Shown: in pieces, positions 1 to 64,000 of the stretch
Layout of the letters: each line of letters starts with the position of its first letter
How positions within the stretch are numbered: position 1 is the first letter of the stretch
Assembly: GCA_965206985.1 (NCBI GenBank)
Contig: CBDBLF010000011.1
Span: 477,320 to 541,319 of the forward strand
Direction: 5' to 3'
From: Spirochaetota bacterium
GTDB lineage: Bacteria > Spirochaetota > Leptospiria > Turneriellales > CBDBES01
Length of the DNA: 64,000 nt
Translations under genes and position numbers: made by a program
The notes under the pieces: model-generated
Database searches by the model: none
The model's input: the letters and a program-made list of their open reading frames with translations, nothing else
What the model was told of the DNA's origin: nothing

Positions 1-710
1 CGATGACGCAAATTCTAAAAGATAGAGGCTTTACAATAAATAAGAAGCGAGTTTACCGAATTATGAAAGAAAATAGACTTTTATGCACTAAAAAGGTGTT
101 TTTGAAGCCAAAAACTACCCAATCTAAGCATAATTTCAGAAAATATCCCAATTTGATTAAAAGTGTGCAAGCTGATCCCTTCAAGGTAATTGTTGGCGAT
201 ATAACCTATTTTGATATTAATTCGAAAGACCACTATTTAGCTTTGCTCATGAGGCTTATGAGTCGCCGTATCGTAGGAGCGGCCATTTCTGATAAAAATA
301 ACACCCAACTGGTCATAGCAGCCTTTCTTTCGCTTAAAAGAGAAATAGGAGATTTACAAAATTACTACCATCATACTGATGCTGACGTCAGATATTGCTC
401 AAATGAGTATATCGCTCTATTAGAAGAAAGTAGAATCAATATTTCCATGTGTCGTGGTAATGTGTATGAAAACGCTCATGCCGAATCATTGAATAAAACA
501 ATTAAATATAAAGAAATTAATTTATCAGAATATCAAAACTTTGAAGAAGCTCAAAAAAGTATCTTCAGGTTTATCCATCTTTATAATACGATGAAGCCAC
601 ATTCAGCTTTAGGATGGGTGACACCTCAAAAATATGAGGAGAAATATCTAAAAGAATAAGAAAAAGACTGTCCAGTTTTCACCCTTCGGGCACAGGCGGG
701 GGTTAAACCA
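1..710 (+). mobile_element. IS3-family insertion sequence, copy 1 (5' part cut off by window edge)
   Basis: Matches the 3' 710 bp of the complete copies. Ends ...CACAGGCGGGGGTTAAACCA at 710. Right flank is CTC. Confidence 0.9.
3..659 (+). CDS. IS3-family transposase OrfB (rve/DDE integrase core), partial
   Basis: The 218 aa are identical to the C-terminal part of the 257-aa orfB of the other copies. Confidence 0.9.
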   Translation: MTQILKDRGFTINKKRVYRIMKENRLLCTKKVFLKPKTTQSKHNFRKYPNLIKSVQADPFKVIVGDITYFDINSKDHYLALLMRLMSRRIVGAAISDKNNTQLVIAAFLSLKREIGDLQNYYHHTDADVRYCSNEYIALLEESRINISMCRGNVYENAHAESLNKTIKYKEINLSEYQNFEEAQKSIFRFIHLYNTMKPHSALGWVTPQKYEEKYLKE

Positions 711-1830
711 CTCCTATTGTCAAAGGTTCATTTACATGGTCAAGAGATTTCTTCATTGTTTCAAGACCAATCATCGCTGTGCACGCTTGACCTTCAGTTA
801 CTCGATCAACTACCTTGAGCACAGCTTTGGGAAAATTAGACTTTAACATTTGAATAATATTCTGGAGATTAGGCATATCTTGCCTTAAAACAAACCCATA
901 GTCTTTAGCTAAGGGTAAATCTCTTGTTGCTTGTATCACCATTGGATTACCCGACACTTCTATAAGTGGTTTTGTTATTTGATAACCTTCATTCAGGAAC
1001 CTTTTTCCTAGACCAGCCATAGGTATTAAAACCGAACCTCTTGCACTTACCGACTCGGAGGTCGAGCTTGATAATACATGAAAAGTGTTTGACCATCTTT
1101 CATATTCTGAAACATCTTGAGGCGTACCCCACTGCATAAAATGCTCCAAAGGGAAAACAGCAACCTTCTGTTTTTCAGAAAGGAGTATTTTATAAGAAAG
1201 ACTCACATAAAATTCTCCTTTGACTTGTAAGTTGTGAGCAATCGTTCTTTCAAACAATTTTTTCAATAAAGAACCTGACGAAAAATAATAGGTTCCACTC
1301 GATGCAAATTCATTCATACGATCATTGGTGTACGGTTCTTTTTCTTGTATGTCGAGAACCCAACCATCTTCCTCTTTTACGTAGGCATAATTTGTCTTCC
1401 CTAATGAATGAGGATGAAAACCCTTATACGCAGGAATGGCACCATCACATTTTGTTGTTGTGATAAAATGCTCAAAATAGTAATAGTCCCAGTAACAAGT
1501 AAAATCACAATAATTAACAATCGTAGGTTCACTATCAATAATATCTTCTTTGGCTTGCATAACCGCATGAACAGGCCCCAGCTTATGTGGAGCGATGGGT
1601 ATGATCTTGCCTGTAGGGCAATAGATATTTAATATTTCTTTCATTCTATAGTTTTCATTTTCAAGATGCTCTTCGTTACATACAAAAATAAAGTTAGACT
1701 CACCAGGGAACATATCAACAACATGCGCGATCATTGGTTTACCTTCAACTGGTATCAATGGCTTTGGTACGCTATACCCCACCTTTCTAAAGCGCTCCCC
1801 ATAACCTGACATTGGTATTATAATTTGCAT
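703..1830 (-). pseudogene. Sugar-phosphate nucleotidyltransferase with two tandem NTP-transferase domains, 3'-truncated by IS copy 1
   Basis: There are two N-terminal-type motifs (IIPMSGYGERF...KPL and LIPMAGLGKRF...KPL). The second domain stops after ~110 aa. The last codons and the stop (703-710) lie inside the IS terminal repeat. Confidence 0.7.
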
Positions 1831-2026
1831 CTACTTAAGTTCGGTTTTACTTTTTTATTTTCCATACCAATCAACTGATATTTTGCCGTTGTTTTGTGGA
1901 GGTGAAGCTAAAATCTTTTTATCTGTCTTAATGTACAGTTTTTTATATCTTAACGTTGGCTTGCCTGCCAACACCTGGTTTAACCCCCGCCTGTGCCCGA
2001 AGGGTGAAAACTGGACAGTCTTTTTC

Positions 2027-2800
2027 TTATTCTTTTAGATATTTCTCCTCATATTTTTGAGGTGTCACCCATCCTAAAGCTGAATGTGGCTTCATCGTAT
2101 TATAAAGATGGATAAACCTGAAGATACTTTTTTGAGCTTCTTCAAAGTTTTGATATTCTGATAAATTAATTTCTTTATATTTAATTGTTTTATTCAATGA
2201 TTCGGCATGAGCGTTTTCATACACATTACCACGACACATGGAAATATTGATTCTACTTTCTTCTAATAGAGCGATATACTCATTTGAGCAATATCTGACG
2301 TCAGCATCAGTATGATGGTAGTAATTTTGTAAATCTCCTATTTCTCTTTTAAGCGAAAGAAAGGCTGCTATGACCAGTTGGGTGTTATTTTTATCAGAAA
2401 TGGCCGCTCCTACGATACGGCGACTCATAAGCCTCATGAGCAAAGCTAAATAGTGGTCTTTCGAATTAATATCAAAATAGGTTATATCGCCAACAATTAC
2501 CTTGAAGGGATCAGCTTGCACACTTTTAATCAAATTGGGATATTTTCTGAAATTATGCTTAGATTGGGTAGTTTTTGGCTTCAAAAACACCTTTTTAGTG
2601 CATAAAAGTCTATTTTCTTTCATAATTCGGTAAACTCGCTTCTTATTTATTGTAAAGCCTCTATCTTTTAGAATTTGCGTCATCGAGATATAACCTACTT
2701 GGTTCAATTGATCACTAATTTCATGGATAGATTTTAGAATCGTTGAATCATCTTTCTTCTCCTTCGACTTATAATAATAAGTTGACTTTTCTAGTTTCAT
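2027..2800 (-). CDS. IS3-family transposase OrfB (DDE/rve)
   Basis: 257 aa. The frame is -1 relative to orfA and stays open from the A8 tract to its ATG. The ATG overlaps the orfA stop (ATGA). Confidence 0.9.
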   Translation of the reverse strand: MKLEKSTYYYKSKEKKDDSTILKSIHEISDQLNQVGYISMTQILKDRGFTINKKRVYRIMKENRLLCTKKVFLKPKTTQSKHNFRKYPNLIKSVQADPFKVIVGDITYFDINSKDHYLALLMRLMSRRIVGAAISDKNNTQLVIAAFLSLKREIGDLQNYYHHTDADVRYCSNEYIALLEESRINISMCRGNVYENAHAESLNKTIKYKEINLSEYQNFEEAQKSIFRFIHLYNTMKPHSALGWVTPQKYEEKYLKE

Positions 2801-3171
2801 AACTCTGCAACTCCTTGTGATCCCAAATTCTGTGCTGAGGCTATTCTTGATAATTTCTCTTTTTGCCTGTATTCTTGAAGAAGTTTTTCCGTTTTTTTTA
2901 AAATCTGATTTTCTATCATTAAGTCAGATAAGGCCGATTCTAAATAGGAAATTTTTTTTCTCAATTCTAACTCAACCCCATTTTTATCTTCAAAGCCTTC
3001 GGAAACCAGCTGTCGCTTCCATCTCGATAAAGTTGCGACTGAAATCATCTCTCTCTTAGATATTTCTGCCGTGCTAGTCTGACCTGAAATCATCTCCAAA
3101 GCCAATCTCTCTTTTGCTTCCTTACTGTATCTTTGTCTTTTAATCATAGTTTTACCTCCTAAATTTAACAC
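2797..3171 (-). CDS. IS3-family transposase OrfA (HTH + leucine-zipper-like)
   Basis: 124 aa. AGGAGG lies 7 nt upstream of the ATG. A heptad-like segment LESALSDLMIENQILKK precedes the slippery site. Confidence 0.9.
   Translation of the reverse strand: MLNLGGKTMIKRQRYSKEAKERLALEMISGQTSTAEISKREMISVATLSRWKRQLVSEGFEDKNGVELELRKKISYLESALSDLMIENQILKKTEKLLQEYRQKEKLSRIASAQNLGSQGVAEL
2892..2899 (-). promoter_or_regulatory. Putative -1 programmed frameshift site (A AAA AAA in the orfA frame, A8 tract)
   Basis: orfA reads TTA AAA AAA ACG. The -1 frame from this point (KKNGKTSSRIQ...) has no stop up to the orfB ATG. Confidence 0.7.
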
Positions 3172-3353
3172 AATAAAGTGTCCAGTTTTAGGGGGTTAAA
3201 CCAACCCTTAATTTACTACTTGAAACGTTGAGTATGAAATTAAAAACTGCCTTAATAAATATTATGAATGTTACCATTTTTAGAAAATCTTTACGTCAGT
3301 TATCTCCCACTACATTTTTTTAGGGGAGTAAAATAAAAATCTAAATTTTTCCT

Positions 3354-4319
3354 ATGTTATCAGCCCCAAAAAAAGTATTAGTTACTGGTGGGGCAGGTTT
3401 TCTAGGTTCGCATGTCTGCAAAAAACTAATCGAGCAAAATATTTTTGTCATTGCCTTAGATAATTTTAATACTGGGTTTGAAGAAAATATTCAAGACCTA
3501 ATCAAAAATCCAAATTTTAAATTAATTCATCACGACGTTTGTGACCCTATTGATTTAAATGTCAATGAAGTTTATCATCTTGCTTGTCCTGCTTCACCCC
3601 CTCATTATCAAAAAGACCCTGTGTACACTCTAAAGACTAATTTTTATGGAAGCCAAAATATGATTAATTTGGCAATAAAAAATAATGCAAAGATTCTATT
3701 TACCTCAACCAGTGAAGTGTATGGTGACCCTAAGGAGCACCCTCAAAGTGAAACTTATTGGGGTTATACAAACCCAATCGGTATTCGCTCATGTTATGAT
3801 GAAGGTAAGCGAGTTTCAGAAGCTTTATTTTTTGCTCACTACAGAAAACATAAAATTGATATGAAAATTATAAGGATATTTAATACCTACGGACCAAATA
3901 TGCACCCTCAAGATGGACGTGTTATAAGCAATTTTATTAATCAAGCGATTAAAGGCAATGATCTTACGATCTACGGCAAAGGTAAACAGACAAGAAGTTT
4001 CTGTTATGTTGATGACATGGTGGCAGGTATATTCAAAATGATGAATTCTAGTTCTGACTTTATTGGTCCGGTCAATATGGGTAACCCTATTGAATTTACC
4101 ATAGAAGAACTGGCACATACCGTAATGAATCTTAGTAATTCCAAAAGTCGTATATCATACAAACCTTTACCACAAGATGACCCTCAGCAGAGGAAACCAG
4201 ATATAACAAAAGCAAAAAAACATTTAAACTGGGAACCAAAAGTTGAACTAGAAGACGGTCTTAAAAAAACAATCAGGTACTTTGAAAACCTTAAAGAATC
4301 AAAGCATGAGATTAGATAA
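3354..4319 (+). CDS. UDP-glucuronate decarboxylase (UDP-xylose synthase-type SDR)
   Basis: Carries VLVTGGAGFLGSH (Rossmann), STSEVYG, YDEGKR and DDPQQRKPDI motifs. Resembles the UXS family over its full length. Confidence 0.85.
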   Translation: MLSAPKKVLVTGGAGFLGSHVCKKLIEQNIFVIALDNFNTGFEENIQDLIKNPNFKLIHHDVCDPIDLNVNEVYHLACPASPPHYQKDPVYTLKTNFYGSQNMINLAIKNNAKILFTSTSEVYGDPKEHPQSETYWGYTNPIGIRSCYDEGKRVSEALFFAHYRKHKIDMKIIRIFNTYGPNMHPQDGRVISNFINQAIKGNDLTIYGKGKQTRSFCYVDDMVAGIFKMMNSSSDFIGPVNMGNPIEFTIEELAHTVMNLSNSKSRISYKPLPQDDPQQRKPDITKAKKHLNWEPKVELEDGLKKTIRYFENLKESKHEIR

Positions 4320-4382
4320 AAACTAGAAAGGATGCTTTAATTCTCGTTACTGAATGACAGGAGTTTAGCCTTCCCGACCTTG

Positions 4383-5099
4383 ATGAAAATAAAAAAGCTA
4401 TCTATAATTATTCCTGTTTATAACGAAGAAAATACAATACACCAAATACTTAATACAATAAAACAGGTGGAATTAGTAAATAGCATAGAAAAAGAAATTA
4501 TTATTATAAATGACTACTCTCAGGATGACACGGGCAGAGTAGTTAACAAATATATTTCTACCAACCAGAATTTAAATATTCAATATTATGAGCACGAAGT
4601 CAATAAAGGCAAGGGTGCTGCACTTCATACAGGAATTTCAAAGGCAAGCGGAGAATTTCTTGTTATTCAAGACGCTGATTTAGAATACGACCCCTTCGAA
4701 TATAATGACCTACTAAAGCCAGTTCTCCGAGGTGTTGCTGATGTTGTTTATGGCTCACGGTTTATGGGAGAGAGACCTCATAGGATATTGTTTTTTTGGC
4801 ATACCGCAGGCAATAAATTTTTAACGTTTCTATCCAATATCTTTAATAATTTGAATCTAACAGATCTGAATACTTGCTATAAATTGTTTAAAACAATTTT
4901 GATACAAGGAATCAAACTAAAAGAAAATAGATTCGGTTTTGAGCCGGAGGTAACGGCCAAGATTGCACAAGTTCCTAATGTAAGGATCTACGAAGTAGGC
5001 ATTTCCTACTACGGGAGAACTTACGAAGAAGGTAAAAAAATAGGATGGAAAGATGGTTTTCGATCGATCTATTGCATTGTCAAATACGGTCTCTTTTAA
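4383..5099 (+). CDS. Family 2 glycosyltransferase (DPM1/ArnC-like polyprenyl-phosphate sugar transferase type)
   Basis: LSIIIPVYNEE and QDADLEYDP (DxD) motifs, ~238 aa. ATG at 4383 is preferred over TTG at 4380. Confidence 0.75.
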   Translation: MKIKKLSIIIPVYNEENTIHQILNTIKQVELVNSIEKEIIIINDYSQDDTGRVVNKYISTNQNLNIQYYEHEVNKGKGAALHTGISKASGEFLVIQDADLEYDPFEYNDLLKPVLRGVADVVYGSRFMGERPHRILFFWHTAGNKFLTFLSNIFNNLNLTDLNTCYKLFKTILIQGIKLKENRFGFEPEVTAKIAQVPNVRIYEVGISYYGRTYEEGKKIGWKDGFRSIYCIVKYGLF

Positions 5100-6431
5100 T
5101 CATCTAATAAAGTAAAAAAATCTTCTAGTCGTTATCATTATTACCATCAACAAAAATGCTAAAGTACTAGCAAGCACGCTCCAATATATATATCTAAAAT
5201 CATAGGTCGTTATTAAGGGTATATACCCCAAAATATAGAAGGTGCTTGATAGCACTAAGGCTAATATAATTTTTCTAGCTGTTGTCCTAGTAGCCTTATA
5301 ATTAATAAAAAACAGCATCAAATTTAATAGAATCCACCAATACCCCTTAAAAAAAAAGGGGAACAATCTTGCTGTTTCTGAAATAAATTGTTCAAATAAG
5401 ACGGTCATATTGCCTCTCTGATAAGATATACCATAGTTATTTTTTTGCATGCCCACAAACATGATATCGTTTTGAGAGTATCTTGGGTGCATTCCTAAAA
5501 ATTCGCCAAAAATTTTTAACCTAAAATAAATATAATCAGTGAAATGAGAGAGTAACTGAGTTTTCCAAATAGAACCTAAAAGCTCCGTTTCATTGACTGA
5601 GTCACGAGGAAATCTTTTGTGCATAAAACAAATCAATTTTGCCGTAAAGCGATAGGGAAAGCTTTCTAATTCTGAACATTTTTGAAGATGCTCCAAGGAA
5701 ACTCCAGGAATGAGATTTTTTTTTTGTTTTATTGATAAGTTAGCAAGGTCATCAAACATAATCTGGTTTACATGCGAACCAGGTGTGGCAGTTAAGACTT
5801 TATAGGTAAACAAATAAGAAATGCCTAAGCACAAAGTCAAAATGGCAATGAGGACAGCACTTCTCTTCAGTTTCGATAGACTTGGTAGAAAATACGTTAT
5901 CGAAAACCATAGTATAGGGATTATCGCGAAAATAGAATTTGCCCTCACAGAGATGGCGTAAAAAATGACGGCAAATAAGGTGACACAGTAGCCAAGGCTA
6001 CTTTTTTGTTTGAGGCTTAAAGTAATTGGAATTATACAAAGAAAGGCGTAAGCCATACCCATATCTTTCCATAATACACCAGATAGATTGACTACCCATG
6101 GCAAAAATCCTACCATCAGAAATAACCATGAATATCGGTTATACCGAAAAGTGGAATACCACAAGTAGAGCCCTCCCCATAATAAAGCTTGGTGAAAAAA
6201 TAACATCCCTTGTGGGCCATCAAAGAATATATTTAAAATTGACCACAGAAAAGCCATAATGGGAGGATGATGAGCGTGAAAAGCCATCGTCTTTGATTGC
6301 GTGTATTGCACTACACTGTCATAACTCATAAAACCAGGATAAAAAGTAACACAGCACAAAATAAAACCAATAATCGGGATATTAGAACATGAAATACCAC
6401 GCTTGTTTACTATAGATAATAATTTACTCAT
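5100..6431 (-). CDS. Polytopic integral membrane protein (candidate GT-C-type glycosyltransferase or polymerase)
   Basis: 443 aa with ten or more hydrophobic segments. Its start overlaps the upstream GT stop (ATGA at 6428-6431). Function is inferred from context only. Confidence 0.45.
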   Translation of the reverse strand: MSKLLSIVNKRGISCSNIPIIGFILCCVTFYPGFMSYDSVVQYTQSKTMAFHAHHPPIMAFLWSILNIFFDGPQGMLFFHQALLWGGLYLWYSTFRYNRYSWLFLMVGFLPWVVNLSGVLWKDMGMAYAFLCIIPITLSLKQKSSLGYCVTLFAVIFYAISVRANSIFAIIPILWFSITYFLPSLSKLKRSAVLIAILTLCLGISYLFTYKVLTATPGSHVNQIMFDDLANLSIKQKKNLIPGVSLEHLQKCSELESFPYRFTAKLICFMHKRFPRDSVNETELLGSIWKTQLLSHFTDYIYFRLKIFGEFLGMHPRYSQNDIMFVGMQKNNYGISYQRGNMTVLFEQFISETARLFPFFFKGYWWILLNLMLFFINYKATRTTARKIILALVLSSTFYILGYIPLITTYDFRYIYWSVLASTLAFLLMVIMITTRRFFYFIR

Positions 6432-7276
6432 CTCAAAGAATCTTTCAACTCGTTAATCATTCGTTTGGATTTCATATACTCTATGTTTAGAGACAATTTT
6501 TCTTTTTTTGATTCGTCTAAAAGGCCTAAGATATTACTCCCATCCACTTTATGAAGATAGTCACCTATATAAAAATTTCTGCGAACACCTTCCCAATCTG
6601 TATTCTTGTGATTAATAATTTGAAGTAGTAGGAAATAGTCTTCCATATAAATTTGATCATCATGATATATAAGAGAATCCACATCCAGCTTGTGAAGATT
6701 TAACATTACACTATGTAAAGGGATAAAATTGTTCTTAAAAAAATCTAAATATTTACGACCCCTTTTTTCAAAAGAAGTTTCCCGGCTTAGTCTCAGGTGA
6801 GTATTTTGATCATAAGTTGTTTTGTACACTCGGGCAACAGATATAGCTTTCTTAGATTCTAAAAGCCTACCTAGCAAATAAGCATAAGCATGCGACATCA
6901 ATAAATCATCGTAATCAAGAAATGCAGCATAATCCGTTCGAACTTTCTTAATAGATAAATTCATCATTTTTGAGCGAATATCTTTAAAATGGATTTTTCT
7001 AGTCGAGTAATGGTCAACTATAGGCACTACGTTAGTATGCCAAGGGATTTCATCTAGCAAGTTCTGGAGGTGTTGCTTTTGTAATTGATCTAAACCTTGG
7101 GTAGCTATTAATGGAATCACAATACAATCTTGCATAGTTGCTAATGAGTAAAGAGAGTTTTGTAATAATGTGAAGTCACCAGATCGGTGAAAGCGGATGA
7201 TTGTTGTTACTTTTGGGTATTTGTTTAATAAGATTGTACTTTGATTGCTTATAAAACATTGAGCATCAGTGCGCAT
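6428..7276 (-). CDS. GT-A fold glycosyltransferase-like protein
   Basis: 282 aa. KVTTIIRF near the N-terminus and FLDYDD (a DxD-like motif). Translationally coupled to the membrane protein. Confidence 0.55.
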   Translation of the reverse strand: MRTDAQCFISNQSTILLNKYPKVTTIIRFHRSGDFTLLQNSLYSLATMQDCIVIPLIATQGLDQLQKQHLQNLLDEIPWHTNVVPIVDHYSTRKIHFKDIRSKMMNLSIKKVRTDYAAFLDYDDLLMSHAYAYLLGRLLESKKAISVARVYKTTYDQNTHLRLSRETSFEKRGRKYLDFFKNNFIPLHSVMLNLHKLDVDSLIYHDDQIYMEDYFLLLQIINHKNTDWEGVRRNFYIGDYLHKVDGSNILGLLDESKKEKLSLNIEYMKSKRMINELKDSLR

Positions 7277-7327
7277 CCGAATATTTTTGAATCTGGTTTA
7301 ACCCCCTAAAACTGGACAGTCTTTTTC

Positions 7328-8101
7328 TTATTCTTTTAGATATTTCTCCTCATATTTTTGAGGTGTCACCCATCCTAAAGCTGAATGTGGCTTCATCGTA
7401 TTATAAAGATGGATAAACCTGAAGATACTTTTTTGAGCTTCTTCAAAGTTTTGATATTCTGATAAATTAATTTCTTTATATTTAATTGTTTTATTCAATG
7501 ATTCGGCATGAGCGTTTTCATACACATTACCACGACACATGGAAATATTGATTCTACTTTCTTCTAATAGAGCGATATACTCATTTGAGCAATATCTGAC
7601 GTCAGCATCAGTATGATGGTAGTAATTTTGTAAATCTCCTATTTCTCTTTTAAGCGAAAGAAAGGCTGCTATGACCAGTTGGGTGTTATTTTTATCAGAA
7701 ATGGCCGCTCCTACGATACGGCGACTCATAAGCCTCATGAGCAAAGCTAAATAGTGGTCTTTCGAATTAATATCAAAATAGGTTATATCGCCAACAATTA
7801 CCTTGAAGGGATCAGCTTGCACACTTTTAATCAAATTGGGATATTTTCTGAAATTATGCTTAGATTGAGTAGTTTTTGGCTTCAAAAACACCTTTTTAGT
7901 GCATAAAAGTCTATTTTCTTTCATAATTCGGTAAACTCGCTTCTTATTTATTGTAAAGCCTCTATCTTTTAGAATTTGCGTCATCGAGATATAGCCTACT
8001 TGGTTCAATTGATCACTAATTTCATGGATAGATTTTAGAATCGTTGAATCATCTTTCTTCTCCTTCGACTTATAATAATAAGTTGACTTTTCTAGTTTCA
8101 T
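7328..8101 (-). CDS. IS3-family transposase OrfB
   Basis: Protein identical to the other copies. Confidence 0.9.
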   Translation of the reverse strand: MKLEKSTYYYKSKEKKDDSTILKSIHEISDQLNQVGYISMTQILKDRGFTINKKRVYRIMKENRLLCTKKVFLKPKTTQSKHNFRKYPNLIKSVQADPFKVIVGDITYFDINSKDHYLALLMRLMSRRIVGAAISDKNNTQLVIAAFLSLKREIGDLQNYYHHTDADVRYCSNEYIALLEESRINISMCRGNVYENAHAESLNKTIKYKEINLSEYQNFEEAQKSIFRFIHLYNTMKPHSALGWVTPQKYEEKYLKE

Positions 8102-8472
8102 AACTCTGCAACTCCTTGTGATCCCAAATTCTGTGCTGAGGCTATTCTTGATAATTTCTCTTTTTGCCTGTATTCTTGAAGAAGTTTTTCCGTTTTTTTT
8201 AAAATCTGATTTTCTATCATTAAGTCAGATAAGGCCGATTCTAAATAGGAAATTTTTTTTCTCAATTCTAACTCAACCCCATTTTTATCTTCAAAGCCTT
8301 CGGAAACCAGCTGTCGCTTCCATCTCGATAAAGTTGCGACTGAAATCATCTCTCTCTTAGATATTTCTGCCGTGCTAGTCTGACCTGAAATCATCTCCAA
8401 AGCCAATCTCTCTTTTGCTTCCTTACTGTATCTTTGTCTTTTAATCATAGTTTTACCTCCTAAATTTAACAC
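8098..8472 (-). CDS. IS3-family transposase OrfA
   Basis: Protein identical to copy 2. The A8 tract is at 8193-8200. Confidence 0.9.
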   Translation of the reverse strand: MLNLGGKTMIKRQRYSKEAKERLALEMISGQTSTAEISKREMISVATLSRWKRQLVSEGFEDKNGVELELRKKISYLESALSDLMIENQILKKTEKLLQEYRQKEKLSRIASAQNLGSQGVAEL

Positions 8473-8970
8473 AATAAAGTGTCCAGTTTTAGGGGGTTAA
8501 ACCACGTCTCATAAAAAGATAAAAAGTTCTTGTAATCGTGATCGGCTAAATTGAGAGTATCTAGGGATGATTCAGAAAGGTATCATTATATGTGTAGATG
8601 ATGAAGCTACTTGAAATATTAGTTTATGTTTTATTATAAAATTTCCCATCATAAAAAGCCCTTATTTTTGCATTTATTATCGGTAAGTGTGAATTGAAAG
8701 TTGATTGTGGTCCAGCACAATGTGCAGCCACTCAAAGAGTGGGTATTCAAAGTTGATTAAAGGCAATTAAAAAACTTCGCTCAGAAATCTTTTAATTTTT
8801 TTGCCATAGCTAGAATCTGCTATTTTTGAAATAATTTGCATAAACCCAACTCCACAAAACAATGGAGTTTCAACTCACTATGACGCATAATATAACCAAA
8901 GAATTCATCAAGTTTTTTTCATTACCCTTGAGAGAAAGGAGAAGAGTTTGTTTTGGAGAGCTCTTCTAAC

Positions 8971-11343
8971 TTATCTTGCAAAAGTACTAAGGTCATTTTG
9001 GTTTTTCACATCAAGAAGCTCATAAATACGTGCAGGCTGGCTTTTACCTCTTACTCGTATTATGTCAAGTTCTCTACTGATAACCTTATCTTTCACTTTG
9101 TTGTAAGTACCTTCTGACATAATAATACGCGTGCCATACACTTTGTTTGATCCTTCAAGGCGGGAAGCCAAATTGACAGTATCGCCCATAACGGTATAAT
9201 CCATCCGATGGGAAGAACCCATGTTCCCCACAACAGCATTTCCTGTGTTTAGCCCAATACCAATGTCGAGTTTGGGCTTACCTTCTGCCTCCCATTTTTT
9301 TTGGAGGTTCTTTAGAGATCTTAATTGCACCAGAGAAGCAAGACAGGCTTGGTATGGGTGGTTTTCATCGTGAACGGGTGCCCCCCAAAAAGCCATAATT
9401 GCATCACCCATATATTTATCGATTGTGCCACGATATCGAAGGCAAATATCTGTCATTTTAGCTAAATATTCGTTTAGAAGAGAAACCAAATCTACTGGGG
9501 TTAACGACTCAGCTACTGTAGTGAAGCCCCGAATATCAGAAAAGAAAACAGTTACATTTTCATTATTACCTCCTAAATTAAGAGATTCTGGATTATCCAA
9601 AAGTTCTTGGACAACATCACTGGAAACAAACTTCGAAAAAGTTGATTTGATATATTTGACATTTTCTTCTTCACTAAATGCTTTATATCCAACGATGCTA
9701 ACCATCACCACTGCAATTTCAATATAGGGGACAAAAAAGACATGAATCAAATTGAAGAGATTAAAGGCTATAAAACATTCTATTCCGAATAAAATTGAAA
9801 ATAAAAGAATACCAGCTAAAACTAATGAAATTTTAAAACGAGGAACAATAAAGCCTAAAACAATGCCAATGAAGACATAAATGAGAGAATTTACCCAAGT
9901 AGGTGCGTAATGAAGAAAATCTGCTTGCAAAATTGTATTCAAGGCATTTGCATGATGTTCAACACCAGCAAGATCACCAAAGGGGCTAGCGTGAATGTCT
10001 TTGGCAACTCCTGTTGCATAATAAACAGCCACAAGCAAGATTTTATCTGAGAACGGGTCTTGTCTACCCGCAAAATCTCCAGGTTCTGAATCTGCTATCG
10101 TATGAAAAGACACCGATGGATATGACCAAGCACCACCAATGAAATTGATATACATGAAGCCCTCACCATCTATGGGAATGGTGAGCGTTCTTTCGGGGTT
10201 TGGTTTGGCCATAATATCAACCGCTCTTTTTTTGAGATTTCCTTTTTCACCCGTGAGGATATTTCCAGATGAACCTCTCTCATAAATTTGAATAGTGTCT
10301 TTTGGTATATTTTTAAGTTTAACGTAAGAGCCTAATTTAACTTCAACATCTTTTTGGAGATCAATTCCATAGTAGTGTGTGATAGTGATTAAGTCAATGG
10401 AAGGGTAAATTTTTCCTTGCCATTTCACGACAAGAGGCAAGGTTCGGTTAACTCCCGTATCTTGCTTTCGAATATTCGCGTAACCAACACCCGACAGGTG
10501 CTTCATAATCTCGGGAATGGGAAGTTCAGGAAATTCGACCCATTCTGGCTTCTCGTCATATTTAGTAGGTATGACATTCTTAATTTCATTCCTTTTGAAA
10601 ATCTCCAACTTCTCTTTTAGAATTTTTTTTTGCTTTTCAGATAAGGCATAATTTTGAGTCTCAAATGGATAGTCAGCTACAATTTTTCTTCCTTCTGCAA
10701 TATAAGTACTAAATTTACCCGCCTTCTCTCGTTTAGAATTAAAAATATTTTTCTTCTGATCAAGAAAAAAAATATCAAAAAGAAGAGCCCTGTAGCGTGA
10801 TTTATTAAGAGAACTTAGTAGGTTTGCGTAGTGTTTCCAAGAAAAAGGGAACCCTTCTTCGTATTCGTTTATGGTGGGGTTATCAATACCAATAATGTGA
10901 ATAGAAGGATGTGCTTCTAGATTTTCTTGATATTTTATAACACCTCTCGTAACCTCCTCTTGCATAAAATCAGCGGAGGAAATTCTAAATCGTGCATCAA
11001 TTGAAAATTCATGAAGCGGCTGAAAAAAAGTGAGTGTTTGGTCTCCAAGAATAAATACAATACCCGCGACAGCCCCAATAAACAACGAGACTGACTTAAT
11101 ACGATTGAAGCCAAAATACTTTAAATAAGCAAGTAAACTATAAATGCCAAAAAAAAAACCTATCAATCCAAGTAGTTTTAAGAAAAATATAAAGAATGAA
11201 AAACTGTCCCCCATTGTCTTGCTTTCTAAAAAAAAACCAAGGAGAAAGCCTAAGGAGCCGAGCAAAAGAAGAGAACAAATCTGAATAATTCTCTTCTTGC
11301 CAAAGACTGAAGCGTCAGTATCCATATACCCGAGTGGGCACAA
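8971..11343 (-). CDS. CHASE2-domain membrane sensor fused to a class III adenylate/guanylate cyclase
   Basis: N-terminal TM segments, a large extracytoplasmic region, a further TM cluster, then the cyclase core (VTVFFSDIRGFT...GDAIMAFWGAP...GLNTG.AVVGNMGS..R.DYTVMGDTVN.ASRLE). Confidence 0.85.
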   Translation of the reverse strand: MCPLGYMDTDASVFGKKRIIQICSLLLLGSLGFLLGFFLESKTMGDSFSFFIFFLKLLGLIGFFFGIYSLLAYLKYFGFNRIKSVSLFIGAVAGIVFILGDQTLTFFQPLHEFSIDARFRISSADFMQEEVTRGVIKYQENLEAHPSIHIIGIDNPTINEYEEGFPFSWKHYANLLSSLNKSRYRALLFDIFFLDQKKNIFNSKREKAGKFSTYIAEGRKIVADYPFETQNYALSEKQKKILKEKLEIFKRNEIKNVIPTKYDEKPEWVEFPELPIPEIMKHLSGVGYANIRKQDTGVNRTLPLVVKWQGKIYPSIDLITITHYYGIDLQKDVEVKLGSYVKLKNIPKDTIQIYERGSSGNILTGEKGNLKKRAVDIMAKPNPERTLTIPIDGEGFMYINFIGGAWSYPSVSFHTIADSEPGDFAGRQDPFSDKILLVAVYYATGVAKDIHASPFGDLAGVEHHANALNTILQADFLHYAPTWVNSLIYVFIGIVLGFIVPRFKISLVLAGILLFSILFGIECFIAFNLFNLIHVFFVPYIEIAVVMVSIVGYKAFSEEENVKYIKSTFSKFVSSDVVQELLDNPESLNLGGNNENVTVFFSDIRGFTTVAESLTPVDLVSLLNEYLAKMTDICLRYRGTIDKYMGDAIMAFWGAPVHDENHPYQACLASLVQLRSLKNLQKKWEAEGKPKLDIGIGLNTGNAVVGNMGSSHRMDYTVMGDTVNLASRLEGSNKVYGTRIIMSEGTYNKVKDKVISRELDIIRVRGKSQPARIYELLDVKNQNDLSTFAR

Positions 11344-11416
11344 TGTAATATCTTATTGACTTAACAATCGATTTTTACTTGACAGTGATAGTGATCAATG
11401 ATTTCTTCTCTGAAGA

Positions 11417-13213
11417 ATGAGCTCTATCCACAAATATGATTACGGTGTAATCGGAAACGGAGCCTATCTCGCTCACATTCATAAGAGTAGTAACGTTTCT
11501 TGGATGTGTTGGCCAAAGTTTGACGATAGCTTTATCTTTGGTACACTGCTTGATCGAAAAAAAGGAGGTGAATTTTCGATAAGCTTAGCAGATTGTGACC
11601 ATCCCGATATAAAACAATATTATGTGACAAATACAAATATACTACGAACAGAACTTCAAGCAGATGAGGCTCACCTTCAAATCACAGACTTCGCACCTCG
11701 ATTTGTCCAATACGAAAGACGCTTCACACCACTCATGCTCATTCGAAAGATTGAGTCAATGAACGGAAGCAACTGCAAAATTATCGTTCGTTGCAAGCCA
11801 ACCACCAATTATGGACAGAACCGACCTAAAATAGGGTTTGGCAGCAATCATATTAAGTATACAAGCTATACTCAAACAATGAGACTTCATGGGGTAAACA
11901 TACCCATGAGTTACATCAGAGAAGAAAAGTCCATGCTCATAAGTGCCCCTATTTACTTGATTTTCTCTTGGGAAGAAACGATCGAAAATTCTATTATTGA
12001 TATTTCTGAAAAATTTTTAAGAAAAACTCGACAATATTGGGAGAATTGGGTCGAACGCAGTACCATACCTGGAATCTATCAGGAGGAAGTTATTCGTTCT
12101 GCCTTAGTCTTAAAGCTTCATCAATTTGAAGATACTGGTGCAATTATTGCAGCTGCGACAACCAGCCTTCCTGAGTCTCCCAAAAGCAAAAGAACTTGGG
12201 ACTATCGTTATTGTTGGTTGAGAGATTCATACTACGTACTAACCGCCTTTCATAATATAAGTCACTTTGATGAGCTCAAAAAATTTGCAATGTATGTTCA
12301 AAATATTGCCACCAAAGAAGATATGGGCTACCAACCTCTTTATTCAATATTGGGTGATTCAAACCTGACAGAAGAAATTATACCTTTGGCGGGCTACCTG
12401 AACAATACTCCTGTCAGAATTGGTAATCAAGCCCATACACATATCCAAAACGATGTTTATGGACAAATTCTTCTTTCTCTCCTACCTCTCTTTGTTGATA
12501 AAAGAATTTTCCATAAAAATAAGCATATTTCGGTTAATTTAATTTATAATCTACTCGCCAACATACAATCGAGAATGCAAGAGCCTGATGCTGGCTTGTG
12601 GGAGTTTAGAAATTTTATGCAACTCCACACCTACACATATCTATTCCATTGGGCGGGGAGTTGTGCCGCTGAAAAAATTGCCAAAATTATCAAAGATGAA
12701 AAAATGCTCAAGATCGCATGCCATCTTAGAAAACAGTCTTCAGAGATGATCGAAAAATCCTACAGTCACAAGCTAAAGGTCTATGCACAGGCAATCAATA
12801 CGCAAAATATGGATGCAAGTTTACTCCAACTGATTAGCATGAACTACCTTGATGCAAATTCTCCTATCGCAAGACAACACCTAAGTCAGCTAGAAAATAA
12901 TCTCAGAAGTGAAGAAGGTCTTTTCTATCGTTATTTACATCAAGATGATTTTGGTAAACCAGAAGTGACCTTTCTCGTTTGCTCATTTTGGTATGTGGAA
13001 GCTCTTGCTTGTGTGGGAAAGCTTGATAAAGCAATTCAAAGCCTTGACAAAATTCTAACCTACAGTAATCATCTAAACCTTTTTAGTGAAGATATCGACT
13101 CAAAAACAGGTAGCCAATGGGGTAACTTTCCTCAAACGTATAGTCATGTTGGTTTAATCAATGCCGTTTCACGCATATCAAATAAATTAGATAGACCCAT
13201 CTTTCTCACATAA
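11417..13213 (+). CDS. Glycoside hydrolase family 15 (glucoamylase/trehalase-type)
   Basis: 598 aa. Has the WDYRYCWLRDSYY motif and an (alpha/alpha)6-type C-terminal region. Sits 5 nt upstream of the TPS/TPP gene. Confidence 0.75.
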   Translation: MSSIHKYDYGVIGNGAYLAHIHKSSNVSWMCWPKFDDSFIFGTLLDRKKGGEFSISLADCDHPDIKQYYVTNTNILRTELQADEAHLQITDFAPRFVQYERRFTPLMLIRKIESMNGSNCKIIVRCKPTTNYGQNRPKIGFGSNHIKYTSYTQTMRLHGVNIPMSYIREEKSMLISAPIYLIFSWEETIENSIIDISEKFLRKTRQYWENWVERSTIPGIYQEEVIRSALVLKLHQFEDTGAIIAAATTSLPESPKSKRTWDYRYCWLRDSYYVLTAFHNISHFDELKKFAMYVQNIATKEDMGYQPLYSILGDSNLTEEIIPLAGYLNNTPVRIGNQAHTHIQNDVYGQILLSLLPLFVDKRIFHKNKHISVNLIYNLLANIQSRMQEPDAGLWEFRNFMQLHTYTYLFHWAGSCAAEKIAKIIKDEKMLKIACHLRKQSSEMIEKSYSHKLKVYAQAINTQNMDASLLQLISMNYLDANSPIARQHLSQLENNLRSEEGLFYRYLHQDDFGKPEVTFLVCSFWYVEALACVGKLDKAIQSLDKILTYSNHLNLFSEDIDSKTGSQWGNFPQTYSHVGLINAVSRISNKLDRPIFLT

Positions 13214-13218
13214 GATTC

Positions 13219-15444
13219 ATGAACAAAACTATTGAAAGATGGCTTATCGTCAGTAATCGGCTTCCCTTTAAGGTCGACGAAACAACAAACAAAATTAAGA
13301 CCAGCTCAGGTGGACTTGTTACAGCAATTTCAGGTATCACAACGACGGGCGCAAAAAAACTATGGATTGGTAGTGCTCCCAGCTCGTTATCCCTTGATAG
13401 GATCAAAGAAATATCGGCTAAAGATAAAAAATTTTCTGAATATATCCCACTTTATATTGATGAAGTAGATTATGATGCTTATTACAATTGTGTCTCAAAT
13501 GACGTCTTGTGGCCACTGTTTCACTACGAAAGTCACATACCACAATTTAGATGGGAGGAGTGGAAGCTATATGAAAAAGTAAACCTCCTCTTTGCGCAAA
13601 AAATTAGTAGTATTTGTCAAAAAGGAGATCTTGTTTGGATCCATGATTTTCACTTATTTTTGGTGCCTCAACTTTTGAGAAATCTTGCAAAAAATATCCG
13701 TATTGGGTTTTTCTTACATATTCCTTTCCCCAGTTCTGAATTATTGAGACAATTACCCGTTGCAAGGCAAATCATGGAAGGAATATTAGGAGCCGACTTG
13801 ATCGGATTTCATGAATATTCATATCTTAGACATTTCAGACATACTGTTCGGTCTATTTTAAATGTGGATTCCACTCTCCTAGAAATGAAGTATCAGAGCA
13901 GGGAGATTAAACTGGGTATATTTCCGGTCAGTATAGAAACCTCTCATTTTATGAGTGCAGCAAGATCAAAGCAAGTGAAACAGATCGCCTCAGGCTTCCA
14001 AAAAAATGATCAACATCTACTGCTAGGGGTAGATCGACTAGACTACACAAAAGGAATTGACCTCAAATTGAAGGCTTTCTGCCTTTTTCTTCGAAAGTAT
14101 AAAAATCGCATGAGCAAGAAGGTTTCACTCATGCAGGTTGCCGTACCTACCCGCCGAGATGTACCTTTTTACATGCAGTTAAAGAAAGAAATTGAACAAC
14201 TCGTTGGTGAAATTAACGGTGAATTTGGCGAACCAAACTATACTCCAATTCAATACCTATACACGTCGGTCGATTTTGAGAACCTTCTGGCACTTTATCG
14301 AGCTGCTGATGTGTTACTTGTTACCAGCAAAAGAGACGGAATGAATCTCGTGACCCTAGAGTATATTGCTTCTCAAAACAAGAAAAATCCGGGTGCTGTA
14401 ATCCTGAGTGAATTTGCGGGAGTGGCCTCAATTTTGCCCTATGTATTCATGGTAAACCCATGGGACATCATCAGCACAGCGACAACAATTTATGAAGTTC
14501 TAAAGCTTACCAACCATGAAAAGATTCAAAGGCAAGCCCCCATGCTGCAATATCTCAAAGGCTACACAGGAAAACATTGGGCAGATGCCTTTATGCAATC
14601 GTTGGTTTCACTTTCAAACGTTCAAAAAACAAATCGCGTTATTTCTGTAACCAATGAACAAGTGGTTCTTCCTCGAGAGATAGAAGAAGGCATTTGTCAA
14701 AACCCTTGTATTCTTTTCCTTGATTATGATGGTACTTTAGCTCCCATTACGAGTAAACCCGACCAAGCACTCATGAGTCCAACCACAAGAAATATTCTAA
14801 AAAAACTAACTCAAAACAATCAGATTAAAGTAGTAATTTTGAGTGGCCGAAAAAAAAGTTTTTTATTCTCTCAGTTTCGATCTCTTAAAGTTGATCTTGC
14901 CTGGGAACACGGGATTGGCTTTTCTTCATACAACAGTAAAAAAATAATTTCATTGTTGTACAGTGATATTCAATCTTGGTACTCTATGGCAGTCAAGATT
15001 ATGTCCTCTTATTCTTCCCATGTTCCTGAAAGTTATGTCGAAAAAAAAGAATATTCAATCAGCTGGCATTACCGAAACTCACCTCAAAAGTCTGCCACTT
15101 TTCAGGCGAATAGGCTGGCAGAAGAACTCAACAGTGGTTTGGCAAATTTACCCGTTACGGTCATTCATGGTAAAAAAATTATAGAAATAAAGGCAATTGA
15201 AGCAAACAAAGGTGGCTTTATCAAATGGTACTTATCCCAAAAAACAATAAACACTTCAAGCTGCCTTTTGGCCATAGGAGACGACAAAACAGATGAAGAT
15301 ATGTTCCAAAGTCTGCCCCACAGAAATGGGTTCTCTGTTAAAGTGGGGGAGTCTCCTACCTTAGCGAAATATACAATTCCTTCTCAAGATTTTGTGAATT
15401 CTTTTCTATCTAAAATAGAGAAAGCTTCATCAGGCTTCACCTAA
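13219..15444 (+). CDS. Bifunctional trehalose-6-phosphate synthase (GT20) / trehalose-6-phosphate phosphatase (HAD) fusion
   Basis: N-terminus has LIVSNRLPF, WIHDFHL and GVDRLDYTKGI. C-terminus has LFLDYDGTLAPI and GDDKTDEDMF HAD motifs. Confidence 0.85.
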   Translation: MNKTIERWLIVSNRLPFKVDETTNKIKTSSGGLVTAISGITTTGAKKLWIGSAPSSLSLDRIKEISAKDKKFSEYIPLYIDEVDYDAYYNCVSNDVLWPLFHYESHIPQFRWEEWKLYEKVNLLFAQKISSICQKGDLVWIHDFHLFLVPQLLRNLAKNIRIGFFLHIPFPSSELLRQLPVARQIMEGILGADLIGFHEYSYLRHFRHTVRSILNVDSTLLEMKYQSREIKLGIFPVSIETSHFMSAARSKQVKQIASGFQKNDQHLLLGVDRLDYTKGIDLKLKAFCLFLRKYKNRMSKKVSLMQVAVPTRRDVPFYMQLKKEIEQLVGEINGEFGEPNYTPIQYLYTSVDFENLLALYRAADVLLVTSKRDGMNLVTLEYIASQNKKNPGAVILSEFAGVASILPYVFMVNPWDIISTATTIYEVLKLTNHEKIQRQAPMLQYLKGYTGKHWADAFMQSLVSLSNVQKTNRVISVTNEQVVLPREIEEGICQNPCILFLDYDGTLAPITSKPDQALMSPTTRNILKKLTQNNQIKVVILSGRKKSFLFSQFRSLKVDLAWEHGIGFSSYNSKKIISLLYSDIQSWYSMAVKIMSSYSSHVPESYVEKKEYSISWHYRNSPQKSATFQANRLAEELNSGLANLPVTVIHGKKIIEIKAIEANKGGFIKWYLSQKTINTSSCLLAIGDDKTDEDMFQSLPHRNGFSVKVGESPTLAKYTIPSQDFVNSFLSKIEKASSGFT

Positions 15445-15687
15445 TTTTCTCGATATTGCTTGATACCCATAAAAGTTAACTCAATTTAGCTTTATGGGCA
15501 TCAGAGAATGTGTGTAACCGCTCAAAAAGTGGATGTATAAAGACATTTTCTGAAAAGGTTGTATCTAAAGACCAACGTTTGGCTTGTTAAAGATTGGTAA
15601 TAACTGCTTTGAAACAACCAGTGACGTCGGGTATAATGATGAGAACCAACCGGTAATATATGGTTACATTTTAACGATAAACCGTTA

Positions 15688-15830
15688 TCACGAGCGTATA
15701 TTATTAAAATGTTTTGCAAACTCAAACCATGGGTAAGCTCCTTTTTCAAATGTTTCATGTGGTCTCCAGTTTAATTCTCTCTCAATTTTATTGGCATTGA
15801 TGGCGTAGTGACGGTCATGTCCAAGCCCTG
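15688..15830 (-). pseudogene. rfbB: dTDP-glucose 4,6-dehydratase (rfbB-like) pseudogene, 3' fragment
   Basis: Translates to [30 protein letters not shown]..., the conserved RfbB C-terminal block. Cut by IS copy 4. The 78-aa track ORF at 15522-15758 is an out-of-frame shadow. Confidence 0.7.
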
Positions 15831-15862
15831 TGGTTTAACCCCCTAAAACTGGACACTTTATT

Positions 15863-16129
15863 GTGTTAAATTTAGGAGGTAAAACTATGATTAAAAGACA
15901 AAGATACAGTAAGGAAGCAAAAGAGAGATTGGCTTTGGAGATGATTTCAGGTCAGACTAGCACGGCAGAAATATCTAAGAGAGAGATGATTTCAGTCGCA
16001 ACTTTATCGAGATGGAAGCGACAGCTGGTTTCCGAAGGCTTTGAAGATAAAAATGGGGTTGAGTTAGAATTGAGAAAAAAAATTTCCTATTTAGAATCGG
16101 CCTTATCTGACTTAATGATAGAAAATTAG
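15863..16129 (+). pseudogene. IS3-family OrfA truncated by a premature stop (88 aa instead of 124)
   Basis: C-to-T change at 16127 (CAG to TAG), two codons upstream of the A8 slippery tract (16135-16142). Confidence 0.85.
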
Positions 16130-16134
16130 ATTTT

Positions 16135-16142
16135 AAAAAAAA
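16135..16142 (+). promoter_or_regulatory. Putative -1 frameshift slippery tract of IS copy 4
   Basis: A AAA AAA in the orfA frame. The orfB ATG at 16234 is in phase with the -1 frame (16141 + 93). Confidence 0.7.
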
Positions 16143-16233
16143 CGGAAAAACTTCTTCAAGAATACAGGCAAAAAGAGAAATTATCAAGAATAGCCTCAGC
16201 ACAGAATTTGGGATCACAAGGAGTTGCAGAGTT

Positions 16234-17007
16234 ATGAAACTAGAAAAGTCAACTTATTATTATAAGTCGAAGGAGAAGAAAGATGATTCAACGATTCTAA
16301 AATCTATCCATGAAATTAGTGATCAATTGAACCAAGTAGGTTATATCTCGATGACGCAAATTCTAAAAGATAGAGGCTTTACAATAAATAAGAAGCGAGT
16401 TTACCGAATTATGAAAGAAAATAGACTTTTATGCACTAAAAAGGTGTTTTTGAAGCCAAAAACTACCCAATCTAAGCATAATTTCAGAAAATATCCCAAT
16501 TTGATTAAAAGTGTGCAAGCTGATCCCTTCAAGGTAATTGTTGGCGATATAACCTATTTTGATATTAATTCGAAAGACCACTATTTAGCTTTGCTCATGA
16601 GGCTTATGAGTCGCCGTATCGTAGGAGCGGCCATTTCTGATAAAAATAACACCCAACTGGTCATAGCAGCCTTTCTTTCGCTTAAAAGAGAAATAGGAGA
16701 TTTACAAAATTACTACCATCATACTGATGCTGACGTCAGATATTGCTCAAATGAGTATATCGCTCTATTAGAAGAAAGTAGAATCAATATTTCCATGTGT
16801 CGTGGTAATGTGTATGAAAACGCTCATGCCGAATCATTGAATAAAACAATTAAATATAAAGAAATTAATTTATCAGAATATCAAAACTTTGAAGAAGCTC
16901 AAAAAAGTATCTTCAGGTTTATCCATCTTTATAATACGATGAAGCCACATTCAGCTTTAGGATGGGTGACACCTCAAAAATATGAGGAGAAATATCTAAA
17001 AGAATAA
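16234..17007 (+). CDS. IS3-family transposase OrfB
   Basis: Identical 257-aa product. Confidence 0.85.
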   Translation: MKLEKSTYYYKSKEKKDDSTILKSIHEISDQLNQVGYISMTQILKDRGFTINKKRVYRIMKENRLLCTKKVFLKPKTTQSKHNFRKYPNLIKSVQADPFKVIVGDITYFDINSKDHYLALLMRLMSRRIVGAAISDKNNTQLVIAAFLSLKREIGDLQNYYHHTDADVRYCSNEYIALLEESRINISMCRGNVYENAHAESLNKTIKYKEINLSEYQNFEEAQKSIFRFIHLYNTMKPHSALGWVTPQKYEEKYLKE

Positions 17008-17058
17008 GAAAAAGACTGTCCAGTTTTCACCCTTCGGGCACAGGCGGGGGTTAAACCA

Positions 17059-17335
17059 CTGTCTTTCACAAAAGTAATGAGTTCAGAATAGTGCTGAAGT
17101 GGATGTGCCGTATCAAGATGTTTTAATCCACTTGTTTGAGCAGGTTTTAGCTCATTAATAGCTGAACAAACAGTATTAATAGCTTCTAAGTTTGATTTTT
17201 ACTGAGGCTGTCTAGGTTATGTTGATTACCCGAGTAAGTGAGACAATCTAAGTTGATAACGGGAATGCCTATAAATAAAAACTAGTCTAAAATAAAACTT
17301 GACCCAATAAAACTGCAACCGCCAGTAACGACAAT
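17059..17335 (-). pseudogene. rfbB: rfbB-like pseudogene, 5' and middle fragments
   Basis: Reads FSIVVTGGCSFIGSSFILD*FLFIGIPVINLDCLTYSGNQHNLDSL (Rossmann N-terminus with an in-frame TAG). After a frame change it reads NLEAINTVCSAINELKP...YSELITFVKDR. No start codon, and ~200 central codons are missing. Confidence 0.7.
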
Positions 17336-17354
17336 AGAAAATTCAAAAGCTATT

Positions 17355-18968
17355 CTATAAGAACTTGGGTGAAATTATACCACGATAAATTTTATGATAC
17401 CGTCTAACAATAGTTTCGGTTGCTTGCCTTTGCGAATACACTACTTGATCAAATTGTGACGCCAAATTAGAATTTATTTTTTGTTGTTTATTGTTGCTCT
17501 GCTTTTCTTCTCCACTACCAGGAAGGTTGTCTGTCACAATGGTCAGCATTTTTTTTGCGGTAGATTTATTTACGGCTTCCAACATATACAGAACTTCTCT
17601 CTCTTTACCAGTCTTTCGAATCTTATAGTGCTTTTCTTCAATAATAGGCATTAAACAGGATGTTTCTACAGAACTCACGCAAAAGTGAACAACGTCAATC
17701 ATAAAGTCAGATATAATTTCACTGCTTTTATCAATACCGTAAATAACGGGAATGTCACTACGTAGTGCACTTTGCGTGTTTTTTTTTCCTTGAATACGCT
17801 TTAATCTCAAAAAAGTGATTCCGTAACCTTTCTTTTTAAGAGCGTTTGCTAAAATCACAGAAAAGGATTGATGATTCAAACCTGCTCCTTCACATTCGAT
17901 CAATAATAAATTAGGTTGTCTTTTACTCGAAACCTCTTGTATTCGCTCTAGATTAAAAAATTTGGCATACCTGGTTTTTAATGCTTTTTCGAAATACCAA
18001 TATAGCGCCAAGCGAGAATATCTGTTGTTAATAATTCTTGAAGATGAAGAAAGTATATTTGAGCAGAATTCATAGCCTCGAGGGATATTTTCAGGAATAT
18101 AATATTTTATCCACAAATCTTTGCAAACACCATTCATAATCTCAAAATTTTTACTCGGAACATCGTATCGCTGTTTTATGAATAAACAAACCTCCTCATG
18201 CTCTTTATAAAAAATTGCTTTCGAAAACCCAAGTTGAGTATTATTAGAATCATGTATTCGAAAAAAATTTGTTGCATCAATACTGTAAGCGATGAGACCC
18301 CCACGAATTAAATCCAAATAAAATAACCAATCGCCACAGAAACGAAAATTTCTCCATTCTTTTCGATTTAAAAAGTCATTCTCTGGTTTTCTCAGTAAAG
18401 CACCACTCACATTTGGAACTATATTTTTGATGCTAAATGACTCTTTTGTACAAGCCGCTGCTGTTTGAAGGAATGGTCGGTTCCAGTGAACTTTAGAAAG
18501 GTCACATAAATATCTCTGAATAGAACCTATTTGTTCTGTGCCTTCTCCATTCATGTTTATCGTATTACAATAAGAGAGCATGGTAGCACTATTTTCAAAA
18601 TAAGGAACAAGCGCTTCTATAAAATTTAGTGTGCAGTAATCATCACTTTCAGCAATCCATACAAGCTCACCTTTGGCTTCAAGCATGCCCTTTCTCCATT
18701 GTTCTGACACATTTTTAGCTTTTGATGTGTTATATAGGGTGCGTGTATTTTTTCGATACTTTGAATGATACTCATCTAATATCTTTTTACTATTGTCTTG
18801 GGAGCAATCGTCCATAAGAATTACTTCAAAATTCTGATACGTTTGTTCATAAATGCTATCTAGGCGACGTCTTAAGTATGCTTCGTGATTATAATTGGGC
18901 ACAATAATGCTAACGAAAGGAGAATACTTAAAAAATATTTTTTTCGATTGATATTTTAGTAGCTCCAT
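17355..18968 (-). CDS. Family 2 glycosyltransferase with a long C-terminal extension
   Basis: VSIIVPNYNHEAYL...ILMDDCSQD GT2 motifs within a 537-aa protein. Confidence 0.75.
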   Translation of the reverse strand: MELLKYQSKKIFFKYSPFVSIIVPNYNHEAYLRRRLDSIYEQTYQNFEVILMDDCSQDNSKKILDEYHSKYRKNTRTLYNTSKAKNVSEQWRKGMLEAKGELVWIAESDDYCTLNFIEALVPYFENSATMLSYCNTINMNGEGTEQIGSIQRYLCDLSKVHWNRPFLQTAAACTKESFSIKNIVPNVSGALLRKPENDFLNRKEWRNFRFCGDWLFYLDLIRGGLIAYSIDATNFFRIHDSNNTQLGFSKAIFYKEHEEVCLFIKQRYDVPSKNFEIMNGVCKDLWIKYYIPENIPRGYEFCSNILSSSSRIINNRYSRLALYWYFEKALKTRYAKFFNLERIQEVSSKRQPNLLLIECEGAGLNHQSFSVILANALKKKGYGITFLRLKRIQGKKNTQSALRSDIPVIYGIDKSSEIISDFMIDVVHFCVSSVETSCLMPIIEEKHYKIRKTGKEREVLYMLEAVNKSTAKKMLTIVTDNLPGSGEEKQSNNKQQKINSNLASQFDQVVYSQRQATETIVRRYHKIYRGIISPKFL

Positions 18969-19074
18969 TATGTATTGCCTTTGGTTTAATTTATAAATCG
19001 CTTCGGCTAATTTTTAAATATAGTGGTTTAACCCCCGCCTGTGCCCGAAGGGTGAAAACTGGACAGTCTTTTTC

Positions 19075-19848
19075 TTATTCTTCTAGATATTTCTCCTCAT
19101 ATTTTTGAGGTGTCACCCATCCTAAAGCTGAATGTGGCTTCATCGTATTATAAAGATGGATAAACCTGAAGATACTTTTTTGAGCTTCTTCAAAGTTTTG
19201 ATATTCTGATAAATTAATTTCTTTATATTTAATTGTTTTATTCAATGATTCGGCATGAGCGTTTTCATACACATTACCACGACACATGGAAATATTGATT
19301 CTACTTTCTTCTAATAGAGCGATATACTCATTTGAGCAATATCTGACGTCAGCATCAGTATGATGGTAGTAATTTTGTAAATCTCCTATTTCTCTTTTAA
19401 GCGAAAGAAAGGCTGCTATGACCAGTTGGGTGTTATTTTTATCAGAAATGGCCGCTCCTACGATACGGCGACTCATAAGCCTCATGAGCAAAGCTAAATA
19501 GTGGTCTTTCGAATTAATATCAAAATAGGTTATATCGCCAACAATTACCTTGAAGGGATCAGCTTGCACACTTTTAATCAAATTGGGATATTTTCTGAAA
19601 TTATGCTTAGATTGGGTAGTTTTTGGCTTCAAAAACACCTTTTTAGTGCATAAAAGTCTATTTTCTTTCATAATTCGGTAAACTCGCTTCTTATTTATTG
19701 TAAAGCCTCTATCTTTTAGAATTTGCGTCATCGAGATATAACCTACTTGGTTCAATTGATCACTAATTTCATGGATAGATTTTAGAATCGTTGAATCATC
19801 TTTCTTCTCCTTCGACTTATAATAATAAGTTGACTTTTCTAGTTTCAT
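19075..19848 (-). CDS. IS3-family transposase OrfB
   Basis: 257 aa, ending YLEE versus YLKE elsewhere. Confidence 0.9.
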   Translation of the reverse strand: MKLEKSTYYYKSKEKKDDSTILKSIHEISDQLNQVGYISMTQILKDRGFTINKKRVYRIMKENRLLCTKKVFLKPKTTQSKHNFRKYPNLIKSVQADPFKVIVGDITYFDINSKDHYLALLMRLMSRRIVGAAISDKNNTQLVIAAFLSLKREIGDLQNYYHHTDADVRYCSNEYIALLEESRINISMCRGNVYENAHAESLNKTIKYKEINLSEYQNFEEAQKSIFRFIHLYNTMKPHSALGWVTPQKYEEKYLEE

Positions 19849-20219
19849 AACTCTGCAACTCCTTGTGATCCCAAATTCTGTGCTGAGGCTATTCTTGATA
19901 ATTTCTCTTTTTGCCTGTATTCTTGAAGAAGTTTTTCCGTTTTTTTTAAAATCTGATTTTCTATCATTAAGTCAGATAAGGCCGATTCTAAATAGGAAAT
20001 TTTTTTTCTCAATTCTAACTCAACCCCATTTTTATCTTCAAAGCCTTCGGAAACCAGCTGTCGCTTCCATCTCGATAAAGTTGCGACTGAAATCATCTCT
20101 CTCTTAGATATTTCTGCCGTGCTAGTCTGACCTGAAATCATCTCCAAAGCCAATCTCTCTTTTGCTTCCTTACTGTATCTTTGTCTTTTAATCATAGTTT
20201 TACCTCCTAAATTTAACAC
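19845..20219 (-). CDS. IS3-family transposase OrfA
   Basis: Identical 124 aa. The A8 tract is at 19940-19947. Confidence 0.9.
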   Translation of the reverse strand: MLNLGGKTMIKRQRYSKEAKERLALEMISGQTSTAEISKREMISVATLSRWKRQLVSEGFEDKNGVELELRKKISYLESALSDLMIENQILKKTEKLLQEYRQKEKLSRIASAQNLGSQGVAEL

Positions 20220-20312
20220 AATAAAGTGTCCAGTTTTAGGGGGTTAAACCATAGACGTTCAATATCTGGATAGGTTACAAGAGTGTAAATAATAATTAAA
20301 GGGGGAACCAAA

Positions 20313-20435
20313 ATGAAAGGTAATCCTAAAGTAATTGATGAAGAAATGAAACATGCTGATAGTTTGATCGAGCGTGTTTTATTTTTTAAGGGGCTACTTA
20401 ACTTACAAAATTTAGACCGCCTTCGTAAAAATTAA
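20313..20435 (+). pseudogene. bfr: Bacterioferritin (bfr) remnant with internal deletion and 3' truncation
   Basis: The 40-aa ORF MKGNPKVIDEEMKHADSLIERVLFFKGLLNLQNLDRLRKN joins the Bfr N-terminus (MKGD.KVI) directly to the EMKHAD..IERILFLEGLPNLQ.L block. Confidence 0.6.
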
Positions 20436-20440
20436 ACTTA

Positions 20441-20503
20441 GAAGCTGTTAATACTGTTTGTTCAGCTATAAACGAGCAAGAGACACGGCATTTATAGTTA
20501 TTT
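20441..20503 (+). pseudogene. Second short rfbB-like fragment
   Basis: NLEAVNTVCSAINEQETRHL*. Its nucleotide sequence is near-identical over ~45 nt to the reverse complement of 17148-17200. Confidence 0.55.
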
Positions 20504-20633
20504 TTTAAGAAAATTTTTATTTCCGTTTCTTTTTTCCTTTGCCTTGGCAAGCACGATTTGCCCACTTTAAAAGTACATTAGAAAAACTTCCAAAGGGGGA
20601 GGCAGGGGTTTTGGGGGAAGGAAATTGTATGAT

Positions 20634-20775
20634 GAGGCTGTGCAGGAAATATGAAATTAAAAATAATTCTACATGGCCTTATCTCATAATTTGGGAAAAA
20701 TCACGAAAAAACTAATTTTTAAAATTAACTCTACGGGTGATAAATAACCTAGCGACCACCATACCACACAGCCTC
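20634..20775. repeat. MITE-like 142-bp element with GAGGCTGTG... terminal inverted repeats (dispersed repeat, copy R1)
   Basis: The left end is GAGGCTGTGCAGGAAATATG. The right end, reverse-complemented, is GAGGCTGTGTGGTATGGTGG. Related sequence occurs at 31321-31417 and 53444-53471. Confidence 0.6.
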
Positions 20776-20828
20776 TATAGGGTTTTGACTTTTACTTCTT
20801 CAAATCGTGATGTTCAAAAATTGTTCAG

Positions 20829-21518
20829 ATGAACAAAATTAATTTCTTGACCCGATGTGAAATAGCTTGTTCTTCTGATTTAATGGATATTGAACCTTGG
20901 TTAGAAAAAATTTCACCGAACCTATACTGGTTATTTATCTTTTTTAGCTCTTTTATTGAAAATATTTTTCCTCCTTATCCAGGTGATACGGTCACCGTTT
21001 TGGGTGGATATCTGGTAAGTAGAGAAAAACTCTCACTTCTGGCAATGGCTAACTCCGTTTTTATTGGTAGCCTATTAGGAGCTTTGCTAATGTATTATTT
21101 TGGTCAAAAAGTTCTATTTTTTTTAACACACACATTCAGAATTGAATTTATTGCCAAAGAACTTGAACAAGACAAATTTATAAGAGCTCAAGAATGGTTC
21201 AAAAGAAATAGTTTTACCACAGTCGTATTTTCTCGGTTTTCTGCTGGAATTCGTTTTTTTGTTTCTATTATAGCCAGAATCACTCAGATGAATGTATTTA
21301 TTTTTATGTTTGCATTTAGTTTGGCCACAATTATATGGAACACATTGCTCATCTGGGGGGGCTATTCTTTAGGAGACAACTGGTTACAGGTTCTTGAATA
21401 TTTGAAGATATATAATAGAGTTGTTATTACCATCATCGTTCTTGGGGTATTATTCTTCCTCGGGTACAAGTACAAAATCCACAGGAAGAAAAAAAAGGGA
21501 CATCGCACCTCAAAATAA
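20829..21518 (+). CDS. DedA-family (SNARE-associated/VTT domain) membrane protein
   Basis: FIENIFPPYPGDTVTVLGGYL motif, four or more TM segments, basic C-terminal tail. Confidence 0.75.
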   Translation: MNKINFLTRCEIACSSDLMDIEPWLEKISPNLYWLFIFFSSFIENIFPPYPGDTVTVLGGYLVSREKLSLLAMANSVFIGSLLGALLMYYFGQKVLFFLTHTFRIEFIAKELEQDKFIRAQEWFKRNSFTTVVFSRFSAGIRFFVSIIARITQMNVFIFMFAFSLATIIWNTLLIWGGYSLGDNWLQVLEYLKIYNRVVITIIVLGVLFFLGYKYKIHRKKKKGHRTSK

Positions 21519-21614
21519 TATAGAGCACTTCAATATAGCTCCGAAGTAATCACTCAAAAAGTGGGTAAGTCGTAGGAGGCTTGTTATGAAAATGAATAAA
21601 TGAATAAATGAATA

Positions 21615-21948
21615 ATGAAAAATTGCTTGACAATGGTTCTTATTTTTTCTTTTCTGTTCTCAGGTTACTTTTGCCCAGCGGGACACTGACGAAAGTGCTG
21701 ACAAGGAGGAAGAAGGGAGCCAAAAAGCTAGCTATTTGGATATTTTTCACGCGAAACAAAATTCTACAAAACTGTGGCGTGTGAACAAAACAAGAATTTT
21801 TTCTTTGAAGGTAGCTGTGCAAAACTTTGGTTCTGCTGAAGGTCGTGGTGCTTTTGAGAATATTCTTGAAGATTTTAAAAGTGCTGCTGAAAATCTCTAC
21901 AAAGATCAGGGTTGGAAAAATTGGGGAGATTGGCTGGGAAGGGTATAA
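21615..21948 (+). pseudogene. Small secreted protein gene, apparently split by a 1-nt frameshift
   Basis: The signal-peptide ORF MKNCLTMVLIFSFLFSGYF... stops at 21687-21689. The +1 frame continues ...FAQRDTDESADKEEEG... to TAA at 21946-21948. That stop overlaps the SDR ATG (TAATG). Confidence 0.45.
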
Positions 21949-22769
21949 TGGTATTCCATAAAAAAAATATTGTGATTACAGGGGCTTCTCGGGGCATTGG
22001 TCGAGCCATTGCTTTGGATCTTGCACAGAGGGGGGCTCACTTGATTTTAATCGCCCGTAAAGAGAAACCTCTAAAAAAACTGACGGATGATATTTGTCAA
22101 ATAGACTCATCGCTAAATCCGGAAACTTTTATGGCAGACGTTTCTTCATGGAAAGAGGTTCAAGTTTTGTTTTCAAAGATTACGAAATCAAATAGAAACT
22201 TGGACGGGCTAATTAATAATGTTGGGCTCAGCGAGCCCGGTTACTTTCATGAGATACCAATGAATAAATTTGAAACAGGGATGCAGGTCAACTATATGAG
22301 TGCAGTCTATTGCTGTCGATCTATTTTGCCACACCTAAACAAGGGAGGCTTCATCGGATTTACCTCCTCTGTTGCAGGCTTTATGGGAGTTTTTGGATAC
22401 TCCACTTATTCAGGACCAAAGTTTGCCTTGATAGGTCTTGCTGAAACTCTCCAGCAAGAGTTAGCCCATCAAAAAATTAGTATTTCTGTTCTATGTCCAC
22501 CTGATACTGAAACTCCTGGTCTTACCAGAGAAAATAAAACAAGACCCTATGAAACTAAAAAGTTATCAAAAAGAGCAAAATTGATGAGTGCAGAGAAAGT
22601 GGCAAAGAAATTTGTCAAAAAACTTTCCCGAGGTAAATTCTTGATTACTTGTAATTTTGAATCAACATTGTTTTTCCGATTGCATTGCCTATTCCCTTCT
22701 CTGGTCAGAAAAGTCATGATCTTAATGATTTGCTCTTTTCAGAAAAAAAAAGATCTCATGAATAAATAG
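21948..22769 (+). CDS. Short-chain dehydrogenase resembling 3-ketodihydrosphingosine reductase (KDSR/FVT1 family)
   Basis: VITGASRGIGRAIA, YSGPKFAL, then CPPDTETPGLTRENKTRPYETKKLS...AEKVAKKFVKKLSRGKF. These match KDSR blocks ([24 protein letters not shown]...PEQVAKQIVKDAIQGNF, from memory). Start taken at ATG 21948. Confidence 0.65.
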   Translation: MVFHKKNIVITGASRGIGRAIALDLAQRGAHLILIARKEKPLKKLTDDICQIDSSLNPETFMADVSSWKEVQVLFSKITKSNRNLDGLINNVGLSEPGYFHEIPMNKFETGMQVNYMSAVYCCRSILPHLNKGGFIGFTSSVAGFMGVFGYSTYSGPKFALIGLAETLQQELAHQKISISVLCPPDTETPGLTRENKTRPYETKKLSKRAKLMSAEKVAKKFVKKLSRGKFLITCNFESTLFFRLHCLFPSLVRKVMILMICSFQKKKDLMNK

Positions 22770-22840
22770 GCATACTATTTATTTCATGGCCAGATGGCAC
22801 AACCTCTATATGTTTACCGTCTAGAGCACGACTGGCGAAT

Positions 22841-23998
22841 TTATTTCATAACCAAACGGCGCAATATCTGTATGCACTCATCAATTTGATCTTCCGTGTT
22901 CATTATGTGAGTAGAGAAACGTACTCCATCATCTCTTAATGCTGTGATGATTTTTTTCTGCTCTAAATGTTGATTTATTTGGGTACTATTTATGTTTGAA
23001 TGTCTTGCGACAATAATGCCTGTTAGGTTATTCTGTTTTGTTTTGTGTGCCCATATTTGAAAATCTAATTCAGTGAGCCTTTTTCTAAGTAGACTCGCTA
23101 GAGAATGAATGCGTTTCTGAACCATATCAAATCCAATCGTATCTAAAAACCTGAGAGCAGAGCAGAAATAAACCCAATCTAAATAGCTCGTTGATGAGTA
23201 ACAGAATCGATCTGCCCCTCGTTTCCACTCATTTTTATAGGGCAGGTAATTTTCGGAGTCAACAACAGAATCGGTTCCCCAAAAAATGGGCTCAACTTGA
23301 TCAATAAAATCTTTGGAAATATAAAGATAGCCAAGACCGAGTGGTCCAAGAAGCCATTTCCAAGCAGACCCACATAAGAAAGAAATATTATACTCTTTTG
23401 GGTGAAGTGGAATATGACCCAAACCTTGTGCAGCATCTACAACGAAAATAATATTATTCTGTTTACACAACATGCCAATTTCTTTCAAGGGGAGGCGGAT
23501 TCCTGTGAGCCAGTGTACAGCACTGATGCTGATAATTTTAGTTTGTTTTTTTATTTTTTTTTTGAGTAGACTTAAAAAATCTGCCTCATTTTCAAGTGCT
23601 TGGACGAATGTAATTTTTACCTTTTGGCTCTCAAGGGAAAGCCACGGATATACGTTACTTGGGTACTCCTTGCTTAAAAGAATGATTTCATCTCCTTGGG
23701 TTAGGGCAATCCCATGAGCTGCAAAGTTCATACCTTCGGCCGTATTGTGAATAGGAGTTACTTCGTCAGGGCTACAGTTTAAAAGTTTTGATAGATATTT
23801 TTTGATTTGACTTTTTATGTCGTGGTAAGCATATTCAGAAGCAAAATAAACAGCTTCAGAATATTGGTCCAAGGCCGCATGAACATCATTTAAAAAAGAA
23901 TCATGAGGAGCAGAAACTCCAGCACTATTGAGCCAAATATAGTTTTTGTTTATAGAAAATCCTTTGGAGATTATTTTCCAATTTATCTGATCAGACAT
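22841..23998 (-). CDS. Class V PLP-dependent aminotransferase / cysteine-desulfurase-like enzyme
   Basis: 385 aa. VVDAAQGLGH and GSAWKWLLGPLGLGYLY (PLP-lysine region). Overlaps kdsB by 8 nt. Confidence 0.7.
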   Translation of the reverse strand: MSDQINWKIISKGFSINKNYIWLNSAGVSAPHDSFLNDVHAALDQYSEAVYFASEYAYHDIKSQIKKYLSKLLNCSPDEVTPIHNTAEGMNFAAHGIALTQGDEIILLSKEYPSNVYPWLSLESQKVKITFVQALENEADFLSLLKKKIKKQTKIISISAVHWLTGIRLPLKEIGMLCKQNNIIFVVDAAQGLGHIPLHPKEYNISFLCGSAWKWLLGPLGLGYLYISKDFIDQVEPIFWGTDSVVDSENYLPYKNEWKRGADRFCYSSTSYLDWVYFCSALRFLDTIGFDMVQKRIHSLASLLRKRLTELDFQIWAHKTKQNNLTGIIVARHSNINSTQINQHLEQKKIITALRDDGVRFSTHIMNTEDQIDECIQILRRLVMK

Positions 23999-24743
23999 TT
24001 TTTCTTTTAAGAATATTTTCTACTTTCTTGATGTCTTCAGGGTGATCTACTCCAATAGATTCATAAGAAGTTTTATGAATATAAAGATTCATTCCAAAAT
24101 GTAAAATCCTGAGTTGCTCTAGGATCTCTGTTTTTTCCATAGGCGCTGGATTTAACTTTATAATCTTATCCAAGGCTTCTTTTGTGTAGGCATAGAGTCC
24201 TTGGTGTTTGAGTGCGTCTTTAGGCACAACATTTTTATTGTTTGGATATGGAATTGGACTACGAGAAAAATATAATGCCAAACTCTGAGCATTTACGACT
24301 ACCTTTACATAATTAGGGTTTAAAAAATCTTGATAGTTATCAAAGCGAGTAGCACTACTCGCTACCATATAGTGTGGATTTTTTTTGAGTGCTTTAATAA
24401 CTTCCTTAATTGTTTCTGCCCGTATCAATGGTTCATCTCCCTGTATATTAACATATAAATCAAACGATCCCAGCTGGCTTTTCACTTCTATGAGTCTATC
24501 CAGACCTGTTTTATGACTTGAGCGAGTCATATATACTCCTGCCTGAAACTTCTTAGCTTTTTTTTCAATCTCAGCAGAGTCTGTGGCAATGATAACTTGA
24601 TCAAGCTCCTCACACTTTAGAGCAGATTCATAAACATACTGGATCATTGGTTTTCCCATAATACTGGCAATCGGTTTCCCGGGGAAACGCTTTGAAGCCA
24701 TTCTGACAGGTATTATCCCTAAAACTCTCAGGGAAGGCGACAC
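23991..24743 (-). CDS. kdsB: 3-deoxy-manno-octulosonate cytidylyltransferase (CMP-Kdo synthetase)
   Basis: IIPVRMASKRFPGKP..GKPMI...VIIATD...NIQGDEPLI. GTG start at 24743. Confidence 0.85.
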   Translation of the reverse strand: MSPSLRVLGIIPVRMASKRFPGKPIASIMGKPMIQYVYESALKCEELDQVIIATDSAEIEKKAKKFQAGVYMTRSSHKTGLDRLIEVKSQLGSFDLYVNIQGDEPLIRAETIKEVIKALKKNPHYMVASSATRFDNYQDFLNPNYVKVVVNAQSLALYFSRSPIPYPNNKNVVPKDALKHQGLYAYTKEALDKIIKLNPAPMEKTEILEQLRILHFGMNLYIHKTSYESIGVDHPEDIKKVENILKRKNV

Positions 24744-24745
24744 AA

Positions 24746-26662
24746 CTAAATTTCTGAAGTTGAGAGGCTATCTTGAGTAGGAATATCTGAATCTGTTTCA
24801 ATATCTTTAGAAGGAGGCTCATTCGCGAAAGGTTGAGCCTTGGTATTTCCCAACAATCGTTTTACTTCCATTTCATTCAGATTTCCAACGCCCCTTAGGT
24901 TTCCACTTTCTATTTGATATTTGAGTGCTAGAGAATAGCAATATGCCTCGGTGATGGCCTCTTTTATTTTTCGACCAGAGAGTTTCTTCTTCCTGTCAAG
25001 TTCACCACCAAGTGACAAGACATCCTCCATATTTAAGACGATATTTTTCCCTTCTTTCATGCTAGCAATCAGGGTAGCTAAGTTTGAAACTATTTTTTGT
25101 AGAGAAGAGAGAATTGCTCTTTTAAGGACACTTGTTTGAGAGTTAATTTTTGATTGTAGTACTGTCTCTCTCTTTGATTGCTCAATATAACTCCCTTGGG
25201 GGTCACTTTTCAGATCTTTTAGCTCTTTAACCATACTAGAATATTCCTCAAAGGTTTGATCAATATTTCGGCTAGAAGTGATGAGCTCTGGCAATATTCT
25301 GGAATAATCTTTCTTGACACCGTAAGAAGTGTCGATGTTATAATGAACTTGTTTTGTTATTAAGACAGGAGAGTACTCAAAATCAAACTCCTTGAAATAC
25401 ATAGCGGACAAGAAGCCTTTATCAAGGTCTTCTAGAGAGGAATGGTAATGTTTGGAATCATGTTTCTCTCTCATTTTCTTGGGCCCCAGTTTACTCATGA
25501 GGAGCTTTCCATATTGATATTCTTTTGTTTCTGTGATCGGATCATTGTCATCTTCCTCTTCCTCCTTACTTGTATCTGACCCATCAGAGTTTTCTTCTGG
25601 TTCATTTGGTTGATTTATAAACACCATTGCTTTACAGGCTTCTCCAATAACTCTATTTCCTAGCGAAGCTTCAGGGTCAAAACCAATATAATTTTGAAAA
25701 GCCTTGGATGTGGGCTCGAAAATAGCTTTCGCATCACAACAAATAATTAAAAAATAATTTTTCATGGCAATCTTCAAAACATGATTAATAATTTTAATCA
25801 TTTCTTTCACTTTTTCTTTAAAAGCGTCTTTCTCCTCTGGAAATTCTTGAGTATATGCTTGATACAATCGATTCACAATTGTTGGTGTGGTTGAAATCCA
25901 TGGAGACAGATAGTATAATTTCAAATAAAAGTCTTTGATGGGTTCAATAACTTTCGTAATACTGATGTCCCCATCAGAACTGCTTTGTAAAGCCTCGTCA
26001 ATTTTATTAAAATAAGAAAAATTATAAAGAGAGTGAAGGTGATCAAGTATTTCCAGAAAAATAGGATTTTCCTCATCCAATTTTTCGATTATTTTCTGGA
26101 TTCCTTGTTGATTATCATCTATAAAATGATGACCAGTAAAAAAATAACTTAGGTTCCCGTGCAAGAGTAGTAATGCTGATTGTAATTCTTCTACAATAAA
26201 CTTTGCAAAGTTTTCCTTGATCTTATTCCCTGTGAAGCTTGTAGTTCCGGATAACGAAGCTTTTATTCGGAAAAAAAGTAAATCTAAAAAACCTTTTTTA
26301 GGCTTTTGGTACCACTTGTCTTGGCTTTTCTTGGATTTTTTTCGTGACTTTCCAGAAGCGACACCACGATGAGATGTTTTTTGCGATCTACTCGGGATAT
26401 CCCTAAAACGATCATCAGAAGCAATAGCCCTGGACTTTCGGAAAGAAGAGGTTTTTTCCTTACCAAAAGTCTTTTCTTTGAGAATTTCACCACCACTATT
26501 TTTGAATTTCTCGAGCATTGTCGCTCGCTCATCAGCAGAAATGTTATCCATCCCGATAGCATCCCGAGTTTTATCAAATTCGTATTTACCAGACATCGCT
26601 AAGCTTAAAGAAAGAAGGAAGCATATTCCTGTCCCAACGCATGAACCGACAAACTCTCCCAA
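24746..26662 (-). CDS. Hypothetical protein (638 aa; basic S/K-rich region and an acidic EEEEDD patch)
   Basis: Long ORF with no family recognised. Its stop is 2 nt from the kdsB start. The true start may be the internal Met near 26596. Confidence 0.5.
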   Translation of the reverse strand: MGEFVGSCVGTGICFLLSLSLAMSGKYEFDKTRDAIGMDNISADERATMLEKFKNSGGEILKEKTFGKEKTSSFRKSRAIASDDRFRDIPSRSQKTSHRGVASGKSRKKSKKSQDKWYQKPKKGFLDLLFFRIKASLSGTTSFTGNKIKENFAKFIVEELQSALLLLHGNLSYFFTGHHFIDDNQQGIQKIIEKLDEENPIFLEILDHLHSLYNFSYFNKIDEALQSSSDGDISITKVIEPIKDFYLKLYYLSPWISTTPTIVNRLYQAYTQEFPEEKDAFKEKVKEMIKIINHVLKIAMKNYFLIICCDAKAIFEPTSKAFQNYIGFDPEASLGNRVIGEACKAMVFINQPNEPEENSDGSDTSKEEEEDDNDPITETKEYQYGKLLMSKLGPKKMREKHDSKHYHSSLEDLDKGFLSAMYFKEFDFEYSPVLITKQVHYNIDTSYGVKKDYSRILPELITSSRNIDQTFEEYSSMVKELKDLKSDPQGSYIEQSKRETVLQSKINSQTSVLKRAILSSLQKIVSNLATLIASMKEGKNIVLNMEDVLSLGGELDRKKKLSGRKIKEAITEAYCYSLALKYQIESGNLRGVGNLNEMEVKRLLGNTKAQPFANEPPSKDIETDSDIPTQDSLSTSEI

Positions 26663-26733
26663 AATAGGTCATTGTTAATCTCAGCCAACCAAAAAAAGTA
26701 CAGACAGGTAGCAAGATCAATTAAAATTCATAA

Positions 26734-26928
26734 TCAGGAACCTTTTTTTATCAAGGTACGCATAGCTCTGGTGGAAATGTTCATTCTTACCCATTTACCC
26801 TCTTCAGGAAGAAAGACCTTCTTTCTATGCACATTCGCCTTAAACTTTCGGCGAGTCTTTACGTGAGAATGACTCACGTTGTTTCCTGTTCTTGTTCCTT
26901 TTTGTGTTAATTGACACTTTCTCGGCAC
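26734..26928 (-). CDS. rpmB: 50S ribosomal protein L28
   Basis: (V/M)PRKCQLTQKGTRTGNNVSHSHVKTRRKFKANV... matches the L28 N-terminus. GTG at 26928 is chosen instead of the upstream track start. Confidence 0.8.
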   Translation of the reverse strand: MPRKCQLTQKGTRTGNNVSHSHVKTRRKFKANVHRKKVFLPEEGKWVRMNISTRAMRTLIKKGS

Positions 26929-27787
26929 AGTAACCAAACCCGTGATGATTAACGAGCACACTGTCAATCAATTAAATTAAATCATTTACTAAATTCAACC
27001 TTTTTATGGCAATTATGCTATCTTGCGCTTATATAGCTTGACATAAAATATGTGACATACCATCTCTATTATACTAAATACAGATTAAGGGGGTGATGCC
27101 AAAGGATTGAACTGGGCGAAGAAAATATACTAAATAAAGGGTTGCAATGGAAATTATAATGCTAAGTTGGCTCAAGAGTTTACAGAGATCAGGAGAAAGT
27201 GGTGAACACTCGGATTTCAAAATAAAAGAAATTTCCCAACAATAAACAAATGTACATTTTTCATGAAACAATTTATAATATCATCTTTCGCTTCAAAAAT
27301 ATAAAAACTTTTGAGAAATTGGAAAATTTATACACATTTTTGCCCAAAAAGAATAAAAAAAGCATATCAGATGGCATTTGAACCCATATAGAGCTTGTCG
27401 GTGGTATTGGAGATCAATCCATCGAATGTCTAAGCGTTTAAAGGGAAGTTTTGAAGTTGATGTTTGCTAAGGTTAATGATATAAGGGCTATGATTTATGA
27501 TCGAGGTTCAGAGAATACGAAGAGTGCTCAATACCAGAGTATATGCTTGCGATTCAGACCCGTTGGCGAAAGGATTTAGTGGAGGGAACGATAAAACGAT
27601 TGAGAGGAGATTTTCCTAATCATTATAAATTTAAAGAATTGAACATTAAAATTGTATACAGAGTAATATGCACTGCTGAATACAATGTACAGGGTTTCTA
27701 GGTCTTTTTGCTTTTATGTGCGATCTCTTCCCCAGACCCAACTCACTAAAAAAGTTATAGATTATTTGTAGACAAGATCACTATAAC

Positions 27788-29215
27788 CTAGTTGTTTCTG
27801 CCCGCATTACTGGGAGTTGGAGAGAGATCACCAACCATTTTTTCTGGTACGACCCATTCATCAAATTGTTCGGAAGACAATAAATCAAGTGAAAGAGCGG
27901 CTTCTCTTAGCGTTATATTTTCTTGATGAGCCTTTTTCGCAATCTTTGCTGCATTATCATAACCAATATGGATATTTAATGCAGTAACTAACATTAATGA
28001 ATTTTCCAGATTTTTCTTGATTTCGGAATAACTTGGTTCTATCTCTACAATGCAATTATCATTAAATGACTTAGCAGCATCTCCTAAATTTTGGGCAGAT
28101 ATCAGGAAATTATAGATCATTATTGGTTTAAATACATTGAGTTCAAAATGACCATTCATCCCGCCCACACTAATCGCGACATCGTTTCCAATGACTTGTG
28201 CACATACCATCGTCATTGCTTCACATTGCGTTGGGTTCACCTTGCCAGGCATAATTGATGAGCCAGGCTCATTGGAGGGTATCGTGATTTCACCAATTCC
28301 ACAGCGTGGCCCTGAAGAAAGCATTCGTATATCATTTGCAATTTTCATGAGACTAACTGCCGTCGTTTTCAGAGAACCTGAAGCCTCAACAATTGCATCA
28401 TGAGCGGCAAGAGCCTCAAATTTATTTTTAGCTGTCACAAATGGAAGTCCGCTTAAACGCTTAATTTCAGAGGCAACCTTTGTGGCATACTGAGGAGGAG
28501 CGTTGATACCGGTACCGACTGCGGTTCCTCCCAAAGCAAGCTCTGCAAGGTGGGGCAAGGTGTTTCGGATCGTCTTTAAGGCGTGCTCAAGTTGGGAAGC
28601 GTATCCCGAAAACTCTTGACCTAGCGTCAGTGGAGTGGCATCCATAAAATGGGTTCGCCCAATTTTAACAACATTCATGAATTCCTCTGATTTTTTTTTG
28701 AATGTTTGTCTTAAGTTTTCCAATCTTGGAATCGTTACTTCGACCATCATTTTATAGGCCGCAATGTGCATCGCCGTTGGGAAGGTATCATTAGAAGATT
28801 GAGATTTATTCACATCATCATTGGGGTGTAAAAACTTATTTTTAGCATCGAGGCGACCGCCACTGATAACATGACCACGATTAGCAATCACTTCATTTAC
28901 GTTCATGTTAGTTTGTGTTCCTGAGCCTGTTTGCCAAACAACCAGAGGAAACTGGTCATCTAATTTGCCTGCGAGTATCTCATCGCACACTTCACCTATA
29001 AGGTCGGACTTCTTTTTAGGAAGGACTTTGCAAGACAGGTTCGTGAGAGCCGCTCCTTTTTTTAGGATGGCAAAAGCATGGATTACCTTAATAGGCATCT
29101 TTTGATGCCCAATCTTAAAATTCTGTAAAGATCTCTGCGTCTGAGCTCCCCAGTATTTATCAGAAGGAACCTCAATCTCACCAATGCTGTCTTTTTCTAA
29201 ACGCTTCTTGGACAC
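27788..29215 (-). CDS. fumC: Fumarate hydratase, class II
   Basis: [37 protein letters not shown] signature, 475 aa. Confidence 0.9.
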
Positions 29216-29227
29216 TTCTTGCTACCT

Positions 29228-31198
29228 TTAATTACTCTGATCAAGAAAATCTTTTAGTTTTCTCATCCTGGTGGGAGCTCGAAGTCTTCTCAAGGCCTTT
29301 GCCTCAATTTGACGAATTCGCTCGCGAGTAACTTTAAAGACATAGCCAACCTCTTCAAGAGTATGGGTATAACCGTCGTCAAGGCCAAAACGCATACGAA
29401 TCACTTTTTGTTCCCGTGCGGGTAGAGTGGCTAATACTTGTGTTAGTTGCTCTTCTAGAATAGATTGTGCCGTTACTGCAATGGGGCTATCTGTTTTCTT
29501 GTCTTCGACAAAGTCACCCAGCTCAGAGTCTTCTTCTTCACCGACAGGAGTTTCCAATGCAATAGGGTCTTTCGCAACATTTTTAATTTGCTTCACTTTG
29601 TTTGAAGGCCAGCCAAGTCTTTCAGCAATTTCGTTGTCGTTAGGTTCACGCCCCACTTCTTGGAGGAAGAGGCGAACTTCACGATTCACTTTGTTAATTT
29701 GCTCAATCATATGACTAGGAATGCGTATTGTTTTCGCTTGTTCAGAAATAGAACGAGCAATTGCTTGTCGAATCCACCAAGTAGCGTATGTCGAGAATTT
29801 ATATCCCTTTCGATATTCAAATTTCTCAACAGCACGCATCAACCCGATATTACCTTCTTGAATGAGATCAAAAAAGTGCATACCTCGGTTGGCAAAACGT
29901 TTGGCAATCGAAACGACCAATCTAAGGTTAGCATTAATCAACTCTTTTTTTGCCATTTCAATTTCACGTTGACCGTGGGCAATCTTTTCGCCCCACGACA
30001 AAATAACCAAGGTGGGTGAACCGGCTTCTTGTTCCATGCGACGCAATTTTCTTTCGTTATTCCGAATATCTTTAATTACCTCTTTCGCATTATCAATTGA
30101 ACAGCCCATGTTTTTCTCGACTGTATCCAACTCTTCATTTCGTTCAATGTAGCGATTAAAGGCCTTAATTTCTTTCACATCATGGCCATATTTTTCTTTT
30201 AGACGGAGGAAATGACGTTTAATTTCCTTGATACGAAATACCATACTTTTAATTTTATTCACATGTTTAGTCAATTCTTTCAGAGATACACCTATTTTTT
30301 TCATGTGGGTGTTCGCCGCACCCTCTAGCTTGAGGATTTTTTCCCAGAGTTCTTGATGCTTTCTACTTTTATGTGTATATCTTTTTAGTTGTGATTTTAT
30401 ATCTTTGATATTTCTATCAATTTCTATAAGAGTTTCCATTTCATGGAGGAATACGTCACTCAGTTTTTTTTTTTCAGAATGAGAAATATAATAGGTTTTA
30501 GAAGCCCGACAAATGTCAGTAATTCGAGCAGTTTGATTTTTTACTTTTGGATAGTGTCGAATAAAAGAACTCCTCAGCAAAGAAGATTCAAGCACTGAGT
30601 CTTCCATAATATATTCTCCATTTTCGATACGCTTGGCAAGTTCAACTTCTTTGGTTCCTGAAATAAGAGAGACCTTACCAATCTCTTTTAGATAAAGTTT
30701 TATAGGGTCGTCAGCAACAGAGGTTGTCCTGCCTTTTTTCTTGCTTTCATCAATAACAATAGGGGGACGCAGTTTTGGCCGATTTAAAACCTGACCAAGA
30801 ATACTAATATCGTGGCCCTTATTCATAAGTAGCATAGCAACATCTTGTATGGTTAAGCTTTTTTTTGGATCGCTCGGGGTTAACTCATAGCCCATTTTTT
30901 TTAACTCCTCAAGCACTTGTTCAGGCACTTGTTGTTCGGCAAGGAGGTGAACATTATCTTGTGGGTGGACTTGTTTTGATGATTGGTGTTTGTATTCTTC
31001 TATAATTTCGATGCCATATTGGCTTAACAAAATAAAAACATCATCAATTTTATCTGAATTGGTGAGTTTCTCAGGCAAGATATCGTTGATTTCGTCATAG
31101 GTAATTTCACCATTGGCTTTTCCTATATTGATAATTTTTTGAATTTCCGGTAATTGCTCTAACTCCATAACCCACCTGTAACGAAAACCCATCAACAA
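29228..31198 (-). CDS. rpoD: RNA polymerase primary sigma factor (sigma-70)
   Basis: Regions 1.1-4.2 are recognisable ([62 protein letters not shown]). The likely start is MELEQL at 31168. Confidence 0.9.
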
Positions 31199-31320
31199 AG
31201 CTTATTCGTCACGAAGTAAATCGGAATAAACACATCCAAAGTTGACCAGCCGTGTAATGGCCAATCATAATAACCAAAACAAATTGTACAGCATAAGAAT
31301 TATTAATGACTCCACACTTT

Positions 31321-31417
31321 GAGGTTGTGCGGGAAATATGATTGTTATGAGGTTATTTGTCACCCGTAGAGTTAATTTTGGAAATTATTTTTTTAGTTTT
31401 TTCATGATTTTTCCCAA
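31321..31417. repeat. Dispersed repeat copy R2 (one terminus plus interior of the MITE-like element, inverted relative to R1)
   Basis: About 85% match by eye to the reverse complement of 20690-20782. Confidence 0.55.
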
Positions 31418-31744
31418 TCTTTGCAGGAGGTTAGCATGAAAAAAAGTATAGAGTGTAGGAAACGGTGGGGTGTGCGATAGAAAAGAGACCCATATTTCAG
31501 ATAAGGTATTGATCCGTATGATCAGACGTACGATTCAGTCTTTAGTCTTCCATGGCGTTGGATATAAAAAAATACACAAATATATCCAACAAAAGTTAAA
31601 GAATAAAGCTATTTCTATAGGAAAACCTTTGTGGCCTTTCTAGTGCTCAAATAGTCGCAATTAGAACTTGAATTTAAAAAGTGCTGGAAGCATAAATAAA
31701 AAAAGGTTTGTGAGTAGGTCTTCCTATAGAAAATTATTCATGTT

Positions 31745-33208
31745 GTGAAGCCTTTTCGACTATTTAATTCACTGAGTAAAAAAATTGAAGATTTTATTCC
31801 CAGAAAGGCTCAAAAAAAAGAAGTGCGTCTCTACTCCTGTGGGCCTACGGTGTATGATGTTGCTCATATTGGTAATTTTCGCTCATATATCTTTTCCGAT
31901 GTTCTGACGAAATCGTTGCGGCTAGGTGGCTATACGGTGTATAATGCCATGAATATTACCGATGTCGATGACAAAACAATCCAAAAATTACTTGATGTAA
32001 AAAGTGAGCCTAGTCTTGATGATTTAAAAGATTATACCCGACCATTTACTACAATGTTTTTCGACGATATCCAAAAAATGAATATTGATCAAGCTACTTA
32101 TTATCCCAGAGCAACTGAACATATTGAAGAGATGCTTACACTAATTGAGCGTCTCATGAAGAAAGCAGTTGCCTACGAGAAAGATGGCTCGGTCTATTTT
32201 TCTATTAAAAAGCAAAACAATTATGGTAAATTATCACGGCTTGACTTATCTGAAATTCAAACAGTTCCTAGGTACAATACCGATGAGTACTCCAGAGAAG
32301 ACATCAGAGATTTTGTTTTGTGGAAAAAAGAAAAACCAGAAGAACATCTGGCATGGGATAGCCCTTTTGGTAGAGGTCGTCCCGGCTGGCATTTGGAGTG
32401 TTCGGCGATGGTGCACTGTATATTTAAAGATCAACTTGATATTCACACAGGGGGAACTGATCTTATATTTCCTCATCATGAAAATGAAATTGCCCAAAGT
32501 GAGACCGCTTTTGATGGAGAGTTAGCTAAATATTGGATGCATTGCGAACATCTGCTCATAAATGGAAAAAAAATGTCAAAATCGTTGGGTAACTTTTATA
32601 CCCTGCGGGATTTGCTGAGTAAGGGGTACCACGCCATGGCAATTCGTTATTTATTATTATCTGTACCCTATCGAAAAAAAATTAACTTCACTTTAGAAGC
32701 TCTGGAGCAAGCAGGGCAGACAATCCGAGGAATTTGGGGTAGTTATAACCGAGTTTTATCAGTAAAAGAAACTCCCAATCAATCTGATAAAATATCTGAT
32801 GATATTATCCAAAAATGTGAGGAGTTCAAAAATCAATTTTTAGATCATTTGAAAAATGATCTGAACACAGCGAAAGCTTTGGCTACATTCCATCATTTCT
32901 TAGGGACGGTGAATGTTTCCCTGAATATTTTTAATGGCGCATTACCTAAATATCTCAAACAATCGATTCTCAATTCTTTTATATATTTTGATTCTGTAAT
33001 CAGTATCTTATCTTATCATAAAGACTTAACTAAAATAGAGAATATCCCCAAGAAGATATTGGAAACTTTAGAGACAAGAAAGCGGGCTCGGTCAGAAAAA
33101 GATTTTTTGAAAGCGGATAAACTGAGGGAAGAGATTCTCAAAGCAGGCTATGAAATTCTTGATAATAAAGAAACGGGCAGCCAACTCCGGAAATTAAATC
33201 TCAATTAG
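31745..33208 (+). CDS. cysS: Cysteinyl-tRNA synthetase
   Basis: HIGN (VAHIGNFRSY) and KMSKS (KKMSKSLGN) class I motifs. GTG start. Confidence 0.9.
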   Translation: MKPFRLFNSLSKKIEDFIPRKAQKKEVRLYSCGPTVYDVAHIGNFRSYIFSDVLTKSLRLGGYTVYNAMNITDVDDKTIQKLLDVKSEPSLDDLKDYTRPFTTMFFDDIQKMNIDQATYYPRATEHIEEMLTLIERLMKKAVAYEKDGSVYFSIKKQNNYGKLSRLDLSEIQTVPRYNTDEYSREDIRDFVLWKKEKPEEHLAWDSPFGRGRPGWHLECSAMVHCIFKDQLDIHTGGTDLIFPHHENEIAQSETAFDGELAKYWMHCEHLLINGKKMSKSLGNFYTLRDLLSKGYHAMAIRYLLLSVPYRKKINFTLEALEQAGQTIRGIWGSYNRVLSVKETPNQSDKISDDIIQKCEEFKNQFLDHLKNDLNTAKALATFHHFLGTVNVSLNIFNGALPKYLKQSILNSFIYFDSVISILSYHKDLTKIENIPKKILETLETRKRARSEKDFLKADKLREEILKAGYEILDNKETGSQLRKLNLN

Positions 33209-33241
33209 GAATTTGGCTTATTGATTCTTATGTAATTTTTT

Positions 33242-34039
33242 ATGAAAAAGATTAAAGAAACTTTAGAAGAAATATTCTATGGTGTTCGACCTTTAGATGA
33301 AATTTCAAAGACTACCGGTTTCTATGGCTCAGATATTATCTATCTTTCACAGAGGTCACCGCATATACGACTAAAAAATATTATTCAAAAAGCTCGACGA
33401 TCGGGTGCAAATATTAAATTCACAACCTCACTAGAAATTGACCAATTATCTCTGGGGAAAAAACATCAGGGAGTTTTACTTGTTCGTAGTGAAAAGATTT
33501 CTTACCCTAACATTAAAATAGAGGAGATTATTTCCCAGCCTTCTGGGCTTTATGTTTTAATTGAACGCTTGAACGATCCTCAAAATTTAGGTTCAATTGT
33601 CCGTTCGATGGCAGCGTTTGGAGCCGAAGCATTGGTCATGAATAAAAAAAAGACGCCACCTTTAGGGCAGGTTGTTTGGAAGGTCTCTGCAGGAGCATTA
33701 TCTCAACTCCCTGTTTTGTGGGCGAATGGATGTCAGAATTTCATAACGAAATTAAAAGAGAAATCAAAAAATCAAATAAAATCTTGTTTCATAGGGGCAA
33801 GTCTTTCAGGCGAACCAATGTGCGTGAATAGATTAAAAGAAATACACCAAGAGCATAAAAAAATTTTTTTGGTTTTAGGAGATGAAGAGCGTGGGATATC
33901 AAGAGGTCTTCTGAATGAATTAGACTTTTTGTTACGAATTCCTCATAGCCCAAAAATTAATAGTTTGAATGTTGGAGTTGCTACGGGTATTCTATTACAT
34001 TCACTCTCACTTCCTCAAAATTATGCCTCAAAATTATGA
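33242..34039 (+). CDS. rlmB: SpoU/TrmH-family 23S rRNA 2'-O-methyltransferase (RlmB-like)
   Basis: DPQNLGSIVRS, LVLGDEERGIS and SLNVGVATGILLH motifs. Confidence 0.75.
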   Translation: MKKIKETLEEIFYGVRPLDEISKTTGFYGSDIIYLSQRSPHIRLKNIIQKARRSGANIKFTTSLEIDQLSLGKKHQGVLLVRSEKISYPNIKIEEIISQPSGLYVLIERLNDPQNLGSIVRSMAAFGAEALVMNKKKTPPLGQVVWKVSAGALSQLPVLWANGCQNFITKLKEKSKNQIKSCFIGASLSGEPMCVNRLKEIHQEHKKIFLVLGDEERGISRGLLNELDFLLRIPHSPKINSLNVGVATGILLHSLSLPQNYASKL

Positions 34040-36375
34040 TGGAAAATATTGGTCATGTAATTGTTTTAGGTGCCGGAATTTTGCAAACCCCGTTGATCGA
34101 AGAAATTAAAAAATATGGTGGCTATTCTCTTGTTATTGATAAAAACCCCTACGCTCTAGGAATAAAAAAAGCAGATTATTTTTTGGAAGCCTCTACAAAA
34201 GAGGCACAGGAGATCATTTGTAAACTAGATTCCTTATCTTTTCGATCAGAAATAACTCATTGCGTTACTGTAGGAACCGATATGACATCAACCTTAGCTC
34301 ATGTGAACGAACACCTTGGCTTAGAGGGGCTGATGGTATGGCAAAGCGAAGTTACTTCACACAAAGGCAAGATGAGAAAATTTTTAAAAACGGCGGGTGG
34401 CCTCCCACAACCAGAATTTTACTGTAGCTCTGACAAAAATGATGTCCATAGATGGCTTGTTTCTGAAATAAATCAAAAAGAAAAAGAAAGTCGTTTTGTT
34501 TTAAAGCCTGTTGATAACATGGGTGCTAGAGGAGTTATTTACTTTGAAAATATCATGGATATAAGTTTCGCTTTCGAATTAGCCCAAAAAGAATCAGCGT
34601 CGCAAGAAATCATTGTCGAGGAGTATATCGAAGGGGATGAAATATCCGTAGACGCTCTGATCTATGATGGACGATGCTTTCTCACGGGTGTTGCTGATCG
34701 AATCATTCAAAGAGAAGAATCAATGTATTTTGTTGAAACAGGGCATAATATGCCTACTCGACATAATCGAGGCGTTATTCAAAAAATTCAACATACGATG
34801 CAAGCGATTGCTGATGCTCTGGGTTCTCCAAAAAAGCCCTATCATGGCCCGCTCAAAGGTGATCTAAAATATACGAAACAAAACAACATTATTGTGGGCG
34901 AAGTTGCTTCTCGGTTATCGGGAGGCTTTATGAGCACGCATACATTCGAGCATGCAACGGGAGTCAATCTGATGAAATTATATCTCAACTTAATCACAAG
35001 AAATAAAACTTCATTTTTTGATATTGTCCAAAATATTGGTTACACATCAGTGTGCATTGAACGCTCCATTTTGGCAGAGCCCGGACAACTAAAAGTAAGT
35101 AGTAGACCATCCAAAGAGTATTTTAGTTCCCAAAAGAAAGAAAATCAAGAAACAAAATTATGTGAATTTTTTCTTAACTGTGGCGAAGGGGATATTATAG
35201 AACCTGTCAAAAATAATGTTGGTAAATATGCCCACGTTATTATTCAGTCAAACTCTCTTGAAAATGCAGAAGCCTTGTGGGCAGATTTGAGTCAAAAGGT
35301 AATTCCTCATACAGAACCCCCTTCCTTTACACCGAGAGAGTTAAGAAAGCAAGCAGTTAAAAAATTTCATCCAAAGTATTGTTGGGCTTGTAAAATATGT
35401 GATGGGTTAAATTGTGCCTCGTCTGTTCCCGGTATGGGAGGAGTGGGGAACATGCAAACTTTTCAAGAAAATAACAAACTCCTCCGTAATATCAAAATTT
35501 TACCTAACTATCTCAATAGAGACAAAAAGAATAATTCAAGAGAAGAAGAAAAGATTACCATAAATACAGATATTTTAGGAATTTCCATGGGAGCACCCAT
35601 TTTGACCGCTCCTATAACGGGTAGTCTCTCAAACATGGGGGGTAGCATTTCGGAATGGGAATACGCCTTCGAAACAGCAACGGCGGCAAAAGCGTTGGGT
35701 CTCATTCCAACTTTTGGGGACGGGGCCAGCCCTGACAAATATTGGGTTGGTTTAAAAGTGATTCAAAAGCTAGGGGTTGGTCTTCCTGTATTTAAGCCGA
35801 GAAAAGATTTAGCGGAGCTAAAAATACGAATTAACGAAGCAGAAGAGATGGGTGCCAAGGCATGGGGGATGGACGTGGATGGTGTTTGGTTTACAACGAT
35901 GCGGGCAAAAGCTCAAAAAACTCAAAGAAAAACATATAAAGAATTGGTTCACCTGAAGGAATCCTCTTCATTGCCCTTTTTTCTGAAGGGCATTATGAGT
36001 ATTTCTGATGCAGAGATTGCTTGTGAGGCAGGTGCGGGAGCAATTATTATAAGCAATCATGGTGGGCGGGTATTTGATGGTATGCCTGCAACTGCTGAGG
36101 TGCTTCCTCGGGTTGCTGATTTTGTCAAAAAAAAATATCCTGCGGTTGATATTTTAGTCGACGGGGGCATTCGCTCAGGAAGTGATTTGTTTAAGATGAT
36201 TGCTCTTGGTGCAAAGGCTGTCTTAATCGGAAGACCCATTGTCATTGCTACAGTAGCTTATGCTCGATTTGGAGTTTACGATCTACTCAGAAAATACATT
36301 GATGAGTTTAGAGTGGTTCTTAAAGTCATGGGATTATCTTCTTTGAATGAGGTTCAGAGAAGTCATATTAGGTAA
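34036..36375 (+). CDS. Fusion protein: ATP-grasp ligase domain + Cys-rich linker + FMN-dependent alpha-hydroxy-acid dehydrogenase/oxidase-type TIM barrel
   Basis: The N-terminal ~430 aa are ATP-grasp-like (VIVLGAG..., KPVDNMGARGV, EEYIEGDEISVD). Then CWACKICDGLNCASSVPGMGGVG, followed by AIIISNHGGR...VDGGIRSGSDLFKMIALGAKAVLIGRP. Confidence 0.65.
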   Translation: MMENIGHVIVLGAGILQTPLIEEIKKYGGYSLVIDKNPYALGIKKADYFLEASTKEAQEIICKLDSLSFRSEITHCVTVGTDMTSTLAHVNEHLGLEGLMVWQSEVTSHKGKMRKFLKTAGGLPQPEFYCSSDKNDVHRWLVSEINQKEKESRFVLKPVDNMGARGVIYFENIMDISFAFELAQKESASQEIIVEEYIEGDEISVDALIYDGRCFLTGVADRIIQREESMYFVETGHNMPTRHNRGVIQKIQHTMQAIADALGSPKKPYHGPLKGDLKYTKQNNIIVGEVASRLSGGFMSTHTFEHATGVNLMKLYLNLITRNKTSFFDIVQNIGYTSVCIERSILAEPGQLKVSSRPSKEYFSSQKKENQETKLCEFFLNCGEGDIIEPVKNNVGKYAHVIIQSNSLENAEALWADLSQKVIPHTEPPSFTPRELRKQAVKKFHPKYCWACKICDGLNCASSVPGMGGVGNMQTFQENNKLLRNIKILPNYLNRDKKNNSREEEKITINTDILGISMGAPILTAPITGSLSNMGGSISEWEYAFETATAAKALGLIPTFGDGASPDKYWVGLKVIQKLGVGLPVFKPRKDLAELKIRINEAEEMGAKAWGMDVDGVWFTTMRAKAQKTQRKTYKELVHLKESSSLPFFLKGIMSISDAEIACEAGAGAIIISNHGGRVFDGMPATAEVLPRVADFVKKKYPAVDILVDGGIRSGSDLFKMIALGAKAVLIGRPIVIATVAYARFGVYDLLRKYIDEFRVVLKVMGLSSLNEVQRSHIR

Positions 36376-36389
36376 AATAGCAATAAAAG

Positions 36390-38042
36390 ATGAAAAAACA
36401 AATATTTTTTAAATGGTTTTTCTTTCTCATCTTTGTTTGTGGAGAGCTTATACTTACAGGAGTGCACACACAGGAGTTAGTTTTCCAGCAATCAAGAAAA
36501 AAAGCCGGGGTTCAAAGTTTATCATTCAATTCATCATACAATGAGTACATGCCTTTTATTAGCCCTGACGGAAGTTTTTTATTATTCCAGTCAGATCGTC
36601 CTGATGGTAGCCTTGATTCTGGAGACTCTGATATTTGGATGTCCCGCAGAGATACTAGATTTCTCGATGAAATTATTTTTTTACCCCCCGAGAATGTTGG
36701 GGTTCCTGTCAATACTCTATTTCTAGAAGGGATGTCTTCTGTTTGGTTTGAGTCAAAAAACCAGTGGTATCTTTACTTCACAAGTATTTTAAGTAAACAG
36801 CGCGATAATGGAATTGGAGAGACTGATATTTTCTATTCTTTTCATAAGGATGGTGTTTTTTCTAGGCCACTTCCCGTTGAAGCGATCAATACCCTATTTC
36901 ATGATAGAATGCCCTACGTAGCGTTGGATGGCTCTATGTTATTTTTCACTTCAAATAGACCGGGTGGTTATGGAGGTGAAGATATTTGGATATCAGAATA
37001 TGATAAAAATAAAAGAGAATGGAGGAAACCATACAATGCGGGTGATCGTATTAACACAAAATATGATGAGAGCTCGCCAGCTATCCATAGAAATAAAGTA
37101 TCCCTTTATTTTGTCTCAAACAGAAGGGGCGGATACGGTGGTTTTGATATTTATCGTTCACAAAAAAAGGAGTTACCACAGGGCAGTCTATGGACAAAAC
37201 CAAGAAACCTTGGCAATGAGTATAATTCACGATACGACGAAGAGGGCATTGGTTTATCTGGAGCCGGAGAGTATATTTATTTTTCCTCCAACCGAACACA
37301 AGGAAAAGGCTTATTCGATATTTATCAGCACAAACTGAGATTTGAATTTAGGTCTCAACTACCTGTTATATTTGTTGGTAATGTCTATATTAAAGGCACC
37401 AAAAAAGGAATTGAAGCAAATATAAAAATCTCCAATCAAGGTCTTGAGCATAATTTGGCAACCAACTTGCCCGAGGGAGATTTCTCGGTTCAACTCCAGA
37501 GTAATGATGTGTATCATATTCAGGTTTCTGCCCCCGGTCATAAGTCTCAGCAATATAAGCTAAACCTCAGAGATGTTATCGAACATAACAAACGAAGAAG
37601 AAAAGTTTTTTTCCTTGATAGAATTGAACAAAGCATGGTACCTAAAGACAGTATGATATACAAAGACAAAATGATGCCAGGCTCTCAAAATAATTTAAGG
37701 GAAGAGGTAATAAAGAAGCCTCTTGAACTATTTTATTTTCCCACAAATATTATAACAGTTGAAAAAATTGATAAACAAATAAAGAAGATATACTCAATCT
37801 GGAAGAAAGACAAAACAAAACAAGTTGTTGTTGAAGGACATTCAGGGAGGGAAGGTAACTCTAAAAAACAAAAAGAAATATCTCGTAAGCGATCGTTTTT
37901 TATTAGGGCCGAGTTATTAAAAACAGGTGTACCAAAAGAACAGCTACTTCATCATTGGTATGGTTTTGCTAGACCGGTTTCTTTTGAGGTGGATTCTGTC
38001 TCTCGGGCCAAAAATAGGAGGGTTGAGGTGTATATTTATTGA
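36390..38042 (+). CDS. Exported TolB-like beta-propeller repeat protein with C-terminal OmpA-family peptidoglycan-binding domain
   Basis: Signal peptide. Repeated P..SPDG..L.F.S.R.GG.G..DI units. C-terminal ...NRRVEVYIY. Confidence 0.75.
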   Translation: MKKQIFFKWFFFLIFVCGELILTGVHTQELVFQQSRKKAGVQSLSFNSSYNEYMPFISPDGSFLLFQSDRPDGSLDSGDSDIWMSRRDTRFLDEIIFLPPENVGVPVNTLFLEGMSSVWFESKNQWYLYFTSILSKQRDNGIGETDIFYSFHKDGVFSRPLPVEAINTLFHDRMPYVALDGSMLFFTSNRPGGYGGEDIWISEYDKNKREWRKPYNAGDRINTKYDESSPAIHRNKVSLYFVSNRRGGYGGFDIYRSQKKELPQGSLWTKPRNLGNEYNSRYDEEGIGLSGAGEYIYFSSNRTQGKGLFDIYQHKLRFEFRSQLPVIFVGNVYIKGTKKGIEANIKISNQGLEHNLATNLPEGDFSVQLQSNDVYHIQVSAPGHKSQQYKLNLRDVIEHNKRRRKVFFLDRIEQSMVPKDSMIYKDKMMPGSQNNLREEVIKKPLELFYFPTNIITVEKIDKQIKKIYSIWKKDKTKQVVVEGHSGREGNSKKQKEISRKRSFFIRAELLKTGVPKEQLLHHWYGFARPVSFEVDSVSRAKNRRVEVYIY

Positions 38043-38090
38043 TGTTTTGTGTGTTGAACACCACTAAACATCGTTGTCGCACTTTAAAGA

Positions 38091-38486
38091 ATGTTATCAG
38101 AAAAAGACATGGATTTAATTACTCAGCATATTGTCATGCCTGAAAACCTCAATGCAAATTATCATATGTTTGGTGGTCACTTGCTTGCTTGGCTAGATAA
38201 AGACCTCTACATATTCACGGCCACAAGGCTTGGTTGTAGTTTTTTGGTTACTGGTGCTATGAATAATATTCGCTTTAAAAATCCTGCTTACCTGGGGGAA
38301 ATTATACGTTTTTATGGAAAGGTTAAAGAAATCAGAAAAAGTAGTGTCATCACGACTGGCTTGGCAATCGCTTTTAATCCAGAAACTGAGGGTACTCGAG
38401 AAATTATTGAGTGTGATATCACTTTCGTTTCTGTGACAACTCAAGGAAAAGTCACTAGAATAAAAGAGAGAAAATCAAAAGAGTGA
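38091..38486 (+). CDS. Acyl-CoA thioesterase (hotdog fold, YciA-like)
   Basis: [22 protein letters not shown] motif, 131 aa. Confidence 0.7.
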
Positions 38487-39742
38487 GTTATCCATTAGTC
38501 AGAGAAGTCGATTCAGAGCTCAACTCAATTCTTGAAGAAGAAGATAAACGGCAACAAGATGGCTTGGAGCTTATTGCATCTGAGAACTTTGTTTCAAAAG
38601 CAGTTCTTCAAGCTTATTCTTCCACATTTACGAATAAATATGCAGAAGGTTATCCGGGTAAACGTTATTATGGAGGTTGTTTCGTTTCGGATAAAGTCGA
38701 ATCTCTGGCAATCGCACGAGCTAAAGAACTATTTTCGGCAAATTATGTCAACGTTCAACCGCATAGTGGTACGCAGGCTAATATGGCTGTTTGTTTTGCG
38801 GTCTTAGAACCCGGTGATACCATATTAGGAATGGACTTAAAACATGGTGGTCACTTAACTCATGGTTCCAAAGTTAATTTTTCAGGTCTTTATTATAATA
38901 TTGCATCATACGGTGTTCGCCCTGATGACTCTCGCATCGATTATGAACAAGTCGAGTTCTTAGCTAAAGAACGTAAGCCAAAATTAATTATTGCAGGAGC
39001 CTCAGCCTATCCGCGAACCATTGATTTTATCAAATTTTCTGAAATTGCACGTAAAGTGAATGCACACCTAATGGTAGACATGGCCCATATTGCGGGGTTG
39101 GTTGCTACAGGCTTGCACCCATCCCCCATGAAATATGCAGATTTTGTGACCACCACAACGCATAAAACACTCCGTGGCCCACGGGGGGGGCTCATTCTTG
39201 CCAACGACGAAGTAAAATGGGGCAAAAGACTCAATGCTCGTTTATTCCCGGGCATTCAGGGTGGACCTCTTATGCACGTAATTGCAGCAAAGGCAATGGC
39301 CTTTGGGGAAGCTCTTGAACCAAACTTTAAAAAGTATCAATTGCAAGTGATTAGCAATGCTCGAATTCTCAGTGATACTTTCTTAAAAAGAAATATTCAG
39401 GTTGTCTCAGATGGCACAGACAATCATATTGTTCTTATTGATGTTTTTAAAAGCAGAAAAATTATAGGTCAAGAGGCTGAAAAAGCTTTAGAAGAAGTTG
39501 GCATCACAACGAACAAAAATACCGTGCCTTTTGACGAAAATCCACCAGCCATCGCTAGTGGGATTCGGTTAGGTAGCTCTGCGCTTACAACACGGGGCAT
39601 GAAAGAAAAAGAATTTGAAGAAATTGCTCATTTAATTGTAGATGTTTTGGAGAACTCACAAAATGAACGAGTCAAAAAGTCTACCCAAGAAAAAGTGCAG
39701 AAGTTATGCTCTCGTTTCCCGATGAATGCGTTTCAATTATAA
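38483..39742 (+). CDS. glyA: Serine hydroxymethyltransferase
   Basis: [22 protein letters not shown] (PLP lysine), 419 aa. Confidence 0.92.
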
Positions 39743-39834
39743 CCGTTTTCCCCTTCACTCGCAGTAATTTATTTTGGCTTACGTTCTTTAGCTTATATCT
39801 CTACTGCAAGAGTGGTATATATTGGGGTTTACAA

Positions 39835-40176
39835 TTATTTTTGAAGGAAATGACGATTTATATATTTCTGAATTAAGTTTTTCCCTTTTAGGTGAATTAT
39901 TTTAAATTTTGCCCCGCAGTTTTTACCATGTACATTGCTCACCTCTAGTTGCGCGAGCATTTGTTCCCCTTCAAGAGGAAAGTTGACCTCAATTTCATCT
40001 CCTTTGAAGAAAGACTTTGTTCCTTTAATGGAAAGTCCTCCGAGCGAAATATTCACAATATCACAATTTTCCCATCTGTCTTCTGAGCTAAGTATCCGAT
40101 ACTTTCCTTTTACTTGGTGCAGGTTGATCCTTCCGCTATTTCTTTGTTGAACTTCCATTGTGGCTACTAATAACAC
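39835..40176 (-). CDS. PilZ-domain protein (putative c-di-GMP receptor)
   Basis: QQRNSGR...(RxxxR-like) followed by DIVNISLGGLSI (D.S.GG). Confidence 0.6.
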   Translation of the reverse strand: MLLVATMEVQQRNSGRINLHQVKGKYRILSSEDRWENCDIVNISLGGLSIKGTKSFFKGDEIEVNFPLEGEQMLAQLEVSNVHGKNCGAKFKIIHLKGKNLIQKYINRHFLQK

Positions 40177-40538
40177 ATAATTTGAATTATGTCATTTTTA
40201 CTATTTCGAGTTGTTAGTATACTTGCATTTTAGGTGACATTCCATCATATTATCTTATCGTATAAATTATTTCTAAACTTGTCTCAAGTCTACCATTATT
40301 TCACAATATAATTACTATTTACCAATGATTTTGACAAGAAATAAAAAATATTAAAATGGGAGAGAGAAGGATGATAGTACCCCCCTACGACCATCATTAG
40401 TTGGTTCAGAATTGGTTCAAATCAAGTTATTTGGTTCAAAAGGCTTGGGTTTACTGGTAGAGCAAGTGAAAGACATTTTCCTAAAAAAGGTGCATCAAAA
40501 GGCCGACGTTAAATCATCAAATAAAACAGAGGTTCCTA

Positions 40539-41116
40539 ATGAAGCACCCTTCTCAGGTTATTTGTCTAAACAGGTATTCGGCAGTAATGCGAAATAGTAA
40601 AGACAAAAAGTTATACAGAATGCAAATGGTTCATTATGCCAAGAAGCATGGTTTCAAGCCAACAGCCAGAATGTTTAAAACGACTGTAAAAACAGTAAAA
40701 AAGTGGTTTCGTAGGTTTGAATCAGAGAAATACGTTGGCTTGGAAGACAAGAGCCACGCTCCACACTACTCACCACATGCAATCACAGACTTTGAAAAGG
40801 CTTATGTTTGCTTTCTTAAAAAGAAACGTCGAGGCTTTGGTGCTCAGGAACTGAAGAATGTTTACCAACTAGACTTGAGTGTCAAGGCCATTCGCAGAGC
40901 GTGGAGGGAGCAAGCACTCTTGAAAAAAAAGCGTAGAAAACATAAAACGAAGCAAAATTTGCGTGAAATTAAGAAATTATGGGGTTTATTTAAGCAATTT
41001 GACGTAGATACGAAGCATTTATACGATATTCCTGAGCTTTGGCCTTATATTCAGGAAAATATTGTACCGAAATATCAATATACCTTCAGAGAAGTTTTTT
41101 CTGGCTTACAATTTCT
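40539..41116 (+). pseudogene. IS481-like transposase, 5' part (HTH region), disrupted
   Basis: ...KKWFRRFESEKYVGLEDKSHAPHYSPHAI... The reading frame is broken after ...SGLQFL by the IS1-like insertion. Confidence 0.8.
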
Positions 41117-41129
41117 GGTCGTGTCATAT

Positions 41130-41895
41130 TTAATCAAAGTTTCTATTTGCGATGAATAATTCTTGTATAGACCACTTATGATTCGTCATTTCTGTAGCCA
41201 TTGCTGGGGTGATTTGAATTGGTTTTCCTCCCTCATACTCAGCTAGACTTGAATGTGGAAGGCAGAAATTGTAATAATTAGCAACAAAAGAATTATGCCC
41301 CTGCATATATTTGAATTTTTTTGAAAAACCCTGACTTTTACGCTCTATTCTATGATTGTGTTGGCGAAGAGTCAAATTATTCCTTTCTACAGCAAAGGTG
41401 TTCATCTGATGACTTACTGAAGAGTTTGCAATATATTCATCTAGTAGCTTTTGATCACCAAAGATTAGAGATTTGTCAACTTCCTTACATCTCCCTTTTT
41501 CTATTCTCTTAATTATTTGCCCATAACATAGAGATTTGGGTGATTGAAGCTTTCTAGTCATTGAGTCAAATTTACCATAAACTGAAAGAATGGCATCACT
41601 ATATCCCTCATATCCATTCAGAGGTAATCAAAAATTTATCTTCCCTCTTTGGCTTACTTCTTGTTTTTACCTTGGTCAGTAACTTTCTAGCATTCACTGA
41701 GGTCCTCTTGCCTGTTATATGCGCTAAAATGAGCTTTTCTACAGGCAATACTGCAGTAAAAGTCCAGATATCCCCTATTTCATCACTTAATCGCTCAGTC
41801 TCTGATAGATTGTATTGTTTTTTAAAGACAAAACCCCAATGCTCGTCTAATTGAATTTCATTGAAAGACAGGTTTTTGTATATATTTTTTTTCAA
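41130..41895 (-). pseudogene. IS1-like InsB (DDE transposase) split by a 1-nt insertion
   Basis: An extra T at ~41617/41618 (CCATTCAGAGG versus CCATCAGAGG in copy B) divides it into ORFs 41608-41895 and 41130-41561. Confidence 0.85.
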
Positions 41896-42235
41896 CTTTT
41901 AGTGAATCTTCACCTGCTGCTTTAACCCAAGCAAGAACTGTATCCTTGCTGATACCAAAGACTCTTCCGGTAGCTCTAATGCCACAGCCCTCAACTGTGT
42001 TTTGTAATACCCGAGTAATGGTTTCTTTGCTTTTCTTGCGACGAAAAAAAATAGTGCCTTTATTCTCTGAAAAGCATCTACCACAAGCGGTGCACTTTAA
42101 ATAGGCTATTTGTTTGTACTTACCAGACATATAAGCAAAGCGCACATTTCCTTCATTTACCTTATGATACTTATGGCAGTCTGTATTTTGACAGCTAAAA
42201 CCACTTGTATCAAAGGTATATTTTCTTTTGTTCAT
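41858..42235 (-). CDS. IS1-like InsA (zinc-finger + HTH)
   Basis: 125 aa identical to copy B (C..C...C..C: CQNTDCHKY...CTACGRC). The track ORF is extended upstream into the IR. Confidence 0.8.
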   Translation of the reverse strand: MNKRKYTFDTSGFSCQNTDCHKYHKVNEGNVRFAYMSGKYKQIAYLKCTACGRCFSENKGTIFFRRKKSKETITRVLQNTVEGCGIRATGRVFGISKDTVLAWVKAAGEDSLKVEKKYIQKPVFQ

Positions 42236-42322
42236 AATGAGACATAACCTTAATTTAAGAGAGATAATCAATTCCTTTTTTAAGTTGGAAACTTTGATTA
42301 AATATGACACGACCCAATTTCT

Positions 42323-42902
42323 AGCTTTTGCAGATGAGTATAATATGGCATACTCTTGTCTGTTTATGGAGGTAATTTTAGATCATCTTGTAAAATCAGG
42401 GGTTGATTTAAAGAAAAATAATACGAGAGGGCAAACAGATAATGGCTCAGAGTTTATTGGTGCTTGGAATAAAAAAGGAGATTCGGAGTTTACAAAAGTA
42501 TTAGCCAGTTATGGTGTGCCACACCAGACGATCCCTGCTGGAGCGCATACTTGGCAGTCTGATGTTGAAACGACTCATAGATTGATTGAGGATCACCTTT
42601 ACCTGAATGAAACGTATAATTCAAGAGAAGACTTTCTCAACAAAGCTGGCTCCTATCTATTGATGTTCAATTCAATAAGAAAAAATTCTTACAAAGAGAA
42701 TAAATCGCCCTGGCAGCTGATCCGAGAGGAAAGCACAACTATTGACAAACAAATATTAAATTTACCACCGTTTCGACTGGACTATTTATTTCAAAAGATG
42801 CCAATGGTCGTAGGGGGGTATAATCCTATTCTCCATCCCTTAAAAAATATTAAAATAAAAAAAGAAAGATGTGAAGAAATTAATATCAAAAGTGTCGCAT
42901 AG
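42323..42902 (+). pseudogene. IS481-like transposase, 3' part (DDE core), disrupted
   Basis: Resumes in phase (QFL|AFADEY...), with QTDNGSEF and WQSDVETTH motifs. The ORF runs through the right IR and stops ~60 nt outside the element. Confidence 0.8.
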
Positions 42903-43069
42903 CAAAAGGTTTTCACAGGTTTTGGGCACGTTTTTTGTTTTTTTATGCACAATGTTGTTCAAAATAAGCTTTTTCCGAACATCAACTCTGACTTAGCAAG
43001 TAAAACTAAAAAAGTGCGGTTTTATTTGTTTCTAAATTTATTTCGTTACAACTTGTGATGAGCAAAGGA

Positions 43070-43690
43070 TCAACCAATTTTTTTACACTGGTGTATTTGG
43101 CTTTGAGATACGTAATCTGTCTGGAAGTTGAATACGCTTTGTGGGTGTGTGTAACAGACCCTGAATGGTGTGTTCGATGCATTAAAAAAAGATGAGACCT
43201 TTAGTGCGAGTTCTTTCTCAGCCTCTAATAACGATAGATCAAGACCCATTTCTTCGAAATAAACAAATAAAATGTTAAAATATTCTTGTTCGTTACGAGA
43301 TTCAAATGAATCATCAGAAACACTAACTTGTGAAATCCATTTTTGTTTTTTGAACTCTTCCATGGAGGCTTTGTCTTTTTGGCAGAAGATGATAGCTGAA
43401 ACAATAATATCATAAATGATTGTCTGGATAACCCGACAGAACTCATGATCTGTTTTCCAGTAATGCTCTGTCGCAACTTCTGCTTGGAAGTAATCACCCC
43501 AAGTAATAATATCAGGTATAGTGCCTAGTTTCTCTTCGATATCTTTTAGTTTTTGTTTACTGATGAAAGGTTTCTTGCTTAAACGATCAATAAACTTCTT
43601 CAAAAAGATAAGTTCTTTCATTTTTATTTCTGAAATTTTTTTTTGCCCGACGAGGATGTCTAATTCTGGATTTAACTTCTCTCCTTGCAT
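43070..43690 (-). CDS. Hypothetical protein (206 aa)
   Basis: ORF only. No recognisable motif. Confidence 0.4.
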   Translation of the reverse strand: MQGEKLNPELDILVGQKKISEIKMKELIFLKKFIDRLSKKPFISKQKLKDIEEKLGTIPDIITWGDYFQAEVATEHYWKTDHEFCRVIQTIIYDIIVSAIIFCQKDKASMEEFKKQKWISQVSVSDDSFESRNEQEYFNILFVYFEEMGLDLSLLEAEKELALKVSSFFNASNTPFRVCYTHPQSVFNFQTDYVSQSQIHQCKKIG

Positions 43691-43777
43691 ACGAAATTTA
43701 TCGTCATTTTTTTTTATTTTTAAAGTTTTTTCCTTGTCGATAACTTCTAAAGTATGGTAGAGTACTAGGGGGTTTCA

Positions 43778-44278
43778 ATGAAATATTACTACTCAAATTA
43801 TTTTTGTTTCTTTTTTCTGGTGTTTTTTACTTTAAAAATTTATTCACAAAGTTTATTCACTGATAAGACAAGACCAAAGGAAGAAGAACTCAGTCTTCGT
43901 CTTGGCAACAGCCTGTATAAAGAAAATCGTGTTGATGAATCACTTCTTATTTTTCAAGATTTTATTGATCTATATCCAGGGTCTGATCGCAGGAGTAAGG
44001 TGCTTGAAAAAATTGCAATTATCTACGAGGAGAAACAACAATTTGTCTCAGCACAAATGGTGTATCATCAGTTATTTCAAGAACTTGGTTTTTCTTCTAA
44101 AGGGCTAAAGTATTACCTAGAAGTGGCTCGCCTCTCAGAAATTATGGGTGATATTGAAGGAGCTCAGCAAACTTATCTCGTTATCAGAAAAGCGTTACCC
44201 GATTCTGATTTGTCACTAAAGGCTAAAAGAAGACTAGAGCTGAATCAACTTTTTTTTAAAAAAAAAGATGGAGAATAG
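43778..44278 (+). CDS. Exported TPR-repeat protein (YbgF/CpoB-like fold)
   Basis: Signal peptide and TPR-like helices (LGNSLYKENRVDESLLIFQDFIDLYPGS...). The last codons and stop lie in IS481-like terminal sequence. Confidence 0.55.
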   Translation: MKYYYSNYFCFFFLVFFTLKIYSQSLFTDKTRPKEEELSLRLGNSLYKENRVDESLLIFQDFIDLYPGSDRRSKVLEKIAIIYEEKQQFVSAQMVYHQLFQELGFSSKGLKYYLEVARLSEIMGDIEGAQQTYLVIRKALPDSDLSLKAKRRLELNQLFFKKKDGE

Positions 44279-44530
44279 GATGATCCCTCTACAGCTGTTG
44301 ATATCTCTTTGAACAAATAATCCAGTCAGAACGGTGGCCAAGTGTAATATTTTTTATCGATGCCTTCACTCTCTTCTTGAATAAGTTGCTATGATCACTT
44401 ATTTTCTTTGTAAGAATTTTTTCTTATTGCATTGAACATTCATAAATAGGAGCCAGCCTTGTCGAGAAAATCTTCTTTTGATTTATACTTTTCGTTAGAG
44501 ATAAGATGACTTTCAATCAGCCTATGCATA
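44265..44530 (-). mobile_element. Decayed 3' remnant of a second IS481-like copy
   Basis: The minus strand reads MHRLIESHLISNEKYKSKEDFLDKAGSYL*MFNAIRKNSYKENK... The intact copy has THRLIEDHLYLNETYNSREDFLNKAGSYLLMFNSIRKNSYKENK. The terminal GATGGAGAATAGGATGA matches the IR. Confidence 0.7.
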
Positions 44531-44566
44531 GTTTTCACCCTTCGAGCACAGGCGGGGGCTAAACCA
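44530..44566 (+). mobile_element. Solo right-end remnant of the IS3-family element
   Basis: AGTTTTCACCCTTCGAGCACAGGCGGGGGCTAAACCA differs at 2 positions from the right terminus of the IS3-family copies. Confidence 0.75.
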
Positions 44567-44616
44567 ATGGCCACTAAGGCTTGACAAGGGGGTTGGGAGT
44601 TAGAATAGGGTTATTT

Positions 44617-44862
44617 GTGGCTTCTGTAGATGTCATTCAACTTTTGACAGAGAAGATAAATGAGTTGCAAACTGAAAAAAAGCTTGACTCAATTGATCGA
44701 AACCAAACAATTTCCTCACTGGGGGTTGATTCCCTCCTCGTTATGGAAGTGGTGGGGGAAATTCAAGATGATCTTGGGATTGTTTTGTTAGAAAAAGACC
44801 TGGGTTCTGTACAGAAGGTTGCTGATCTTGAGAAACTCATTATAGAAGCTATGAAGACATGA
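44617..44862 (+). CDS. Stand-alone acyl carrier protein
   Basis: LGVDSLLVMEV phosphopantetheine-attachment motif. GTG at 44617 is preferred over the upstream TTG. Confidence 0.7.
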   Translation: MASVDVIQLLTEKINELQTEKKLDSIDRNQTISSLGVDSLLVMEVVGEIQDDLGIVLLEKDLGSVQKVADLEKLIIEAMKT

Positions 44863-44877
44863 CCAAAGGGGATTATT

Positions 44878-46656
44878 TTGTCAACAAATGCTAATTCTCA
44901 TCAATTCAGAGACTTGCTCTGGCTCTTAGAGTATCGCGCGACTGTTCAGCCTGATGATTTAGCCTATCGTTTTCTTCTCGATAAAAAGAACGCTGAGCCT
45001 GAAGAGATTACAAACCTTACATTAGCTAAAAAAGCTAGACAAATTGCATCTCTACTGGTTAGCCATGGGGTGAAACATGGTGATCGTATACTAATCAATC
45101 ATTTTCCAGGGATTTCTTATATTATTTCTTTCTTTGCCACCCTCTATGCGGGAGGGATTGCTGTCCCTGTTTATCCACCGCGCTTCAACACAAGAATGGA
45201 TAGACTTTCTATGATTGTGAAAGATAGTGGGGCGAAGGTTGCCCTAACTGTGAGCTTGGTTACGGAATCAATGATGCTTGACGAAGAGGAAGTTCTCAAA
45301 AATATTATATGGATAGAAACAGATACGAGCCTTGGTTCTATTTCTGAAATTAAAGATTCTGAATTACCAAGTTTTCGTCAAGACGACATGGCTTTTATGC
45401 AGTATACCTCTGGTTCTACTTCCAGCCCTAAAGGAGTTATGTTAACGCATGGAAGCTTGTTCGCTAATCTCCGGGGGATTTGTCACAAGTTTGCTATAGA
45501 CCCTCAAGTAGACCATGGGGTTATTTGGCTTCCTCCTTACCACGATATGGGTTTTATTGGTGGTATCCTGGCACCTCTTCACTCTGGGTTCGGTGTTACT
45601 TTAATGTCACCCTTCACCTTTATTCAGCGCCCTATCCGTTGGTTAGAGGCAATCAAACAATACAAGGGAACGATTAGTGGTGGACCAAATTTTGCCTACG
45701 ATCAATGTGTAAGGAGAATTCGAGATAGTGCCCTTGATTATTTAGATTTGAGTAGTTGGCGTGTTGCATTCTGTGGAGCAGAACCAATCCATCCCGATGT
45801 TTTGAATTCATTTTCCAATAGGTTTTCGTCTGTGGGTTTTAGAGAAAAAGCATTTTATCCATGCTATGGCTTGGCCGAGTCAACACTGATTGTTACCGGC
45901 GGAGAAGCTGGCGAAACTTTTACTACTTTTCATTCAGATCGTCAACAATTAGAGAGTGAACATATTGCTTCACCTATAAACAAAAATAACGTGAGCAAAC
46001 AAGAAAAAAAACGTATCCGATCTTTCGTTGGATGTGGGTCGGCTTTGCCGAATCATGATGTTCGGATAGTGGGTCATGAGACGAGAGAGCTTTGTGCTGA
46101 CGGTCATATAGGAGAGGTTTGGGTCTCCGGTCCTTCTGTGGCCAAAGGATACTGGAAACGAGAAGAGGAAACGAACTTTCTTTTTGAAGCTACTTATCTT
46201 GGGCAAAAAGATGATAGAAAATACCTACGAACAGGTGATCTTGGTTTTATACAAAATGATGAGATATATATTACTGGTCGCATAAAAGACATACTCATTA
46301 TTCGTGGCAAGAATTTTTATCCTCAAGATATTGAAGTTTCCGTGAACAAAAGTCATGAGCTCGTGAGTTCAAGAATGGGTGCGGTCTTTTCCATAACAGA
46401 GGATGAAGAAGAGCATGTGGTGATTCTTTCTGAAGTTTCTGGGAGCGTTGATAATGATGTCCTCAATGAGGTCATTGAAGCTATTGAATCAAGAATTTTT
46501 GAAGACCATGGTTTGAGTCCCAGTGGAGTTCATTTACTGAAACCAAGTAGCATACCTTTCACATCAAGTGGCAAGGTAATGAGACAAGCATCAAAAAAGA
46601 TTTTTCTTGAACGAGGGTTTGATACAGTGAAAGCCAAGGGCATCCATAACGAATAA
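44878..46656 (+). CDS. Fatty acyl-AMP ligase (FAAL-type adenylate-forming enzyme)
   Basis: AYRFL...GDRILI..PGISYIISFFATLYAGGIAVPVYPP, MQYTSGSTSSPKGVMLTH, TGDLGF, GRIKDILIIRGKNFYPQDIE. Confidence 0.8.
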   Translation: MSTNANSHQFRDLLWLLEYRATVQPDDLAYRFLLDKKNAEPEEITNLTLAKKARQIASLLVSHGVKHGDRILINHFPGISYIISFFATLYAGGIAVPVYPPRFNTRMDRLSMIVKDSGAKVALTVSLVTESMMLDEEEVLKNIIWIETDTSLGSISEIKDSELPSFRQDDMAFMQYTSGSTSSPKGVMLTHGSLFANLRGICHKFAIDPQVDHGVIWLPPYHDMGFIGGILAPLHSGFGVTLMSPFTFIQRPIRWLEAIKQYKGTISGGPNFAYDQCVRRIRDSALDYLDLSSWRVAFCGAEPIHPDVLNSFSNRFSSVGFREKAFYPCYGLAESTLIVTGGEAGETFTTFHSDRQQLESEHIASPINKNNVSKQEKKRIRSFVGCGSALPNHDVRIVGHETRELCADGHIGEVWVSGPSVAKGYWKREEETNFLFEATYLGQKDDRKYLRTGDLGFIQNDEIYITGRIKDILIIRGKNFYPQDIEVSVNKSHELVSSRMGAVFSITEDEEEHVVILSEVSGSVDNDVLNEVIEAIESRIFEDHGLSPSGVHLLKPSSIPFTSSGKVMRQASKKIFLERGFDTVKAKGIHNE

Positions 46657-46672
46657 TCAATTCAAGAGAAAT

Positions 46673-47065
46673 ATGTTTGGTCTATGCCTACTAGCTATTT
46701 TTTTTGATTCCTCATTTCTTTTTTGCTCGAAACCAAAGTCAAAAATAGAAACTCTGAGTCGCGTTGCTCTGCCTCGCTGGGTTAAAAGATATAGTCTGTA
46801 CTTCCCACATTCAAAGGTGATTGGTCAAAAGAAAAAGTTTCTACTGAAAACCACTAAAAGCCTTGATTTTTTACAGAGCTTTTATCATAAGACATTGAGT
46901 GTCCATGACTTTAAACTTGACTTTACCATTAATAAAAAAAATCGCATATTATTACAATTTCGTAAAGGTTACGAGGTTATCTCCATTGAACTGAGTAAGC
47001 TACCTTTTTCTGAAAATCAATTAATTCGTTTAGGCTACAGCGAAGTAAAATCAAAGACAAACTGA
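46673..47065 (+). CDS. Hypothetical exported protein (130 aa)
   Basis: N-terminal hydrophobic segment with Cys (FLFCSKP), possibly a lipoprotein. Confidence 0.4.
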   Translation: MFGLCLLAIFFDSSFLFCSKPKSKIETLSRVALPRWVKRYSLYFPHSKVIGQKKKFLLKTTKSLDFLQSFYHKTLSVHDFKLDFTINKKNRILLQFRKGYEVISIELSKLPFSENQLIRLGYSEVKSKTN

Positions 47066-48135
47066 TGCTTTCAAAACATGATACAAAGGGTTTCAAACCA
47101 GATAAAATTACCAATTTTCTATTTTGGATTATCTTTTTTTCTCTTCTGTATTGTGTTTGGTTGATTTATCAAATTTATGTATTTTCTTTTTTTATAGCTC
47201 TCATCTTCTATTTGCTTCTTAGAAAGCCCTACTTATTTTTTTTAAATATTTTTGGTGAGAGGAAAAGTTTAGCTTCTACATTCGCTTCACTGTTTACAGT
47301 TTTTGCCATTGTAGTCCCGCTATTCTTTCTTATCCAAACGTTAGCCAATGAAGCCTTCACTGCAATAAAATATTTGCAACATTGGTTAACAAAAGAAAAC
47401 TTACACCACTTCTATGAAGAAAACAAATGGTTTCGCTATATTGCTGAACAATTTGCAATGAACATTAGTGCGGTACAAGAGAAACTTTTACAGTTAACCA
47501 CGAGTATTGGTTCTGTTTTATTTCAGCAAAGTAGAGAAATTGTGTCGGGTATTTTTTCAATTATATTTAATTTTATCATCATGATTGCTACTCTCTTCTT
47601 TCTATTTCGTGAGGGAGAAAAAATACCCCCTTTTCTCTATTCGCTACTGCCTTTCCCTGACTCTCTTGAAGAAGAAATTGGTAGTCGTCTACTTCATGTT
47701 TTAGATGTGATGGTAAAGGGTACGGGTCTGATTTGTCTCATGCAGGGTTTGTGTATTAGTATCTACTTTTGGTTGTTTGGCCTGTCGACTCCTGTATTGT
47801 ATGGTTCCATCGCTGCTATTTTTTCTCTCGTTCCTATTCTCGGTACAATGGTGGTTTGGCTACCGAGTTCTTTGTTTTTATACTGGCAAGGGGAGGTCTT
47901 TAGTGCCTTTTGTTTATCAACTCTTTCTATTGTGACCTATCTTGGGCTCGAAAATATTGTCAAACCACTTCTGTTAGATAAAAAACTATCTTTGCACCCT
48001 CTTTTTCTATTTTTAGCTATACTAGGAGGAGTTGCTGAATTTGGTATTAAGGGCTTTATATTAGGTCCATTTGTAGTGATTGCTTTTCTTATTGTTCTTG
48101 AATTTATCAAACTTTGGCATAGCAAAAGTGTATGA
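47065..48135 (+). CDS. AI-2E family (PerM/UPF0118) transporter
   Basis: 356 aa, ~8 TM segments, with family-typical organisation and C-terminal glycine-rich TM. Confidence 0.6.
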   Translation: MLSKHDTKGFKPDKITNFLFWIIFFSLLYCVWLIYQIYVFSFFIALIFYLLLRKPYLFFLNIFGERKSLASTFASLFTVFAIVVPLFFLIQTLANEAFTAIKYLQHWLTKENLHHFYEENKWFRYIAEQFAMNISAVQEKLLQLTTSIGSVLFQQSREIVSGIFSIIFNFIIMIATLFFLFREGEKIPPFLYSLLPFPDSLEEEIGSRLLHVLDVMVKGTGLICLMQGLCISIYFWLFGLSTPVLYGSIAAIFSLVPILGTMVVWLPSSLFLYWQGEVFSAFCLSTLSIVTYLGLENIVKPLLLDKKLSLHPLFLFLAILGGVAEFGIKGFILGPFVVIAFLIVLEFIKLWHSKSV

Positions 48136-48920
48136 AACAAAGTAAATCTCCATTAATTTGGTATGGTTTGCTTGTTTTTTCAATCAGTGGGATATGTGTA
48201 GCCAGTTATTTAATCTATGATATTCTAAACCCAAGAAAGGATTGGTCAATTGAACTCATCGGCAATTTAGACGCTGGTCAAAAAAAAGAAATTGAAGAGA
48301 CAGTTCGTTATTTTATTAAACTAAATAAAAACAGAGCCAACAAAAGCTCCTTAAAAGAAATACTCAAGCTCAACCCTCGGGTGAGTGAAATTATGGATAT
48401 CACAATTTCTTCCCGAAAGAAAATAGTGATTGAACTAAAGCTTAAAGAAACAGCCTATGTATACCATAATCCGCAAAGTTATCAATTCCAAGAGTTTTCA
48501 CTTGAAGAAGAAACTCTTGAAGCAGAAATGAATAATTTTCATAAAATTGATAAAAAAATACCAATTTTATGTTTGACAAAAAGTCTCCCCTCTAAAGAGA
48601 ATCTCAGATATACTCCGGGTGGTTTTTCGTATGCTAAAATGAGAAGAGACATAATGTCGACTTTTGGGAGAACAAAAATTGATTATGGGTTTGTTTGGCA
48701 GTATATTTCTGAGATTTGTCTTGGTAGAAGCCCCTATCGTTATACGATTTATTCGAGCCACACACGTTCTCGTATTCAAACGAATGATAAATTTGATATG
48801 GGTTTGATTCGAAGACTTTGGTCAATTTTCTATTACCTAGAAAAAAACTTTAAAGCGAAGTCTACAGAAGTTAAGCTGAATCAGTATAATGCTCATATAA
48901 AAATTAATCGATTCTTTTGA
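48132..48920 (+). CDS. ftsQ: Cell division protein FtsQ-like (TM + POTRA)
   Basis: A single N-terminal TM, a POTRA-like segment, and a position immediately upstream of ftsA-ftsZ. Confidence 0.55.
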   Translation: MKQSKSPLIWYGLLVFSISGICVASYLIYDILNPRKDWSIELIGNLDAGQKKEIEETVRYFIKLNKNRANKSSLKEILKLNPRVSEIMDITISSRKKIVIELKLKETAYVYHNPQSYQFQEFSLEEETLEAEMNNFHKIDKKIPILCLTKSLPSKENLRYTPGGFSYAKMRRDIMSTFGRTKIDYGFVWQYISEICLGRSPYRYTIYSSHTRSRIQTNDKFDMGLIRRLWSIFYYLEKNFKAKSTEVKLNQYNAHIKINRFF

Positions 48921-48923
48921 GAC

Positions 48924-50147
48924 GTGCTTGAAAACGAAAAGATAATCGCTTCCACTGATATTGGCTCGTCAAAGGTAGTTGTCCTCATTGCTCGGATACT
49001 TTCCACCAAGGAAATTGAGCTAATCGGGATGGGAGTCGCTCAGAGTGATGGTATTAAGTCAGGCTCACTAACAAATATTGAGCAAACTGTTCTTGCTGTC
49101 CGTGAAGCAATTGAAGAGGCAGAAACATTAACAAATGTTGAAGTTAGCCAAGTACTCCTTAATATCACTGGTAAGCACGTTAAGGGTGATAATTCAATGG
49201 GGGTAATCGCTATTACCAATAGAGATAGAATTGTGAGAAGCCACGATATTTACCGGGTGATTGAAGCAGCACAATCTATTCGTGTTCCTACTGAATATGA
49301 AGTGCTTCACGTCTTATCTCGTGAATTCAAGGTAGATGACCAAAATGGAATCAAAGACCCTATGGGTATGGCTGGTATTCGGTTGGAAGCTGATGTGCAT
49401 GTTGTAACAGGTCATAAAACACACATTCACAACTTGGTAAAATCAGTACAAGAGTCTGGTGTGGGTGTTTCCGATCGTGTTTTAAGTTCGCTTGCAAGCA
49501 GTTACGCTCTACTAACCGAGGGTGAAAAAGAGTTAGGTGTTGCTGTCATTGACATTGGTGCTGGGATTACTGACATCATCGTATATATCGACGGAGGTAT
49601 TTTATATACTTCCACTATTTGCATGGGGGCCAACCTGATCACACACGATTTAAGTATTGGTCTTAAAACGACATTAAATCATGCTGAGATGCTTAAAAAA
49701 AACTATGGTTCTTCGCTTGCTTCTAACGTTGACCCAGGTGAAATAGTAGAAATTCCCGTTGTTGGAGCAAGACCATCTCGCTCGGTTTCCCGAAAAGAAT
49801 TGGTGGATATTATTGAAGCACGTGTAAAAGAGATGCTTCAACTTATTGATCATGAAATTATTAAGTCGGGCAAAAAAAGTTTACTTGCTGGTGGTGTAAT
49901 CCTTACAGGAGGAGGTGCCTTATTGAAAGATATTGCCTATACCTCAGAAGAGGTAATTGGTTTGAGCACTTCCATTGGTTATCCCCAGTTTCTCTCAGGA
50001 ATTTCTGATCGAATTTCTTCTCCCACTTTTAGTACGAGTGTTGGGCTTTTACGTTATGGTGCTCAGTATAACTCCTTTCAAAATAAGAGGAAAGGGGCGA
50101 GAAAGTTTTTATTAAAAATAAAAAGTTGGTTACAAGAAAATTTATGA
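48924..50147 (+). CDS. ftsA: Cell division protein FtsA
   Basis: Actin-like ATPase motifs (DIGSSKV, AVIDIGAGITD, ILTGGGALL). GTG start. Confidence 0.9.
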   Translation: MLENEKIIASTDIGSSKVVVLIARILSTKEIELIGMGVAQSDGIKSGSLTNIEQTVLAVREAIEEAETLTNVEVSQVLLNITGKHVKGDNSMGVIAITNRDRIVRSHDIYRVIEAAQSIRVPTEYEVLHVLSREFKVDDQNGIKDPMGMAGIRLEADVHVVTGHKTHIHNLVKSVQESGVGVSDRVLSSLASSYALLTEGEKELGVAVIDIGAGITDIIVYIDGGILYTSTICMGANLITHDLSIGLKTTLNHAEMLKKNYGSSLASNVDPGEIVEIPVVGARPSRSVSRKELVDIIEARVKEMLQLIDHEIIKSGKKSLLAGGVILTGGGALLKDIAYTSEEVIGLSTSIGYPQFLSGISDRISSPTFSTSVGLLRYGAQYNSFQNKRKGARKFLLKIKSWLQENL

Positions 50148-50186
50148 TAGACAAGCTTGAAGACATAATAATTAGTGGGAGGTTGT

Positions 50187-51341
50187 ATGCTTGCTTTTGA
50201 TGATTCAGAAAAATCTCCTGCGATAATTAAAGTCGTTGGTATTGGTGGTGCTGGCATGAATGCTGTGGAGCGAATTGTAGAGCTTGAATTGCGTGGTGTA
50301 GAGCTTATCGCGATGAACACAGATGAACAGGCACTCAATCGTTCGTCTGCAAATATCAAGTTGAGTCTTGGTAATAAAAGTAGTCGGGGCCTAGGAGCGG
50401 GGGCTGATCCCGATGTGGGTAGACAATCAACAGAAGAAGTGAGTGACGAAATTAAAAAGCTTCTTGCTGATTCTGATATCGTGTTTATTGCCGCCGGTAT
50501 GGGAGGTGGCACGGGAACAGGAGCCTCTCCCGTTGTGGCTTCCATTGCTAGAGATATTGGTGCTGTCACGGTCGGTGTCGTTACAATCCCATTTAAGTCA
50601 GAGGGTATTCAAAAGCGGGAGATCGCTAGAGACGGTCAAAATAAACTTCGTGAAAAAGTTGATACCCTAATTACAATTCCCAATGATTCTATCTTCAAAG
50701 TAGTTGACCGTAAGACTTCTTTCAAAATGGCTTTTAAAGCGATTGATGATGTTCTAGCAAAATCAGTGATTGGAATCAGTGATATTATTAATTCGACAGG
50801 GGATGTAAATGTTGATTTCGCCGACGTAAGAACGGTCATGAGCCGTAATGGCGATGCTGTGATCGGCGTCGGAGAAGGGAGTGGTGAAGACCGTGTCTCC
50901 GAAGCCCTTAAACAAGCGATTAATCATCCTCTGTTAGAAGGCAGAAGTATTGATGGGGCAACTGCCGTTCTTATCAACGTTGTCGCTGGCAGTGGTTTGA
51001 GTATGCATGAATATAACGAAGTATTGGAAGCCCTGAGAACTCAGGTTGCTGAGAAAGCTCAAATCATTAATGGTTTTCGCGAAGAACATAGTTTTGAAGA
51101 CCAATTATCGATTACAGTAATTGCCACCGGTTTTGAGAGGAAACGTGCAACAGATAAATTGAAACATGATAATATGGCAAAGTCTGATGGGATGCCACCT
51201 CTACGCAAAATTGATGGTGGCCACGGAATAAAAAAACAATACGAACAAACAGAAGGTTTTAACCAACAAGGCTTAAGTTTTCCTGACATCAAAGTCTCCG
51301 AAAAAAATTTTAATATTCCTGCTTTCTTGAGAAAAAAGTAG
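50187..51341 (+). CDS. ftsZ: Cell division GTPase FtsZ
   Basis: VVGIGGAGMNAV and AAGMGGGTGTGASPVVA (tubulin signature). GGGAGG lies 4 nt upstream of ATG 50187. Confidence 0.92.
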   Translation: MLAFDDSEKSPAIIKVVGIGGAGMNAVERIVELELRGVELIAMNTDEQALNRSSANIKLSLGNKSSRGLGAGADPDVGRQSTEEVSDEIKKLLADSDIVFIAAGMGGGTGTGASPVVASIARDIGAVTVGVVTIPFKSEGIQKREIARDGQNKLREKVDTLITIPNDSIFKVVDRKTSFKMAFKAIDDVLAKSVIGISDIINSTGDVNVDFADVRTVMSRNGDAVIGVGEGSGEDRVSEALKQAINHPLLEGRSIDGATAVLINVVAGSGLSMHEYNEVLEALRTQVAEKAQIINGFREEHSFEDQLSITVIATGFERKRATDKLKHDNMAKSDGMPPLRKIDGGHGIKKQYEQTEGFNQQGLSFPDIKVSEKNFNIPAFLRKK

Positions 51342-51377
51342 TCAAATTGAGCACTGCTTATCCATGTACCGTAACTA

Positions 51378-53297
51378 GTGCTATTTGCTTGCACCTTCTT
51401 TTCTTTTGTTATTGCCCATCTTTATTTTTGTGAATTTTATAAAATATCATTTTTTGTAAGTTTTCTTTTTTTATTTTTTCTCTCTATCCTGTTCAAATAT
51501 AAAGTTCTACTAAAAACAAAGCCCAACATATTGAAAGAGATCATCTCGATTTTAATGGGCATCCTATTGGGTCTGTCATATTCTATATATGTAAAGACTG
51601 AATATGCCGTGATTCAAAATATAAATCAAATTGAAAATACCCAGAGAGGGAGCATTCTTCAGGTCTCACAAAAATCAATGGTTATTGAATACAAATATGA
51701 ACAGAAAAGATATAGGTTGCGAGTTCTAACTGACACGAAAGAGTCGGAGCTATTGAAAGGTGATAAGATCACTTTTTCTTGTCACAAGATATTTCCAAAG
51801 AGGAAGAATATGTTTACGTTCACGCAGGATTTACAGAAAATTTCTAAAACGTGCCGAGGTCTCATTGAAAAAGAGGAAAACTTCTTACATTCCCCTTTAG
51901 AAGAATTAAGTATTTGGGTTACTGCTTGGCTGAAAAATAGATTGAAACAATTTCCCGAGGGGAGTTTGGCAGAAGGATTTATTTTGGCGGATACCACACG
52001 AATTCCTCAGCTGGAGATGCAACTTTTTAGAAAAATGGGAATTGCTCATCTCTTTGCCGCTTCAGGTTTGCATTTAGGTCTGTTATTTGCAATATGCTAC
52101 CTTCCATTTTTATGGTTAAAGATTCCTAGGTATGGTGAAGTATTTGGTTTTCTTTTTTGCACATTTTTTCTTATTCTTTTAGATTTTCCTGTTTCTCTTT
52201 TGAGGGCCTACCTGTTCCTCACAGTTTATTTGACTTTAAAGCTCATTGATCGCAAAACATCACCATTTTATATTTATTTTTTCGTCGCTTGTTTTTCGGA
52301 GTGGTTGAACCCGCTAAGTGCTTTCTCTTATTCTTTCATCTTATCATTTGGAATCACAGGTGTTATTCTACTCACGTTCCCTTTCTTCAAAGAAATCTTG
52401 CCCATTCGTTGGAGCTACTTAAGAGATCACTTCGCGTTGACTTTGGCGGCTTTTACTGGTTCATTATTTTTATCTGCCCTTCTCTTTGGGTATGTAAATG
52501 TGCTCTCTCTATTGTACAATTTTTTGTTAGTTCCTTTTGCGGGCATTTATCTTTTCCTTACTTTATTATCAATCCTTTTTCCTCCATTTTCGCCAGTTCT
52601 CTCTATTTTGGATCAGATTTTTCATTTGGGTGCCCAAGTTCATCAAGGCGTTTGGGAAAGGTTTTTTACAACCATTCATTTCACGATCACCACAATATGG
52701 TTATCTTTAATTTTTTTATTATTTATAGTTACTTGCTTGTTGATGATCAAGAAAAAAAAGTGGTATGCAAAGCGGTGGTTTCTTCCTGTAAGTGCAACTT
52801 TGTTGTTGCTTTATTACGTTCAGTTTTTTTCGATAAGCTACCCTCGTCTCGGTTTTAAAGCTTTTCCCTATGGGATTCTTTTTTATCAGAATAAGCAACT
52901 TTATGTTTTTGGAGAATTAGCATCTTTCATCAAAGAAGGTGGTGAAAGGTTTTTTACTCGGCCAGAAATACCAATCAAAAAGATATATGTTTCTTCACCC
53001 CACTTGACGGGGTTCGTCAAAAAGAATGCAGCACTTGATACTGAAAAGATTTATCCATTGTCTTTCAGGCGAGAATGGAATGTTCTTAAATTAAAGAATC
53101 ATTGTTTTCTTTTTATGAGCCGTAGGTTTAAAATAAAATATGCTTATAAAAATACAGAGTCATGTTCGTCAATTTACATCATCACCTCAAAGAAGAGAAA
53201 AAAAGACGCAAAGCGAGCCCACAAGCAATTAAGGCAAATGAGAAAAAATATCCATATTTCTACAAATACATATAGTCGTTGGTATTGGGAAAAATAA
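51378..53297 (+). CDS. comEC: ComEC/Rec2-family DNA-uptake channel protein (no obvious metallo-beta-lactamase motif)
   Basis: Competence domain GIAHLFAASGLHLGLL with many TM segments. The C-terminal ~170 aa lack an HxHxDH motif. Confidence 0.7.
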   Translation: MLFACTFFSFVIAHLYFCEFYKISFFVSFLFLFFLSILFKYKVLLKTKPNILKEIISILMGILLGLSYSIYVKTEYAVIQNINQIENTQRGSILQVSQKSMVIEYKYEQKRYRLRVLTDTKESELLKGDKITFSCHKIFPKRKNMFTFTQDLQKISKTCRGLIEKEENFLHSPLEELSIWVTAWLKNRLKQFPEGSLAEGFILADTTRIPQLEMQLFRKMGIAHLFAASGLHLGLLFAICYLPFLWLKIPRYGEVFGFLFCTFFLILLDFPVSLLRAYLFLTVYLTLKLIDRKTSPFYIYFFVACFSEWLNPLSAFSYSFILSFGITGVILLTFPFFKEILPIRWSYLRDHFALTLAAFTGSLFLSALLFGYVNVLSLLYNFLLVPFAGIYLFLTLLSILFPPFSPVLSILDQIFHLGAQVHQGVWERFFTTIHFTITTIWLSLIFLLFIVTCLLMIKKKKWYAKRWFLPVSATLLLLYYVQFFSISYPRLGFKAFPYGILFYQNKQLYVFGELASFIKEGGERFFTRPEIPIKKIYVSSPHLTGFVKKNAALDTEKIYPLSFRREWNVLKLKNHCFLFMSRRFKIKYAYKNTESCSSIYIITSKKRKKDAKRAHKQLRQMRKNIHISTNTYSRWYWEK

Positions 53298-53443
53298 TAT
53301 TTTGCTGTCTTTGACTGTATTGAGTCTGTGCGAAAAATTATTATCAAAAAGATTTTCAGCGAAAATAGGTCAAAAACATGACCTGTGCTAGCAGTAAAAT
53401 TGTCAGTGAAAAAACCTATGAAAACCTCGTAAAATCAAACACA

Positions 53444-53471
53444 TAGGCTGTGTGGGAAATATGGTTGTCGC
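53444..53471. repeat. Dispersed repeat copy R3 (solo terminus)
   Basis: TAGGCTGTGTGGGAAATATGGTTGTCGC matches the termini of R1 and R2. Confidence 0.45.
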
Positions 53472-53780
53472 AATCAATATTTCTCTCATTCTAGCCCATG
53501 CAACGAATCTAAAGGAGTTACTATATCATCAAAAGAATGATTGACCATATTAAAGACCAAAAACTACTCTTTGTCTTATGAATGCGATCTGTCTCTCTAT
53601 TGTAGGAGATCGTAAACGAGGCTATCGAACAATCACCCGCACCAGGATGCAAAGTAAAAAAATAAGAAATCGAATGATAGCAACAATATCTTGCCCAGCT
53701 TCTCTCTATTTTAAGACACTATGCTTTTTTGCTTTACCCGTTTCGTGACGAGAACATGATGGAGGTAGTTCAATAGCTGT

Positions 53781-55274
53781 ATGTCTGAAGAATTTTTAAT
53801 TACAATTGATCAAGGGACGACAGGTTCTCGGATTTTTCTTTTTAACAAGCGGGCACAGGTTATATCTTCTGCGTACGAAGAGTTCACTCAGCACTTTCCA
53901 TATCCTGGGTGGGTTGAGCACGATGCGAATGAAATATGGAATTCAATCGAGCGTTTACTTGATAAAGCACTGCAAAGCGGTAATGTGAATCCTAAAAAAG
54001 CGATTTCCATTGGGGTCACCAACCAGCGTGAGACCACGGTTGTTTGGCATAAGAAAACAGGCCAGCCAATTCACAACGCCATTGTATGGCAGTGTCGTCG
54101 TACAGCAGACTTTTGTCAGAAGCTCAAAGAATCCGGAAAAGAACCACTGGTGCATTCAAAGACAGGTCTTGTACTTGACGCATACTTTTCAGCAACAAAA
54201 ATTCGTTGGCTTCTTGATAACGTGAATGGTGCTAGAGAGCAGGCAAAAAAAGGAGAACTCATGTTTGGCACGATAGACACCTTCCTGCTTCACCGTTTGA
54301 CAAACGGAGGATCCCACAAAACAGACCATACCAATGCTTCGCGGACTATGCTGTATGATATTCATAAAAAACAATGGGATACTGAATTATCTAGGCTGTT
54401 TGATGTTCCCATGTCTATTTTGCCTGAGGTTCAGAATTCAGCTTCACTTTTTGGTAAAACCAGAGCCTTGAAGTCTCTACCAGACGGCATACCGATACAT
54501 TCGATGGTGGGAGACCAACAGTCTGCCTTATTTGGCCAGTTGTGCTTTCGTAAAGGCGACATAAAAAACACTTATGGAACGGGGTGTTTTATGCTTATGA
54601 ACACTGGAAATCAATATTTTGAGAGCAAGAGCGGTTTGGTGAGTACGATTGCTTGTGATGAACAAGGAGCCCCTGCGTACGCTCTTGAAGGGAGTGTTTT
54701 TATTGGAGGGGCCGTTATGCAGTTTTTACGAGACTCTTTTCATTTTTTCAAAGATGTTTCAGAAACAGAAGAGGCAGCTTTATCCGTAAGTGATGACGAC
54801 GAGATTGTATTTGTCCCCGCTTTTGCGGGTCTAGGGGCGCCCCATTGGGACCAAGATGCTCAAGGTGCTATTTTTGGCCTCACTCGGGGCACCAGCATGC
54901 AGCAAATTGTGAGATCAGCCTTGAAGGCGATTGCTCTTCAATCTAAAGAACTTTTTGACGCAATGCAGAAAGATGTTAATATGAAAGTAGCGATTCTTAA
55001 AGTCGATGGAGGAGCGACAAAAAATAAATATCTTATGAAATATCAAGCCTCCATTTTAGGTGTTCCGGTTGTTTTACCTCGTAATATAGAGACAACCGTT
55101 CTAGGGGCGGCTTATCTTGCTGGTCTTTCCTCTGGGTTCTGGGGTTCCCTTGAGGATCTGGAAAAATTGAACCCTCCTTCTGAAAAGTTTGCACCAGATA
55201 TGTTCACAGAAAAGGAGATAAAAAAAGAATTGCGGTTATGGGATAGGGCATTGAGAAGAGTCAGGTTACATTAA
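53781..55274 (+). CDS. glpK: Glycerol kinase
   Basis: IDQGTTGSR, GVTNQRETTVVW, YGTGCFML, VDGGATKN. Confidence 0.9.
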   Translation: MSEEFLITIDQGTTGSRIFLFNKRAQVISSAYEEFTQHFPYPGWVEHDANEIWNSIERLLDKALQSGNVNPKKAISIGVTNQRETTVVWHKKTGQPIHNAIVWQCRRTADFCQKLKESGKEPLVHSKTGLVLDAYFSATKIRWLLDNVNGAREQAKKGELMFGTIDTFLLHRLTNGGSHKTDHTNASRTMLYDIHKKQWDTELSRLFDVPMSILPEVQNSASLFGKTRALKSLPDGIPIHSMVGDQQSALFGQLCFRKGDIKNTYGTGCFMLMNTGNQYFESKSGLVSTIACDEQGAPAYALEGSVFIGGAVMQFLRDSFHFFKDVSETEEAALSVSDDDEIVFVPAFAGLGAPHWDQDAQGAIFGLTRGTSMQQIVRSALKAIALQSKELFDAMQKDVNMKVAILKVDGGATKNKYLMKYQASILGVPVVLPRNIETTVLGAAYLAGLSSGFWGSLEDLEKLNPPSEKFAPDMFTEKEIKKELRLWDRALRRVRLH

Positions 55275-56201
55275 ATGATTTTAGTTATTGGAACCGTTGC
55301 TCTTGATACGGTAAAAACACCGTTTGGCGGAAAAAATAGAATATTGGGTGGTTCGGCCAGCCATTTCTCCGTTGGGGCCTCTTTTATGGCTCCTGTAAAT
55401 ATCATAAGTGTCATCGGAAATGATTTTCCTCAAAAACACCTTGACTATTTCAACGAGAAAAAAATTGATACTTCTGGTATTAAAAGGTTTAATAAGCCTA
55501 CGTTTCACTGGAAGGGTCATTATGATTATGATCTTGATGTGGCCCATACCGATGAAACGGTATTAGGGGCATTGGCAGAATTCAGACCAGAACTCACCGA
55601 AAAAGAAAAAAAGGCAGAGTTTATTTTTTTGGGCAATATCGACCCTTCCCTTCAGATTGAAGTGTTAGATCAAGTTCAGAAGCCTCTTTTTGTGGGTATG
55701 GATTCCATGAACTATTGGATTGAATCAAAAGCCAAAGAGATTTGGGAGGTTATTAAAAAAGTGGATGCTCTTTTTTTAAATGACGCTGAGATCAGACAGC
55801 TAGCAAATGAACCATCTCTAATCAAGGCTGCGAACAAGGTACAAAAGAAAGGGCCAAAAATTGTTGTTGTTAAATGTGGTGAACATGGAGTTTTGGTTGT
55901 ATCTAAAAACTTTATTTTTTCATCAAGTGCTTATCCCACAGAAAAGGTGAAAGACCCCACCGGTGCAGGGGATAGTTTTGCTGGTGGTTTTGTCTCCTAC
56001 ATGCACCTCAAAGTAATTTTAAATGATAAGAGTTTTCAGTTTGAAGAAATCGTTAAGCAGGCAGTGATTTGGGGAGCGAGCGTTGCCAGCTTTTGCGTGG
56101 AGAATTTTTCGACGAATGGATTGGATAAAATAACCGAAACAAAAATATTAAAACGATGTCATGAAATACATGATATTACAAAATTCACAAAACACGGATG
56201 A
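55275..56201 (+). CDS. PfkB-family carbohydrate kinase
   Basis: DPTGAGDSFAGGF signature, 308 aa. Confidence 0.75.
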   Translation: MILVIGTVALDTVKTPFGGKNRILGGSASHFSVGASFMAPVNIISVIGNDFPQKHLDYFNEKKIDTSGIKRFNKPTFHWKGHYDYDLDVAHTDETVLGALAEFRPELTEKEKKAEFIFLGNIDPSLQIEVLDQVQKPLFVGMDSMNYWIESKAKEIWEVIKKVDALFLNDAEIRQLANEPSLIKAANKVQKKGPKIVVVKCGEHGVLVVSKNFIFSSSAYPTEKVKDPTGAGDSFAGGFVSYMHLKVILNDKSFQFEEIVKQAVIWGASVASFCVENFSTNGLDKITETKILKRCHEIHDITKFTKHG

Positions 56202-56665
56202 ACAGAAGCCCTCGTCGTTTTACTCATCAAGATTTAGAATCTTTTTTTTTAAATTGTACTAAAAATTGGAAAAATCCATCTTGGGGGGCTAATTTCCGAA
56301 GTTACCAGATCATGGATATACGAAAGGTTTGGGAGTTGGTTGCAAGCCCCTCTCTAGCCGTTCATTCTTTCCCTCAAGAAATTAAGAGAGACACACTCTG
56401 GGTTCAAACAGATCATAGTGTTTTTTCTCAAAGTGTTAAAATGCTTGAGAAAAAAATTTTACAGCGATTATATAAAGAAAGCGGTATTCTTTTAAAGAAA
56501 ATTCATACTACGATAAACTCAAGTACGGCGAATTTGACTCGTAAACAAATGGGGGATCAAAAAGATTATATAAAAAGACGAGACGTTATGTCATCTCCTA
56601 AGAAAGTGACTGATCAGGAGGTTAAGTTTGAGGAATTTGTTGAAAAAATCTCCAAGCTAGCATAA
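56198..56665 (+). CDS. DUF721 (DciA-like) protein
   Basis: Small protein immediately upstream of gyrB, with a ...TLWVQTDHSVFSQSVKMLEKKILQRL segment typical of DUF721. The call rests partly on position. Confidence 0.5.
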   Translation: MNRSPRRFTHQDLESFFLNCTKNWKNPSWGANFRSYQIMDIRKVWELVASPSLAVHSFPQEIKRDTLWVQTDHSVFSQSVKMLEKKILQRLYKESGILLKKIHTTINSSTANLTRKQMGDQKDYIKRRDVMSSPKKVTDQEVKFEEFVEKISKLA

Positions 56666-58588
<1,923 letters not shown>

Positions 58589-58598
58589 AGTTCTAGCC

Positions 58599-60419
58599 TC
58601 ACATGTAGGCTTTATGAAAAAACGTTGACTCCTTAACCTTATCTAAACGGCATAGCGATTTTTCTAAAGCCTTTTTTGATGCCGAGGAGCCTGAAAAGCT
58701 CATGACCAATCGATCGCGTTTGTCATGAAAAAATCGATTTAGCCTAGAATAGGGAAATGGATTCATCACCGTTAAAAAAGTAACGGGTGGTCGACCTTTA
58801 GAACGGAGAAATTTTTTGAGAGAGAGGTTTAGGTCGTGTGATTTGTGCAAGATAATAATTTCTTGAAAATTATTATTCGACTCCAACAATTCTGATGTGA
58901 TTGGGTTTGGTTGCATATAAGAAGCTAGTGCGTCAAAAGAAAAATAAATTTCTGCAAAATTTTCTTTGGTTAGGCAATGAAACTTTCTTTTGGGAACATC
59001 TGTTACGAGTAGACTTTTACTAAGGGGCATATTGCGGGCTCGACCTCTGATGTAACGAATGGCATCTTGAGAAAGAGCTTCATTAATTTCTTGAGGAGCT
59101 GGAGCTTCTTTTGCTAACTTTCTTTTCTTTTTTTGGTTTGCCTCGTAGTATTTCATAATATAGGTCATTGCTTTTCTTATGTTTTTTTTCTCTTTGGTGA
59201 TGGATTCTGTGGATTTTAGAGCGAATAGCCTATTTTTGAGTTGACTTTCATAAAGACCCAGCTTTAATTTATAGGTGAGTATTTTTTTCACTGAGTGAGT
59301 GATCTTTCTTCTAAAATCAGGTTCTTTGATCTTCATAAGCAAAAAATCAAAAATTAAAGGCGCAAAGATATCAATACCTGAAGCCAGAAGGAGGATATCT
59401 GCTCCCGATTCTAAGGAGGTTTTAGCAGCACGCAGTGCACTTTTTTGGTTCAAGACGGGTGTGACTGCACGCATACCTAGGTCATCTGTGATAATCAGGC
59501 CCTTAAAGTTTAATTTTTTACGGAGATATGTTTGCAACCAATAAGTAGAAAAAGGAACAATCTTAGAATCAACTTTGGGTAGATAAATATGACCGAGCAT
59601 AATGCTTGAGGTTAATTGAGAAAGAGAGCGAAAAGGGACAAGCTCTTGCAATTCAAGTTGAGAGAGACTTTTTTCCACCACAGGCAGTTCCTTATGAGAA
59701 TCAAGAAGAGTGCCACCATGTCCCGGGAAGTGCTTGAGGGTACTCATGCAACCCCCATCGTGAAGGCCGTGAACGTAATTCCATAAAATTTTGGAAACCA
59801 ACTTTGGACTTTCTCCGAAAGATCTTGTTCCGATCACGGGGTTTTCAGAATTGTCGTGAATATCGGCAACAGGTGCTAGCGGCCAATTAATATTTAATTT
59901 TTTCAGATCAGAACAACTATGGAAGCCTACCCAATATATTTGCTTAAAATTTTTATTTGCTTCTATAGCATACCCCATGGCCATGGCACTCGGAAATTCA
60001 TGAACGCCTTCTGTGATTCTTTGGACTCTTCCAAACTCTTGATCGGTTGCCACAAAAGGAGGAGGGGCACCTATCTCTTGTAATTGTTGTATGATCCGCT
60101 CAAGCTTTTTTCGCAAACTTTTGATTTCTTGTTTACCATTCTTTGTAGGTATGCTCATCTTTTGCAAAAAAAGGCTTCCTGGTTGAATTTCAAATATTGT
60201 ATCCATGTTTTTACCTGGGAGATAAAGAAAAAAAATCTGCCCCAGCATTGCCCGCTCATCAAGCTCACTGAGTAAATGCTCAGCGACTTGGTCAAATGCC
60301 TGAGTTAGTTTTTTAGCTTTACACCATGTGATGAAATAAAAAAGAGAGATCAAAACAAACAAAATGAATAATGTGAGAAATATCTTTTTCATATATATTG
60401 TCTTTACTCTACGACCCAC
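58599..60419 (-). CDS. Membrane-anchored glycoside hydrolase family 3 (NagZ-like beta-N-acetylhexosaminidase) with C-terminal extension
   Basis: KHFPGHGG and ITDDLGMRA motifs plus an N-terminal TM. The likely start is MKKIFL at 60392. Confidence 0.75.
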   Translation of the reverse strand: MGRRVKTIYMKKIFLTLFILFVLISLFYFITWCKAKKLTQAFDQVAEHLLSELDERAMLGQIFFLYLPGKNMDTIFEIQPGSLFLQKMSIPTKNGKQEIKSLRKKLERIIQQLQEIGAPPPFVATDQEFGRVQRITEGVHEFPSAMAMGYAIEANKNFKQIYWVGFHSCSDLKKLNINWPLAPVADIHDNSENPVIGTRSFGESPKLVSKILWNYVHGLHDGGCMSTLKHFPGHGGTLLDSHKELPVVEKSLSQLELQELVPFRSLSQLTSSIMLGHIYLPKVDSKIVPFSTYWLQTYLRKKLNFKGLIITDDLGMRAVTPVLNQKSALRAAKTSLESGADILLLASGIDIFAPLIFDFLLMKIKEPDFRRKITHSVKKILTYKLKLGLYESQLKNRLFALKSTESITKEKKNIRKAMTYIMKYYEANQKKKRKLAKEAPAPQEINEALSQDAIRYIRGRARNMPLSKSLLVTDVPKRKFHCLTKENFAEIYFSFDALASYMQPNPITSELLESNNNFQEIIILHKSHDLNLSLKKFLRSKGRPPVTFLTVMNPFPYSRLNRFFHDKRDRLVMSFSGSSASKKALEKSLCRLDKVKESTFFHKAYM

Positions 60420-60716
60420 ACATTTTAAAATATCTACGATCAGAAAACGGTGTCACTATGTAAAACAAAATCGCTAGGCAGGCAATACCAGACCCAGGAG
60501 GTTGGGGGGGAGCTAAGGTCTAGTTCGTGGGTAACAAACCGTCCAAGGCTAACAAATCCAAAAAATTGAACTGGGTGGGGATATACCGAATGATTGCTTT
60601 TCAAAACCATATACACTTATTTGTCTCCCTTAGCTCGCTAAAACACCCATTTTCATTTCTGAGCCTTCCCAACTGCACTCTTCTCAGAAGAGTGGGCAGT
60701 TGGGGTCGTGTCATAT

Positions 60717-61481
60717 TTAATCAAAGTTTCTATTTGCGATGAATAATTCTTGTATAGACCACTTATGATTCGTCATTTCTGTAGCCATTGCTGGGGTGAT
60801 TTGAATTGGTTTTCCTCCCTCATACTCAGCTAGACTTGAATGTGGAAGGCAGAAATTGTAATAATTAGCAACAAAAGAATTATGCCCCTGCATATATTTG
60901 AATTTTTTTGAAAAACCCTGACTTTTACGCTCTATTCTATGATTGTGTTGGCGAAGAGTCAAATTATTCCTTTCTACAGCAAAGGTGTTCATCTGATGAC
61001 TTACTGAAGAGTTTGCAATATATTCATCTAGTAGCTTTTGATCACCAAAGATTAGAGATTTGTCAACTTCCTTACATCTCCCTTTTTCTATTCTCTTAAT
61101 TATTTGCCCATAACATAGAGATTTGGGTGATTGAAGCTTTCTAGTCATTGAGTCAAATTTACCATAAACTGAAAGAATGGCATCACTATATCCCTCATAT
61201 CCATCAGAGGTAATCAAGAATTTATCTTCCCTCTTTGGCTTACTTCTTGTTTTTACCTTGGTCAGTAACTTTCTAGCATTCACTGAGGTCCTCTTGCCTG
61301 TTATATGCGCTAAAATGAGCTTTTCTACAGGCAATACTGCAGTAAAAGTCCAGATATCCCCTATTTCATCACTTAATCGCTCAGTCTCTGATAGATTGTA
61401 TTGTTTTTTAAAGACAAAACCCCAATGCTCGTCTAATTGAATTTCATTGAAAGACAGGTTTTTGTATATATTTTTTTTCAA
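60717..61481 (-). CDS. IS1-like InsB (DDE transposase)
   Basis: 254 aa. QLDEHW, TSDGYEGY and VERNNLTLRQHNHRIERKSQGFSK motifs. The track start is TTG inside the A8 tract. Confidence 0.85.
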   Translation of the reverse strand: MKKNIYKNLSFNEIQLDEHWGFVFKKQYNLSETERLSDEIGDIWTFTAVLPVEKLILAHITGKRTSVNARKLLTKVKTRSKPKREDKFLITSDGYEGYSDAILSVYGKFDSMTRKLQSPKSLCYGQIIKRIEKGRCKEVDKSLIFGDQKLLDEYIANSSVSHQMNTFAVERNNLTLRQHNHRIERKSQGFSKKFKYMQGHNSFVANYYNFCLPHSSLAEYEGGKPIQITPAMATEMTNHKWSIQELFIANRNFD

Positions 61482-61821
61482 CTTTTAGTGAATCTTCACC
61501 TGCTGCTTTAACCCAAGCAAGAACTGTATCCTTGCTGATACCAAAGACTCTTCCGGTAGCTCTAATGCCACAGCCCTCAACTGTGTTTTGTAATACCCGA
61601 GTAATGGTTTCTTTGCTTTTCTTGCGACGAAAAAAAATAGTGCCTTTATTCTCTGAAAAGCATCTACCACAAGCGGTGCACTTTAAATAGGCTATTTGTT
61701 TGTACTTACCAGACATATAAGCAAAGCGCACATTTCCTTCATTTACCTTATGATACTTATGGCAGTCTGTATTTTGACAGCTAAAACCACTTGTATCAAA
61801 GGTATATTTTCTTTTGTTCAT
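61444..61821 (-). CDS. IS1-like InsA (zinc-finger + HTH)
   Basis: 125 aa. Overlaps insB by 38 nt. Confidence 0.85.
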   Translation of the reverse strand: MNKRKYTFDTSGFSCQNTDCHKYHKVNEGNVRFAYMSGKYKQIAYLKCTACGRCFSENKGTIFFRRKKSKETITRVLQNTVEGCGIRATGRVFGISKDTVLAWVKAAGEDSLKVEKKYIQKPVFQ

Positions 61822-62001
61822 AATGAGACATAACCTTAATTTAAGAGAGATAAGTCAATTCCTTTTTTAATTGGAAACTTTGATTAAATATGACACGACC
61901 GCAGTTGGGTCAAAAATTATTGTGTACAAATAAGATTAACTTCAGTAGACTCCCTACTGGTTTGTTTTTAGTATAAACTTAAAAATTTTATGGGGTAGGT
62001 T

Positions 62002-62715
62002 ATGGTAGCGTTATTATCGTTGTTGCAAAATCAAGGAAAAACCAAGGAGATGAGACAAATAGAAAGAAATAAAGAAATTCACAGGAAAGAATTTTTACAA
62101 AACTTAGCTATTTATACGGGCTCAATAGTTCTTTTACCGGCTGTTAGTTCTTGTAAATGGTTTGCAAAAGAAAATATTTTGGTTCCTCAGGTCATGAGTT
62201 CTGATTGGAATCCTATCACCTTCAACCGTGATCGAGGTAACCAAGGGGCAATTCCTAAGTCATATTTAGCCTCGATTAATGGGCCTGATGGTGAAAAACA
62301 ACATATTGGTAAACATTTGCCTTATGTTCCTAACGTCAGCTTAGAAAAAATACCCGATGGTTTTTTGCCCATCATGTGGGGAGACCCTGAGAAGGGGCAT
62401 ACAAGGCACCCAAACGCACCCGCAGATGCGACCAAGAACCACTACGAGGGTCATTGGTATAACTGGGTCAGAATGCGAAAAGCCATCTCTGGAGGAGCCA
62501 TTGAATTACAAAGCACATACTCAAATTGGCCATCCATCGGGGAGTCTGATAATGGAAGCTACGTTGCTTTTGGAGGAAAAAAAATTACTTCAGAACAAGG
62601 CAAGAATACAATTTATTTGGCTGCTCTTCCTTCTGATGTTAAAAAAGGGGACACCGTAAGAGTTTATGCACATTGTAAAACACACGGAGAATGGGTAGAT
62701 TTCCTACAAGTTTAG
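62002..62715 (+). CDS. Exported lipoprotein with superoxide-reductase-like (desulfoferrodoxin Fe-domain) motifs
   Basis: HRKEFLQNL...LLPAVSSC (Tat-like RK motif plus lipobox). GKHLPYV, HTRHPN...H..HW and YAHCKTHGEW resemble the SOR ligand blocks EKHVPV / HPN..EHH / C..HG.W. Confidence 0.55.
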   Translation: MVALLSLLQNQGKTKEMRQIERNKEIHRKEFLQNLAIYTGSIVLLPAVSSCKWFAKENILVPQVMSSDWNPITFNRDRGNQGAIPKSYLASINGPDGEKQHIGKHLPYVPNVSLEKIPDGFLPIMWGDPEKGHTRHPNAPADATKNHYEGHWYNWVRMRKAISGGAIELQSTYSNWPSIGESDNGSYVAFGGKKITSEQGKNTIYLAALPSDVKKGDTVRVYAHCKTHGEWVDFLQV

Positions 62716-62729
62716 AGGGTGAAGCTTTT

Positions 62730-64000
62730 TTAAGACTTTAGAAGAGAAAAGATTTCTTGGAGTTCTCGTTGGCTTGTCGCCTCCGCTATCACCCGAAGAA
62801 TGGGTTCAGTATTGGAAGTTCTGATGTGTACCCAAGGGAGCCCTGCTTTTTCTGAGAGGTGTATCCCGTCGTTTGTCTGGAGTTTAAATTTGGGGAAGTG
62901 GTTTGTAAGTTTTCGTTGAAGCTTCTCTAAAAAACTTTTGTTCTGAATCGGTATTTTTTTTTTTTTCATACAGGTGAGTGGCATTTTTTGAACGATTTCA
63001 TCGATGCTTTGGTTTTGATTGCACATTAAAGCAATAATCCACGCCATTCCTGCGATAGAATCTCTACCCTGAGAAGGTATCTCCATATCAATGACTCCTC
63101 CGTTTCCTTCTCCACCAAATTTTGACTTTACTTTTTTCATGAGCTGAACAACGTGTGCCTCACCAACTTTTGATCGGTAGACTTTTCGATGAAATCTATC
63201 AGCAACCCATTGGTTCAACCATGAAGAAGAAAGGTTTATCACCATACTACCATCTCTGTTGTTGAGTGCTTGCATTGCAGCCAAAGGCAATGTGTATTCC
63301 TCACCGAGTATTTTACCTGATGAAGAGATGATTGCTAGTCGGTCAGCATCGGGGTCAAAAGCAAACCCAACATCACACTGATTTTTTTTAACAAAAGAAG
63401 AAAATTGGGAGAGAGCACGGGTTGTTGGTTCTGGTTGACGTGGGAAGGTTGTTAATAATTGGGGGTACATCGAGAAAACTTGAATTCCAATTTCTTTTAA
63501 AAAAAAATTTGCAATGCTAGTCGCACACGCACCTAAAGTGTCCATACCTACCTTCATTTTGACTTTTTTAGGAAGTTTAATCTTTGAGCGAACTTCCTGA
63601 ATGTGGGAGTTCAAAGCCTTTTCATGAGCATTCTCAAAATTACCTTGTTGCTTATGATTTTTCCAGTTTTGATTTTCTTTCAGGTTCTGCAAAAATTTTT
63701 GATTGTCTTTTTCACTAAAAAAAAAACCTTCTTTGGTGATGAATTTAAACGCGTTATATTCTGGAGGGTTATGACTGGCAGAAATCATCAAACCTCCCGC
63801 AAGATTTTCTGAAGCAATATAATTTTTCAGAGTGGGCGTTGGTAACACCCCAAGGTCAAGGACTTTGCGCCCACACGAAATGAGACTACCCAGGCTTAGT
63901 TGTCTCATCGCTTCGCTCGTATTTCTGGTGTCTCGCGCCAGAGCAATTACACCTCTAGGAAGGCAATTGCTAAATACTGAACACAATATAGGAATATTTT
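62730..64000 (-). CDS. Phosphohexomutase (phosphoglucosamine/phosphomannomutase family), 5' end beyond the window
   Basis: MISASHNPPEYNAFKF (active-site Ser loop), FAFDPDADR (metal loop), GGEGNGG. The frame is still open at the window edge. Confidence 0.75.
   Translation of the reverse strand, partial: NIPILCSVFSNCLPRGVIALARDTRNTSEAMRQLSLGSLISCGRKVLDLGVLPTPTLKNYIASENLAGGLMISASHNPPEYNAFKFITKEGFFFSEKDNQKFLQNLKENQNWKNHKQQGNFENAHEKALNSHIQEVRSKIKLPKKVKMKVGMDTLGACATSIANFFLKEIGIQVFSMYPQLLTTFPRQPEPTTRALSQFSSFVKKNQCDVGFAFDPDADRLAIISSSGKILGEEYTLPLAAMQALNNRDGSMVINLSSSWLNQWVADRFHRKVYRSKVGEAHVVQLMKKVKSKFGGEGNGGVIDMEIPSQGRDSIAGMAWIIALMCNQNQSIDEIVQKMPLTCMKKKKIPIQNKSFLEKLQRKLTNHFPKFKLQTNDGIHLSEKAGLPWVHIRTSNTEPILRVIAEATSQRELQEIFSLLKS

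Follow-up and report, generated by a model that had tools for sequence, protein, structure and literature searches.

A conserved fusion of an ATP-grasp ligase domain and an FMN-type barrel in Leptospira and related spirochaetes

A 64,000-nucleotide stretch of Spirochaetota DNA (the window) carries a single 779-aa open reading frame joining an ATP-grasp domain to an FMN-dependent barrel, raising the question of whether this is a genuine enzyme and, if so, which chemistry its two halves might share. The first-pass annotation had described this reading frame, its ATGA overlap with rlmB and its position among housekeeping genes, and had considered horizontal acquisition improbable; the present analysis bears out the first three points and finds no foreign base composition. 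The gene and its immediate surroundings are as follows.

34036..36375, + strand: whole 779-aa fusion open reading frame, stop codon included
33242..34039, + strand: upstream gene for a SpoU/RlmB-type RNA 2'-O-methylase (PF00588, 2.6e-31; context only)
36390..38486, + strand: downstream PD40/OmpA-type envelope protein and 4HBT thioesterase (context)

The ATG of the fusion lies within the ATGA shared with the stop codon of the methylase gene, and its GC content of 0.394 is close to that of the window (0.368), so the gene is not compositionally foreign. A protein identical to its product is present in public data (P0001). An assembly or frameshift error joining two separate genes could produce a similar reading frame, and a few database entries are indeed split or truncated (P0009, 494 aa; P0017, 601 aa; P0121, 402 aa), but these come from short or long-read MAG contigs, whereas of 78 related loci, taken from independent genomes and MAGs, about 70 carry an intact fusion of 740-810 aa, among them those in complete genomes of cultured Leptospira and of Turneriella parva. 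Of the 120 best protein matches, nearly all carry the fusion as well, and the junction of the two domains contains no long homopolymer. The Pfam search and cross-genome survey proposed in the first-pass annotation thus returned both an ATP-grasp and an FMN_dh match and a fused gene at most loci, and the survey rules out an artefact, the probability of which is negligible. The fusion is genuine and kept across Leptospira and its relatives, and that it represents a real, conserved two-domain enzyme is close to certain.

The N-terminal half comprises the following predicted features.

34036..35319, + strand: ATP-grasp domain of L-amino-acid-ligase (LAL) type, residues 1-428 (Pfam, profile and Foldseek)
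34504..34536, + strand: KPVDNMGARGV, strand with ATP-binding Lys157 and glycine-rich loop, an invariant family signature
34897..34944, + strand: GEVASRLSGGFMSTHT, with the E289-x-A-x-R293 catalytic motif of LAL-type ATP-grasps and the family signature LSGGFMS (invariant columns)
35161..35304, + strand: LAL_C2-like C-terminal subdomain of the ligase, residues 376-423 (PF18603)

Pfam matched ATP-grasp_4 at residues 154-301 (3e-13), as well as ATP-grasp_3, and the family profile aligned along almost the entire length with the PDB entries 3vot (the LAL BL00235, 4e-26) and 4dim (5e-26). Foldseek gave TMt values of 0.85 for 3vot_B, 0.74 for RizA and 0.69 for BacD, and the model of the domain has pLDDT values that for the most part exceed 90. 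With the LALs (BL00235, 3vot; RizA, 4wd3; BacD, 3vmm) and the structural-genomics ATP-grasp 4dim, these 428 residues have in common the whole ATP-grasp fold of three domains, the LAL C-terminal subdomain, the Lys and Glu residues and an E-x-(G/A)-x-R motif, which in the fusion aligns with 'IEVGARIGG' of BL00235. K157, E195, E202, E289 and R293 are all invariant, as are A291, L294, S295, G296, G297, M299, S300 and T303 in the region of the catalytic motif. The match to LAL_C2 is weak here (2e-4, below the cutoff) and clear in family members (P0267, 9e-17). These matches point to a complete LAL-type ATP-grasp, which differs from the LALs in its identity of only about 17-18% in structural alignments, in the invariant NMGARGV, GH.MP, KGD and LSGGFMS motifs that the LALs lack, and, unlike BL00235, RizA, BacD and 4dim, in being joined to a flavoenzyme.

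The ATP-grasp half probably belongs to one family extending across Spirochaetota, as judged from its conserved columns. Of 58 positions at least 95% invariant in the fusions, 47 are identical and invariant in proteins of about 540 aa from Spirochaetia, and 44 of these 47 are also invariant in standalone forms of about 410 aa; KPVDNMGARGV is invariant in all three groups, and in tblastn the Spirochaetia ligase and some of the fusions are 40-45% identical.

The C-terminal half and its connection to the ligase comprise the following predicted features.

35320..35379, + strand: short inter-domain linker, residues 429-448, variable in the alignment, with a modelled helix at 433-443
35380..35415, + strand: CWACKICDGLNC, the C449-x2-C452-x2-C455-x4-C460 motif, residues 449-460, a putative metal or Fe-S site (invariant Cys)
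35377..36372, + strand: FMN-dependent (beta/alpha)8 barrel of alpha-hydroxy-acid-oxidase type, residues 448-779 (PF01070 and model)
35980..35994, + strand: FLKGI, family-invariant, with Lys651 equivalent to Lys230 in the alignment to spinach glycolate oxidase
36052..36069, + strand: SNHGGR, residues 673-678, with His675 and Arg678 equivalent to catalytic His254 and Arg257 (alignment)
36160..36237, + strand: DGGIRSG (residues 709-715) to LIGRP (residues 730-734), FMN phosphate-binding motifs (invariant columns)

The barrel matched FMN_dh (PF01070) at 1e-52, scoring 179.8 bits where the cutoff is 24.9, and its AF2 model (pLDDT 91.8, pTM 0.91) superposed on glycolate and mandelate oxidases at a TM of about 0.77. 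The motifs quoted in the first-pass annotation were all found where it had placed them, and Pfam, profile and structure matches agree with its assignment of both domains as complete members of their superfamilies; its description of the barrel as complete stands in part. Alignment to spinach glycolate oxidase predicts that FMN binding and the equivalents of K230, H254, R257 and D157 are retained, while Y24, W108, Y129, R164 and loop 4, the lid loop, are replaced or deleted. The fold (TM about 0.77-0.8), the FMN motifs and the Lys/His/Arg/Asp set are therefore shared with glycolate oxidase, mandelate oxidase Hmo, L-lactate oxidase and LldD, from which the fusion barrel further differs in its N-terminal Cys4 motif and its own invariant NMGG, GDGA, KPR, DxD and TM. 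Another motif, VPGMGGVG, lies at residues 464-471. Since Tyr24, Tyr129, Arg164 and loop 4 are absent, alpha-hydroxy-acid oxidase describes a resemblance and not a membership, and the NCBIfam models for LldD, lactate oxidase and MftD all scored far below their cutoffs against the fusion.

MftD (pre-mycofactocin synthase) is similar to the fusion in the C-terminal half (2.4e-31). Assignment of the barrel as MftD was rejected, with 108.8 bits against a cutoff of 470.85 and no mycofactocin gene context. As an FMN_dh enzyme whose substrate is an alpha-amino amide, MftD provides a precedent for a barrel of this type that handles an amide carbonyl instead of a free carboxylate. Among the structure matches, PDB entry 6a3t is by its title the R163L mandelate oxidase with 2-hydroxy-phenylacetamide, suggesting by analogy that loss of the carboxylate-binding Arg may go with amide substrates.

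The CxxCxxCxxxxC motif was taken in the first-pass annotation as a linker, a view that is not upheld, as the motif is invariant within the FMN-domain family. None of the four Cys varies among 23 fusions, nor among 59 homologues of the C-domain, some of them standalone proteins of about 338 aa; thousands of such standalone members occur in anaerobes. The motif is integral to the N-terminus of a large FMN-barrel family, as yet uncharacterised, and in the fusion it replaces the segment that usually bears Tyr24; its pLDDT is low in the metal-free model. Flavocytochrome b2, which is among the matches, likewise has a redox-cofactor module (putative in the fusion) on the N-terminal side of an FMN_dh barrel, this being a cytochrome b5 domain instead of a 12-residue Cys4 motif. 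In flavocytochrome b2, such a redox-carrier domain can take electrons off the flavin.

The full-length model has a pTM of 0.89, which suggests that the two domains are packed in a fixed mutual arrangement. In a neighbour-joining tree rooted with GOX the C-domains of the fusions are monophyletic with respect to standalone relatives, pointing to a single origin, and the fusion has been retained throughout Leptospirales and allied spirochaetes over a deep divergence (39-67% identity). L. biflexa and L. interrogans (LA2659) have orthologues. The ligase and oxidoreductase are probably coupled and act on one common acyl unit. The ATP-grasp domain would convert a carboxylic acid into an acyl-phosphate and join the acyl group to an amine, and the FMN domain would interconvert the alpha-hydroxy (or alpha-amino) and alpha-oxo forms of the same unit. 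Since the barrel lacks the side chains that hold a free carboxylate in place, the substrate of the FMN domain is most likely the amide product or a non-canonical acid, and electrons would probably leave through a metal or Fe-S centre on the four Cys, comparable to the haem domain of flavocytochrome b2.

A literature search found no characterised pathway with this architecture, in agreement with the first-pass annotation, and no paper on its function. VanH/VanA and PylC/PylD pair a redox step with ATP-grasp ligation, and the proposed chemistry similarly combines 2-oxo/2-hydroxy (or amine) redox with ligation on one building block. VanA and PylC were weak matches; the two systems consist of separate proteins with NAD(P)-dependent dehydrogenases and have neither FMN nor a Cys4 module. 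Pyruvate carboxylase also carries an ATP-grasp and a TIM barrel in one chain, and both were aligned by Foldseek, but the arrangement is unrelated (rmsd >20 Å), its barrel being a metal-dependent carboxyltransferase and its ATP-grasp a biotin carboxylase.

The immediate neighbours of the fusion gene are housekeeping genes that depend on lineage. The overlap with rlmB was seen only in the window and its closest relative (L008). In Leptospira-type loci mnmA lies 16-25 nt upstream (19 loci), and Leptospira loci also carry a rluD-like gene at +2 (15 loci), a gene for a PilZ protein and, in 11 loci, a FlaA-family gene about 6 kb away. Elsewhere, in two separate lineages, a LipB-DUF309 (5 loci) or LplA-B_cat gene (6 loci) is directly upstream, overlapping or at gaps of at most 11 nt; glpX is the neighbour in other loci, and in the window and other divergent loci, 4 in all, the fusion is followed by the PD40/OmpA and 4HBT pair. 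In the loci surveyed, none of the fusion genes shares an operon with a nonulosonate, glycosyltransferase or flagellar gene; the sole cytidylyltransferase in the window is kdsB, and tblastn of the window and 15-kb fusion loci found no homologue of the spiro-SPASM, cytidylyltransferase-like or methyltransferase proteins of the array described below.

In Spirochaetia, the ligase lies in an array of overlapping genes encoding a spiro-SPASM radical-SAM protein (TIGR04321, 6.7e-169), an unassigned protein, a weakly matched cytidylyltransferase-like protein, a protein combining a weakly matched PseG-like region (TIGR03590, 1.5e-10) with a UbiG-like O-methyltransferase domain, the ATP-grasp, Amidase_3, GerM and flaA. 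All eight genes are present in each of the four long loci (L090, L091, L093 and L094) and part of them in L089. The standalone member P0245 adjoins genes for a TPR protein, a PseI/NeuB-like synthase (3e-46) and a GT11. The linkage with flaA is not universal, as in contig L092, which is of T. denticola type, a glyoxalase gene and pgk take the place of the ATP-grasp ahead of the flaA unit.

The array ending in FlaA and the NeuB/PseI-like neighbour in another lineage are the basis of the best, still tentative reading, that the fusion is a ligase-oxidoreductase making a 2-hydroxy-/2-oxo-acyl amide on a nonulosonic-acid-type flagellin glycan. The enzyme would install and tailor an N-acyl group derived from a 2-hydroxy- or 2-oxo-acid on a nonulosonic-acid-type sugar for O-glycosylation of FlaB flagellin, on the model of the known 2-methoxy-4,5,6-trihydroxyhexanoyl-nonulosonic acid of Treponema denticola, and the ligase half may be an isofunctional family of spirochaetes. 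In Leptospira, FlaB carries at the same sites an O-linked glycan that is chemically uncharacterised (bioRxiv 10.1101/2022.03.03.482903; 10.64898/2026.02.02.703089; PMC13144727). In Shewanella oneidensis the ATP-grasp_4 protein SfmE (SO_3265), of carboxylate-amine-ligase type and likened here by description, is encoded in a flagellin-modification operon and genetically required for full nonulosonate-type modification of flagellin, although it is a 412-aa single-domain protein and not a 779-aa fusion (PMC3765264). A cell-wall role would account just as well for the Amidase_3 and GerM genes next to the ligase, and presence of the ligase in T. denticola itself could not be confirmed. A flagellin-glycan role is accordingly possible but doubtful, and the general assignment as a bifunctional enzyme stands on much firmer ground.

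The same coupled chemistry might instead have no connection with flagellin and act on a small metabolite or a component of the envelope, such as a peptidoglycan or envelope substituent, a pseudo-dipeptide, a 2-oxoacyl-amino acid or a compound linked to lipoate/2-oxo-acid metabolism. This would agree with the housekeeping or envelope genes that alone surround the fusions, with the LipB-DUF309 and LplA-B_cat genes, the PD40/OmpA and 4HBT pair and the cell-wall-type Amidase_3 with GerM after the Spirochaetia ligase, and with the free dipeptides produced by the closest solved relatives. No neighbour is common to all lineages, however, LipB, RlmB and MnmA are ordinary housekeeping proteins often encoded beside unrelated genes, and the array with its cytidylyltransferase-like, PseG-like/O-methyltransferase and spiro-SPASM members, like the NeuB/PseI-like neighbour, is left unexplained, making this another possible but not favoured role. 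Addition of an amino or acyl group to RNA or protein, as by RimK or LysX, followed by oxidation by the flavin domain, is improbable: three kinds of RNA-modification gene (rlmB, mnmA and rluD-like) are tightly linked and lipoyl/octanoyl-protein transferase genes are upstream in 11 loci, but these vary by lineage as chance adjacency to housekeeping genes would give, profile searches detected no RNA- or protein-binding domain in the fusion, and the ligase is nearest to free-amino-acid ligases and not to RimK, LysX or TTL. It is also quite unlikely that the two activities are independent and the barrel an Fe-S-linked L-lactate/2-hydroxy-acid:acceptor dehydrogenase of energy metabolism. The wide occurrence of standalone Cys4-FMN homologues in anaerobes, a lactate permease gene beside one of them and the database names of the family ('alpha-hydroxy-acid oxidizing protein', 'L-lactate dehydrogenase') fit that role, which is opposed by the long retention of a single-origin fusion, the apparent packing of its domains, the absence of canonical lactate/glycolate carboxylate binders and the low scores of the NCBIfam models.

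Coupled ligation and oxidation, the preferred general reading, may not be required in every lineage. Barrel catalysis has probably been lost in Brachyspira, the fusions of which have neither the Cys motif nor the catalytic His and Arg, and in a clade in which SNHGGR has become SNRGGR (L054, L083 and L087), suggesting that the redox step is dispensable in some lineages.

The 779-aa open reading frame at 34036-36375 (+) was present as claimed in the first-pass annotation, its ATG overlapping the TGA of the upstream SpoU/RlmB-type RNA methylase gene rlmB (PF00588, 2.6e-31) as ATGA, and all of the motifs quoted from it were found where they had been placed. Pfam assigned ATP-grasp_4, ATP-grasp_3 and FMN_dh to this single reading frame, bearing out the description of a two-domain protein, and the setting is among housekeeping genes as described, with cysS and rlmB upstream and glyA downstream in the window. 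The GC content of the gene is 0.394, compared with 0.368 for the window. A frameshift-joined pair of genes, which had been raised as an artefact to exclude, was checked for: there is no homopolymer run at the junction, and the fusion recurs in other genomes. Scans of the window for Rfam families and for tRNAs gave no matches.

A protein search returned 722 homologues of the fusion, the best 120 of which are nearly all 740-810 aa long, with 96-100% query coverage and 39-67% identity, and derive from Leptospira, Turneriella, Leptospiraceae and other Spirochaetota MAGs. Scanning one genome per species with ATP-grasp-specific patterns gave at least 589 loci, and the best 80 of these include cultured L. 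interrogans, L. noguchii, L. borgpetersenii, saprophytic Leptospira and Brachyspira innocens, along with Leptonemataceae and Brevinematia MAGs; the fusion is also present in the complete Turneriella parva genome. The survey across genomes that had been proposed as a check showed the ATP-grasp reading frame running on into a C-terminal domain with CxxCxxCxxxxC and SNHGGR in approximately 70 of the 78 parsable loci among these 80. The genome of the window is not a species representative in the scanned collection, and the nearest locus to its fusion is L008, from a 'Leptospiria bacterium' MAG, which is 62% identical across the ATP-grasp half and has the same gene order: cysS and rlmB precede the fusion, and genes for a PD40/OmpA protein and a 4HBT thioesterase, together with glyA, come after it.

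Since the same joined reading frame occurs across the best homologues and the great majority of these loci, the fusion is genuine and old. A neighbour-joining tree with glycolate oxidase as the root placed 23 fusion C-domains in a single clade apart from 55 standalone relatives, in agreement with the fusion having arisen once. The protein is conserved across Leptospirales without meaningful annotation, and is built from two known kinds of enzyme in a new combination. The initial interpretation was essentially right. The full-length AlphaFold model (pLDDT 89, pTM 0.89) suggests a fixed packing of the two domains, which fits coupling between them without proving it.

The N-terminal half has the three-domain ATP-grasp fold by Pfam, PDB profile and structural comparison. 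ATP-grasp_4 matched residues 154-301 (3e-13; 50 bits, cutoff 27), and LAL_C2 (PF18603) matched the window protein weakly at residues 376-423 (22 bits, cutoff 29.4); PF18603 exceeds its cutoff in other members of the family, such as the homologue P0267 (61.5 bits), and the alignment with 3vot spans the same region. The N-domain profile matched BL00235 (3vot, 4e-26) and the ATP-grasp protein 4dim (5e-26) over essentially the whole length of both, with RizA, BacD, PurT/PurK, Ddl/VanA, cyanophycin synthetase and PylC ranked lower, and Foldseek returned 3vot_B (TMt 0.85), 4dim (0.76), RizA (0.74) and BacD (0.69). K157, E195, E202, E289 and R293 do not vary among 23 fusions or in the wider family, and from alignment to BL00235 we infer roles for them as the KP-strand lysine, hinge glutamate and E-x-x-x-R motif in nucleotide/Mg binding and catalysis. 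The fusion family differs from LALs in having the invariant motifs KPV.NMGARGV, YF.E.GH.MP, KGD and GE.A.RLSGGFMS. The N-terminal half is complete as a carboxylate-amine ligase of the LAL branch and is predicted to be active.

The C-terminal half matched PF01070 (FMN_dh; 1e-52; 179.8 bits, cutoff 24.9), and its model, built with 59 homologues (pLDDT 91.8, pTM 0.91), is a (beta/alpha)8 barrel that in structure most closely resembles glycolate, mandelate and lactate oxidases (TM ~0.77). The barrel had been described as a complete FMN_dh domain. This held for the FMN motifs, of which DGGIRSG and GRP are invariant, and for the catalytic Lys, His, Arg and Asp, but the substrate-carboxylate clamp (Tyr24, Tyr129 and Arg164) and the loop-4 lid are missing.

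Residues of the fusion flavin domain compared with spinach glycolate oxidase (alignment A1, glycolate oxidase numbering)
Lys230, His254, Arg257 and Asp157: retained as K651, H675, R678 and D613/D615; invariant in 23 aligned fusions
FMN phosphate motifs: retained (DGGIRSG, GRP)
Tyr24 segment: replaced by the CxxCxxCxxxxC motif
Trp108 region: replaced by GDGA
'QLYVY' (Tyr129): replaced by (I/F)KPR
Arg164 and lid loop (loop 4): deleted, ~37 residues

None of the NCBIfam equivalogs for LldD (100.8 against a cutoff of 550), L-lactate oxidase (93.4 against 645.5), MftD (108.8 against 470.85) or type-2 IPP isomerase (43 against 281.3) reached its curated cutoff, all falling far below, and PRK11197 scored 112.7 against 376. 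At the flavin the domain is predicted to act as an alpha-hydroxy-acid oxidase, but it falls outside that family in substrate recognition, as these far-below-cutoff scores indicate. As the free-carboxylate clamp is gone, and a structure exists that is titled as mandelate oxidase R163L with 2-hydroxy-phenylacetamide (PDB 6a3t), the substrate may by analogy be an amide or other non-canonical acid.

The cysteine cluster ahead of the barrel had been taken for a linker. This was wrong, as the same motif (C449, C452, C455 and C460 in the fusion) opens standalone homologues. Searching with the C-domain alone gave more than 7,500 matches, with the fusions first, followed by standalone proteins of ~338 aa with 38-44% identity over 96-97% of the domain, present in Clostridia, Desulfosporosinus, Desulfotomaculum, Thermodesulfovibrionales and Caldimicrobium. 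All of these standalone proteins start with C-x2-C-x2-C-x-G-x2-C-(A/S)-G-x-V-P-G-M-G-G. The four cysteines are invariant in a 59-sequence C-domain alignment and in the 23 fusions, and the PGMGG, NMGG, GDG, KPR and DxD motifs are invariant between the fusion C-domain and standalone members. The fusion C-domain shares the family arrangement of an N-terminal cysteine motif leading to VPGMGG and then a short-loop FMN_dh barrel (here Cys4-FMN), and the fusion C-domains form one clade beside the standalone members.

The motif occupies the place at which flavocytochrome b2 carries its haem domain, ahead of the barrel, and obvious candidates for its role are an Fe-S electron relay and a structural Zn site; pLDDT is low at residues 450-454 in the metal-free model. 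No solved structure for the Cys4-FMN family was found in the PDB or among structure matches, nor a curated model in NCBIfam, and no common partner was found beside the standalone genes at the three loci examined. Standalone proteins in the set P0128-P0239 carry the database names 'alpha-hydroxy-acid oxidizing protein', 'L-lactate oxidase' and '4-hydroxymandelate oxidase', which are probably wrong for these barrels because the canonical substrate-binding residues are absent. The standalone Cys4-FMN proteins are a large unannotated group of thousands, mostly from anaerobes, and matter regardless of any role in flagellin modification. A further example of an Fe-S module joined to an FMN barrel is encoded near a standalone ATP-grasp gene in another genome (L088 12280-13251 (-)), where a zf-CDGSH iron-sulfur domain is combined with a glutamate-synthase-type FMN barrel.

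Altered barrels were found in two groups of fusions. Those of Brachyspira (L047; L076 753-2933; L085 6989-9160) retain a C-domain of barrel length, without the cysteine motif and without the catalytic His/Arg (FSNNNKY), and their flavin domain appears from these substitutions to be a pseudoenzyme. A separate clade (L054 6989-9220, L083 6692-9247, L087 880-3105) has the cysteine motif with SNRGGR for SNHGGR (His to Arg) and GIG in place of GMGG. These variants indicate that the ligase half is the constant part of the protein and that the redox step can be lost.

Beyond the fusions, an exhaustive phmmer search with the N-domain gave 244 representatives at E<=1e-30, ordered as fusions and then standalone proteins of ~400-416 aa and a large set of 510-580 aa, with full coverage and 31-40% identity. 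The 510-580-aa proteins, from Spirochaetia, Spirochaetales and Spirochaetaceae MAGs, consist of ATP-grasp, LAL_C2 and a ~130-aa tail without a Pfam match, and the Spirochaetia ATP-grasp proteins had E-values of 1e-60 to 1e-36 at full coverage. The fusion N-domains have 58 positions with at least 95% invariance. At 47 of them the Spirochaetia proteins carry the identical residue without variation, and 44 of those 47 are invariant in standalone forms too; mean identity is 33-34% between groups and 40% within the fusions. We read these patterns as a single putatively isofunctional ligase family across the phylum. The tail, represented by P0269 (residues ~410-544) and its homologues (alignment A6), has the conserved motifs T..FLF, DWHG and LG.LFW.AFLRGG.QGG.W.IDT; derivation from a decayed FMN barrel was rejected, with an hhalign probability of 0.2% (E 0.3) for A6 against the alignment A4.

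The Spirochaetia ligase genes lie in an array of overlapping genes, which was the same in 4/4 long loci examined and partly present in the short locus L089. The array loci include a member just 34% identical to the search query P0269.

Genes of the Spirochaetia array, in order, with coordinates
Gene 1: radical-SAM/SPASM protein (NCBIfam TIGR04321 'spiro-SPASM protein', 6.7e-169, above cutoff)
Gene 2: ~320-aa protein without identified family
Gene 3: CTP_transf_3 protein, weakly KDO/nonulosonate-cytidylyltransferase-like
Gene 4: 560-630-aa methyltransferase protein with a weak PseG-like region (TIGR03590, 1.5e-10) and a UbiG-like O-methyltransferase domain
Gene 5: ATP-grasp protein
Gene 6: Amidase_3 protein
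Gene 7: GerM protein
Gene 8: FlaA
L090: 2139-11307
L091: 2083-11409
L093: 3256-12221
L094: 2871-12242

A PDB sequence search with the ~320-aa protein gave no match, a literature search found no published description of the array, and the array is absent from the window and all 78 fusion loci. The gene for P0245, a standalone member of the ligase family, is followed by one for a TPR protein and then by genes for a PseI/NeuB-like synthase (3e-46) and a GT11 protein.

All reading frames of the 78 fusion loci were clustered, and no universal operon partner was found among them, synteny being lineage-specific. In Leptospira, mnmA occupies position -1 in 19 loci, a PilZ/DUF1577 protein position +1 in 16 and an RluD-like synthase position +2 in 15, and in 11 Leptospira loci a FlaA-family gene lies ~6 kb upstream on the opposite strand; another fusion clade has glpX and a GAF-PP2C protein as neighbours. 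The PD40-repeat/OmpA envelope protein (PorE/CHU_0125-like) and 4HBT thioesterase that come after the fusion in the window (36390-38486) and L008 also occur as a pair in L019 and L026, giving four divergent loci.

The flagellin glycan of T. denticola is a sugar of the pseudaminic type that bears, in amide linkage, a 2-hydroxy acid methylated at O-2; by calculation (C7H14O6 minus H2O), its 2-methoxy-trihydroxyhexanoyl group would contribute about 176 Da. Its synthesis calls for a carboxylate-amine ligase, an O-methyltransferase and redox chemistry between 2-hydroxy and 2-oxo acids, which are the activities predicted for the array and the Leptospirales barrel taken together. To our knowledge, no biosynthetic gene is known for the glycan of Leptospira flagellins, which are heavily O-glycosylated. 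Leptospira FlaB is O-glycosylated at homologous sites, and its glycans, whose chemistry is still undetermined in papers from 2022-2026, mediate core-sheath contacts needed for motility (bioRxiv 10.1101/2022.03.03.482903; 10.64898/2026.02.02.703089; PMC13144727). The ATP-grasp_4 protein SfmE of Shewanella is needed for full flagellin modification (PMC3765264). In the proposed mechanism, the ATP-grasp half would join a 2-hydroxy acid through an amide bond to an amino sugar of the nonulosonic-acid type. The Cys4-FMN half would be a putative Fe-S flavoenzyme that oxidises or reduces alpha-hydroxy- or alpha-oxo-acyl amides, and its thousands of standalone relatives in anaerobes would be further members of this unrecognised class of enzymes. 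That the protein is a coupled ligase-oxidoreductase is probable.

Its assignment to flagellin glycosylation is tentative and on balance doubtful, because of the T. denticola operon, the fusion loci and the cytidylyltransferase of the window. In T. denticola, the four reading frames upstream of flaA share its transcript (PMC9481697), and the ligase was expected within this operon (TDE1716-1712), but the metagenomic contig L092, matched by the published flaA-operon primer, encodes glyoxalase, PGK (phosphoglycerate kinase), Amidase_3, a GerM-like protein and FlaA at 4314-8677 (-), with no ATP-grasp protein. This operon without a ligase indicates that Amidase_3-GerM-FlaA is a separate unit, which the ligase array merely abuts in other Spirochaetia. 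Fusion loci contain no nonulosonate or glycosyltransferase genes, and the CTP_transf_3 gene of the window, considered as a nonulosonate cytidylyltransferase, is kdsB, scoring above the equivalog cutoff. A rival explanation, in which the fusion serves small-metabolite or envelope chemistry, a tie to lipoate and 2-oxo-acid metabolism being one candidate, draws on the recurrence in two separate lineages of a lipoyl/octanoyl-transferase-superfamily gene immediately 5' of the fusion: a LipB-DUF309 gene at -1 in L009, L010, L019, L025 and L026, and a ~240-aa LplA-B_cat gene at -1/-2 in L001, L011, L012, L014, L016 and L017 of the Turneriella group (PF21948, 3e-20 and 5e-28), with overlaps or gaps of 6-11 nt at the two measured junctions (L014 and L019). 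The full proposal, that the fusion is the missing tailoring enzyme for the Leptospira FlaB O-glycan and that its Cys4-FMN half, standalone homologues included, is a new class of Fe-S flavoenzyme, is rather improbable as a joint statement.

If the proposed role were true, the fusion would provide a concrete and testable candidate gene for the Leptospira flagellin glycan problem. The ligase half gains a testable functional lead from other spirochaetes. The fusion is a core gene of Leptospira, pathogenic species included, and together with its Cys4 module and altered active site it has no characterised counterpart, although both superfamilies are well known. A literature search on LA2659 (the L. 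interrogans orthologue), the fusion architecture, spiro-SPASM and Leptospira mutants gave a single finding, the 2.8-3.6-fold induction of LA2659 with macrophages.

Several other features were observed in the window. At 22841-26662 (-) is an apparent operon, in which a 638-aa reading frame without a Pfam or NCBIfam match (24746-26662) is followed, after a 3-nt gap, by kdsB, which overlaps a SufS-like class-V aminotransferase gene. An IS3-family element, consisting of a 124-aa reading frame and a 257-aa rve/HTH_21 transposase, occurs at least five times over 20 kb.

Copies of the IS3-family element in the window
1-659 (+)
1976-3171 (-)
7277-8472 (-)
16234-17007 (+)
19024-20219 (-)

The copies lie among glycosyltransferase and sugar-nucleotide genes, and the compared segments are 100% identical, which suggests recent transposition. 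The reading frames at 41858-42310 (-) and 61444-61821 (-) share the N-terminal sequence NKRKYTFDTSGFSCQNTDCHKYHK, which suggests that a second element is repeated in the window and is probably mobile.
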